Positions 1 to 64,000 of a DNA stretch of 64,000 nucleotides are shown here, in pieces. The notes beneath the pieces were generated by a model. It saw only the letters and a list, made by a program, of their open reading frames with translations. It did not search any database and was not told where the DNA came from. The DNA comes from Malacoraja senta (Eukaryota): positions 23,004,001 to 23,068,000 of the forward strand of contig CM075987.1 in assembly GCA_038087875.1 (NCBI GenBank), given 5' to 3'. The position numbers and the translations under genes were made by a program. Each line of letters begins with the position of its first letter. Positions within the stretch are counted from its first letter, which is position 1.

Positions 1-1403
1 TTCTTTCCAGAGATGCCTGTCCCGCTGAGTTACTCCAGCTTTTTGTGTCTATCTTATGGTCATGTCCCCCCCCCCCCCCCCCCCGAATATGAGTCAATAT
101 AGAACAGTACAGCACAGGAACAGGCCCTGTGACTCACACTGTCTGTCCTGAACATGATGCCAAGTTTTATAGATTATATCCTGCATTACCACTGCAGTCG
201 AAGACCCCCAGAATCCTCACAGCACAATAATTTAATAACAAGGAACTGCAGATGCTGGTTTACCAAAGAAAGACACAACATGCTGGAGTAACTCAACGGG
301 TCAGGCAGCATCTTTGGAGAACAGGGCTAAGTGATGACCCCCAAATGTCAACAATATTAACATAAAACAGTACAGCACAGGAACGGGCTCGTCGACCCAA
401 GATGCCTAGTTCAGCTGATCTATATCCCTCTATTCCCTGCACTTCCATTGCCTATCTAAAAACCTCTTAACCACCACTATGGTACCTGCCTCCACCACCA
501 CCCTCTGTGTAAAAGAACTTGCCCCACACTTCCCCATTAAACTTTCCCTCTCTCACCTTACAGCTACACCCTCTAGTGTAGACATTTCCATCTTGGAACA
601 AAAATGATTCTGAGTGTCTACCCTATCTATCCCTCTCATGATTTTAATTACTTCTATCGGGTATCCCCTCAACCTCTGACGTTCCAGAGATGCTGCCTGA
701 CCTGCCGAGTTATTCCAGCATTTTGTTTCTTCCTTGCCTCCAATAATTTCTGCCCCAAGTCCTTTCTCAGTTCCGTTGAAACGTTCTGGGCTAAGATCCT
801 TTGGCTCTGCTGCCTTTATCCCGTTCTTTATTATCTGGGCCACCCCATCCTTCCTCTTCCATTTTGCCCTTTTCTTATAAGAGTTAAATATGCAAGAATT
901 GCCACAGAAAGCTGTGGAGGCAAAGTCAGTGGATATATTTAAGGCAGAGACAGGTAGATTCTTGATTAGAACAGGTGTCAGAGGCTATGGGAGAAGGTAG
1001 GAGAATGGGGTTAGGTTGGAGAGATAGATCAGCCTTGATTGAATGGCAGAGCAGACTTGATGGGCGGAATGGTCTAATTCTGCTCCCATCACTTATGAAC
1101 TTTTAATTACCAACAATGGTCACATCTGGTGACAACCACATCTGTAACAGCTGGTTGAACATTTATGCACAACTTCCCGTCCAATCCTTATCTCCCACAC
1201 TGCTCCCACCAGTACACACTGCAGACAGGGCAGGAACCCAGGGATCACCCTAGGACAATGTACAGTCTGAGAGGAGATGGGTGGGCAGGATGGGCTGAAT
1301 AACCATTAGCTTCAGTAATGGGCTTAATATTAAGTAGATATTTAATGTTTTACAATCGTTTCCAATAAGTTTCATTTTTGTTGCCTGACAACGTACACTG
1401 TAG

Positions 1404-2475
1404 ATCCCGACCTCTTAATCCGATATATCGTACAACCAACCAAATCTATGGGAGTCAGCAGCCGACTGTTCATGAAATGCCGGTAAGCAAAGTAATCTCT
1501 GACATTAGCTGCTTTACTGTGGTGTCTGGTAATGTTTTAATAATCTATTGAAGTCAACTGTCCAATTTCAGATTCATAATTTATCGAACGGATACCCCAG
1601 TGAGGGTCAGTGTGTGTGTGGGACCTGTACCCCAGTGAGGGTCAGTGTGCGAGTGTGTGGGACCTGTACCCCAGTGAGGGTCAGTCAGTGTGTGTGTGGG
1701 ATCTGTACCCCAGTGAGGGTCAGTGTGTGTGTGGGACCCGTACCCCAGTGAGGGTCAGTGTGTGTGGGACCTGTACCCCAGTGAGGGTCAGTGTGTGTGG
1801 GACCTGTACCCCAGTGAGGGTCAGTCAGTGTGTGTGTGGGACCTGTACCTCAGCGAGGGTCAGTGTGTGTGGGACCTGTACCCCAGTGAGGGTCAGTGTG
1901 TGTGTGGGACCCTTACCCCAGCGAGCGTCAGTCAGCGTGTGTGTGGGACTCTAACCCAATGCCCATGAAACCCATACTTGGGTAACAATCCAATACTGTA
2001 CACGCTTACTTTGCTGAGACTCACTTGCACCAGAACTTGTACCCAAGCAGAAGCCAATGTGCATGATATCTGTAGTTATTATTTTTCCAAAGGAGGCAAA
2101 ATCATTGATCTTCTGGGGATGTTGTTGAAGTGTTGGAGCTGGATTTTGGACCGGGATAGAAGGGGAATCTGCGTGATCACTGAGAGTTTGCTGCAGATTT
2201 AATGAGGAGCGGTGCCAGGCGAATGCTCAGGGTTGAATTCTATCTTTTCCCTCAGACTCATCCTAACCAATCTGTTCTTATTCCAGACCAGCTACTTTGC
2301 AATATCTCGGAAAATTTCTGATGATTTAAGTAAATGTGGGATGTACAGAGACAACGGATTTAACGTGGACCTGGAGAAAACGCTGGTCACTGGGCCAGAC
2401 AACCTGGTCAGGTTTCAGGACCGTCTGAACTTCCACCGCTCCTACCTGCAGAGCGGAACGTCAGACACGGAATAG
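1404..2475 (+). CDS. PIERCE1: Piercer of microtubule wall 1 (C9orf116), last two coding exons (1404-1482, 2287-2475); first exon is not in the window
   Basis: Exon 1404-1482 (tag|...|gtaag) encodes [26 protein letters not shown]. Exon 2287-2475 (ttccag|) encodes [39 protein letters not shown]...DRLNFHRSY...*. These match the recalled C9orf116 motifs YRTSNQAYGS.APTVHEMP, GMFRNN.LNV.LEKS.VTGPDN and DRLNFHPSY. ATTAAA at 2598-2603. Confidence 0.9.
1592..1950. repeat. Minisatellite, about 32-38 bp unit GGGACC(T/C)GTACCCCAGTGAGGGTCAG(TG)n, about 10 copies, in the PIERCE1 intron
   Basis: Directly visible tandem copies. The repetitive ORFs at 1548-1968 are artefacts of it. Confidence 0.95.
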
Positions 2476-4691
2476 TGGGTGCCATCGCCCGCTGCTTCCC
2501 AACGGATACTTCCCCCGCTGCCCGTTCTCTGCAGTAGTGGCTGCAATTACTGTGCATGTCCCTTACCTGACCCTGCAATTAATTTAAATTCAGTGTATTA
2601 AAAGTATTTGTTCAGAACTAGTATTATCTGGAGTTAGTATTTATTTTTAAACCATTGTAATTCCCTTGTATGTAGTCATTGCTCAAAGCCTAACAAAGCC
2701 ACCCTTCACTCCATGACTTAGTTTGTGAATTCAAGTCTTGCTCAAGGTTTGAACACCTAACGTACGCTGACACTTCCTCCGCAGCACCAAGGAAATCATG
2801 TACTTTGAGAGGGGTGGTGAGAGATGCTGGAACAGCAGTGCAACACTACACCATTAGATTAGTCCCGGGAAGATGTTGTACCATAGAAGCTGGGGCACTA
2901 CAGAGGAAGCGCCTCTTGGTCAGAAAGAAGGAGTGCATCAAAGTTGGGGCCATTATATTTCAGATAAACCCAATTTGTTTGTTTATGAACTAAGAGTTGT
3001 AGAGTCGTAGTGTGGAAACAGGCTCTTCGGCCCAACTTGCCCACCGACCATCATGTCCCATTTGCACGAATCCCACCTGCTTGCATTTAGCCCATACCTC
3101 TCTAAACCTGTCCTATCCATGTACATGGCCAAATGTTTCTTAAACATCGCGATAGCACCTGCCTCAACTACCTCCTCCGGAAGCTCATTCCATACACCCA
3201 CCACCCTTTATGTGAAAACGTTGCCCCTCGGCTCCACCAGTGCCGATATCAACCAGTTTAGAATCAGCCAATTTTGTTAACCGGTCCTTGCAGCCATCCT
3301 TGGATGACTGAAGTTTGACGTCTCCAGTCAGAAATTCCAGAAATTATAATGAGAAATTTTCAGTGTTTTCATTCTTCATTGTGCCAAGATAATGAGACAT
3401 CCTCAAATTCCCCATCCCATGCCATGTTTGAAATTGGATGACTCTCACGACACACAGTACTTGGAAGGCCTGCAAATAAAGCATCATAGTGTGTGTAGGT
3501 AGTGGAGTGGAACAGTAATGCCAGCTGTTTCTTCCAGCATTGCACCCCCCCCCCACCCCTACTCCCACCCCCACCCATCCTCTCTCCCCAAAAACAGGTG
3601 GAGCCATGAAGAGAACCCCAACTTCTTCACCACGTAGGAATAGGCCATTACAAACACCCACCCCCAGCGCTCGTTAATCTTGTGGGTCACTGACTTCACA
3701 ACAATGGTTTAACTTGAATGAGAATATATAGGATAAAAAGAACACAGAAGAAAGTCTCCGATTGAAATTTACTAACAATTTCAAAACGTTACACAACGTT
3801 ATTCTGCTGGTACAGCTCTTTAGATAGGGAAATAATTTTACTGAGCAAAATTCTCTTTTTTTAAAGAGGTCAAAACTCATGACACTAATACTGTGCCAAG
3901 TAATACTGTTGAGGATTCTGAGGTTAGTCATTCAGCTTCAAGGCAGTGTTGCGCTAAATCGCTTTCACCTTCAGACTTTTGCTGCTTGCCGTTCTCTTGA
4001 TGTTAAGCTCTTTGAAATTAAGAGTATATTAATGTTTCCTACATTAGGTTTCACTGTCCCTCTTGGTTGGTCAACTAAATGAAACTACTCATTACATTTA
4101 CACAGCACACACATCAGACAATGCCACGAGATCCCTGTTATTGACACTCACGGTGAAAAGCAATAACTAACCAAACAGCAATCAAAAGAAAGTCTCCATT
4201 TGAGAGGTGAAAATAGACAGCGGGTTGTTCAGCATCTGAAAGGGGGTAAAAAGATGTCGGGGAGGACGGTGAAGACACCCTGTCCCTAGGGGAACTTTGG
4301 AGAGAAGTTGGACTTTGAGCAAAGGATAACCAGCCTTACCCACTTCACCTGGCCTGGATTATGTTTGCTGTTGCCCTTCAATTGGCGAGACCAGGAGCAA
4401 AATATGTGGCAAGCAAGTCAGTGTTGTCCCCCTAAGCTGAACCCACCTGTGTGACAAATCCATCTCTCTCTCTCTCAGATGCTAGCGGGGCCGTCTAGTT
4501 CTGCAGCTACAACCTTACAGTTTCACATTAGTCTTTTGTACATTGACGCATTGCATCTTGTGAACAGTGTTAGTGGAGGCATGAGCAGTGCAGCGATGCT
4601 TTCACTTGTCTGTGTTGCTGCTCCGTTGGCGGTGAAGGTTTGTTCGCTGAGGACAGGGCCTTGGTCGATCTCACTTGCCCTGTCTCCCCCT

Positions 4692-7600
4692 TCACACAGG
4701 GTCCGGGGTGCCCGCTCTGTGGCCGTTCACCTGCGGCTGCAAGGCAGCGCTATTGATCGCAGCTCCGCCGTTGGCTTCTCCCGGTGCCGCTGCCGCGGCA
4801 GAGGGCACGGTTTCCGTTGCCATCTCCTCTTCCGGCATGAGCGGCCCCTCCTCCTCCTCCCGTCTCCGGTACGCCTCGCAGAGTGGGAGGTCAGCACCGT
4901 CCCACAGGCTGTAGCTTGCCACGAACAAAGATGGCGTAAGAAAGAAGAGCAACGGATGTAAGAACGAGTCAAGAGTATGAGCAACAAAAAAAATAAAAAT
5001 AAAGGGAGTTAGTGACAAAGATAGGGAAGAACTTGCATTTCTGTTGTGCCTTTCAACAGCTCAGGACCTCCAACAGAATATCTTTAACACAGAAGCAGGA
5101 GGAGGCCATTTGGCCCTTCGAAGCTGATCTCCCTTTCAATAAATGAACATCCAAACTCAGTACCCTGTTCCTGCACTCTCCTCCTATCCCTTGACCCACC
5201 CATAACAACCACATCCATCTCCTTATTGACTATATTTAATGATTTGGCCTCCACTGAGAATCCAGGTCGCCCATTCTCTGATTGAAAATATTTCACCTCA
5301 TCTCAGCCCTACATGACCGCTCTGGTTCTGGACATCTCTGCCATTGAGAACATCTTTATTGCATGTGTCTATTCCAGTCAGAAACTTTTGTTTCAATTGG
5401 TCCTGGAGGCAGTGCAGCGAAGGTTTACAAGATTAATTCCTGCAATGAGGGGATTGACATATGAGGAAAGGTTAAGTAGGCTGGAACTCTACTCTTTGGA
5501 GTTTAGAAGAATGAGAGGCGATCTCATTGAAACATATAAGATCGTGAGGGGCCTTGATCGGGTGGATGCACCGAGGATGTTCCCAATGATCGGGGAAACT
5601 AGAACTAGGGGACATAATTGCAGAATAAGGGGGGGCTCTTTTAAAACTGAGATGAGGAAGAACTTCTTCACCCAGAGGGTGGTTAATTTATGGAATTCAC
5701 TGCCCCAGGGAGCAGTGGAAGCAGAAACATTAAATATATTTAAGTCTAAAATAGATGTTTTTTTAGCTGCCAAGGGGATAAGGGGCTACGGGGAGAGGGC
5801 AGGGATATGGACCTAGGTAGGGTTAGTATAGTAAGACCTGAGTGATCTCCTGGACAAGTGTCGATCGCCTGGATTGGGGTCGGAGAGGAATTTCCCGGAT
5901 TTTTTTCCCGAATTGGACCTGGGTTTTTATCCGTTTTTTTGCCTCCCCCAGGAGATCACGCGGTTCTTGGGGTGGAGAGGGGTGATAGCGGTATAAAGGG
6001 GAGGGTAGCGTCTTGTGTTCTGTGTCTTGTGTCTACTGTTTGTGGGTAGGGGTGTCTGTTTGGTGTTCAGCCATGAGCGAATGGCGGTGCGGGCTCGATG
6101 GACCTGGTGGTCTACTCTCGCACCTACTTTCTATGTTTCTATGTTTCTATGGTCCCCTCATTCTTCTCAACTCCAGCAAAGGTAAGCCCAATTGTCCCAA
6201 TCGCCTTTGATGTGCCAATCCTGAGCCTTATGCACCAGTCAATCCTAGGGCAATAGTCTGTTGAACCTTTGCTGCAGTCCCTCCATGGAAAGACAATCCT
6301 TTCTCAGACAGGGAGACCAAAACTGTACACAGCACTCAAGGTGTGATCTTTTACACCCAAGAGGCCTTCGACCCTCTCCCTGTGATACAAGTCATCAGAC
6401 AACAGTTGAACATTTCCGGCGACCTGCTGCGGCTATGACGGGTGCTGGCAGTCGCCGAAAAAAATCACGTAAGTGGGACAGGCCCTTAAGGCTCTGCATA
6501 AATGTTTGCTTTCTCAACCACCCTGCTGTATTTACATACTTACTTTCATCAACTGGTGTACACAAGAATGCTAATACCCACAGGTTCAGTCAGCAGTAGT
6601 AATTAGAAGTCAGCCAATTTAAGCACACAAACAGCAGTGCAATAATGGCCCACACGGTATTCTTTTTTTTGGACTTGTTGGTTAAGCAATAAATATTGGC
6701 CAGGTATCAATGTACCACTGCTATTGCTTAAATCAGTGCCATGAGAATCTTTTACACCCAAGAGGCCTTCAACCCTCTCCCTGTGATACAAGTCATCAGA
6801 CAACAGTAATAGTAGCAATAAAAGTTGACGTTTTCAAGACTCTGTGGGCTTCTTTGCAACTTTACCACCACAACTTCTGCCTAGAAGCTAATTACTTTTT
6901 TTAGAACGACAACTCTAAGAACTCAAACAACTCATCCAAAATAAACTACCACTGACAGTGCAGTGCCACCCTCAGTACTATACTGCTATTTTTTGCACAT
7001 ATCTTAGAAGCAAGAAGCTACTCACAGGGTTACAGCTAGACCTGGGGAACTGAAGGGTTCTTGTACATTCTCAGTGTCTTTCAAATTCAAGTGTTTTTCC
7101 CCCGTTCTCCCACTCTGTCTAAGTGACTGTTGCATCAAAGGCTCCAAACTAATGCAAGTTCTTGTGGAACGCGAGTTCTTTGTTAGAACGCAAGCTGTAA
7201 AACAGTACACTTCAGAGACCATATCAAATACCCCAGCTGGATTAGCACAGGTTAGATACATTTTAAAGCTCCGTCAACACTGTCCCACTGAAGCAGCAAC
7301 CCTCTCCCTATGATACAAGTCATCAGCAAACAGTAATAACACGGATAAAAGCTATCGTTTTCAACTTGTGGGCTTCTTTGTGAATTTACCACCACAACTT
7401 CTGCTTAAAAGCTTATTACTTTTTTTTTTTTTTTTAAGACAACTCTTAGAACAGTAACTCAATAGAAAGCAAATGGCAAGTGGGATGTTGGTAGAACTTA
7501 AATTAGATGAGGTGTAATTAAATGGAAACACAGAAATTGGAAATCAATAATCTGCATGTTTTAACTTTATTTAGGTAGTATATAAAATGTTGAATCTTTA

Positions 7601-10600
7601 ATGCAGGATGCTGGAATGTGTAACAGAATTAAGCATCCAGTCTAAATTATATATAAATTTTAAAATAAACAAGTACAGAAATAAAAACAACTTTCTTAAA
7701 ATGCTGGGAACAATGAACAAGGCACAAGATTTAAATGACAATTATTAAATGCAACATTCACCTGGACACCACTACTCGAAGGACCCATTAATTAAGGTAA
7801 GTTAAGGTTTCAGTCCGTGCTTTAAGATATTGTAGACCTCAGTGACAAAAAGCTTGAAAATTTAAAGAATGTGTTTCACTGAAATAGCATCAGCAATGCT
7901 TAGTTTAGTTTAGATACAGCTCGGAAATAGGCCCTTCGGCCCACCGAGTCCACACCGACCAGTGATCCCCACACACTAACACTATCCTACACACACACTA
8001 GGGACAATTTACTATTATATCAAGCCAATTAACCTACAAATGTGTTTGTGTTTGGAGTGTGGGAGGGAACCAGAGATCCCAAATTTACCGCTGACAGCGT
8101 AGTCGCGTATCTGTTTAATTTGCGCGTTTTTGAATTACGCACTGCTTTTCAAACACGCAACCTCCGTGTAAAGCGCGAGGTGTCTGCAATGGGAAAAGTA
8201 CCTGGAATGGCATGGAATACTGAGGGGCGTACAGCTCAGAACGCTGCAATATCACGGTGGCGCACTGTGCAGCAGGAGTTGTACGCACAGCATTACATTG
8301 GATGGACATTGAACATTCTTGGCCATGTGGCTCGTTTAAGGCTAATATTCTGTTAAGACGCCACTCGGATATGCCACAGGTATATGCGCGGCACAACACC
8401 GGAACAGAACGAGATGAGGAAGCAACTTGCAGCAGTTATAACAGTGGATAATCAGGCAATTGGTAGAACTGACATGAGTTACACAAGGAGTTCACAGCCA
8501 GTGATATGATGGGATGTAAAGCAGGTTCAATGCTTATAACACATGAATATCAGCACTGCTGGTAATATCGCCCATTTCAATGAGGAATGGATGAGGTTCT
8601 GAATTATACAGCTGTTCAATTTCAACAATTTTAACTTAGGAACGTTTTTTTTTCATTTCACAGCATACAAACAATATAAAAATATTTTATGATATAATAT
8701 AAAATGTTGCTGCAGTGATTATTATGTATTAAATGCTTTATGCCATTGATTATAGTTAAATTGAATTCCCTTTAATATACTGCTCATCTAAAAATGGAGT
8801 GTGGTATGTAACCGGCCTGTTTCTTCATGGCCACATTGTCATTGTACATCAAACTAACAAACATAGGACTACATCCCATCCACTAAAATGATGACACAGG
8901 AATATGTCACACATATCATTATAACGTCTGATAATAGGTTTAGTGCATAGGTAACGTGTAAGATTATATTATAGCAAGATATGTAAAATTCCAGTTTGTG
9001 CTTTAAAAAAAATCACATCATTGCATAAAATAGGGCAGGAAAATTCTGTCCAGAATCCAAAATGATTGCACTGGTTTGTTGGATAGTAGAGGGGCATTGC
9101 TTCTGCCTCAAGTGAAATGTGGGTTTTAAATTTCAATGCCCTTTGCACAAGGAGACAGGAATGGCAAACTAACAGGTGCTAGAGCAGTCAGGACGATCTT
9201 CAAAGTTGTATTAGTGACACCCCTTCTGCACGAGAATGCTTGAAGATTGACTAATTGGCAAACATCCTCAGCTGGGTTTGCTCCTCCAAGCAGGCTATTG
9301 GTACCCCACGGTTTCCATGTGAAGGATCAGTACATTTTGTTTAACAAGTCATGGTGTAAGAGGGGGTAGGGTTGCACAAGAGACCTTTCATGTGAGCAAC
9401 GTAAAAATGATTTCCCACTGTGGATCAGGAATTAATATCAGACAAGAGTTGGAATGAGGAAGAAATGTGTTAAAAAAATACAGCAGCTGCCCTGACCCTC
9501 ATATACAAGAGTCTACACAGAGCTAATAGGCACTGACTGGTATGGGTTGTAAAAGTACCCAGTGTTTTCCGATTGAGACTGTAGTCAGCTGATGATTGTG
9601 TATTGCAAAGGTGCTTCAAACAGCCCCAACCCGAACACAAAGTATAATATGCGGGAAAGAAAGAATATGCGGGAAAGAAAGATTTCCATTTCCAGGGCAT
9701 GACATAAAGAGATCGATAATAAACTGCATTATGGAAAGGGAGAGGGTTGAAGGCCTCTAGGGAGGAACTGTAGATGCTGGTTTAAACCCAAGACAGACAC
9801 AAAAATCTGGTGTAGCTCAGCGGATCAGGCAGCATCTCTGGAGAAAAGGAACGGGTGACGTTTCGGGTCGAGACCCACTGAGTTACTTTTTGTGTCTGCC
9901 TTTTGCATTATAGAAACAGTTGAAATAGACACCGCTTCTCATGTCAAGGAAATACACTGGTGCAATGGAATCAGGACTAGAATATTACAATGCAAAAACC
10001 TCAGCATGTTAAATTTGGCAATAGAAGAATATTATGTTGTGGGATTAAGAAAGTGTTACATCCTGAGGAGGTGAGACTGCGGAGTATGTCAGCGCCCCCG
10101 TTGCGGCTGCTCAGACACGTTCAAGGCTGAGTAAGGGTAGTCCTGTGCTATTTGTACCTGGAGGAGTAATATTCTTCTTCCAGCTCGTACAGGTCGATCG
10201 CAATCTCATCTCTCAGGGTGATCAGCTTCTTGTCACATTCTTCCTGCAGATTCCGGAGCTGCTGCTTCCGCTGGTTAATGGCTTCATTCACCGAAGGAAA
10301 GTCGTTCAGAATCAGGAACTGTTTAAGGTCCGACACCAACTTCATCAGAGACTCCCCGGCACGCACCTAAAGCAAGGCAGCAAAGAAAAGACCAGTGATA
10401 GACCAGTGTCAGAAGTTATGGGGAGAAGGCAGGAGAATAGGGTTAGGAGGGAGAGATAGATCAACCATGATTGAATGGCGGAGTAGACGCGATGGGCCGA
10501 ATGGTCTAATTCTACTCCTATCACTTATGATCTTCCGGGCCAATTTCTCTATGCATTACTCCCATAGTCTCTATGCATTACACCCATAGTGTCAAGACAA

Positions 10601-13302
10601 GTGAAGTCCTCCTGCATTAGGGATGTGGGCGAGGGAAGCTTGGACTAGGATGTGCAGTTAATTCCTTTTTTTTAAACTAACAGTTCAACATTCTGCTGGG
10701 AGGGATGTAGAAACAGAAAGCAGTCTTGCAACTGCTTGAAACTATTAACCAGAAACAGTTCGCTGAATATGTCGCATTATCAATCAGATATCATAAATTA
10801 ATCTCTCCACTCTTTTGTAATCCATATTCTTTACATAACAAAAATGAACCAATCTTGGCTTTAAAATTCTCAACTGATTTGTACCTTGTGCAAATTTCTG
10901 GGCTACAGGGTTCCACAATTTCACTAACTTTTGTGTGAAGGAGTGAGCACTTCCAGACATCATCCCTGAATAATCCAGTTAACTTTTTTAAAAATGGATT
11001 CCTCTCATTTCTTACTTTTCTATTACAAAATATTGTTCATATTCATAAATGACATGTAGCTCTTTAAAATAAGATCCCCAAACATAGAATGCAATTACAG
11101 GGTGGTGGATTTACATTGAAAGCTTCCATTAAGATAGTATAATGAAAATAAGTCAGGAATTGGATATTAGTTAATATTAAGATAACATTATCTGCCAAAT
11201 TGCTTTTAAGTATTAGTCCAAATCCTTACATAAAAATTTATGAATTCATCACAATTTAGAAGAGGAACGAATTCTAGCTTTCTAAGGTTCCAAAGATAAA
11301 GAGTAATATTGTGTTCAGCTGTAATAAAAACTGCTGGGGGATATTCAGTGGGCCAAGCAGCATATGTGATGACAGCATTGAGCTAATGTTTCACACCAAT
11401 GATTTTTAATCTGGTGCTGCTTTGTAATCCTCCCATTTCAGGTGTTTTTGATGATCAATTATTTAAAGTTTCCAGGATTCACTTGGAGTTTTATTGTTTA
11501 GTCTGGAACTTCCATTGAAGTCAGCTGCCCTGTCAGTGAAGGCAGAGGTGCCTCAGTCAACTTGACGGAGTCAGTCTGGGTGGAAATATTCTACATGAAG
11601 ACCTTGCTAAAGCAAATGATTCCTGTATTGCTCGTCGCTTCGTGAGTCATCATCAACAATATGCTTCCCCGAATCTTTAACCAAGGCTCGGCAAAAGAGG
11701 AGCACGGGTGAAGCTCGACAGACTTCGTACTGGAGTTGGGCGTTTCAATGCCAGCATGTGGAGATTGGGGTTCCGCCAGAGACCAGCCTGTGAATGCAGA
11801 GCAGAACAACAGACAGCCAACCATGTCATCTCTGAGTGCCCGCTCTACCACCCACCAATTGGAGCTCAGGGCCTGGCAGACATTGACGCAGAGACAACAA
11901 CCTGGCTGCTCAACACCCGGCTTGAGATCTAACTATTCCTTTGGTTTATTTATGTTTCATTCGCAAGAAGAAGAAGGCAAAAGTGTGCTAATCAAACTAA
12001 AGAGCGAGCCACACATGGAGATACGATAACCTGGATAAAAATCTATCAAACAGGCAGCTATTGGCGAAGCATGTTAAAGGTCAAAGGAGTCTAAAAAGGG
12101 AAATACCAGGAATATTTCATGGAATTTCTTCCCCAATATAAGAGCAAATGATATTTATGGAGATTGGTCCTTATGAGATTGATCAATGCTCATGGAACCT
12201 GAATCAGTGTGGGTGTGGGACCCGTACCCCAGTGAGGGTCAGTGTGTGTGGGACCCGTACCCCAGTGAGGGTCAGTGTGTGTGGGACACATACCAGAGCC
12301 AGAGCCCAAGAAGTGAGACAGAGAACAACGAAAACCATGCTGACAAAATTGTGCGTTTGAGCTCGTTGGTACGTACAATATTTGCTGCTCTCACGTGCAT
12401 CTCGTAGTGATCCTGCTCACACTGAGTTGCGCGGGAGACCTGTGTCTCATCTTCGACCTGCAAGATAAGATTCAGCTTTTAGTTCAGAGATTCTGGGAAT
12501 TCACATCAAGCCTGCAAGACCTGGTGGTTCTAGCTAGCTGGCAGCTTGCTACTTCTTAGGTCAATGAATAGTGAAACAAGGTTCACCCCTCATTCACATC
12601 ACTGTAAACCAGCAACTCAACCCATCAATGATCCGCATGAGAAAACAGCCGAGGTTCACGGCTGATCTGTCCCTCTTACCCAAATCCCCATCACCCTCAA
12701 TTCCCATAATAAATAATCCATCACAACATCTCTGGAGAGAAGGAATGGGTGATGTTTCGGGTCGAGACCCTTCTTCAGAAGGCCCAGACCCAAAACATCA
12801 CCCATTCCTTCTCTCCAGAGATGCTGCCTGTCCCGTTGAGTTACTCCAGCATTTTGTGTCTATCTTTGTTTTAAACCAGCATCTGCAGTTCTTTCCTACA
12901 CATTTCTCCTGGGTTGCAATCTCTTCTGTGCAGATCCCCCACACAGCATGGGACCCAACCTGTCAACCAGAGAGTCATAAAAATAGAGCATGCATACTGT
13001 GCAGTTAAATCCTCACAGTCCATGCATATAGATTTCAGACAACTACTCATGAAAATCTTGCCCAAGTGCATTTTAGAACCTTGATGCACCATTGAGGGGA
13101 AATAAATATCTTAAATGATGAATCTTAAGTTAAATGAACACCCGTGCACACAATTTGTTCCAGATTGATTGCAACATACCCGAGCACTTTTAATGATTTC
13201 TGTGAAGTTATCCAGAATAGATTTGATATCATCTTTCAACCTCTTGTTGTAGGACTGCAGCAGGAGCTCTTTACTTTGAGGCAGCGTCCGTTGCTGCGAC
13301 AT
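4692..13302 (-). CDS. MED22: Mediator subunit 22 (SURF5), long isoform: exons 13302-13180, 12457-12377, 10366-10158, 4914-4692
   Basis: [41 protein letters not shown] / [27 protein letters not shown] / [23 protein letters not shown]...[10 protein letters not shown] / [16 protein letters not shown]...*. All junctions are GT-AG and in phase. DLPLCEAY matches the recalled long human isoform. Confidence 0.9.
5401..6151 (+). mobile_element. CR1-type LINE 3' fragment (RT C-terminus plus 3' UTR with TTTCTATG tail), inserted into an older reverse-oriented CR1 fragment
   Basis: [16 protein letters not shown]...[25 protein letters not shown]...TRGH...[14 protein letters not shown] is the canonical CR1 ORF2 end. 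Confidence 0.9.
10148..13302 (-). CDS. MED22: MED22 short isoform ending ...[10 protein letters not shown] (reads through the donor at 10157)
   Basis: The third coding exon continues AG|GTACAAATAG to TAG at 10148-10150, the known SURF5A-type C-terminus (140 aa). Confidence 0.88.
11670..11975 (+). mobile_element. Non-LTR retrotransposon 3' fragment with C-terminal CCHC knuckle and (GAA)n tail
   Basis: Peptide [11 protein letters not shown]...ACEC...[11 protein letters not shown], followed by gaagaagaag. Clade (RTE-X/I-group-like) not determined. Confidence 0.65.
12200..12292. repeat. Short array of the same GGGACCCGTACCCCAGTGAGGGTCAG(TG)n minisatellite, in a MED22 intron
   Basis: About 2.5 units matching the 1592-1950 array. 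Confidence 0.9.
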
Positions 13303-15886
13303 TCCTCACTTGTTTCCCTGCACGGACAAAATTCACAATACGCAAGCAGCATGTTATTAAAACATTTTCAACACCTTCTCTGCTACAGTTGTTGTTCAGT
13401 TCAACAGGAGTGGCTTTCCCCTAATGGATACAAAGTGCTGGAGTAACAGGTCAGGCAGCATCTCTGGAGAAAATGGATAAGTGACATGGCGAGGACTCCT
13501 TCCCGTAGAAAAAAAGGCCCGGTGGTGGAGGAAGAACTCTACATCATGGCAGGCCTGGAACTCGCAGAGGTGGGGGAAAGAGGGGCACATAGGCAAGGCC
13601 TCTGTTGAGGACAAACCGTTCTGTATCAGAAAGAGGGAGGTTAGGGGAAAAGGGTGAGGGCTGGGGATCTGAGGGGTGGAGGGAGACTTGGTCAAGGTAG
13701 TGCAGGGGGGAAGAATGATGGAGGCTGAGAGGGGAGGTGGTTTCTCTGGCATTCCCCTAACGTTTAATTTGGTATCACAGTTCCTGTATAGCCCTGATCC
13801 AGATCTGATGACAATAGTGCATTGTTCACAGCAATACTCTAAAGTTGGTGGATTTGATGAGACTTCTTCAAAAGGGCAAAAGTTGAGTTCTAGTCCTGAT
13901 GATTGAACATAGACTGCTGAGGGTTCTTTCACAGCATTAAACTACGGTGGCTTTGCCCAGTCAGGTGGATATAGACAATCTGACTGTACTATTTGACGAT
14001 AGTTACCTCAACCAGCTTCACTATGAACACGTTGGTTTTATCACAGCGAGGTTTGTGGGAACTTGCTAAAAACAAATGGCTGTCATGTTACTAGATTGGA
14101 CTTGCCTCAAATGTACTTAATAGCTTATAAAGTGCATTGGGACAGTATAATATCTTGAAAGGTGTTGTACAAGTGCATGTTTCTATTGGAAAGAGGAAAA
14201 ATAGTTAGGAAACACACAGAAAATGAGGAGGGGTACCAATTGAGGGTTGCGTTATTTTCTAGTGTGTTTAACAGTCTCAGAATACTCTAAAGTGCTTTAA
14301 CATCCAACAAAATACATTTTAAAGTGCTTCAAACAAACCCCCACGGAAAAAATGTTACAAGAGTCAGTTTTAAGTACTGATTGAGGTTCAAGGCAGCAGG
14401 GATAATAACTTTTTGCACAATGACGCCATGGAATTTTTTTAATGGGACGTTGAATATCTGAAATAAAGAGATAAATTACTGGAAAACATCAACAGACTGG
14501 GTAACATTTGTGGAAAGAGAAACAGGCTTAACATTTAAGATCCTAGACCCGTTGTAGGGGAGCATCAGCAGAAGATTGTGTTTGTGCTTCTACAGGACCC
14601 TGGAGACCTTAAATATCAAAACAGATCCTTTGCTCCACCAAGCCCACACCAACAAGCACCCACCCATCATCCCATTAATCTATTTTATTATCCCCACATT
14701 CCCATTAACTCCCCCAAGATTTTACCACTCACCTACACACTACGGGCAATTTACAGTGGCCAACAAACCTAACAATCCACATGCCCGTGGGATGAGGGGG
14801 GAAACAGGAACATTCGGAGAAAACCCACATTGTCAAGGGGAGAGCGTGCAAACACCACTTAGTCTGAGGGTCTTGACCTGAAACGTTACCTGCTCAATCC
14901 CTCCACAGATGCTGCCTGACCTGCTGAGTTCATCCAGCACTTTGTGCTTTGCTCAACATTCCATCATCTGCAGTTCCTTGTGTCCCAGTTTAGTCTTCAC
15001 CATTCCAAATCAGAGTCAAGAGTTGTACATCACTAAGCTGCCATTGAGGCAGCCAAAGACTGCAATTCAGTCTCTGGATGTAGTGCCCATCTTAGACTGG
15101 ACACCCAACCATTGATTCCATTACACTGCCTTGGGAAAACAGCCAACATAATGGAGGACCTTTCCCATCCCAGCCATTCCTTCTCCCAGCTCCAGTCAGA
15201 CAGAAGCTTGAAAGCACAGGCCACCAGACCCAGGAACGGTCTCGACCCAAAACGTCACCATTCCTTCTATCCAGAGATGCTGCTTGTCCTGCTGAGTTAA
15301 TCCAGCATTTTGTGTCTATCTCCAGGAACAGCTTCTTCCTCTTTGTTATTACACTTTTGAACGGTCCTTCCATAAACTAGGGTTATTCCATTCACCAACC
15401 TACCTCATTTCGGACATTGGACTTTTGTCTCTGGAACTGCTGCACTACAATGCTGAGAACGACATTCTGCACTCTGCAGCTTTCTCTTCGCTCTCCCAAT
15501 CGTGCTTGAGTTTGGTTTGATTGTATTTATGTGCAATGTTATCTGATTTGATTGCGCGGCATGCAAAACAAAGCTTTTAACCTTGCCTCCGCACACGTGC
15601 ACACAGAACTTGTATCTCTTGTTCTGTATTACGCTTAGCGGCTTACATGTTCTGTTGTGCTGCAGCAAGCAAGAATTTAATTGTCCTATCTAGGACACAT
15701 GACAATAAAACTCTCTTGACTCTTGTCTTAAATCCATCCCCCATTTCGTCCCTCCCATCCCGCACAGGTTCAGAAGCGGATCTCTGACCTCCAACACCGG
15801 TTAGGATCACCCGCCTTTGCCCCACGTTTACCCCCCTGCTCGGTGGGGAACACCTTGCGGCCTTCACCACCCCTCACCCTCAGAAC

Positions 15887-15918
15887 CAAAGATACTAGAG
15901 GATCCTCTAGTATCTTTG
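15887..15918. mobile_element. 32-bp palindromic mini-element (hAT-like) with 8-bp TSD CTCAGAAC
   Basis: CAAAGATACTAGAGG-AT-CCTCTAGTATCTTTG, flanked by ctcagaac at 15879-15886 and 15919-15926. Confidence 0.75.
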
Positions 15919-15933
15919 CTCAGAACAACTCAC

Positions 15934-16150
15934 CTCAGGCCGCGGCCACGGTGCTCCCCCAACCCCGGTCCCTGCTGCCCTACAGCCCGCCTCCTGACGA
16001 GGCCGATTGGAGTTGGGGCCCGAACGGATCGCTTTCACTGTGGCGAGCCGAGCTGTCCGTTAAAAGTGAGCGCCATTTTGATAATAAGTGTGCGCCATGT
16101 TGGTGAGGTCTTGCCTCTTGATAAGGTCGCGCCATGTTGGTGAGGTCTTT
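15934..16150 (-). promoter_or_regulatory. MED22: Putative MED22 promoter and non-coding first exon (small CpG island; donor GAG|gtgagt at 15934/15933) with three YY1-like CGCCATNTT motifs
   Basis: CpG-rich patch upstream of the acceptor at 13318. Motifs cgccattttg (16071), cgccatgttg (about 16093) and cgccatgttg (about 16130). Confidence 0.6.
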
Positions 16151-17567
16151 CCATCTCCATAGAGATGTGGCGGGAGGAACTGCAGATGCTGGTTTACACC
16201 GAAGACAGACACAAAATGCTGGAGTAACTCAGCAGGACAGGTAGCATCAAATGAAGAAGGGTCTCGACCCGAAACATCACCTACATCATTTCTCCAGAGA
16301 TGCTGTGTGACCCGCTGAGTTACTCCGACGTTTTGTGTCCATCTAGCATCAAATGACAGACAGGCAGCAAATAGACAAATGCAAAATACAAAATCAAAAA
16401 TTGTTGCGGAAAGGAAAGAAAAATGTAATAGTCTTCATATCGCTTGAATATTATGCAAAAGCAAAGCAATTTTAAAGTGTAATTATTGTATTGGTAGGCT
16501 CTAATTCTAGCTATGGTTTGGAGGATAGCAAACAGCAGGAGGAATTAATGCATCCACAAGTTCATGTTATGACTTAAAATTCAAGTAGTGAAATATAAAT
16601 ATGTATCAGAATAGAACAGTGAATAGAACCATGATAATGAATTCTATAATGACATCTTAATATTTGTTGGAGACCATCTAGCTGACAGCTTACCATAAGA
16701 AACAAATGAATGACAAAATGAGGTTGTATTTTATGCTATTTTATTATAATTCTACAAAGTAATGACAGGTTTTGTAATAACAAACTCTATCCATAGACTT
16801 AAGCAGACAAGAATGACAAAAATCAGTCGAGACTTACAATCCTTATTTACAATTTGCCTGATAATTATAGTGATACAAACTGGCAATCTTTTTTTCATTT
16901 CAGAGAAACTTAGAAAATTCAGTTTAGAACTGAACTGCTCTATCTTAATTTCTTCCTTTTTCAGAATAATGTCAGACAATATTGAACAAGCTAATCTGCT
17001 ACACAATATCTTCCTGTGAATGAGCTTTAAAAGCTGTCTTTATTTCTGAAGGAACAATTCAATACACTTAGAAAAATATATATCTTTGGCTTGCATGTTT
17101 TACTTCATAATTCTTCTCAGACATCGATGAGGTCTGCTGGCTCCAAGCCTTTGTTCAAACCATTTACATACGTGAACACATGGACACGTCTTTAATAGAC
17201 CTGGCAAAGGTGGTAAGTTGTCCAGTGCTGCTGTCTGTGAGATGTAGCTGCTCCACAATGATGAAGTATTGGCAGGATATTTCCAGTCAGGATACTGTAT
17301 GACTTGTGGAAGCGAACTACAATTTGGTATTTTCATGCACATGCTACCCTTATCCTTTCTGGAATAGACAGGCTTTTGAACCTCTTGCTAATGCAGATCA
17401 TATGGACTACAGGCTTAATGTGTCATCCGCAGTCGTTTAAGCTTATTGGTGGACAATGTCATACTTTGTGGAATTTCCCTCAGATCAGCTGAACTCAAAT
17501 AAAGAGGTAATTCCAGGGACCCCAGTGATTTTCTCCTTCACCAAAACTTTCTATGTTGGCAACAGTA

Positions 17568-19907
17568 TCAGGATTTAGGTTGATCTCCAGAGCACAGGTG
17601 GTCCTTAGAAATGTCTCCCTCAGCTGAATCTCCAGGTTTATCACTGTTAACATCTGTCATAATTTCCAGAGAGCCATCGCCAATCACTCGATGAACCTTT
17701 TCTCCTCTTGCAGCCAATATTTCTTCGATATTCCTGATTAGCAAAAGAGTAAAATTTAAATGGTGCCTTAACAATCAAAGAAACTTCAAGTGGGGTTAGA
17801 AGGTGAAGGACAATTGAGCCACATTTGAGTTCAGATATTTAAAAGCTATACTCTAATTTTATATTTAACAGTTAACTGAAAACTTGGGTTGCAGAACAGA
17901 GTGAAGCAGGATTTTCTCTGCAGTTCAGCTTGAGGAGTTCAGCTTCAGTTCAGCATTGTAGCGTACCAGTTCCAGAGAAAAAGTCCAATGTCTGCAATGA
18001 GGTAGTTGAGAGAAATAGGGAAGGTTATGGCCTTATCAAAGTCTACTTATAGTTGACAATAAGTAGAAATACAGACAAGGTTACTTGAAAACAGTTAAAC
18101 TGAACATACCCAGATGATTTTGTGCAAATCTGGTCATTGTATTTCAATCACTCCTGGCTATTTTTGTTTTACAGTTCATCACTATCCCATTTAGGAAAAA
18201 GAAGTAACAGAAGAAAACTTTGCAATTGATGGAGAGTGAAGATGCCAATATTGAGTCCCACTAATTTGCTGAAATTGTATGTAAAATTACACCATTTTAA
18301 CCAAACAACAGGGAACTTACTTTTTTCCTTCTAGGTCTGAAAACCATCCCAAATTGTCTGCTATAATATGATGATTGCTGCACCCAGGACACTTTACGAT
18401 AACCACTCCATTGTGATAAGCAAGCTTGGAAATCCTCTTTGCAGATCTTGCATTGCACACCTGAAACAAGATAAAATACCCCTGCATTGTTAACAGGAAA
18501 TGCCCAAGTCACCGCTTACATTGTCTTGATGCCTGGTTCTATTTTCCATTTCTATACTTGACAGCAAACCTGTCTTCCCACACACAACCACCCCTTCCCC
18601 TCATCATGTGCTCTTTTTCAAATAAACACTGGATATTGAACAGTGGACATTCGACCTCTAATTGCTCTGTATAAACTCAGAGGTTAAAGAAGAATTTCCC
18701 CATATCCCCACAAATGTCCCCATATTTTAATGTAGCTCACAACACATAGAGTCGTTGTGGGTATTGCAGTGGTGCAGATAGTAGATCTGCTGCCTCACAG
18801 CACAACAGCCAAGATTCAATCTGACCTACAGTGCCTGTATGTATGGAGTTGCATGTTCTCCTGGTGACCACATGGGTTTCGTCTGACTGATCCCGTTTCC
18901 TCCCACATCCCCAAAACACAGAGGTTGGTAGAATAATTGACCACTGAAAATTGCCCCTTGTGTGTACAGATGAGTGGTAGAACAGAGGAAGGGATTCACA
19001 GAAAAGATTTTGTTAGGATTAGTGTATGTTCAATGGTATAAACGATGTGCCAAATAGCTTGTTTCCATGTTGTAACTTTCTATGATGAGTCTTCCCTGGC
19101 TCTCAAAGTATTCCAATCAAACCCAGTAGAGTTGCTGCCTTACAGTGCCAGAGACCCAGGTTCACTCACAACCTCAAGTGGTGTCTGTGTGGAGTTTGCA
19201 TGTTCTCTCTGCGACGACGTGAGTTTCTTCTGGATGTTCCGTTTCCTCCCATTTCCCAAGATTTGTGGATTTCTAGCTTGATCGACCTCTGTAAAATTTG
19301 CCTTAGTGTGTAAGCAGTGGATGCGAGAGTGGGATAACATAACACTCATGACTGGTGGTCAGCGTGGACCTTTTCACTGTATCTAAGTGCAGGTGGCAAT
19401 AATTAACCAATATCTGCACATCTTTCCAATTTGGAAGAGCACCATGCGATCACCTGGATAATCCTGTGCAAACTCCACACAGACAGCAACTAAGATCAGG
19501 ATGAAACCCTCCTTGCTGAGGCACCGGGTTAATATCTGCTTTCCCCCGCCTTCCAGGTTATTCTCTGGAGACAATAATTCATCCACACTAGTTGCAACCC
19601 CCTGGCTACAGCGAGAGAGTGAACAGCGGGGCCTCTTCACTGCCCTGCCCCCCCCCCCCCCCCCGGGTTAGTAGCTCACCTTGCAGGTGTAGACCAACTG
19701 ATAGTGTGTGGCCGAGGCCTGGGTTGCGCCCACGGAGGCCCGCTGTCCCCGGCCATTCCAGAGACCTCTGCACTGCACCGCGAACCGCCCACCTTCGTGA
19801 CCAGCACCGGCATGGAAAACCGGGCGCGGCCATCCGGAGGCCGCCGCCAGCAGCAGCCGAGCGGTCGCTGTCCTCCCGAAACGAGCAAACGTGAGGCCCA
19901 GGCTCAT
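17568..19907 (-). CDS. DNLZ: DNL-type zinc finger protein (mitochondrial Hsp70 escort, Hep1/Zim17/Tim15): exons 19907-19680, 18460-18321, 17733-17568; 177 aa
   Basis: Arg/Ala-rich presequence-like N-terminus, then [72 protein letters not shown]. Contains CxxC...CxxC and the DNL motif. GT-AG junctions are in phase. Confidence 0.95.
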
Positions 19908-20010
19908 CTCTTCCACGTAGGCCGCAGCTCGGTTGCTATGGAAACTCGAGCATGAGTCCGGCTCTGCGTCGCTTCCGGAAATCATCAGTCGAGTCACGTG
20001 GCACTGACCA
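19690..20010 (-). promoter_or_regulatory. DNLZ CpG island/promoter with ETS-like (CTTCCGGAA, about 19972) and E-box (GTCACGTGGC, about 19993) motifs
   Basis: High CpG density around exon 1; motifs are visible in the sequence. Confidence 0.55.
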
Positions 20011-21074
20011 AGGTACAATACCTCTGTTCAAATGCAAACATCGAGTAGAAAACTCATGTCAACATTAACTCAGTGGGTCAGGCAGCATCTCTGAAGAAGG
20101 GTCTCGATGTCACACATTCCTTCTCTCCAGAGATGCTGCAATGGTTTCCCTTTGGTTAGAAAAGAACCTGTCGCTCTGCAAGCCACAGACCAGCACTAAA
20201 TGTCGGAATTTGTCTTGTCCAACACATTAGATAGACACAAATAGCTGGAGTACCTGAGAGGGACAGGCAGCATCTCTGGCGAGAAGGAATGGGTCTCGTT
20301 TCGGGTCGAGACCTTTCTTAAAACATTGTCTTGCTCGGTTCCTCCCAAAGATGCTATAGGATCTTTGGTTCCTCCTGCTCCTGGGATTGAGAGGCTTATT
20401 CTCAAATAACAAAAGGATGCATCTCCCCAGGAGGCCACATGACTGGTAATGGTTAAGAAGGAACTGCAGATGCTGGAAAAATCGAAGGTAGATAAAAATG
20501 CTGGAGAAACTCAACGGGTGAGGCAGCATCTATGGAGTGAAGGAAAAGGTGATGTTTCAGGACGAGACCCTTCTTCAGACTCATGGTGCACTATGCACAA
20601 AAGCATTGTGCCAACACTGCCATGTGTAGGGGCAGTAACTACGATAGTGGTTTACACGGAAGATCGACACAATGCTGGATGAACTCATTGGGACAGACAG
20701 CATCTCTGGAGAAATGAATGGGTGACGTTTTGGGTCGAAACCCTTCATCAGACAGAGTCACGGGAGAGGGAGACTACAAATATAGATGAGTATGCTGTGA
20801 AAAGGACAGATCAAGGAAATGTAGAAAATTAATCAGGAGGTCAGTGAAACTAGTCAGAGAACTAGGGTGGGGGAGGGGCAGAGAGAAGGAAAGCAATGGT
20901 TACTTAAAATTAGAGAAATCAATAACCATACCGCTGGGTTGCAAGCTGCCCAAGCGAAATATGATGTGCAAAAGCACAATTAACAATGCACAATTCTGTC
21001 CTGCTGAGTTACTCCAGCATTTTGTGTCTATCTTCTGGTTTAAACCAGCAACTGCAGTTCCTTCCTACTACATT

Positions 21075-22085
21075 TGCTGGCAGACATGGAACAAAGAGTA
21101 GGGATTAACGGATCCCTTTCAGAATGGCAGGCAGTGACTGGTGGGATGTCACAAGGCTCTGTGCTGGGACCGCAGCTATTTACAATATACATTAATGATT
21201 TACATGAAGGAATTAAAAGTAACATTAGCAAATTTGCAGATGGCACAAAGCTGGGTGGCAATGTGAACTGTGAAATGGAGGCTACGAGGATGCAGGGTGA
21301 CTTGGACAGGTTGGGTAAGTGGGCAGATGCAGTATAATGTGGATACATGTGAGGTTATCCACTTTGGTGGCAAGAACAGGAAGGCAGATTATTATCTGAA
21401 TGGTGTGTCCTTGTACCTCAGTCACTGAAAGTAACCATGCAGGCAAAGCAGGCCTTCATAATGAGGAGTTGAGTATAGGAGCAAAGAAGTCCTTCTGCAG
21501 TTGTACAGGGCCCTGGTGAGACCACACCTGGAGTATTGTGTGCAGTTATGGTCTCCTAATTTGAGGAAGGACATTCTTGCTATTGAGGGAGTGCAGCGTA
21601 GGTTCACAAGATTAATTCCCGGGCTGGCGGGACTGTCATATGATGAAAGAATGGAGAGACTGGGCTTATATTCATTGGAATTTATAAGGATGAGAGGGGA
21701 TCTTAGAAACATATAAAATAATTAAGGGATTGGACACGCTAGATGCAGGAAACATGTTCCCGATGTTGTGGGAAGTCCAGGAACGGGGGCCACAGTTTAA
21801 GAATAAGCGATAGGCCATTTAGAACTGAGATGAGGAAAAACATTTTCACACAGAGAGTTGTGAATTTGTGGCATTCTCTGCCTCAGAAGGCTGTGGAGGC
21901 CGATTCACTGGATGCATTCAAAAGAGAGTTAGATAGGGCTCTTAAAGATAGCGGAGTCAGGGGATATGGGAGAAGGTAGGAACGGGGGACTGATTGGGGA
22001 TGATCAGCCATGATCACATTGAATGGCAGTGTTGGCTCAAAGGGCCGAATGGCCTACTCCTGCACGTATTGTCTCTATCTATGTA
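21075..22085 (+). mobile_element. CR1-type LINE 3' portion, degenerate, between the DNLZ and RPL7A promoters
   Basis: QGSVLGPQLFTIYINDL...KFADGTKL and YRALVRPHLEYCVQ.WSP peptides, broken by frameshifts. Confidence 0.9.
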
Positions 22086-22425
22086 CATTTCCTTGATCTT
22101 CATCTGCTTTGATCTGTCCTTTTCACACTAGTCTCCCCCTCTGCTGACACTCAGTCTGAAGAAGGGTCTCATCCCGAAATGTCACCTATTCCCTTTTCCC
22201 CATTTCCAGAGATGCTGAGTTACTCCAGCAGTGTGTGTCTATCTTCTGTGTAAACTTGCAGCATCTTTCCTGACGTCCTCTGAGCGAGGGCTATTCGTAT
22301 ATATGTATGTAGTTTGCTTGTGTATACTATTCTTATAACGAATGTAAAGCACTTTGGTCAACGAGAGTTGTTTTTTAAATGTGCTATATAAATAAATGTG
22401 AAATGTGAGCATCTGCAGTTCCACC

Positions 22426-22459
22426 CAAAGATACTAGAGGAGCTCCTCTAGTGTCTTTG
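22426..22459. mobile_element. 34-bp palindromic mini-element (same family as 15887-15918) with 8-bp TSD GTTCCACC
   Basis: CAAAGATACTAGAGG-AGCT-CCTCTAGTGTCTTTG, flanked by gttccacc at 22418-22425 and 22460-22467. Confidence 0.75.
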
Positions 22460-22589
22460 GTTCCACCCTGCAGTTCCAGTGAGGTTCCAGTGAGGGCGCG
22501 GTCCCTTTAAATTGAAGCCACGTGTGAACTGGCGCGGGTATTACCGGGCATGCGCGACTTCTACGCCCTCTTTCTATGTCCCCGCCGCC

Positions 22590-29222
<6,633 letters not shown>

Positions 29223-29805
29223 AGCTTGTTAACTCTACCCATTGTACATAAATTAAAAAAACTTGTGTTAGTTTTCCTGCGTACGTTGTGCATTAAGACA
29301 GTGCCTGGTTGAATTGGTCTTGAGACTACAACAGCCTACAGACAATATGTTCAGTTTCCTCTATAGCATCTGGTTAATGGTTAGATGAGTGGCATGTTGT
29401 TGTATTTCACACACAACTGGTAACTTCCCTTTATTAACCAGCTCCATACATCCCTTCCATGGAGTCTGTACTATAATCACTGACTGGTGATCAGGTAGCC
29501 TATGCTGCTTGAGTCATCTTGTAACTTAAGCTGTGTAATGCAGTAGAAGGAATGTCCTTCAAGCTCTCCACATCAATCACCACCTGCTGATCTATGATGG
29601 AGTGATTCTCACAGTTGCTTCTTTAGCCACCAAGAACCCAGCAAACCAGAGTGGAAATCAATGTCAATGCAGGACAACTGAAGAAATTATATATTATAAC
29701 AGGTTGTAGTTAATTTTAATGGAAAATTTACATCATGATCCATGGAAAAACAGGAAGATAATAAAATTTCAGAAGATCCGCCATTATACTTTAATCAACT
29801 GGTCT

Positions 29806-32800
29806 CTACGCAGGGATTTTCCGTATGAACTTCTGGAACCACATATAGGACGTAGCTGCACAAAGTCCATACCTGTCCAAGAAAAACAATCCATTGTATA
29901 TGGTTACTATGACCTAATGGATCACTAACAATTACCAGCATTTTGATGGCATAGACAGAATGTTTGCTGGAAAGAGCAAATTTAAACACCAAAGGTACAC
30001 AAAAATGCTGGAGAAACTCAGCGGGTGCAGCAGCATCTATGGAGCGAAGGAAATAGGTAACGTTTCGGGCCGAAACCCTTCTTCAGACTGATAGGGGGTG
30101 GGGAGAAGAAAGGAAAAAAGGAAAAGGAGGAGGAGGAGCCCGAGGGTTGGGGGAGGGGAGGAGACAACCAGAGGGCTGATGAAGGGGAGGGGACAGCCAG
30201 GGCTAGCAGAATTGGGAGAATTCAACGTTCAGGCCACCAGGGTGTAGACTGCCCAAGCGGAATATGAGGTGCATTTCCTCCAATTTACGGTGTTGCTCGC
30301 TGTGGCCATGGAGGAGACCCAGGACAGAGAGGTCAGATACGGAATGGGAGGGGGAGTTGAAGTGCTGAGCCACCGGGAGTTCAGGTTGGTTATTGCGGAC
30401 CGACCGGAGGTGTTCGGCGAAACGATCGCCAAGCCTCCGCTTGGTCTCACCGATGTAGATCAGCTGGCATCTAGAGCAGCGAATGCAATAGATGGGGTTG
30501 GAGGAGATGCAGGTGAACCTCTGTCGCACCTGGAACGACTGCTTGGGTCCTGGAATGGAGTGGAGGGGGGAAGTGAAGGGACAAGTGTTGCATCTCTTGC
30601 GGTTGCAAGGGAAAGTACCAGGGGAGGGGGTGGTATGGGAGGGAAGGGAAGAATTGACAAGGGAGTTACGGAGGGAGCGGTCTTTGCGGAAGGCAGACAT
30701 AAGGGGAGATGGGAAGATGTGGCGAGTGGTGGGGTCACGTTGGAGGTGGCGAAACTGACGGAGGATCACTTGTTGTATGTGACGGCTGGTGGGGTGAAAG
30801 GTGAGGACTAGGGGGACTCTGCCTTTGTTGTGAGTGGGGGGATGGGGAGAGAGAGCAGTGTTGCGGGGTATGGCAGAGACCCTGGTGCGAGCCTCATCTA
30901 TGGTGGAGGAGGGGAACCCCCGTTCCCTGAAGAATGAGGACATTTCAGATGCCCTGGTGTGGAACGCCTCATCCTGGGAGCAGATGCGGCGTAGACGGAG
31001 GAATTGGGAGTGGGGGATGGAGTCCTTACAGGAAGCAGGGTGGGAAGAAGTGTAGTCCAGATAGCCATGGGAGTCGGTAGGTTTGTAGTGGATGTCGGTA
31101 AGGAGTCTATCACCTGCGATGGAGATAGTGAGGTCAAGGAATGGTAGGGAAGTGTCGGAAATGGTCCAGGTGTATTTAAGTGCCGGATGGAAGTTGGTGG
31201 TGAAGCGGATGAAGTCAGTCAGTTGTGTGTGGGTGCAGGATGTGGCACCAAAACAATCATCGATGTAGCGGAGGTAGAGGTCGGGGATGGGGCCCTGGTA
31301 CGCATTGAACAGGGATTGTTCTACGTACCCGACAAAGAGGCAGGCGTAGCTGGGGCCCATGCGTGTGCCCATAGCTACGCCTTGTATTTGGAGGAAATGG
31401 GAGGAGTCGAATGAAAAGTTATTAAGTGTAAGTACCAGCTCCGCTAGGCGGAGGAGGGTGTCAGTGGCCGGGTATAGATTGCTTCTCCGGTCGAGGAAAA
31501 AACGGAGGGCTTTGAGACCATCCTGGTGGGGGATGGAGGTGTACAGTGACTGGACGTCCATGGTGAAGATGAGGGGGTGAGGGCCTAGAGAGTGGAATGC
31601 GCGGAGATGACGGAGAGTGTCTGAGGTGTCTTGAACATAGGTGGGGAGGGATTTAACCAAGGGGGATAGTATGGAGTCGAGGTAGGTGGAGATGAGTTCG
31701 GTGGGGCAAGAACAGGCAGAGACAATGGGTCTACCGGGACAGTCAGGTTTGTGGATTTTGGGGAGAAGGTAAAAGCGGGCTGTGCGGGGCTGGGGAACGA
31801 TGAGGTTGGAGGCTCGTTCGGGCAGGGCGTGGGAGTGGATGAAGTTGGTGATGGTGCTGGAGATGGTGGCCTGGTGCTCGTCAGTGGGGTCATGGTCCAG
31901 GGGTAAGTAGGAAGAGGTGTCCGAGAGTTGGCGCGTGGCCTCAGCTTTGTAGAGGTCGACGCGCCAGACTACCACGGCACCTCCCTTGTCGGCGGGTTTG
32001 ATAACCCAATCTAGGTTGTTGCGGAGTGAGTCGATGGCAGTGCGTTCAAGGGGGAGAGATTGGAGTGAGACAGGGGAGTGGAGAAGTTGAGGCGGTGGAT
32101 GTCACGGCGGCAGTTTTTAATAAAGAGTTCTAAAGCCGGAAGGCTGCGAGGGGGGTTCCATGAGGATGGGGTGCGTTGGAGACGGGAAAAGGGGTCATCA
32201 GTGGGGAGCGAGGACTGCTTCCCATGGAAGTGAGCTGTGAGGCGGAGGCCTCATTTAAACACCAGTTAGCCAATAGAGAACCCAGTAGTTTACTTTTTCT
32301 CCTGTGACTTCACAAGAATAATGTGCATTTAAAAGTTGAGCAGGAGAACAAGTAAAAGAAACACAATTGAGGTGGTGTGTATTGAACATGAATCTGCCGT
32401 ACAGGACTGGAATCATGTTCAACTTAGCTGCTCAAACTGTAGCACTAATTAAGATGTGAGTATGCCCTGCACTATTACCCATTGTTAGTATCATTGGTAT
32501 TGAGTTATTTTGTCACATCTATCGAGACACAGTAGAAAAAACAGTTTTGCATGTTATCCAGGGAAAACCATACAATAAACAAATACATAGGCAGTGCAAA
32601 AGAATAAATAAAGAGAACGTTCAGATTTAAAGTGCACTGTCCTTAAGGTCATTTGGAAGATCTGGAATTCATCCCTTGCACATGAGGGCTGTGCAAGATA
32701 ATAGTGGATGGTGGGAAATGGGCTGTCAAAAAATGACAACTGGTCTACCCAGCCTGTGCTTATGGCCGCAGCATCACACCTGCTTAGTTCTGTAACCACT

Positions 32801-35800
32801 GTTACTGAATACTAAAGTTCTATTGATGCATTGTCTAAAGTACCCCATGAGGTTTTTTTAAGGAGTTGAAGGTGATGGATGAGGTATGCGCAGTGACTGC
32901 TGTCTACATGAATTTAGTAAGGCATTTGATGCAGTCTCCCCTGGTAGGTTGATCCAGAAGATTAAGATGCAGGGTATTAACAGTCATTTGGGCGCACAAC
33001 TGGTTACAGAGGACAAGGTTGTTGTGAAAAGACTATTCTGGCTGGAGGTCTGACCAATGGAGTTATTTTTATTGATTTAGATACGATTTACAATGATTTA
33101 GATGTAAACGTAGATGGGTTGGTTGGCAAGTTTGCACCAAGATTGCTGGGTTGTGGACTGGGAAGGCTGTTCAGATATAATTCTGCTTCTGAAATGGGCA
33201 GAGAAATGGGAAATGGAGTTTAATCTGAGCAAATGTGTGGTATGCTTATGGGAGGTCGAATGCAAGGGTAAAAACAACATACAATTGGCAAAATATGGCA
33301 AACTCTTAACTCCCTGAAAGTTGCAACACATAGATAGTGGTAAAGAAGGCATATGGTACACTTGCTTACATGGGTCAGGAAGTCATGTGGAAAATGACTT
33401 GTGGAGGCCAAGTCACTGGATGGATTTAAGAGAGTTAGATAGAGCTCTAGGGGCTAGTGGAATCAAGGGATATGGGGAGAAGGCAGGCACGGGTTATTGA
33501 TTGGGGACGATCAGCCATGATCACAATGAATGGCGGTGCTGGCTCGAAGGGCCAAATGGCCTGCACCTGTTTTCTAAGTCATGATGCAACTTAAAACGAC
33601 CATTTGGAGTATTGCGTGCAGTTCTGATTGCCCCATTACAGGAAGGATGTAGAGACTGGAAAGGATGCAGAGGGAATGGAAAATGTCTTGTACAATTTAT
33701 GTGCAAGTATAATTTATAATTCTTTATGTTACCTAAGTCTATGTGACTGCGATGCTGCCGCAAGCACGATTGTCATTACGTGTACCTCACCGTACCTGTG
33801 TATTTGAATGTAAACCTGACTTGTCATTTTGAGATTGGGGCTCACAATAATTTCTCATGAGATCAGCCTTTGACAGAGACACAACCTAGTCTACCAGCCA
33901 TGGTCTTACCAGGTTAGGATGTACTGCAGGTGCTCATTCCTCAAGGTGATGCGAGTCTGTCCACCCACAGGGCCTCCGGCGACTGTGCTGTCTGTAAGAG
34001 ACGGTGGTGTAATTAGATATACAAGGATGCACCATTCTGCAGGATGTGCTCAGAACATCCTAAGGTGGTTCACAGCCGATCCAGTCATTTGGAGTTAATT
34101 TTGTAGAAACCTGTAATTTTAGCCTGAGAAAGGGATTGTGTTGCCCCTAGATCGCCATTGCTCATGGCCCACACTGTCGCCCATAACATTCTGCAGTCTG
34201 CATCTCCCATCCCACATGTCACTGATAGGTTCACATTGGTCCGTTTTATGAGCACAAATAATGAGGCCACATTTTCTTTGGCAAATAGTTATCCAGAAAG
34301 CATAGGGGACCACTGGACCCGAGAGTACAGATATACACGTTATTAAAGTTGTAATACAAGGGCGTAGGCGAGCACAGAACTCAACTACACCTTCCCCACC
34401 AGAAAGCACAACGCTCCCTCACTGATAGGACAGCACAAAGAAATATGCCTGACGCCGGCAAGTCTTACCGAAGTCTGCGTCAATAAGGATAGGTTCAGTG
34501 TCCACAATCTGTGCCATTGCCTCCAAGTCCCGGTAGTGCCAGACGTTCTTCTCAATGTCATTCTGAGGAGTGAATGGTTTGCGTGTCTCAGTCAGTCGAA
34601 CGATGCCAACCAGCTCCACCTCGTCTGTAATCTGGGGAGTTAATACATAACACGACTTACTGAGGGGAAAAACCTCTCAGCTCCTCAGAGATGTGGAGTC
34701 CAAATTCTCCATGACACAAAATGCAGGAGTAACTAAGCGGGACAGGCAGCATCTCTGGGGAGAAGGAATGGGTGACATTTTGGGTCGAGACCCTTCTACA
34801 GACTTCTGTGCTACAGCTTTTTGTGTCTATCTTCGGTTTCAGCTAGCATCTGCAGTTCCTTCCTACCAATTCACCACCACTGGTGTTGAGACCCCACACA
34901 GGAGTCAGGATCGAACTCTGACGATGTGAGGCAGCAGGTACCAACAAATGTCGAATTAAACTAATCTCCTGTACAGACAATATTCTGGTAAATCTCTTCT
35001 GTACCCTCTCCAAAGTCTCTACATCCTGTAATGGGGCAACCAGAACTGCACACAATACTCCAAATGCTACTTAACCAAAGTCCTGCAAAGTTGCAATATG
35101 ACTTCCTGACCCATATAATTAATGCTCTGACCAATGAAGGGAAGCATACCATACACCACCGCTTTACCACTCTTAACTAATTGTGCTCCAACTTACATGG
35201 AGCTATAAACTTGGACCCCAAGATCCCTGAAGTACCCACATCTGCGCCTTCCTCCCTCGCAACATGGACCCGTTACAATTCGCATACCGTCCGAACAGAT
35301 CCACGGACTATGCGGTCTCCCAGGTATTGTACACCGCTCTCTCTCATCTCGACAGCCAGAAGGGGGACTATGTGAGGATGCTGTTCATAGACTTCAGTTC
35401 AGCCTTCAACACGATAGTCCCCACCAGACTGGCCGAGAAGCTACTGGAATTAGGGCTCAACACCCCTCTGCGTGCCTGGGCCCTGGACTTTCTCACCGCC
35501 AGGCCTCAGGTAGTCAAGTTGGGAGGGAATACATCGAAGTCCCTCACCCTGAGCACAGGATCCCCCCAGGGTTGCGTCCTCAGCCCCCACTGTACTCCCT
35601 GTACATACATGACTGTGTGGCCAGGTTCAGCTCCAACTCGATAATCAAGTTTGCTGATGACACTGTGGTGGTGGGCCTGATCTTAGACAACGATGAGAAG
35701 GCCTACCGGGAGGAGGTGGCTGATCTGGCACTCTGGTGTCAGAACAACAGCCTCCTCTTGAACATAAAAAAAACGAAGGAGCTGATCGTGGACTTTAGGA

Positions 35801-38800
35801 GGACACATCATCCGAGGACGCACACACCATTGAGGATAAATGGGGATACTGTGGATAGGGTGAGCTATGACATGGACATCACACGCTGCAGCACTCGTGA
35901 CTAAGGCAAGGCAGCGCCTTTACCACCTCAGGCAATTGAGGAAATTCAGAGTGTCTCTGAGGATCCTCCAGTGCTTCTACTCAGCGGCTGTGGAAAGCAT
36001 CCTGTCTGGAAATATTACAATCTGGTTTGGGAACTGCTCTGCCCAGGACAAGAAGGCTCTGCAGAGAGTAGTGCGTTCGGCTGAACGCACTACGGGAACT
36101 TCACTCACCCCCCTGCAGGAACTATACATCAGAAGGTGCAGATCCAGAGCCAACAAGATCATGGGGGAACCCCTTCCACCCCTGCAACGGACTGTTCCAG
36201 CTGCTACGGTCAGGCAAACGCCTCCGTTGCCATGCTGTGAGAACAGAGAGGTTGAGAAGGAGTTTCTTCCCAGAGGCCATTAGGACTGTAACCTCCTATC
36301 TCACCAGGGACTAACTTTACTGGACCACTCTACTGGTTTTTTTTTTAATTGCTGTTTTTTTTCCCTTTTTCCTTCCGCCCACAATATTTAATATGTAAAA
36401 GAATATGTGATTATGTTCCATTCTGTTTGTTTGTTTGTTTGTTTGCACAAAGTCTGCGAGCATCGCCACTTTTCATTTCACTGCACATCTCGTATGTGTA
36501 TGTGACGAATAAACTTGACTTGATTTGACACTTGCCCCTTACCTTCACCCCCACACTCACCTGTCCTTTTCTTCTTGTTTCTGGATTGATCTTCCTTCTG
36601 GGTACAAAGCCCCTGTTCACAAGGATTCGCACTCTGAAAGAAACAATCACATAGATCACCTGGAGAGCATGGTGCAAATGCACTGGCTGAGATTTAATGT
36701 TGGCCCTGTTGTCCCAGGCCAGAGGATGACTGCAGGGAAAAGGCAATCTGCTTTAACGATCACAATCTGGGCTTCCTATAAGCCATGCTAACCTACTGTG
36801 GAGGGTTTGGTGGCAGAGGGGGCTTTAATGAGATCTAGCCCCTACATGGGGTTCACTGGGCAGGTTATCAGCTAGTGTTTGATGACTGCTCATGATAAGT
36901 ACTGGATTCTAATAGGGAAATTCCCAGAAATAGCCCTTAGAATATTTATCGTTTGACTGTTTTTCCCACTGTCAGAACATTGATGTCAAATATAAACAGT
37001 CTCAAATGGAAGTGCTGGCGAGACTGTCTGAAAAAAGGTCTCGATCCGAAACGTCACCCATTCCTTCTCTCCAGAGATGCTGTCTGTCCCGTTGAGTTAC
37101 TCCAGCTTTTTGTGTCTCTTCGGTTTAAACCAGCATCTGCAGTTCCTTCCTACCTTGGGTTATTTACTGCAACCTCTTGGATTCTATTTAAGGGGCTGAA
37201 GGTCTCCTCATGTTCATGTGCAACAGGCTCAAGGGCCTCGACAGCCTCGTCCTGCTGTTCCCAACATAATAAACTTTTCCACTCCCCTTACCTACTCTAA
37301 CCTCACCCCCTCTGAACGTATAGCCCTCCACGCACTCTGCAGCAACCCCAACATTACAATCAAACCCGTCGACAAAGGAGGTGCCGTGGTAACCTGGTGC
37401 TCTGACAACTCTGAGCCATCTCCTCCTACTTATCCTTGGACCATGATCCCACAGACGAGCACCAGGCCTTAATCTCAAACACCACTTCTGGCAGTCTGCC
37501 TTCTCCAGCCTCCAACCTTATCGTTTCCCAGCCCCGCACAGCCCGGTTCTACCTTCTCCCCAAAGTCCATAAACACAACAGCCCTTGTAGACCTATTGTT
37601 TCTGCCTGATCCTGTCCCACAGAAATGATGTCCACGTACCTCGACTCCATCCTATGCCCCCTGGTCCAATCTCTCCCGACCTATGTCCAAGAAACCTCAC
37701 ATGCCCTTTGCTCTTCAATGACTCCCTCGTCTTTACTATGGAAGTTCAGTCACTCTACACCTCCATTCCCCACCAGGAAGGCCTTAACGTCCTCCATTTC
37801 TTCCTCGGTCGCAGAACCATCCAATTTCCCTCTGCTATCACTCTCCTCCGCCTAGCGGAGCTGGTCCTCACCCTCAACAACTTCTTCTTTAACTCCTCCC
37901 ACTTCCTCCAAGTCCAAGGCGTAGCTATGGGCACCCGCATGGACCCCAGCTACGCCTGCCTCTTTGTAGGATACGTTGAACAATCCTTGTTCCAGGCGTA
38001 CACTGAACTCCGTTACTTTGATGATTGCATCCGTGCTACCTCCTGCACCCATGCAGAACATATGGACTTTATCAACTTCACTACCAATTTTCATCCTGCA
38101 CTCAAAATTTACTTGGACCTTCTCCGACACCTCCCTCCCCTTTCTTGATCTCACAGTCTCCATCACAGGAAATAGACTATTGACTGACGAGGGGCTGAAC
38201 AGCCTCATCCTGCTGTTCCCACCTTAAACTCGAGGGGCTGAATGGCCTTGCCCTGCTGTTCCAGTTTAGTAGACTGGAGGGGCTGAATGGCCTCATCCTG
38301 CTGTTCCCAGCTAAAACGAGGGGTTGAGTGGCCTTGTCCTGCTGTTCCAGTTTAGTAGACTGGAAGGGGTGGGCGATTTTTACTTGCCCTTCAGGCTCTG
38401 GGACCGCTGACGTACCCCAGGTCCGTGCAGTGGAAGGGCGTGACCACGTTGGCACCGGAGTCTCCGCTGGAGGTCAGGCGGCCCGCCTCTCGTGCCTCCT
38501 TGTCGGGGTCCACCTGCGACCGGGGCATGATGTAGAGCTCGCTGGAGTGGTCGAACCTCCCGCGAACCATCACCCGCCTGTACTCCAGCTTCTTCACGTC
38601 CAGTTGACTGTGGGGCACAGAGGTGGAAACGGTAGTGCATAAAACAAGCCGTAAAACCAAACCTGTGTGACGAGGTCAGTATTACCCCGGGAGAGAGGAG
38701 GGGGCAGGGGGGGGGGTCGGTGTGGCCCTGGGGGAGAGTCAGTGTCACAACAGGGGGAGGGGTTCGATGCCAGTCTTACTTACTCCAGGGGAAGGGGCAC

Positions 38801-40887
38801 GGGCTCCATGCAGCTTCTCTCTGCTAGTGCCTCGATTAGCTGCAGTTTCCATTTCCGACGTTGAACCTTAAGGGAAGGGAGAGCGAGAATGACAGAGACA
38901 GGCACGTAGATCAACATGGCAAGACTCAGCCCCACACCCAATTGGACACTTGGACTCGCACAAGGAACTGATCTGTAACACAACTGGATCCAGATTACAG
39001 GGGTAACAGGCAACCGATAGGTCCTTCTCTGTAGTTCCCTTCCCCAGTGCAAGTGTCAGCCGGAGTTAGTCAGACCATTACACCCTGGACATCCAAGCTC
39101 CAGAATGACCATAACCCTACAATGGTCATTGGCTCCATGGTCTCTGACACTGCACACAGGCTGCCAGACCCATCCTAAACCCAGACACCTCACAGCGACG
39201 GCCATCCCCACTCTGATCCCGCCAGCACGTAACAAAAGTGTTTCACTGTACCTCGGTACACATGACAATAAACCGAAAGCTAAACTAAACTAAAAAAAAC
39301 TAACCCCACTGACCAGTGCAGTCACCAGCAAAGCCCACGCTGTCCCCTGACCCCACACAGTGACTACAGAGCATTGTTTAATTAGCAACACACTGACACA
39401 GGGGAACAGCAAGCAAATATGCCAAACAAATAAAACACACTCTCATCATGCGCATGGACCCCCCCTCAGTGCGGTGAGTGAACATGAACCGAACGGCGGA
39501 GATACCTGCCAGGTTCCGAGACCAAAGGTGGCGACCGGGATCAGAAGCAGGGTCCACTTCAGGAAGGAATCATTGGTGCCCTCAGCAACCGTCGCCGTGG
39601 AGCTGCATGCCACATTGTGCCCGACAACAACCCCTGAACAATAAACACAGTCTGAGTAACAGCAGAGCCTGGGGTTGTTTATCACTGCCCTCCACTCCAT
39701 CCGCCCTGTAACCGAGCGCACGTTCTGGAGGGCTATAGAGGAAGAGGAACAGATTGTGCACAGAACTTCCTTACCTTTGGTTTTTCCTCTGGCAGAGCAC
39801 AAGATCAAGTGGCCATCTCTGTAGACCTTTGCTGAGCAGTTATTCAATATCTGTGGAATAGAGAGGAGACTGAGGAAAGGTTTGAAGGGACCTGGCATTA
39901 GTGCTAGTGTATGTGTGCGTGTGTGTGTATATATACATTTGCTCTACTGTCCATCCTTTGCTCTCACACTGATTCCAGCTCAGAAGGTCCATCCTCTTGG
40001 TCCATCCTCCTAAATCTATGGTACACAATGACAGATCTGTGCACTCCAGCACTGTAGCCTAGTGGTTTACAGTGATGGTCCTCGATCCATCAGTGCTGTA
40101 CCCGTGTTTAGAGGCAGATTCACCTGTATTCACCAAGGCTCTATCCATGACATGCAGTGACAGACCAATGACCCAGGTGCAATCCTACTCTCCAGTGCTA
40201 CATGTCTGGAGTTTGCATGTTTGTGCTGCCATCATGTCGGATCTCCCCTGTACCCGTATACTTCATACATGAATAAAGTGAAAGAGGCTGGGATGATTTG
40301 AAGGATGAAAATATATATATATATATATATTTTTAAGGCTTAATAAACTGATAACCAGGACAGGCATGTACCCAGAAATAACCAGCAATTATCCTATTGT
40401 GCTTGCGTTTGGCTTGCTTGTATTCGTGTGTAGTATCGTCTGATTTAATTGGAGATCATGCAAACAAACGCTTTTCACTGTTCATGACAATAATGAACCT
40501 AAACCCGGCAATTCATTTAACGAGGAGGGGGGGGGGGGGGGGGCGCAATATAAAGTAATGGAATGGGATTCATTCTGTGCAACCAGCGCTGCGAATGACC
40601 AGCCCTTTACTGGGAATAGGAGGCTTCATCAAGCGGGGAGGGGGGAGGGGGGCAGCGACGGTGCACCAGGCCGCATGTGTGTGTCTGTGTCTGTGTCTGT
40701 GTCTGTATCTGTGTCTGTATCTGTGTCTGTGTCTGTGTCTGTGTCTGTATCTGTGTCTGTATCTGTGTCTGTATCTGTGTCTGTACCTGTGTCTGTGTGT
40801 GTGCCGGCCCCGAGCTGAGCTGAGCCGAGCTGAGCCTAGACTCACCCAGAGCCCGAGGAGCCGCGACCCGCGGACCGCCCGCAGCAT
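29806..40887 (-). CDS. SURF1: Surfeit locus protein 1 (cytochrome c oxidase assembly factor): exons 40887-40846, 39850-39775, 39633-39506, 38866-38784, 38607-38416, 36633-36561, 34631-34469, 33991-33910, 29872-29806; 301 aa
   Basis: [33 protein letters not shown]...|[22 protein letters not shown]...[27 protein letters not shown]...[44 protein letters not shown]. All GT-AG, phases consistent (906 nt). Exons 1-2 (presequence) are less certain. Confidence 0.93.
29992..32252 (-). mobile_element. Penelope-like retroelement (RT + GIY-YIG endonuclease), 5'-truncated, young, in SURF1 intron 8, with 12-bp TSD ATTTAAACACCA
   Basis: 590-aa ORF 31975-30203, preceded in frame by IKPADKGG, containing [33 protein letters not shown] and [18 protein letters not shown]. 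One frameshift in a C-run near 32050. TSD at 29980-29991 and 32253-32264. Confidence 0.95.
30050..30091 (-). ncRNA. Minimal type-I hammerhead ribozyme motif in the Penelope 3' repeat
   Basis: Minus strand reads cagt-CTGAAGA-A-GGGT(TTCG)GCCC-GAAA-CGTT-acc: catalytic core, stem II, and a palindromic stem III. Confidence 0.6.
32855..33570 (+). mobile_element. Degenerate CR1 LINE fragments in SURF1 intron 8
   Basis: Decayed RT sequence (..SKAFD.V.., [13 protein letters not shown]) plus the CR1 3' end shared with other copies. Confidence 0.75.
35232..36529 (+). mobile_element. Rex1/Babar-like LINE 3' fragment (frameshifted RT) in SURF1 intron 6
   Basis: [14 protein letters not shown]...[16 protein letters not shown]...[10 protein letters not shown]...[12 protein letters not shown]...[12 protein letters not shown]. 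Tail AATAAA(CTTGA)n. Confidence 0.88.
37250..38185 (+). mobile_element. Older degenerate Penelope-like RT fragment in SURF1 intron 5
   Basis: [27 protein letters not shown] and [14 protein letters not shown] peptides, homologous to the 30203-31975 ORF but with stops and frameshifts. Confidence 0.88.
38188..38375. repeat. About 4 imperfect tandem copies of GAGGGGCTGAATGGCCT(T/C)..CCTGCTGTTCC (about 45-50 bp period)
   Basis: Visible direct repeats just downstream of the SURF1 exon 5 donor. Confidence 0.75.
40678..40802. repeat. Hexanucleotide microsatellite (GTGTCT/GTATCT)n in SURF1 intron 1
   Basis: Directly visible. Confidence 0.97.
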
Positions 40888-40942
40888 TCTGCACACAAAC
40901 CGGAAGCACGGCCACGCTTCCGCCGGCGTCAGCTGACCACAG

Positions 40943-41581
40943 CTGGGCCGCGGACCACGTGACCCCCCCCCACCCGCGGGACACGTGACCCGTTCTGGGC
41001 CGCGGACCACGTGACCCCCCCCACCCGCGGGACGCGTGACCCGTTCTGGGCCGCGGACCACGTGACCCCCCCCACCCGCGGGACACGTGACCCGTTCTGG
41101 GCCGCGGACCACGTGACTCCCCCCCACCCGCGGGACACGTGACCCGTTCTGGACCGGGGAACCACGTGACCCCCCCCCTGCCGACGGCGGGACACGTCAC
41201 CCGTTCTAGACGGGGGACCACGTGGCCCGGGTGCTGGGCGGGGACCACGTGACTGGGCCTAGACCGGTGGACCACGTGGCCCGGGTGCTGGGCGGGGACC
41301 ACGTGACTGGGCCTAGACCGGTGGACCACGTGGCCTGGGTGCTGGGCGGGGACCACGTGACTGGGCCTAGACCGGTGGACCACGTGGCCTGGGTGCTGGG
41401 CGGGGACCACGTGACTCTGGGCCTAGACCGGTGGACCACGTGGCCTGGGTGCTGGGCGGGGACCACGTGACTGGGCCTAGACCGGTGGACCACGTGGCCT
41501 GGGTGCTGGGCGGGGACCACGTGACTGGGCCTAGACCGGTGGACCACGTGGCCAGGTTTACTGGGCTGAGGACCACGTGAT
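40943..41581. repeat. Compound GC-rich minisatellite (about 51-bp unit x4-5, then about 54-bp unit x6) forming the SURF1 upstream region; two CACGTG per unit
   Basis: Units CTGGGCCGCGGACCACGTGACCCCCCCCACCCGCGGGACACGTGACCCGTT and GGACCACGTGGCCTGGGTGCTGGGCGGGGACCACGTGACTGGGCCTAGACCGGT. Confidence 0.95.
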
Positions 41582-41732
41582 TGTCCGGGCTGATGGACAG
41601 GACGTTGACCCCGTGCCGGGTTTCTTGGTTTCTTGCTCCTCCAAAATATTCCAATGGAATTTAAACTGGAGGTGGTGGAGGGAGGACTTAAGCCAGAAAG
41701 GGTTTTTGGGAAGAAAGAGCTACCTTAAATTT

Positions 41733-42256
41733 AGTCAAGTCAAGTCAAGTCACATTTATTTATATAGCACATTTAAAAAACAACTCTCGTTGGCCACAGT
41801 GCTTTACATTTGTTATAAGAATAGCACAAATAAAACAAACCACATACATATATACATGTAGCCCTCACTCAGAGGACGTCAGGAAAGGCTTGGGAATATA
41901 GATAAGTCTTTAGTCTTGACTTAAATTTAGTTGCATCTGGTTGGGTAACTATAGTAGGGTGGAGATTATTCCATGCTTTAATTGTGCAGGGGAAGAATGA
42001 ATTGCTGTACACATTTGTCTTGGTAGCTGGAATGTCAAATTGGATCGAATGCCTAATTGGTTTGGTGTAGGTTTTGTAATCTATGTCGAGCTGGCCATTT
42101 AACATTTTGTAAAAACAGGTCAAACGGTGAGCTTCACGTCTGTCTTGGAGAGGGTTCCACCCCAGTGAATTCAGAAGGTTGGTAACACTCGCTTCTCTCT
42201 CGTAGGTATTAGTAAGAAATCGAGCTGCCTGTCTTTGGACACGTTCGATGGAAGAT
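41733..42256 (-). mobile_element. L2/CR1-group LINE 3' fragment inserted in the SURF1 CpG island; the same 3' tail occurs at about 22265-22400 (+)
   Basis: IERVQRQAARF...LLNSLGW..LQDRR...SFFP.TIKAWNNL...FKSRLKTYLY peptide; tail TGTGCTATATAAATAAATGTGACTTGACTTGA. Confidence 0.85.
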
Positions 42257-43199
42257 GGGTCCAGGCCGATGACCACACGAGCCGCGGGACACGTGACTCC
42301 GGGTCTGGCGGTGGCAGCATCCTGTCTGCGCTGCTCTGCCTCCTCCAGCGTCCACTGACCTCTTAACCTCAGCCCTGTTTAAACCTCAGACCGTCTCTGC
42401 TGATCACGGTTTGTTCATGTCACGAGTTTGTTGGACGTGGTCCTGATATTTAAGGTCAGCCGGACAAATGTGAAGAGGAAAGACACAAAGTCCTGGAGTA
42501 CCTCAGCAGGTCAGACAGCTGTATCACCAGTCTGAAGAAGGGTCTCAACCCGAAACATCGCCTATTCCTTCTCTCCAGAGATGCTGCCTGTCCCGCTGAG
42601 TTACCCCATCATTTTATGTCAATCCACAAGATGTATGTTAGATTGGGTTAAGTTCAAGAGGACACCTGCTATCTAAAAATTCAGATCTGCGCAAGGGGTA
42701 ACACACTAAAAGGAAAATATGACATCAGAATTCTTCTACATTTTCCTGCACATTGATGACAAAGTCGGGACTCTTGTAACTTAACGTGTTTGTTGACATT
42801 CAATGCGTAAAAAAGTACATCATGCTCATGGTAGGCTCTATTCGTTGGTTGATACAAGGTATTTTTGGTCATTATATTAATTAACATTATTCACAATAAC
42901 ATCCAATCACTTCAAGCATCATGTGTATTTAACTGTCACGTTCCACTCATATCCTGACTCCTTTTCTCCAGGGATGCTGTCTGACCCACTGAGTTACTCC
43001 AGCTTTTTGTGTCTGTCTTCATTGCAAAATAAGCTTCCTGTTGTGCAGGAAGGAACTGCAGATGCTGGTTTAAACCAACGATAGACACAAAAAGCTGGAG
43101 TAACTCAGCGGGACAGGCAGCACCTCTGGAGAGAAGGAATGGGTGACGTTTCAGGTCGAGACCCTTCCTCAGACTGGTATGGGATAAGGGAAACAATAG

Positions 43200-44108
43200 A
43201 CAATAGGTGCAGGAGTAGGCCATTTGGCCCTTCGAGCTAGCACCGCCATTCAATGTGATCATGGCTGATCATCCCCAATCAGTACCCCGTTCCTGCCTTC
43301 TCCCCATATCGCCCAACTCCGCTATTTATTAGAGCCCTATCTAGCTCTCTCTTGAAAGCATCCAGAGAACCTGCCTCCAACGCCCTCTGAGGCAGAGAAT
43401 TCCACAAACTCACCACTCTCGGTGAGAAAAAGTGTTTCCTTGTCTCCGTTCTAAATGGCTTACTCCTTATTCTTAAACTGTGGCCCCTGGTTCTGGACTC
43501 CCCCAACATCGGGAACATGTTTCCTGCCTCTAGCGTGTCCAAACCCTTAACAATCTTACGAGATTGAGAAATATAGACAATGATGTAGAGAGATAAAGAA
43601 CAAAAGATTTGTAATTGTAATTAATTTATTAGCCAAGTATGTAAACATACAAGGAATTTGATATGCAAAAAAGTAACGATGATAAAGGAAACAGGCCATT
43701 GTTAGCTGTTTGTTGGGTGAAAACGAGAAGCTCGTGCGACTTGGGTGGGGGAAGGATATAGAGAGAGGGAATGCCGGGGCTACCTGAAGTGAGAGAAATC
43801 AATATTCATACCACTGGGCTGTAAGCTGCCCAAGCAAAATAGACAATACGTGCAGGAGGCCATTCGGCCCTTCGAGCCTGCACCGCCATTCAATGTGATC
43901 ATGGCTGATCATCCCCAATCAATACCCCGTTCCTGCCTTCTCCCCATATCCCCTGACTCCGCTATGTTTAAGAGCCCTATCTAGCTCTCTCTTGAAAGCA
44001 TCCAGAGAACCTGCCTCCATCGCCCTCTGAGGCAGAGAATTCCACAGACTCACCACTCTCTGTGAGAAAAAGTGTTTCCTCGTCTCCGTTCTAAATGGCT
44101 TACTCCTG
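43200..44108 (-). mobile_element. Two near-identical CR1 3' fragments (43200-43560, 43840-44108) interleaved with a Penelope terminal fragment
   Basis: Repeated reverse complement of the CR1 end (TRGHSLRI...FFS.RVVSLWNSLP). Confidence 0.85.
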
Positions 44109-46189
44109 ATATTTGGGATGATGAGGGGTAAAGAGTCTGACCATCGTCAGTGGACCTGCTTCTCTGCCTGTTTCTGCACCAACGTTCATGGTTTGTTTAA
44201 CTGGAGGGATGCTGGCAGAGTTGAAAACTTTATCCCAAGTCCCTAGAGACTGACATTTAGAATTATAGAGCTTTAGGTATCTGTTTTAGATTTCAGAATT
44301 TATAGTTTTTGTGATCTACATTATTTCAGAATTACAGCCGTGGGAGTTCACAGTGTTCTAGATTTACAGTCTTTCCACTTTGCAGTATTTCTAGGTGCCA
44401 GCTGATAACTGTATGGGGACACTAAATCCAAGATGCATTCCACTTCAGCTTTCATGCAATTTTTTCTTCCGTTGCCTTCGTTTAATTCATTTGTCTTTTC
44501 TTGACTTGCTTTTTGCCCTTAATTCTGGGGAATCAACAAAATGTGTACAAAATTACTGATAAACATCGCCTGATTGATGACAACTTTAAATGAAATATCA
44601 GGTCTTCAAATTCTTCTGCTACAACAAAGGAAATTAATTTCAAAGTATCATGGACACTTCCCAGTACCAAGCAAAGGAAAGGGCGTGAGATTGTGTGCGA
44701 CATGCCTGGCCTTCGCACATTTGAATCATGTGTGACTAGGCAAGGAAACTGCACATTATTCACGATGCCATGCGAGATGCACGCAACACAGTGCAGTTAA
44801 ACTCTGATATTCTGCCACCCCTTGGCTTGGAAATTCTGATGGGCGGCACGGCGGTAGAGTTGCTGCCTTACAGTGCCAGAGACCCGAGTTCGATCCTGAC
44901 TACGGGTGCGGTCTCTACGGAGTTTGTACCTTCTCCCCGCCACCTGCGTGGGTTTCCTCCGGGATCTCCGGTTTCCTCCCACACTCCAAAGATGTACAGG
45001 TTTGTAGGTTAATTGGCTTGGTATAATTGTAAATTGTCCCTAGTGTGCGTAGGATAGTGTTAGTGTGCAGGAATTGTTGGTCAGCACGGACTCGATGGAC
45101 TGAAGGGCCTGTTTCCGCACTATATCTCAAAAAACTAAAAAAAAACGAATCTGGTTCACTCATTTGTACACAAAGCTCGGCTGTGTATAGTGTAAATACT
45201 TTCTCCTCATCTACCTATTATTAAAGCGTAATTTCTTTTACACTACCATATCTTTCCTTAACTTGCTTTACTTGAAGGAAAGCAGTCCCAGTTGGGATCC
45301 TCAAAGAACATGACTTGCTGTGGAATGGGGATGTCGAACTTGGGTCCAATGCATGATCAGAGTGAGCATGTGTTGTAACAGTCTGACATCTATCATCGTC
45401 CCATTTCACAACTGGAAAATCGATCAATCCCATTTCAAACCTTAATTGGCAACTCAAATGCCCATGAACGATGGAGATTACAGAGAGTACTAGACACTGC
45501 CCCGTCCATCACAGGTATTGACGGGAGATGTAGCCTCAAAAAGGCAGCCCGCATCATCAAAGACTCACCCCCCCCCCACCACCAAAATTTCATTTAACTC
45601 TGACCATTGGGAAGGAGGTACTGGAGTCTAAATACCAGAAGTACCAGGTTGAAGAATAGCTTCTTCCCCACATTCATCAGGCTCTTGACCACTGCACAAT
45701 ACTAAACTCAGCTATGAACTAACATTGGTTGCACTAGTATAGAGGTTATTAATTTATTGATTTTTTGTTAATTATGTATTATCTATGTGTATAGTGTTTA
45801 CAGCCTGTTATGCTGCTGCAAGTAAGAATTTCATTGTTCTGTTGGTGCATATGACAATTATACATGGCCTTTGACCGTTTGAATCATGTGTGACTCTGCG
45901 AGGAAACTGCACATTAGTGGTAACATTTCTCTGTTCCTGTGTCTTCCAGCCTCATGCAGAGCTACGAGAGCCTATTAACATCCATGATAAACAGCAGTGG
46001 TCCTCTGCTGTATGTTTACCTGGCTGCCTGTCACCATATTGAGTGAATATCTGGTAGAATCTTTGCAGAGCAGCTTCTCTGGGCTCAGGACATTGTATGA
46101 CTCGATATTCAGACTGGGAACAATGTATGAATACAGATGCAACTTGTAACAACGGTGAAGAAAAATACAGGTTATTGACAAGTTGATCA

Positions 46190-46970
46190 CTAGAGTGTCG
46201 GAGGCTGAGGAGAGACTTGATAGGAGTATATAATATTATTAGAGGCATAGATCAGGTAGACAATCAGATCCTTTTCCCCAAAGTTGGCGTGCAGGTACAG
46301 CAGGCAGTGAAGAAAGCTAATGGAATGTTGGCCTTCATAACAAGAGGATTTCAGTATAGGAGTAAAGAGGTTCTTCTGCAGTTCTATAGGGCTCTGGTGA
46401 GACCACATCTGGAGTATTGTGTACAGTTTTGGTCTCCTAATTTGAGGAAGGACATCCTTGTGATTGAGGCAGTGCAGCGTAGGTTCACGAGATTGATCCC
46501 TGGGATGGCGGGACTGTCATATGAGGAAAGATTGAAAAGACTAGGCTTGTATTCACTGGAGTTTAGAAGGATGAGGGGTATATCTTATAGAAACATATAA
46601 AATTATAAAAGGACTGGACAAGCTAGATGCAGGAAAAATGTTCCCAATGTTGGGCGAGTCCAGAACCAGGGGCCACGGTCTTAAAATAAAGGGGAGGTCA
46701 TTTAAGACTGAGGTGAGAAAAATACTTTTTCACCCAGAGTTGTGAATTTATGGAATTCCCTGCCACAGAGGGCAGTGGGGGCCAAGTCACTGGATGGATT
46801 TAAGAGAGAGTTAGATAGAGCTCTAGGGGCTAGTGGAGTCAAGGGATATGGGGAGAAGGCAGGCACGGGTTATTGATAGGGGACGATCAGCCATGATCAC
46901 AATGAATGGCGGTGCTGGCTCGAAGGGCCGAATGGCCTCCTCCTGCACCTATTTTCTATGTTTCTAATGT
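46190..46970 (+). mobile_element. CR1 LINE 3' portion
   Basis: KKANGMLAFITRG...[18 protein letters not shown]...[24 protein letters not shown] tail. Confidence 0.9.
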
Positions 46971-47100
46971 GGAAATGTCAAAGACTAGAGGACATGGCTT
47001 GAAAACTGTAACGTTCAGGAACAGCTTCTTCACTGTTAAACACCACAACCTCATATAAGCTCTGAACTAGACTATTATTGTACTATTATTGTTCGTTTTT

Positions 47101-47240
47101 GTGTGTGTACGTATGTGTGCGTGTGTATATATATATATATATATACACACACACATATACACACACACACACACACATATATATATATGTATATGTGTGT
47201 GTGTGTGTGTGTATTTGTGAGTATGTGTGTATATATATAC
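47101..47240. repeat. Compound (GT)/(AT)/(AC) microsatellite
   Basis: Directly visible. Confidence 0.95.
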
Positions 47241-50200
47241 AGACTGAACTTTTTGTTACTCTCATTTATTATGTTGTTTACAGTGTACTATGTTTACTTA
47301 TTCTGTTGTGCTGCTGCAAATAAGAATTTCATTGTTCTATCTGGGACAGATGACAATAAAACACTCTTGACTATGGCGAAAGGAGCAAAGGCTAATGGAG
47401 ATGTGTGGGGTAGGTTTTTTACACAGAGGGTGGTGGGTGCCTGGAACGTGGTGCCAGGGGTGGTGGTGAACAGATACGATAGTGACATTAAAGAGGCTTT
47501 TATTCGATGGGTATGTGGATATGTAGTTAATGGAGTGGTGTACATCACGTGCAGGCAGAGGAAATTAGTTTAGTTTGACATCATGTTCGGCCGAAGGGAC
47601 TGTTCCTGTGCTGTACTGTTCCCTGTTCTGGCATAATTGCAATACCATCGGCAGTCCCACCCAGTTGAATAATGGGGAAGAAAATGGTGAGGTCAGTTAT
47701 AGTTTGCGCACGGGTCATGAATGTAGAGATGGGAAAGATTGTCACAGTTGCAATGGATTTCATTTCTGAATTCGATGAGGACCATTAAGGGATGGCAGAG
47801 TGGCACTGGTAGAGATGTCGCCCTCACAGCATCAGAGGCCTGGGGTTCGATTCTAATCCTGTATAGAGTTTGCACGTTCCCCAATGTGATCATGTGAGAT
47901 TCCTCTAGATACTCTGGTTTCCTCCCTCTTCCCAAAGACATTTGTCGGGTTAATCGGCCGATGTAAATTGTCCCTATTGTGTAGGGGGGGGGGGGTGGAT
48001 GCGAAAGTGGGTTCACATAGAACTAGTGTGAACGGGTTATCAATGGTCACATGGGCTCGGTGGGCCGTGGGGCCTGTTACAATGCTGTACCTCTAAACTA
48101 AGCTAAAAACCATTTCAATGTGGTGACAGATGTTGACACTAGATTGGAGATTTTATGGGAGCCTGGAAAACCTTCATTTGAGTAGGTGGCTCATTCAAGG
48201 GAGGAGATGGGGAGATGGCTGCTCGTTTAGATTGATATAGGATGTATTCCTTAAGGGGGCAGGGGAAGACACTCAATATAGTTAGAGCTAGGAAGCAACA
48301 TTAAAATTTTAGAACCGTCTGATGGCCAAGTGGGAGTGTGTGGTTGTAATCGAGAGAATCTACCAAAGAATTATAGAAACTCACAGGGTTTGGTTAATGT
48401 ATCTCCACCTTTTGTTCATAAAAAATAAATGCCTCACTCTCAATTAGCTGTCCAGTTTTTCAAGTAATTATTTATGGAATCCGTGTCCTTCACTTATCTG
48501 AAGAAGGGCCTTGATCCGAATCGTCACCAATCCATGTTCTCCAGGGATGCTGCCTGACCTGCTGAGTTACTCCAGCACTCTGTGTCCTTTTGTCCATCAG
48601 GTGCACTGTTACAGACATGAGGTCTAACAAAGTGGGAAAAGTATCTCATCTCTTTGGATTTCAGATCTGTGATACCTTGACAGTGAAGGGTTGTAAATAA
48701 GGAGAGCCGTTTAGTGAGGGTGGAACTGAGGGAGACAGCTGCAAACTAATCGGCACTTTCACATCACGTTCTACAAATAGCTGACTAAATGCTCGTTTAT
48801 TTTAGTGATGTTCCTCAACCCATCTGGCGGAGATGGTGCTGGGGTTGGAACTGTTTGTTCGTGTGTTTTTGTAATTCCGAGTGTGAATATTTCCAGATTC
48901 TGCCTTAAGCACCATCAGTGTGTTGTTGTGTTTGTGTAATGCCAAGAAACAATTTTGAAGTACATATTGTGCAGCCATGATCTGATTGAATGGCGGTGTA
49001 GCCCAACGTGGGGGGAGGGCTCCAAGTTCTCTTCATGTACCTGATAGCAACATGGTGGTATCACCCAGAAAATAACAATTCTGGACACAAATACTGTGGC
49101 TCCAATGGTAGATTAGTGACTGGAAGGGGACGTCACCTGTGACTCTCCGAGGTCTCAATTCCATTCACGTGGCCTGCTGGTGTGGACTTGTCCAACACAA
49201 ATTCCTGATCCCAGGAATGATTGGGTTAACACATGATGAGTATTTGATGGCACTGGGCCTGTACGCGCTGGAGTTTAGAAAGGTGAGGGAGGAACCTCAT
49301 TAAAATTTACCAAATAGTGAAAGGCCTGGAAAGAGTGGATTAGTATGGGATTATGGGGAGGAGGCAGGAGAATGGGATTGAGAGGGAAAGATAGATCAGC
49401 CATGATTGAATGGCGTAGTAGACTTGATGGGCAGAATGGCCAAATTCTGCTCCTATTATTTATGAACATGAATGTGTATCGTCAAGAAGCTGAAGTCCAA
49501 GATAGGATGTCTGCTTGATACTATAGTACGCCTTAACCGGTTGTTTCCTCCGCCAATAACACACTATACATGCAAGGGGCTGAGCAGCAAGTTACCAAGA
49601 TTTCTTCAACAAACATTGTCACCTCGAAGCACAAGAGAAGTAGATATACGGGATACCACCACCTTCAATTTCGACACCTGCTGTCTTAAGAAAAATATTG
49701 TCCTTCATCATTGCTAGGTCAGAATGTTTGAGCTCTGATACTAGAGCAGTGCAGTGGTTCACCCAGACTACAGTGGTCCAAGAAGGGGCTCCACTGGCAT
49801 CTTCTCTAAGGCAACAAATGTTGGTCTTGCTGGGAAAGTCATCTACCCAATATGAATTTACCAAAAGGCCAGAAACTCATGTGGGATACCCATGGTTGTG
49901 AACAGTCAGGTACATGTTAACTTCCAGAGGGAGGGAGTGATGGTGTGGGAGAGCTGTACGTTGTCAGGACAGATTTGGAAACTGGCCCGTTTTCAGATGA
50001 TTTTGTGGAAGGTTATTGATAAAGAAGAAACAAGAAAGGACCAAGATAACTGTAAGAATTGGACCTGCAACTGTTTCAGCTGAGCCATTGACTAGATGGA
50101 TAAGAATGGAATCAGGTGAGGTTGTGGTCTCGCTCCAGAGGACAATGGTGTAGAGGCATTAAGGGAGGAAGACGTGCTTGACCCCATGAAGCTTGCTGGG

Positions 50201-52994
50201 TTTGGTCACAGACGTCATTAATTACTTTGATAACTAAGAGCCCTTTCTGTCCTGTTTGGAAGGATTCAAACACATAATTGTGGGAATGAAAGGAGTTTGG
50301 AAACAGGACATAAATTTGCATGGATAGGAGGTAGAAAAGTGCAATCTGAACTGCGGAATTTTTATCAAACTGTGTTGGTCATTTATAGATTCATACAGCA
50401 TAGTAACAGGCCCTTCAGCACAATTTGTCCATGCTGACCAAGATGCCCCATCTAAATTCCATTTGTCCGCCTTTGGCCCATATCCCTTTAAACCTTTTCC
50501 ACCCATGTACCTGTCCAAGTGTCTTTTAAATGCTATTATAGTTTAGTTTAGTTTAGCGATATAGCGCGGAAACAGGCCCTTCGGCCCACTGGGTCCGTGC
50601 TGACCAGCGATCCCCGCATATTAACACTATCCTACACACACTAGGGACAGTTTTTACATTTACCAAGCCAATTAACGTCTTTGGGGTGTGGGGGGAAACC
50701 ACAGATTTCGGAGAAAACCCCATATGTGTAAGAAAGAACTGCAGATGTTAGTTAAAATTGAAGGTAGACACAAAATGCTGGAGTAGCTCAGCGGGTGAGG
50801 CAGCATCTTTGGAGAGAAGGAATTCAACTCCCCCTCCCATTCCCAATCTGACCTTTCTGTCCTGGGCCTCCTCCATTGTCAGAGTGAGGCCCAGCGCAAA
50901 TTGGAGGAACAGCACCTCATATTTTGCTTGGGTAGTTTACACCCTAGCGGTATGAACATTGACTTCTCTAACTTCAAATAGCCCTTGCTTTCTCTCTCCA
51001 TCCCCTTCCCAGTTCTCCCACCAGTCTTACTCCCTCAGCCTACATTCTATCTTTGTCCCGCCCCTCCCCAGACATCAGTCTGAAGAAGGGTCTCGACCCG
51101 AAACGTCGCCCATTCCTTCTCTCTAGAGATGCTGCCTCACCCGCGGAGTTACTCCAGCATTTTGTGTCTACCTTCGGAGAAAACCCACACAGGTCACGGG
51201 GAGAACATACAAACTCCGTACAGCCAGCACCCGTAGTCGGGATCGAACCCGGGTCACCGTCGCTGCATTCGCTATAAGGCAGCAACTCTACCGCTGCGCC
51301 ACCATATCGCCCAGCAGTAGCAGTAGTGACTGCCTCAACTACCTCCTCCAACAGCTCATTCCATATACCCACCACCCTCTGTGTGAAAATGTTGCCCCTC
51401 AGGTTCCTATTAATTTTTGCCCTTCTCATCTTATACCAATGACCTCTGGTTCTTGATTCCCCTATCCTGAGAACAAAAGACTACATACTTTCACCCTATA
51501 TATTCCCCTCATGATGTTTTCCAGCTCTATAAAATCACCTCTCAGCCTCCTGCACTCCAGGCAATTAAAAAACTAGCCTGGCCAACCTGTCCCGATAGCT
51601 CAAGCCCTTGAGCCTGCCCACATTCGTGTAAATCTTATCTGTGTATCATACAACTGAAGGACTGAACAAACTGCAGGAGACAAAGGAATAAGCGGGGGTC
51701 TCGGAGACCACCTGGAGGATCGAAGGCTATTGGAGTCAAACTACGTCTACAAGAAGATCACACTCACCTTCAATGATGCAGAGGAAGAACACCACCCAGG
51801 TGACATCCCAGAATATTGTTTTATGCAACATCTTTAGCATCAATCAGGGTCATCACCAGCAATGCAGCTAAACGCAAATAACATGAATCAGCTGCTGCTA
51901 TTTCCATCTCTGATTTGGATATCCTGTTTTGTACGTATGTGAAACTGCAGGTAGTAAAATCTCCTGTGGAGACGAATCCTCATTACCCTTGCAAGCAATG
52001 ACCATCTGCAAAGTTGACAGAGGATAGAAGGCATCCGGATGATAATGCAGGATTAGACCGAGATATCCATAAGTGAAAAGAAGCTTACTGTTTGTCTAAA
52101 CAAGCAAATGTAATTCCCTGACAAACAATGAAGTGTGAAAGGTTGATTTGAGGATACAATAGTTATCTGCTCGTAGTCGCAAACATGAAAAGTTAACCTC
52201 TCCAGTGAAATTCACAGAGTTTGTACAATTGGAGGTTCGTATAATTATGGCATAAATACATCACAAGAATATACTGGGTGTATTTAATAGGGACTGTTAA
52301 AATATTAAACAGAGTCAGACTGAATGAGAACCCATGGTAAAACAGTGGAGGGGACTGAAACCAATTGCAGTAAGAGCTATAAGCAGCTTTCTCACAGACA
52401 TGCGTGACTAACCCTGGACTATATGACTCAGTGCCGAACCAGATGCTATCTTTAATTAGTAAATCATTAGATCATGAATACATTGTTCCCAAATGAGCGC
52501 GATAACATGTACGTAATAGCAAGTTATAGCTGACTGACCAAAGCTGCTGAAATCATGGCCTGCTCCCACACTATATTTGTATGTTCACATCAATTAAGGT
52601 AGCGATAATCTTCTCACATTCACACCTCCAGTTACAGCAAGTTGGTTCTTCCCGGCCTTGCTTCCGATTTACTCTTCACTGGATTCCAAGCCAGATAGGA
52701 AAGTTGGAGTGCCTGTGGCAAGTGGCAGATAAATTGGAATCTTCCTGGCATGTCCAGGAACAAAATTTAACAGAGGACTGCTGCATCAGTATAATGCTCA
52801 TAACAAGGGTACAGTGAACTGTAGATGCCAACATCTTGAGTAAAAAGCACAAAATGCTGGAGTAACTCGGTAGGTCAGGTAGCATCTCTGGAGGACATGG
52901 ATAGGTGATGTTTTGGGTTGGAATCCTTCTTCAGAATTTGTGTTATTTTCTACAATGTTAAAACCATTCTTTCGGACATCTCTGCATTCAACAT

Positions 52995-53460
52995 CGACAT
53001 AGAAAATAGGTGCAGGAGTAGGCCATTCAGCCTTTCGGGCCAGCACCACCATTCATTATGATCATGGCTGATCATCCAAAATCAGTACCCCGTTCCTGCT
53101 TTTTCCCCATATCCCTTGATTCCTTTAGCCCCAAGAGCTAAATATTACTCTCTTGAAAACATCCAGGGAATTGACCTCCACTGCCTTCTGTGGCAGAGAA
53201 TTCCATAGATTCACAACTTTCTGGGTGAAAAAGTTTTTCCTCATCTCGGTTCTAAATGGCCTGTCCCTTATTCTTAAACTGTGACCCCTGGTTCTGAACT
53301 CCCCCGACATCAGGAACATTTTGCCTGCATCTAGCCTGTCCAATCCCTTAAGAATTTTATATGTTTCTATAAGATTCCCTCTCATCCTTCTAAATTCCAG
53401 TGAATACCATCCCAGTCGACCCATTCTTTGTTCATATGTCAGTCCCGCAATCCCGGGAAT
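52995..53460 (-). mobile_element. CR1 LINE 3' fragment (another copy at about 55555-56005, +)
   Basis: ORF 53424-53125 contains [18 protein letters not shown]...TRGHSLRI. Confidence 0.88.
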
Positions 53461-56400
53461 TGCAAGTTATTCAGTGTCGATCCACCTGACAGATGTTTGT
53501 AAATATTACGTTCCCTCTGTTGTAACACGAGTTGCATTCAGATTGAGTTTTGGACCAGAAATGGTCAAGCTAATCAAGGTTTGATCTTACCAGTGTAGGA
53601 AGGAACTGCAGATGCTGGTTTATACTAAAGATGGACACAAAATGCTGGAGTAACTCAGCGGATCAGACAGCATCTCTGGAGAAAAGGAATAGGTGATGTT
53701 TCGGTGTCTGAAGAAGGGTTCCACCCCGAAACGTCACCTATTCCTTTTCTCCAGAGATGTTGCCTGACCCGGAGTTACTCCAGCATTTTGTGTCTATCTT
53801 TGATCTTATCAGAATGAATGCAAGTGCTTGAAGTGATGTCTGATCCAAAGTACACACCACCTCCTGAGCTGGTCTGTAGCTGTGACTTTCACATTCTGCT
53901 GAGTAGGCTAAGCAGCTAAATCCATCAGCTGTCTTGATTACTGCTCTTCATTGTCTGGATCTGCATAATGACAAGTCTCTATGAAGGTTTAAAATTATTT
54001 TATGGCCTTTTTTTCTTTCAACTCCTTTCACTGAGCAGGAGGCACTGCATTGTTTTTCTCACTGTGCATCTATGCCATGATTATACACACCAGGGCAAAC
54101 AGAGAAAAATAATTAGCAAAGTGTAAGCAAGAATTTCATTGTCCTATCTGGGACACATGACAATAAACTCTCTTGACTTGACATGCCCTGATTGTTCTCC
54201 AGATGTATGGGTTTATATGGAGAGTTGGCTCCATTTCTTTCCTGGGATTGAATTAATGTGGCCATATAAAGAGCAGTCATTCGAATAAGGCACTGTAGAT
54301 CATGCAACATCTGTGAAAGTGTGCTGTAAAGGGATTCAAGTAACAAATGCTTCCCGACATAAATCTATGCATAGAACAAAAATGTCAGACGTGTTATCTG
54401 GCTCAATTTTCCATTATGGTTTCTTTGCTTATAATCGAATTCTGTTTGATGGCTAGCAAGAGAAAGAAAAATGTCTTTATCAACCTGACTACTGCTGTAA
54501 CACTAGATTCCCTTGAAATAGCAAACAGAAAATTTCTTCATGTACAGCAATAGAGAGAAAGAGAAAATGGGACGAGTTGAAAGTGAGAGATACGATAGGG
54601 CCGTTTAAGAGGCTTTTAGATAGGCACATGGATATGCAGGCACTAGAGGGATATGGATCAGGTGCATTAGATCAATTTATCATGGCGTCATGTTCAGCAC
54701 AGACATTATGGGCCAAAGGGCTTGTTCCTGTGCTGTACTGTTCTATTGTCGGAGGGAACTGCAGATGCTGGTTTAAACCAAGGTTAGACCACAAAATGCT
54801 GGAGTAACTCAGCGGGACAGGTGGTATCACTGGATAGAAGATCAAGACTCAACCCGAAACGTCACCCATTCCTTCTCTCCAGAGATGCTAACTGCCCCGC
54901 TGAGTTACTCCAGCATTTTGTGTCTGTACTGTTCTATTTTCTATGAGTCTGAAGAAGAGTAGGGACGAGGCACAAAAGCAAAAGAGCGAAGTAGTGGAAA
55001 GAGGAAGATGACTGAGGAAGAGAGTGGCGATAGGCGAGTAAAAGAGAGACAGTAGATTGTTAGTGTGAGATCTGGGGGAAGTGTGGGGGTTACAGGAGTG
55101 CGGAGAGAACAAAGACAAAAACAAGAATGAATGATATCCATGACCTGGTGTTCCCAGCCAAAGAGTCAAGAAAAAAGAACCAACATCACAAGATTCAGAA
55201 TGTGCTATTTATTAGATAATTGCCAAGAAGATGTGGAACTGTATAATTTAAATATTTTCACATAATTTGTTAAAAAGTATGTGCATCAGTAAACCCCTCA
55301 GACAAAAACGGAGGAGAAATTTCAATATCACATGAAAATTGTACAAAACGGAAAAATTATTTGGCAAAATATACAGCAAAAAATGACCAGAAAAAAGGAT
55401 TAAAAACCCAAAAGTTAAACAATGTTCTTTTCTCTCTGCATCACCAATGAAGCACACTAAAGTATATTAGAAGGATTTTGTTAGTAGGCATTTAATTCTA
55501 AAGCTTGTGCGTATGATTCAGGGAATGATCTCAAATGGATTTTTACAAGAATGATTCTAGGAATGCGTGGGTTAGCATATGATGAGCGTTTGACCGCACT
55601 GGACCACTACTCGCTGGAGTGTAGAAGGTGACCTCATTGAAACTTACAGAATAATGAAAGGCATGGATAGAGTGGATGTGGAAAGGATGTTTCCACTGGT
55701 GGGAGTCTAGGACCAGAGGTCACAGCCTCAGAATTAAAGGGCACTCTTTTAAAAAGTTGGTGAGGAGGAACTTCTTTAGTTAGAGGATAGATAATTTGTG
55801 GAACTCATTGCCACAGAGGGCTGTGGATGCCAAGTCAGTAGATATTTTTAAGGCAGAGATAGACAAGTTCTTGATTTAGATCGGGTGTCAAGGGTTATAG
55901 GGAGAAGGCAGGATAATGGGATTAGGTGGCAGAGATCAGCCATGATTGAATGGGGGAGGAGACTCGATGGGCCGAATGGCCTAATTCTACTCCGAGAACT
56001 TGTGAACTCCCACCGAGCCAGCTGGAGAATTTAAATAGAGTTAGTTAAGTCCAGTGGAATCCCATCTCCACTCTAAGAACACGCTCCATGGCAACGCTAA
56101 ACAGGATAGACTCTAAACAGCAGACCATCCTCTGCAGTCTTGCCACCAGACCTGACCGACAAGACCTCGGGAGCAGATAGTTTGCACGCTGACGTTCTAA
56201 AACTCGATGCAGAAAAACGTCAGTCACAAGTCCACAACTTTATCTTCCACATCTGAGAAAAGCAGGAAATGTCAGCAATCTTAGAGAAACTCAGCGGGTG
56301 CAGCAGCATCTATGGAGCGAAGGAAATAGGCAACGTTTCGGGCCGAAACGTTGCCTATTTCCTTTGCTCCATAGATGCTGCTGCACCCGCTGAGTTTCTC

Positions 56401-58104
56401 CGGCATTTTCGTCCACCTTCGATTTTCCAGCATCTGCAGTTCCTTCTTAAGCAATCTTAGAGACGTGTTAATGTGACCTTCCTCAAAGAAGGAGACATAT
56501 CCAATTGCGTTACTACTTAACCAGGATCTCCTTGTTGTCAGCCAAGGTCCTCCACAGCCACTCCTCCCATTGACACAGCAGACTTTCTCCTCAAGCCTAA
56601 GAAGAGTGACGGCAGTAGCACCAGTACATGGCCTTGTTCTACCTCACTTAACACATGGGAATACATCGACTGGGAAGAACTGCCGAGCATTCTCCTCTGA
56701 TCTGGCTGCCTGCAGACATTCTGTATAAGTCACATTTGCTGCATGATGGATGGCCTAACCAATTACATTCACACCAGATCCAATCATTGCAGTCCAGTAT
56801 CAAGCAAGGCTGTGTAATTACTCTCGACTTGTTTTTCAGGTTTTCTCATCATGCTGGCTGCACCTCAACTGCATGAGTGCAGTTACTCTGCAAACTAATA
56901 GGAAACTGTTCTATTTACTGCAACCCTCTCTCCGGAACCAAGGTCAGAGCAAACACAACGCCAGCTGCAGTCTGCAGCCGATGCTTGTGTATTTGTGCAT
57001 TCAGAGACCAAGTCGTGGAGTGTACAACAGGATGGGGTTTACACTCAACATTTGCAAAACCAAAAGGTCTTCTAGACCAGGATTGACTACAGCAGGTACC
57101 GAAGTCCTCGCATCACATTAAACAGCTGGAGGATTTTAACTCAGTTAATTCGTGAAAATCCCTTCTTCACCAAGAGAACATGTTCCGTCATGTAATGTGG
57201 CACTGCCACTTCCCCAACCAGGATAGATTCAGTGACTCTGTGTTCAGCATCTGTGAAGAGCTGGGGACAAGGAAGGATCGTGTGAATTTGTGTGTCAGAA
57301 AGGCAGCAGAGCTTTGGGGAATCTGAAAATGCACCAAAAGTTGTGCAACAGAATGGTCAAGCATGGCACAGTCACTCAATCAATCATGCCCTTCAATATA
57401 GGCACAAAAAGCTGGGGTAGCTCAGCGGGACAGGCAGATTCTCTGGAGAGAAGGAATGGGTGACGTTTCGGGTCGAGACCCTTCTTCTTCAATATCCCAG
57501 ACTTCTCCGTAACCATCCCTTTCTCACTGGCTCAACATACTCATCACAACTAAGACAAACTCATGGGAGTGTGCTTTGGGGACTCGTCAACAGTGTTAAT
57601 TGTGGGTGAGGTCATCTATGCAGATTATCACCTACTATTCCTGCCTAGGCAGATGAATCAGTGCCCATCACATATGACTTTGGGTATAAAAGGTACCCGG
57701 GGGGGAGGGGGAGGGGGGGGGGGGATGGCATGGAGTGGAAGGGGTGTCCCATCCTGGAGTTCCTTTCCAAATGGTCAAGTCCAGCAGGACATGGCTGCTG
57801 AGTAATTTCAGGAAAACGACACAAAAGAAAATCAACTTGACTGACCGCAGAACATCCATCCACACAAAAATTATATTGGTAAGACTGATCAATGTATTGA
57901 ATTTGCCTTCACATGGCTATGCTGCGGGATTCAACCACTGCATTTTGTTGAGATTCAGAGTAAAACTGGTAATTTAAAACTGGGCATGTTACAGCTGCTC
58001 TGGGACACAATCACAGTCTGCAAATTCATGGCCCAGTACGTCCTCATTACTGTTGAGGTAGGAAGACTGCAGAAGAGCAAATCTCTAAAGGTGTTGCCTT
58101 ATAA

Positions 58105-58421
58105 AGCCCTGTCCCACGGTACGAGTTCATTCCAAGAGCTCTCCCGAGTTTTAAAAAAATCAAACTCGTGGTAAGCACGGAGAATGAACGTAGCGGGTAC
58201 GTCGGAGCTCGGGGACGTCTCTTAGCGCTAACGGCAGGTACTCTGGAAGACTCGCTAACGGCAGGTAAGCACGGGAAGACTCGTGAAGATTTTTCAACAT
58301 GATGAAAAATGTCCACGAGAGCCCCGAGTACCGACGAGCGGCCATTACCGTAAATCTCCGAGTTCGAATCAGGGCAAACTCTGGAGAACTCTTGGAATGA
58401 ACTCGTACAGTGGGACAGAGT
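58105..58421. mobile_element. Non-autonomous DNA transposon (MITE) with about 45-bp imperfect TIRs AGCCCTGTCCCAC.GTACGAGTTCATTC
   Basis: Ends are reverse complements; the internal sequence is shared with the copy at 61065-61348. Confidence 0.8.
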
Positions 58422-59221
58422 TACTATCACATTCTCAAGGACAATTCGGAATAGATAATAAATGCTGGTCTTGCTGGCAACATCTCCTGTGAATCATCAC
58501 TTGACATTAGACTTCGTTTTTAGACATAAATGAATGTTGTGGAAGACAAGATACTAATGATGCCTCACCTCTCCAAAATTGGCCCCCTTCACCATTAACT
58601 GCCTTACGAACAACAGTACTTCATCTCACTTCAAAATGAGGTCTCTGGATCAGCAAAAGTTTTCAGGAGGTACAATTTCCTACACTGTACTGGTTGACAA
58701 ATCCTGGCACAAAATGATATTACAGTTTTATTTTGAAAAAGGTTAGCATTTATAAAATCAGTTGCACAATCATTTCCTGAATCTACACGAGAAAGTCGTT
58801 TCTGATTCTCTGGTTTGTCAAACATAATCAGTGCAACATCATCTCAACCAAGATCCAATGCAGATAGATTTTTCTTTAAAAGTATTTCCTGTTGCATACC
58901 AGAAATCTCCCCAATATACATTTAGAAGTCAATTTTCAAAAATACTCTCACGGTGACTTGGTTATTTGGGTTTCTGAAGTCGGTCTGTTGCTAATTGTCT
59001 CCCTTCATTAAGAGGAAACTGCTTTCTCTATTGTGTTACAGTGCAGAGCTGGAACACCCAACACTATTTCACTCAGTTGACTTCTTTAAAAAAAAAAATT
59101 AAAATAACATTAATAATGAAAGCCCAATACTTTGAATAAAAATGGCAAAAAACAGTTTGCTTGCTCCTTTAATAATTAAGTTAAGATATACAAACCCAAA
59201 TGATAGTTTGAGAAAAAGTTA

Positions 59222-60829
59222 CAGTGCCCTCCATAATGTTTGGGGCAAAGACCCATCATTTATTTATTTGCCTCTGACTCCACAATTTGAGATTTGCAAT
59301 AGAAAAAAATCACATGTGGTTAAAGTGCACATTATCAGATTTTATTAAAGGCCATTTTTATACATTTTGGTTTCACCATGTAGAGATTACAACTGTATTT
59401 ATACATAGTCTCCCCCCCCCAAATTTCAGGGCACCATAATGTTTGGGACACATGGCTTCACAGGTGTTTGTATTTGCTCATGTGTGTTTAAATGCCTCCT
59501 TAATGCAGGGATAAGAGAGCTCTCAGCACCTACTTTCCTCCAGTCTTTCCATCACATTTGGAAACTTTTATTGCTGTTTATCAACATGAGGACCAAAGTA
59601 GTGCCAATGAAAGTAAAATAAGCCATTATGAGACTGAGAAACAAGAATAAAACTGTTAGAGACATCAGCCAAACATTAGGCTTACCCAAATCAACTATAT
59701 TGGAACACCATTAAGAAGAAAGAGAGCATTGGTGAGTTTACTAATCGCAAAGGGACTGGCAGGCCAAGGAAGACCTCCACAGCTGATGACAGAAGAATGC
59801 TCTCTATAACAAAGAAAAATCCCCAAACACCTGTCCGACAGATCAGAAACACTCTTCAGGTGTGGATTTGTTAATGACCACTGTCTGCAGAAGACTTCAT
59901 GAACAGAAATAAAGAGGCTACACTGCAAGATGCAAACTACTGGTTAGCTGCAAAAATAGGATGGCCAGGTTACAGTTTGCCAAGAAGTACTTAAAAGAAC
60001 AACCACAGTTCTGGAAAACGTTCTTGTGGACAGATGAGACGAAGATTAACTTATATCACAGTGATGGCAAGAGCAAAGTATGGAGGAGAGAAGGAACTGC
60101 CCAAGATCCAAATCACCTCATCTGTGAAACACGGTGGTGGGGTTGTTATGGCCTGGGCATGTATGGCTGCTGAAGGTACTTGCTCATTTATCTTCATTGA
60201 TGATACAACTGCTGATGTTAGTAGCATAATGAATTCTGAAGTGTATAGACACATCCTATCTGCACAAGTTCAAACAAATGTCTCAAAACTCATTGGCCAG
60301 CAGTTCATTCTACAGCAAGACAATGATCCCAAACATACTGCTAAAGCAACAAATGAGTTTTTCTAAGCTAAAAAATTGTAAATTCTTGAGTGGCCAAGTC
60401 AATCACGCGATCTGAACCCAATTGAGCATGCCTTTTATATGCTGAAGAGAAAACTGAAGGGGACTAGCCCCCAAAACAAGCATAAGCTAAAGATGGCTGC
60501 AATACAGGCCTGGCAGAGCATCACCAGTGAAGACACCCAGCAACTAGTGATGTCCATGAATCACAGACTTCAAGCCGTCATTGCATGCAAAGGATATGCA
60601 ACAAAATACTAAACATGACTACTTTCATTCACATGACATTGCTGTGTCCCAAACATTATGGTGTCCTATGTATCAACACTAATTTCTACATGGTGAAACC
60701 AAAATGTATAAAAATGGCCTTTATTAAAATTTGACATGTGATGTTTTCTATTACAAATCTCAAATTGTGGAGTACAGAGTCAAATAAATAAATGATGGGT
60801 CTTTGTCCCAAACATTCTGGAGGGCACTG
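59222..60829 (+). mobile_element. Tc1/mariner transposon, full length (about 1.6 kb), long IR/DR-type TIRs, TA TSD, inactivated transposase (about 59586-60612)
   Basis: TA|CAGTGCCCTCCATAATGTTTGGG ... CCCAAACATTCTGGAGGGCACTG|TA. Peptides LWTDETKINL, VKHGGGVVMAWACM, LQQDNDPKHT and WPSQSRDLNPIE, with stops and frameshifts. Confidence 0.95.
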
Positions 60830-61064
60830 TATATCTAAGCATGAATCCTATTCCAATTGAAAGCAATTGTTACCACCTGCAAACGACTGGCTGAGGGGGG
60901 AGTCACCCTGCTAATGGTTACTTAAATTCCAGACCCAAATGCACCCAATCTGGTACTGAGAACTGGCAACTGTGGTCCACAGTCTCCAAAGGATGCCCAC
61001 TTGATGAGAATTGGGAAGACAATCACATTACCGAGCAGAGTTGGGAGTTGCTAATAAGTTTGAT

Positions 61065-61348
61065 GGCGCTGTCCCACTGTACGAGTTCATTCAAGTGCTC
61101 TCCCGAGTTTAAAACAAAATCAAACTCGTGGTAAGCACTTAGAATGAACGTAGCGGGTACGTCGGAGCTCGGGGACGTCTCTTAGCGGCTCGTAACGCTA
61201 ACGGCAGGTAAGCTCGGGAAGACATGTTGAAAAATGCCCACAAGAGCCCCGAGTACTTACGAGCGGCCATTACCGTAAATCTCCGAGTTCGAATCGGGGC
61301 AAACTCGGGGAGAACTCTTGAATGAACTCGTACAGTGGGACAGGGCTT
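61065..61348. mobile_element. Second copy of the CTGTCCCAC-TIR MITE
   Basis: High similarity to 58105-58421. Confidence 0.8.
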
Positions 61349-62487
61349 TAAGGCTAAGCGCTGGGAAAAGGAGAGAGGGAGCCCTATTTTTCACTTGGTG
61401 TTACCGTACCTGACTTGCTTAACCATTTAATTTTCTCTAACTTCAATGAACAAATGCAAAATTAAATCCCCCTCCTGCCATCCTGAGTCACACGCTACCA
61501 ATTTAACAATTAAACAGCATCGGTTCAGATTCTTGGCAGCAATCATTTAAAACAAAATGAATGCAAAAAAAATAAATGATCAGGTACCTTCTGCAGGGAT
61601 GCGTGCAAGTGAGTTCAGTTTACTGTACACATTTTCTGTTCCAAATACATATCTTCAATTCAATTCAAAGCAATTTCCATCGTACCCCCTCACACCACAG
61701 ATCAATCTTTACATATCTTAGCATTCCGACTTCAGACTATCCCATCCATGACTGCATTCATGTGTCAACCCAATTAGTACTATCCAGACACAAGAGCCGT
61801 CGGTGACAACTCCATATAAAGTCCATGAACATCTTCCAAGGCAGAGCCTGGATCTGATTTGTCTCCTCTGAGAGTGATCATCATACCCCCCCGGCTTTGA
61901 TCAAATACCCCTCTGAAAAAACCTAACAAGAATTAGGCCCAGGCAGTTTCCAAGATTTTGGAATGGGTTGCAGTGGGTAACGTCGCTGAACGGGTATTGG
62001 AGAATGTGTCGCACTCATCTAGAACAACGCAAAACTCGAACCAGTCGGAGTTGCGAAATAGCAAACCCCGTCTGGGGAAACCCAAACGACTGGGGAAGCG
62101 AAATGCAGCGACATTTCACGTAATGGGTCACAGTCACGGCAAGAAACAGTTTTAAATGAAGCAATCATAGATAGTTTAATCAACCTTTGCTTTGAAAAGA
62201 TAGTAATAGGTATTTTTAAACAAAAAAATCTTTCTCTTTGCCATTTAGTCAAATCCTGAAGTTTATCTCGGAAATCTTTCACCAAACCAGCCAAAAATTG
62301 TCTGAAATCACCTGCCAACATCCCACTGTCTGCAAAGGAATTTTATGACTACATCTTAAATAATTAAGAGAAGAGCCACTGTACAGTGTTATACTTCCAC
62401 CTCAGCATCCTGACCACACTGTCCTGAACTGCTAGTCTCCACTCTATCCTCATCATCTGATTGATCATTAGCTTTGTCGTGAAAGGG

Positions 62488-64000
62488 TTAGGGTCTTTTC
62501 CCCTCAGCTGCCTCTCCTGTTCTTCTCTCCCTGTCATTTCCCTCTTCATTCTGACTTTCCAACGAGACCTGGCTCAGTGGCCGCCACTGACAGGCTTGGA
62601 AAGTCTCATCACCTTCTTTACCTGTGGGTTGACTGCTGGCCTTCACTTTAGAACTGCCCTCTGCCCTCACTAATGGTTTCCCTGACTCGGTACCACGTAT
62701 GCTCTGGTCTACACTGCCGGTTTCCTGGCGGGTTGAGGGCGTGGAATGTACAGCGATTGGGACACGGGCGTTTGGTCCTGTGCTTTCGCATGAACGTGGC
62801 GTCACAAAGGCGGAACGTTCAAACCTCGCGTCTTGCTTCGCCCTCGGCTCCTTCCTCGTCCCACTCTGATAGTTATGGTCATTCTGCTCCTGCCATGTAA
62901 CGCAGGGCAGGCCCCTCGACTCGCTGGAATGGGCGATTGGACTGACCGATGACATCGGAGATGGGGAGGGTCTGCCTAGATATGTACCCTGGTCTGGTTT
63001 AGTTTTACTACCGCTTGTCCAACCTAGGTGCGAATGTGTCGCATGTGGCCTCTGCTCTGTACTACAGCCTGCATGTGACTGGCTTTCTATGGAATATCTA
63101 GCCTCACTGCTTGTAACATTAACCTTGTCTTTTGGCACTGTGTCACTGAGGAGGTCGGTCAAGAAAACACTCCATGATTTCAATTTGTTCTTCGTTTTCT
63201 CCGAAGACCTCACTTGAACAGCTTTTGCTTGAAGCTGCCCCACGCCCGGCTCTCTTGAATCAATATATTGCACACACTGTCCCTGAACCAACAGTTGAAT
63301 TGTTTTCAAATCAGGAGTTGCCCGTTTCTCCTGCAAGTTCTGGGTGATGTCACTTCCCAAGGGCTCATTAATCTCTCTGTCCAGCAGGACATCACCGTGC
63401 AAGTCAAAGCGGCTGTTACACCTCTCTTCCCTTTGACAACCCGCGCCATCAACTAGCAAATTCCCCTGATCGACCCCGGTTGTGGTTTCAGTTTGGATCG
63501 CAGTTGATGTTCCTCCTGCAACCTGTCCGTGTTCAGTCTGGTGCTCTGCACTGTGAACGGCACGAAGGTCCTGAACCAAATCCCGCCCGTCAATGCTGCC
63601 CTTGTCTTCAGCAGCACCACTCCCTGTCCCTCCACACGGATGGTCTGCTGCCACCTCCTCTTCCTCGCGACGTGGTCCATTCGCACAAGTCCCCTCAGTT
63701 TGTCGAGAGACCGAAAGCATTTTGCCACCAAGGTCTGGCACTCCCGCCGATCTGCCTTCTTCACCCTGCCCTGGAAAATCCTGCACTTCTTCCTTGGCTT
63801 TCAAGCTCTCTTCCGCTGCTCGGGCCTTTTCCGCCAGGAATCTCAGAATTTCCTGCTCGATCCCATCATCGCTGTCCCCGGAACTGCTGTCGCTTGTTGT
63901 AATGTTTTTTGGATTCTGCCCTATAGCCAGGGTGGATGGAGCAGCAGATAAGGAGACCACCGTGGACCTTCCCATTCCTGCCACCTTGCCGTGTCCATCA
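62488..64000 (-). CDS. PPP1R26: 3' part of a large single coding exon, likely protein phosphatase 1 regulatory subunit 26 (KIAA0649); ORF is open at the window edge
   Basis: More than 500 open codons of low-complexity sequence containing SSSGDSDDGIEQEILRFLAEKA, which matches the recalled repeated PPP1R26 motif (S.DSDDSIEQEIR.FL..KA). Synteny with PIERCE1 supports the call. Confidence 0.72.
   Translation of the reverse strand, partial: DGHGKVAGMGRSTVVSLSAAPSTLAIGQNPKNITTSDSSSGDSDDGIEQEILRFLAEKARAAEESLKAKEEVQDFPGQGEEGRSAGVPDLGGKMLSVSRQTEGTCANGPRREEEEVAADHPCGGTGSGAAEDKGSIDGRDLVQDLRAVHSAEHQTEHGQVAGGTSTAIQTETTTGVDQGNLLVDGAGCQREERCNSRFDLHGDVLLDREINEPLGSDITQNLQEKRATPDLKTIQLLVQGQCVQYIDSREPGVGQLQAKAVQVRSSEKTKNKLKSWSVFLTDLLSDTVPKDKVNVTSSEARYSIESQSHAGCSTEQRPHATHSHLGWTSGSKTKPDQGTYLGRPSPSPMSSVSPIAHSSESRGLPCVTWQEQNDHNYQSGTRKEPRAKQDARFERSAFVTPRSCESTGPNARVPIAVHSTPSTRQETGSVDQSIRGTESGKPLVRAEGSSKVKASSQPTGKEGDETFQACQWRPLSQVSLESQNEEGNDRERRTGEAAEGKRP

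Follow-up and report, generated by a model that had tools for sequence, protein, structure and literature searches.

Short palindromic insertions near putative promoters of Malacoraja senta: probable excision footprints of a P-type transposon

Described systems resembling repeat-only insertions

The 17-nt stagger of the cut is held to set P elements apart, and the available literature documents it only for the Drosophila enzyme (PMC2895639, PMC7776569). On excision the donor retains repeat tails of 17 nt, which are joined into products of 30-34 bp, according to the junction data of PMC2895639, which come from Rad51 (spn-A) mutant flies. In Tables 1-3 of that report, both 8-bp duplications are kept, and the junctions comprise 32-bp (TA microhomology), 30-bp (AT) and blunt 34-bp products, together with shorter and insertion-bearing ones. 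According to PMC7776569, the sites bound by P transposase lie inward of the terminal repeat's end, internal to that repeat, and the element inserts near promoters; its palindromic target motif is of the GT..AC type (PMC2577343). The target duplications of P and of its relatives 1360 and Galileo measure 8 and 7 bp (PMC3698922). Within the P superfamily, 1360/Hoppel and Galileo resemble most of the metagenome sites described below in their 7-bp duplication, but are insect elements with other termini (PMC3698922), and the sites in the window (the whole 64-kb stretch of Malacoraja senta DNA analysed here) have target-site duplications (TSDs) of 8 bp. Zebrafish Pdre/THAP9 shares with the window elements a vertebrate host, CA..TG ends, short terminal repeats and 8-bp TSDs, and is P-like (PMC10983969, PMC7776569). 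However, Pdre2 has a 13-bp repeat of different sequence, and the available text of PMC10983969 describes internally deleted copies and plasmid excision assays rather than genomic repeat-only scars.

Several systems outside P also bear comparison. The ends of hAT elements are of the CA/TA..TG/TA type, and target motifs similar to that of P are known for hAT. Made1 belongs to the mariner family, has a TA target and is uniform in size at about 80 bp. Nearly precise excision of the bacterial transposon Tn10, which has a 9-bp target, gives one fixed 50-bp product; this remnant is like the present elements in that element ends form a short palindrome flanked by target duplications, whereas the present elements show a variety of junction types, blunt joins and insertions among them. 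Zisupton, an element of fishes, makes an 8-bp duplication. The name also appears in the available text of PMC4455052. Although hAT elements share the 8-bp duplication (PMC5499845, PMC6004678), their enzymes hairpin the flanking DNA and release the element, so that the donor keeps no repeat arms (PMC5499845), and the ends of hATm are TAGGGTG rather than the window terminus (PMC5499845, PMC6004678). Made1, almost wholly two inverted repeats, demonstrates that very short inverted-repeat elements can amplify (PMC1784062); the elements described here differ from it in being heterogeneous and 22-49 bp long.

Three palindromic elements in the window and the genes beside them

Element 1 (15887..15918) is a 32-bp perfect palindrome of two 16-nt terminal-repeat arms head to head, flanked by left (15879..15886) and right (15919..15926) copies of the TSD CTCAGAAC. 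Element 3 (22426..22459) is a 34-bp near-palindrome of two 17-nt arms with one arm mismatch, lying between copies of GTTCCACC at 22418..22425 and 22460..22467. A preliminary description had given the sequences, coordinates and perfect 8-bp TSDs of these two palindromes exactly, but its statement that no other copy exists in the 64 kb was wrong. The third member, element 2 (20346..20367), is a 22-bp near-palindrome of a related arm type, with one arm mismatch and the self-complementary centre CTATAG, and is bounded by perfect left (20338..20345) and right (20368..20375) copies of GTTCCTCC. These three were the sole CA..TG elements of the window to pass a search for lengths of 10-79 bp, an 8-bp duplication and 7-bp inverted ends, with up to one mismatch in each of the latter two. 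To gauge chance, 30 first-order Markov resamples of the window were searched for elements of at most 60 bp with an 8-bp duplication and 10-bp inverted ends; none of the 30 contained one.

The TSD is 8 bp long at 3/3 window sites, and all three duplications have T at position 2 and GTT at one end. Every element has CA..TG ends, which are common to P and hAT, and a self-complementary word at its centre; among them are three lengths (22, 32 and 34 bp) and two arm types. The inserts have a common arm that is unrelated to the flanking sequence, and the arms fold as hairpins (z -3.5 to -6.1). Copy density is 3 elements per 64 kb in a gene-dense region.

Element 1 lies inside putative intron 1 of MED22. 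A putative non-coding first exon (15934..16000, upper limit approximate; minus strand), in a CpG-island-like segment, has its donor at 15933; the right TSD copy occupies +8 to +15 of the intron, and the element starts 16 nt into this minus-strand GT intron, consistent with the roughly 15 nt reported previously. The exon appears to belong to MED22, whose last exon (10151-10366) matches PF06179. Element 2 is upstream of DNLZ. The 5' part of this gene (18320..19833, minus strand; PF05180, E 1e-22) includes the zf-DNL exon 18320-18460 and a probable start codon at 19833, presumably its own, 513 nt from the element. Element 3 precedes a plus-strand first exon (22568..22592) consisting of a pyrimidine tract, an ATG at 22590 and then a GT donor. 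We take this gene to be RPL7A, judging by the translated exon and by its snoRNAs; downstream of the first exon, at 25720-28316, are SNORD24 and three SNORD36. The pyrimidine tract is likely the transcription start site. The distance from element 3 is about 110 nt to the tract, matching the previous estimate of about 110 bp to the RPL7A start, and 131 nt to the ATG.

Elements 1 and 3 are both inside CpG-island-like segments, as had been described, and element 2 is just outside its own. All of the window sites (3/3) are within 300 bp of such a segment, a class covering 21.7% of the window; a post hoc test gives 0.217 cubed = 0.01 with n = 3 sites. The promoter targeting proposed in the preliminary description was retained as a plausible preference, its basis being the three window sites. 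On the metagenome contigs described below, CpG near the scars was slightly enriched (1.06 vs 0.97) and GC was lower.

Insertion was demonstrated at site 1. A contig of organism B, a relative about 5% diverged, aligns with 15687-15878 and then with 15919-16119 at consecutive contig positions 206/207, skipping exactly 40 nt. Because this relative lacks the element and one duplication copy, element 1 is an insertion, and for the same absence it is not a conserved promoter element. The empty site that had been proposed as a check was therefore found, and the view of the window elements as transposon-derived insertions forming a family is borne out. Insertion at site 1 is younger than a split marked by roughly 5% intron divergence. 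Element 1 is present in organism A (sample S2), one contig spans 28 of the 34 nt of element 3 with no substitution, and a contig of organism E begins inside element 3, at 22434.

Metagenome sites and the search for a parent element

The same 12-bp terminus was found at 100 distinct sites in a metagenome scan, on non-fish eukaryotic contigs, CA..TG ends being present by construction of the search pattern. The statistics that follow derive from an organism other than that of the window, which offers three sites. Perfect duplications of 7 bp were observed at 63 and of 8 bp at 3 of the 98 scorable sites, and those of 6, 9, 10 or 11 bp at none (0/98). With up to one mismatch allowed, the length of the duplication depends on the arm subtype, 75/91 vs 0/7 sites having a 7-bp and 0/91 vs 4/7 an 8-bp duplication; the arms most like those of the window are the AGA arms of the 8-bp group. 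For five independent elements, the overlap at paralogous empty sites is exactly 7 nt, and the symmetrised 7-bp target sites have T at position 2 with a frequency of 0.63. Element lengths range from 25 to 49 bp, with peaks at 26, 32 and 40 bp, and a size ceiling is evident: 3/100 elements exceed 43 bp (54 bp being allowed) vs 35.5 expected if uniform (P 3e-15). The invertebrate-type arms reach 21 nt, not 17.

No long parent element or P transposase, an enzyme with THAP, RNase H and GTP-binding domains, was found in the 64-kb window or at the metagenome loci. In a Pfam scan of 110 of the 172 long ORFs at the metagenome loci, no P or hAT domain was detected; the matches in these 110 ORFs were to reverse transcriptase, a Tc3-type HTH and low-complexity sequence only. 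At 128 viral loci (sets of 10, 30 and 88), single terminus matches only were seen, with no paired ends accompanied by a duplication, and no P transposase or parent; further viral scans for the terminus gave 0 matches. A prokaryote genome scan returned two terminus matches, neither with a duplication, and PF21788 had no match in two bacterial genomes, where the controls were silent too. A hAT transposase partner with the same ends was likewise not found in the window, the metagenome loci, the 110 of 172 ORFs and the 128 viral loci. Long inverted-repeat pairs in the window were rejected as parents by eye: the pair at 37131-43067 consists of two opposed repeat tails around a palindromic 8-mer, that at 59350-60719 falls within a Tc1-like element, and the remainder reflect low-complexity sequence or interspersed repeats. 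Among the literature matches listed for the terminus strings, none was on transposons by title. Because no parent element or transposase was found, P membership is what we infer rather than observe.

Probable footprints of P-type excision and competing explanations

The palindromes are probably immobile footprints that a P-type transposon left on excision, rather than hAT mini-MITEs; of the two options in the preliminary description, the second, a longer element's collapsed footprint, is preferable. A longer element, its existence deduced, would have inserted and made the 8-bp duplication, insertion itself being established at site 1. On excision, transposase would cleave one strand at the end of the element and its partner strand about 17-21 nt inside the terminal repeat, leaving each flank with a single-stranded repeat tip, as shown for Drosophila P. 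Judging from the anatomy of the elements, host end joining may fuse the two identical tails, blunt or at self-complementary words, to give duplication, arm, reverse-complement arm and duplication; the joins would be 16 + 16 = 32, 17 + 17 = 34 and a trimmed 22 at CTATAG. The resulting scars would be immobile, because internal transposase-binding sites are missing and cuts 17 nt from each end leave nothing to move. Such elements may favour open promoter chromatin, and a 30-40-bp scar may be tolerated near a promoter where a full element is not.

As in Drosophila P, both TSDs are retained and the insert consists solely of the two repeat tips in head-to-head orientation; further shared features are products of 32 and 34 bp, shorter ones joined at microhomology, blunt joins, short insertions and promoter-proximal sites. 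However, the Drosophila junctions are laboratory events in mutant flies with a known transposase and a 17-nt stagger, whereas the window scars are natural, apparently fixed and of another terminus sequence, with the transposase unseen, and the 7-bp relatives keep arms of up to 21 nt. The 21-nt arms mean either that the stagger differs or that 21 nt is the repeat length; a length of exactly 17 nt for the invertebrate-type family was accordingly dropped, as was the argument that a 7-bp duplication proves P, since 7- and 8-bp duplications are not exclusive to P. Also counting against footprints are the 18 of 98 metagenome sites with no 7-9-bp duplication (up to one mismatch). Neither two different junctions at one site nor a long allele was seen at the metagenome sites.

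A transposase-independent collapse is an unlikely alternative, in which a longer element (P, hAT or another 7/8-bp family) loses its interior at internal palindromes by replication slippage or aborted gap repair between inverted repeats, as in nearly precise excision of Tn10. It too would leave an immobile remnant, but one uninformative on cut geometry. The commonest products fit it: joins with 3-nt and 2-nt overlaps at self-complementary words account for 35 of the 74 main-family metagenome sites, such words also lie at the centre of each of the three window elements, and the size ceiling could be the repeat length. A cut-defined and a repeat-length-defined ceiling look the same without parent sequence and cannot be told apart. 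The 74 junctions as a whole comprise 43 with microhomology, 6 blunt, 11 with substitutions only and 14 classed as insertions. The blunt joins, the 8 overlaps of 1 nt and the roughly 7-8 junctions that carry 4-14 additional nucleotides, of which some repeat arm sequence, are characteristic of end-joining repair of breaks (PMC2895639) rather than of slippage. Slippage should, moreover, not require both arms to be trimmed to at most 21 nt, except where the repeat itself is no longer than this.

More doubtful still is a mobile family of micro-MITEs, 22-40 bp long and consisting of repeat only, on which a hAT or P transposase would act in trans as a mariner transposase does on Made1. Clean duplications, empty sites and the failure to find a long parent in the window or at the metagenome loci are compatible with this explanation, which has a precedent in the amplification of Made1 (PMC1784062). 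One identical 26-mer makes up 27/100 metagenome sites and one 40-mer 5, and amplification could also produce such identity, which counts against footprints. However, the dominant 26-, 32- and 40-mers correspond to the products that joining at microhomology is predicted to yield from one arm, and 60 distinct sequences occur among the 100 sites. MITEs are recognised by length and sequence homogeneity among copies (PMC3698922, PMC6004678), which was found neither in the window, with three lengths and two arm types in three copies, nor in the metagenome. The mobile family of about 33 bp proposed earlier is therefore not upheld, lengths and junctions varying by site, unlike in an amplifying MITE. 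The internal transposase-binding sites of P (PMC7776569) are missing here, and 22-34 bp would probably be too short for two ends to pair without forming a hairpin.

Least credible are hAT excision scars, or selected regulatory palindromes (a cruciform or factor site) unrelated to any departed element: although 8-bp TSDs, CA..TG ends and T at TSD position 2 fit hAT equally and the arms fold, hAT scars are built from inverted flank bases without element arms (PMC5499845), the inserts here have a common arm unlike the flanks, and element 1 is absent from the relative. The original hAT assignment is thus not supported, because a flank hairpin and release of the element leave no repeat arms at the donor (PMC5499845); in addition, the 8-bp TSD of the window gives way elsewhere to mostly 7 bp with the same terminus.

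Should the palindromes be P-type footprints, fossil products of cleavage would be plentiful in natural genomes, and for any family the length of the stagger, the preferred target and the pathway of repair could be read from them. The occurrence of similar scars in an unrelated animal suggests that they record how these enzymes cut, and the data hint at a 21-nt stagger in the 7-bp-target family. A more tentative possibility is that the terminus CAAAGATACTAG marks an undescribed P-type clade, recently active in a cartilaginous fish (8-bp TSDs) and in marine-type invertebrates (7-/8-bp), the two perhaps linked by horizontal transfer, that left fixed repeat-only scars, notably at housekeeping promoters; the cleavage geometry, which the sequence of the scars by itself would reveal, might then include, for the 7-bp family, a stagger close to 21 nt vs 17 nt in Drosophila. 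Repeat annotation probably overlooks scars of such small size, which nevertheless lengthen the promoter regions of essential genes by 30-42 bp. The available P literature otherwise names mainly zebrafish Pdre and domesticated THAP9; the present footprints, if true, would mean recent P-type activity in a cartilaginous fish lineage.

Three palindromic elements in the Surfeit region

The two palindromes with 8-bp target-site duplications reported in the preliminary description, element 1 (15887-15918, 32 bp) and element 3 (22426-22459, 34 bp), were both found exactly as described. Its statement that the 64 kb hold no other copy was wrong: a third member of 22 bp, element 2, lies at 20346-20367 between perfect 8-bp duplications. 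Element 2 came out of a window-wide search for inverted ends enclosed by 7-9-bp direct repeats. Under relaxed criteria, elements 1, 2 and 3 are the only short CA..TG elements within the 64-kb window, and none of 30 first-order Markov resamples of the window yielded a comparable element of at most 60 bp. The elements are real and form a family of three. Each has two terminal-repeat tips (arms) head to head; the palindrome of element 1 is perfect, and elements 2 and 3 have one arm mismatch each. The 16-nt arm of element 1 recurs in element 3 save for the latter's mismatch, and the arm of element 2 is related.

The window represents a vertebrate Surfeit region, with Pfam matches for MED22 (PF06179), SURF1 (PF02104) and DNLZ (PF05180); around RPL7A, SNORD24 and three copies of SNORD36 lie at 25720-28316. 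DNLZ (16100-19900, minus strand) lies between MED22 and RPL7A, an order from which that of the human Surfeit genes presumably differs; the interspersed repeats resemble those of skates and rays. In the putative first intron of MED22, element 1 starts at nt 16. Element 2 is upstream of DNLZ, 513 nt from its probable start codon (19833), and the RPL7A ATG lies 131 nt beyond the end of element 3. CpG-island-like segments contain elements 1 and 3, and element 2 misses one by about 150 bp. No element is more than 300 bp away from such a segment; these segments make up 21.7% of the window, for a cube of 0.01, a post hoc figure from three sites.

Elsewhere in the window, a CpG island includes the first coding exon of a minus-strand gene (4692-5060), and two neighbouring CACGTG-rich tandem arrays just upstream of the SURF1 start (40955-41550) possibly provide many E-box sites within a promoter. 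An uninterrupted 632-aa, Penelope-like frame on the minus strand (30206-32101) gave Pfam matches to reverse transcriptase (weak, 27.7 bits, under the cut-off) and GIY-YIG (E 0.0014). The inverted ends of a broken Tc1-like element (59223-60832), presumed to be Tc1 by motif, are long, and further inverted repeats lie inside it (pair 59350-60719); its 123-aa piece showed no Pfam match.

Relatives were compared as assembled contigs from 4 of 24 listed runs. One contig of organism B matches 15687-15878 and, from the very next contig position on, 15919-16119, and thus lacks exactly element 1 and one duplication copy; this shows insertion at site 1. Organism B differs from the window by 77 substitutions in a 1647-nt contig. 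Organism A has element 1 in sample S2 (15888-16200, 0 differences), and in sample S1 a contig spans 28 nt of the 34-nt element 3 with no substitutions; the window itself may come from either of these samples. A contig of organism E starts within element 3, at 22434, where an empty allele would match it at just 10 of 26 positions. Organism E therefore probably shares element 3, or the end of its parent, with the window, and this insertion may predate element 1. Right next to element 3 is an 11-bp tandem duplication (22474-22495), in whose region the contig of organism A has 11 gap positions and 0 substitutions and that of organism E 12 gap positions; the duplication may be polymorphic or a further scar at an insertion hotspot.

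The same terminus in metagenome DNA

Scanning metagenomes for two copies of the 12-nt element end (terminus) 0-30 nt apart found at least 120 loci. Eighty of these loci trace to 16 assembly prefixes, some with identical loci and hence not independent; merging the matches listed by their flanks left 100 sites, 98 of them with flanks long enough for scoring. This DNA is not from the window's group, since BLAST against the window matched the element itself only, and reverse transcriptase and Tc3-type fragments with a CpG o/e near 1 point to invertebrate-type host DNA. Across 72 contigs, CpG near the scars was only slightly enriched and GC lower, a point against the footprint reading presented below. 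Two complete scars lie within about 200 bp in L015:462-692 and in L062:231-354, and a solo arm adjoins a scar in L120:249-334; such clustering is what insertion hotspots or local hopping would be expected to give.

Duplication lengths were read directly from the flanks. Among the matches listed, perfect duplications were of 7 bp at 63 of 98 sites and of 8 bp at three, with none of 6, 9, 10 or 11 bp; allowing one mismatch, 75 sites had 7 bp, four 8 bp, one 9 bp and 18 none. These 18 (for example L033, L039, L041, L063 and L098) may be old, misassembled across a repeat or chimeric, or the joined ends of two insertions at rearrangement breakpoints. In five independent elements the flanks matched paralogous repeats on which the two matches had exactly 7 nt in common; in a sixth element they had 6 nt in common. 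Duplication length follows the arm: among the matches listed, AGA-/AAAGA-type arms had 8 bp at 4 of 7 sites and 7 bp at none, and other arms 7 bp at 75 of 91 and 8 bp at none. The AGA type is the metagenome type nearest to the window arms. According to PMC4455052, Repbase places elements in one superfamily if duplication length is equal and positions 1-11 are alike; by this rule elements 1 and 3 and the 8-bp metagenome sites form one superfamily. Repbase also contains hAT families with 7-bp duplications, a point against assignment to the P superfamily.

At the 100 sites listed the shortest scar has 25 bp and the longest 49 bp; the commonest lengths are 26 (28 sites), 32 (9) and 40 bp (12), in a search blind to scars below 24 or above 54 bp. 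An upper limit was directly apparent: three sites exceeded 43 bp, against 35.5 expected if lengths were uniform up to 54. Junction diversity was likewise observed, with 60 distinct sequences among these sites. After 26 sites without an exact 16-nt arm were left out as other families or variants, 74 of those listed were compared with a 21-nt arm derived from the metagenome data: 27 junctions had a 3-nt overlap, eight 2 nt, eight 1 nt, six were blunt, 11 differed from a plain join by at most two substitutions and 14 were counted as insertions. For six of the 14, a variant arm plus one extra base is the better reading; seven or eight contain 4-14 additional nucleotides, in some cases a repetition of arm sequence. 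A subfamily with arms unequal by one base (L027, L029, L044, L078, L087, L118) has the usual junction classes shifted by one (41 vs 40, 33 vs 32 bp). Of 21 arms reaching the full 21 nt, 14 are followed by the palindromic partner and seven by seven different continuations, so that no common parent sequence is kept beyond nt 21.

Candidate mechanisms of scar formation

The window palindromes are probably excision footprints of a P-type transposon. A longer parent element would have inserted at each site, with targeting to promoters; upon excision the transposase would have cut with a stagger, and end joining would have fused the tails into immobile scars. PMC7776569 and PMC10983969 ascribe to Drosophila P transposase a 17-nt stagger, 8-bp duplications, promoter preference and binding internal to the terminal repeat. 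According to PMC2895639, the tails remain on the donor, and repair junctions of Rad51-mutant flies keep both duplications, with 32-bp, 30-bp and blunt 34-bp products besides shorter microhomology joins and templated insertions. The 32 and 34 bp of the window are two of these fly lengths; in element 2 the arms meet at a self-complementary word of 6 nt, and tails of 17 to 19 nt fit, a range from three sites, too few to fix the value. The 40-mer of the metagenome scars with 7-bp duplications consists of two 21-nt arms whose tips overlap by 2 nt, analogous to the fly 17+17-2. P, 1360 and Galileo together cover 8- and 7-bp duplications, as PMC3698922 has it.

The length and junction statistics derive from the metagenome organism, which differs from that of the window. 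One identical 26-mer accounts for 27 of the 100 sites listed, a point against the footprint reading, and neither a long allele nor more than one junction was seen at any of the metagenome sites listed. Slippage between repeats stays alive as a rival, since the size limit could simply equal the repeat length. For cleavage by hAT, MULE or Transib enzymes, a hairpin is formed on the flank (PMC5499845), leaving the donor without arms, whereas the window scars have them; the same paper gives Tc1/mariner double-strand cuts at the element end. Because no parent element with this terminus and no transposase was found in the window, in the metagenome loci (with 110 of their 172 long ORFs scanned against Pfam) or in 128 viral loci, the transposon behind the scars is proposed to work like P, by mechanism rather than proven superfamily membership.

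Searching by title and abstract start, in literature with few subscription journals and apart from supplements, Repbase and Dfam, found no description of this terminus, of natural repeat-only P scars or of cartilaginous-fish P elements; with this scope, a catalogue entry for the family of the parent element may well exist. The excision mechanism itself is known from flies (PMC2895639). What is new is an apparent natural record of P-type excision, both at a cluster of vertebrate promoters and in another group of animals, with a possible 21-nt stagger.

Follow-up and report, generated by a model that had tools for sequence, protein, structure and literature searches.

A compound minisatellite with 22 canonical E-boxes lies in the proximal promoter of SURF1 in Malacoraja senta

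Results

The window analysed here, a 64-kb stretch of the Malacoraja senta genome, carries MED22 on the minus strand, followed by DNLZ (minus), RPL7A (plus), SURF1 (minus) and, beyond 62.4 kb, PPP1R26 (minus). Together these genes form a rearranged surfeit cluster (10172-63999), in which DNLZ (zf-DNL, E 2e-22) is placed between MED22 (Pfam Med22, E 3e-18) and RPL7A, and PPP1R26 follows SURF1 by about 21 kb. Four later exons of SURF1 match the Pfam SURF1 family on the minus strand (E 1e-6 to 0.02). The SINE and LINE content of the window resembles that of a skate, ray or shark. The coding part of its exon 1 (40846-40887, minus strand; ATG at 40887-40885) comprises 14 arginine-rich codons that resemble a mitochondrial presequence. 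Upstream of this ATG, positions 40943-41581 are occupied by a tandem array with 22 perfect CACGTG E-boxes and two one-base variants.

The SURF1 transcription start was located with one RNA run of a close relative (X23), of which about 5% was read and 27 reads matched. All but one of these reads (26/27) leave the genomic sequence at 40846 and continue as exon 2 (39821-39850), save for a single difference; the relative differs from the window by A>G at 40874 in 27/27 reads and by a 5-nt insertion in five reads. The main start cluster lies at 40890-40894 on the minus strand, where 13 of the 27 reads end, five at 40890 and eight at 40894, each in a loose end that we take to be the template-switch adapter. 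Template switching may also mark prematurely ended copies. Read depth falls from 27 (40881-40887) to 5.6 (40895-40901) and 1 (40916-40957), and is 0 past 40964; a single one of the 27 reads reaches the first monomer of the array, to approximately 40960. In the relative's RNA the start is 62-66 bp below the first E-box, and the array sits about 60-690 bp above the main SURF1 start. With starts at 40890-40894 and a lone read reaching it, the array is upstream promoter DNA and not leader. An RNA-level role was set aside, as 1/27 reads reaches the array, and a coding role was rejected, as the array's frames are repetitive, with no connection to the spliced SURF1 frame. The SURF1 leader of about 3-7 nt in this RNA recalls the TISU-type short-leader initiation of some mitochondrial genes; the TISU-type consensus fits the SURF1 ATG context poorly.

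Two opposed putative ETS-type sites (40900-40922), CGGAAG at 40901-40906 on the plus strand and at 40917-40922 on the minus strand, were called by a motif scan with what we take to be the ETS consensus, and they may form the core promoter between start and array. ETS-type sites are a feature of the mammalian SURF1/SURF2 promoter. The region is a CpG island (windows within 40501-41750 have G+C of 0.61-0.74 and CpG o/e of 0.60-0.91), and the motif scan of 40500-41750 gave no TATA match. The YY1 patterns scanned were unmatched at the SURF1 start, where weak sites could escape such a scan. A homotypic E-box cluster built from repeats in the SURF1 proximal promoter, the core of the original prediction, is borne out by the anatomy of the array and by the position of the start; use of another promoter by SURF1, named beforehand as a case against it, did not occur, as the start in the close relative lies beside the array. 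The accompanying idea that the array had taken the place of the compact promoter known from mammals is not supported, since a start and two ETS-type sites persist between array and ATG, and SURF2 is what was not found upstream. The array is an extension of the core promoter, not a replacement of it.

CACGTG occurs 30 times in the 64-kb window, and 22 of these occurrences fall within 40956-41579; the remaining eight are no more than chance predicts. Dinucleotide shuffles of the whole window gave 7.82 +/- 2.74 occurrences, and 0 of 100 shuffles reached 30. Tandem Repeats Finder resolves the region into a repeat of period 51 with 5.4 copies (40943-41228) and one of period 54 with 6.9 copies (41206-41580). 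The edge of the array is 56 bp and its first E-box 69 bp above the SURF1 ATG, close to the 55 bp first estimated, and the manual count of about 22 perfect copies proved exact. Perfect sites follow each other at 25-29 bp, as described before, except where two intervals widen to 51 and 56 bp, each of them occupied by an in-register site with one mismatch (41033 and 41193). Since both wide gaps hold such variant sites, the array consists of 24 monomers in total, 25-30 bp apart, with a spacing of 26-27 bp in 18 of the 23 intervals. With periods of 51 and 54, above the 10 bp asked of a regulatory promoter VNTR of the TRIB3/TYMS type, the units are repeated head to tail, and the CACGTG consensus is perfect in 22/24 monomers.

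The array has two parts. Array A (40943-41205, no strand assigned) comprises five dimeric units of 52, 51, 51, 52 and 57 bp that are built of approximately 26-bp monomers. It has 76% G+C and a CpG o/e of 0.99, and carries the two one-base variants together with eight perfect CACGTG, every one in the form CACGTGAC. Array B (41206-41581, likewise without strand) comprises seven units of 53-56 bp, the last of them diverged, which are dimers of 27-bp monomers (71% G+C, CpG o/e 0.64). Its 14 perfect CACGTG are alternately CCACGTGG (7) and CACGTGAC (6) or CACGTGAT (1), and it includes six GC boxes, the anticipated GGGCGGGG being present in 6/7 of the 54-bp units. The flanks of all 22 perfect sites are thus CACGTGAC in 14, CCACGTGG in seven and CACGTGAT in one. 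The alternation of flanks noted earlier is real in the 54-bp array; it does not extend to the 51-bp array, where 8/8 perfect sites are CACGTGAC. A decayed monomer at the far edge (41582-41620, no strand; weak alignment) has CCCGTG at 41610.

The monomers fall into four classes with a common E-box core, which are identical at 14-18 of 27 positions when compared ungapped. In a 15-row monomer alignment, mean column identity is 52% and four of the five invariant columns are inside the E-box. Random 27-mers at 73% G+C contained CACGTG in 0.87% of 200,000 trials, and none of the six other tandem arrays of the window contains it. The excess of CACGTG over chance is due to the copying of one motif, not to 22 independent events. 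An orphan monomer with CACGTGAC (42273-42297, no strand; family D3) lies past a probable 5'-truncated LINE 3' end (about 41730-42260, minus strand; ends approximate). Over 25 nt it shares 84% identity with the second half of unit A and, with 16/16 identical positions (E 0.01), is the sole array-like match below E 0.5 elsewhere in the window. An outlying site had been announced near 42289, and CACGTGAC was found at 42290. The LINE said to separate it from the array is in part confirmed, by a short-repeat tail and by an open frame whose translation resembles what we take to be a reverse-transcriptase C-terminus, but Pfam matched no family in 41730-42260. The orphan beyond the LINE suggests that array monomers once extended further out and predate the insertion. 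The simplest history would be a single monomer, an early duplication with divergence, and then two separate dimer amplifications.

Among the five deep monomer classes, changes amount to 0/6 for the E-box columns versus 8/11 for the flanks (binomial P 0.03), and among all 14 variants to 2 versus 12 (P 0.04 Poisson, 0.08 binomial). This excess conservation of the E-box hints at selection on the sites, as far as the monomer alignment can tell; the signal is a modest one, given an alignment built around the E-box and monomer classes that are kin. The CpG is kept in all 24 in-register sites, and CATGTG and CACATG do not occur in the array. With 65 CpG, the array has a CpG o/e of 0.76 versus 0.45 for the window, a retention that weighs little because the array is young and homogenised. 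At one CpG position that is not part of an E-box, 4/7 B units have TpG.

A comparison with four public sequencing runs covered 40804-40994, which takes in the first unit of array A, and their contigs address array A. In one run (X1), which may derive from the source animal, four contigs show high identity to array A; one spans a head-to-tail junction and one reproduces the window's edge unit. An assembly artefact was rejected for array A on the grounds that these contigs reproduce units and junction. Record 1 of the same run (38 bp, five differences, unlike on both sides) was assigned to another locus. Depth over exact 31-mers of array A was 14.8, 16.0 and 14.4 per window copy in three contigs and 7.4 in the fourth; a stretch of 2.8 window copies had a depth of 41.3 versus 14.4 and 16 for single-copy stretches. 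These depths leave no room for many copies of array A elsewhere. A genome-wide satellite, another case that had been named against the array, was not encountered: for array A at 31-mer identity, the low-copy depth in X1 rules out a dispersed satellite or SINE unit, and the 64 kb contain one orphan. In X2 and X9, 0 contigs matched at 40804-40994, which is no proof of absence. Genotypes of X1 with fewer A units fit better (log SD 0.08-0.17, versus 0.31 for window/window), a fit of four depth values from simplified contigs that is too thin to call polymorphism. Runs of six organisms contained, among the 20 matches listed, 0.04-0.42 of 69 words; since the proximal 139 bp alone make up 0.15-0.21 of the 31-mers, such shares cannot show the array in relatives. 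The array is probably lineage-restricted.

On the gene strand, CACGTGAC reads GTCACGTG, presumably a USF-type flank, and we take CCACGTGG to be a MYC/MAX-type site. The CLEAR box is a two-sided TCACGTGA that is best bound by MITF, and double MITF sites have a more-than-additive effect, according to the accessible text of PMC7427332. Not one of the 22 perfect sites has the two-sided TCACGTGA, and 15 have the flank on one side alone. Because this defining feature is absent, the array falls outside the CLEAR element class, and the CLEAR-type flank proposed at the outset is a weak reading. The same applies to the suggestion that the G-runs form quadruplexes: the array contains no canonical motif (four G3 runs, loops up to 7), five motifs with loops up to 12 are found in array B, and G4Hunter peaks at 1.84 in array A (gene strand) and 1.32 in array B.

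SURF2 was sought head to head with SURF1 in the 145 plus-strand stop-to-stop frames of at least 40 aa between 41.6 and 62.4 kb. After 49 frames were dropped as mostly repeat, the remaining 96 gave no match, in a scan that detected three of four control exons. Sub-cut-off Pfam matches on plus-strand frames (E 0.0004-0.09) were dismissed as chance or as a Tc1-like transposon near 59.2-60.8 kb. A search with four short SURF2 motifs produced seven scattered matches in the window, none of them convincing. As far as this test sees, SURF2 appears not to be head to head with SURF1 here, and for want of this partner the locus does not belong with the bidirectional promoters of the mammalian type.

Two neighbouring promoters have one E-box each. 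The DNLZ promoter (19972-20000) carries a single GTCACGTG E-box 23 bp above an ETS site, and the RPL7A promoter (22519-22555) has a single CACGTG 71 bp above the ATG together with an NRF1-like site. These single motifs at a like distance imply that one E-box is the ordinary starting state. The probable MED22 promoter (16070-16154) contains a 19-bp period of 3.3 copies with three CGCCAT YY1-like sites, a tandem duplication that is a smaller parallel of the SURF1 array.

Discussion

Here, we describe a locus at which the array anatomy, the shared ancestry of the monomers, their position relative to the start, the gene order and the low copy number are established; from these we infer descent from a single ancestral E-box, methylation state, binding and effect. 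Our preference, held with slightly better than even confidence, is a tandem amplification of the promoter's ordinary E-box, in which the array would extend an unmethylated island, proximal copies would be bound and extra copies would add little. The array would descend from one monomer, about 26-27 bp long, that contained a USF-type CACGTG and lay 60-70 bp above the SURF1 start. After its duplication the copies would have diverged into four classes, and two rounds of dimer amplification (51-52 bp and 54 bp), through slippage or unequal exchange, would then have produced a locus-specific compound minisatellite. As part of the unmethylated CpG island, the array might be occupied on at least its proximal copies by ubiquitous bHLH-ZIP dimers, USF first and MAX-family proteins on CCACGTGG, that would help to hold the promoter open. 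The position of the start and most of the output would depend on the ETS sites and the first copies, and further copies would contribute in a saturating manner, under about 1.5-fold. Such an array would be tolerated and perhaps mildly constrained, and would not be a tuned rheostat. On balance, the analysis points to an array that is probably bound and would have a small or saturating effect.

We give limited credence to a copy-number rheostat comparable to TRIB3, the view taken in the original prediction. It would require a polymorphic array and a SURF1 output that rises with each further bHLH-ZIP dimer bound; neighbouring sites are 2.4-2.9 helical turns apart, which would place every second site on the same face, and the USF-type and MAX-type sites of array B would make two separate rows. 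The location of the array 60-690 bp above the start, the modest excess of E-box core conservation and the 26-27 bp spacing of 18/23 intervals are all consistent with such a device. So are the X1 contig whose depth of 7.4 per copy is half that expected and the better fit of genotypes with fewer A units, although this allele fit comes down to four depth values from simplified contigs. As a constitutive assembly factor, however, SURF1 would not obviously need a wide range of expression. Precedents are the stepwise gain from 1 to 5 copies at TRIB3, the 24 repeats of CDH2 and the double MITF sites, each as its available text describes it, but the in vivo effect of the TYMS repeat is small in the accessible text of PMC4504634. 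The apparent loss of SURF2 prompts another proposal, which we consider unlikely, namely that the array acts as a one-sided chromatin barrier: E-boxes and GC boxes would extend the CpG island, and USF and Sp1 would shield the start from upstream silencing, to the benefit of the stability of expression and not its level. USF does act at the chicken HS4 barrier. The finding of no SURF2 among 96 plus-strand frames in 41.6-62.4 kb agrees with this proposal, as do the probable LINE some 150 bp past the array, the 33% of the upstream 20.8 kb that is repeated within the window, and the description of the human SURF1/SURF2 region as a silencing-resistant UCOE in the accessible parts of bioRxiv 10.1101/626713 and PMC9764128. 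Yet USF has 0 occurrences in those parts of either UCOE paper, other promoters of the window carry one E-box or none amid the same repeats, and the orphan past the LINE suggests that E-box monomers were present before the insertion.

It is quite improbable, in our view, that the array is an inert repeat, methylated or packed into nucleosomes past its first copy, in which the palindromic core persists as a seed of duplication. G+C-rich minisatellites are common, and single strands of the array fold somewhat better than shuffles (z -3.05), and any two cores can pair. Six other arrays occur in the window, 0 of them with an E-box, and the non-E-box CpG position that reads TpG in 4/7 B units would suit a methylated repeat. 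None of the 24 E-box CpG has decayed, however, array A has retained its CpG o/e of 0.99, and the array adjoins a start that is active in the close relative's RNA. We are also doubtful of a composite account, in which, following rearrangement of the surfeit cluster and the departure of SURF2, amplification of a single E-box module would have restored the lost half of the CpG island as a selected 24-site array, combining a one-sided USF/Sp1 barrier with a setting of SURF1 level by array length and with USF-type and MAX-type sites on opposite helix faces.

Amplification of an ordinary E-box, our preferred explanation, has several human counterparts. The hTERT repeat VNTR2-1 reportedly has enhancer activity, as a PNAS paper of 2021 is said to have found. 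In the available text of PMC2915984, many of its 42-bp repeats contain canonical CACGTG; VNTR2-1 is intronic, whereas the SURF1 array is promoter-proximal. The 33-bp VNTR of the TRIB3 promoter, whose output rises stepwise from 1 to 5 copies, is similar in that a promoter segment with one factor site was copied in one lineage beside the gene start (PMC7425993, accessible text). It differs in having 1-5 copies of a C/EBP-ATF site where SURF1 has 24 monomers around CACGTG, and its polymorphism, single-copy ancestry and dose effect have been demonstrated, whereas the SURF1 array is known from sequence. The 28-bp VNTR of TYMS, with USF-1 sites, produces 2-4-fold differences in reporters and less than 1.5-fold allelic imbalance in people; it shares with SURF1 a similar unit size, a USF-type site, a housekeeping gene and site-losing variants (PMC4504634, accessible text). 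Its 2-9 copies are in the 5' UTR, while the SURF1 array stands above the main start with about three times more copies. The CDH2 intron-1 VNTR (24 repeats in 528 bp) likewise has several factor sites per unit and a lineage-specific motif amplification; in contrast to SURF1, its sites are for steroid receptors, RBPJ and ZEB1, and it is an intronic enhancer of a regulated gene with tested binding (PMC12064536, accessible text). Thousands of VNTRs, enriched at promoters, are associated with expression or methylation in the available text of bioRxiv 10.1101/2020.12.16.423078.

As far as the available texts describe it, the mammalian SURF1/SURF2 promoter with its SRF-UCOE shares with this locus a TATA-less CpG island at SURF1. 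ETS-type sites near the start are common to both; a head-to-head SURF2 was not found here, the YY1 patterns scanned, which could overlook weak sites, had no match at the start, and a 640-bp array lies upstream. Our literature search, which covered few subscription journals, returned no promoter minisatellite from a shark or skate, no SURF1 E-box array and no report on this locus. Human repeats in which a factor site is multiplied, CACGTG and USF sites among them, have already been published, as the accessible texts attest, which makes the implied novelty of a repeat-built factor-site promoter smaller than first thought. Tandem repeats that multiply factor sites are a known route to expression variation, and the compared cases are human; in a cartilaginous fish, 22 canonical CACGTG at 60 bp from a housekeeping gene's start make an unusually dense case. 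If polymorphic, the array would provide natural alleles of graded dose to show whether a CpG-island promoter is tuned or saturated by its number of E-boxes; if not, it would show the extent of promoter remodelling that a housekeeping gene can bear. The absence of the mammalian SURF1/SURF2 pairing from this locus is now on record. If the reading as a selected array were true, nature would here have replaced a lost bidirectional partner by a tandem repeat, and the locus would provide a graded series relating bHLH-ZIP site number to output.

Other repeats and possible RNA genes were noticed in the window. SURF1 intron 1 holds a 6-bp microsatellite of 21 copies (40676-40803) at a distance of 40 bp from the first splice donor. 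A degenerate Tc1/mariner-like transposon (59230-60830) has weak HTH and DDE_3 matches and, by eye, apparent inverted ends. Box C/D snoRNAs are known from RPL7A introns of other vertebrates, and three RPL7A introns of the window (26610-26710, 27480-27570, 28250-28320) have a similar short motif set that, by eye, is box C/D snoRNA-like.
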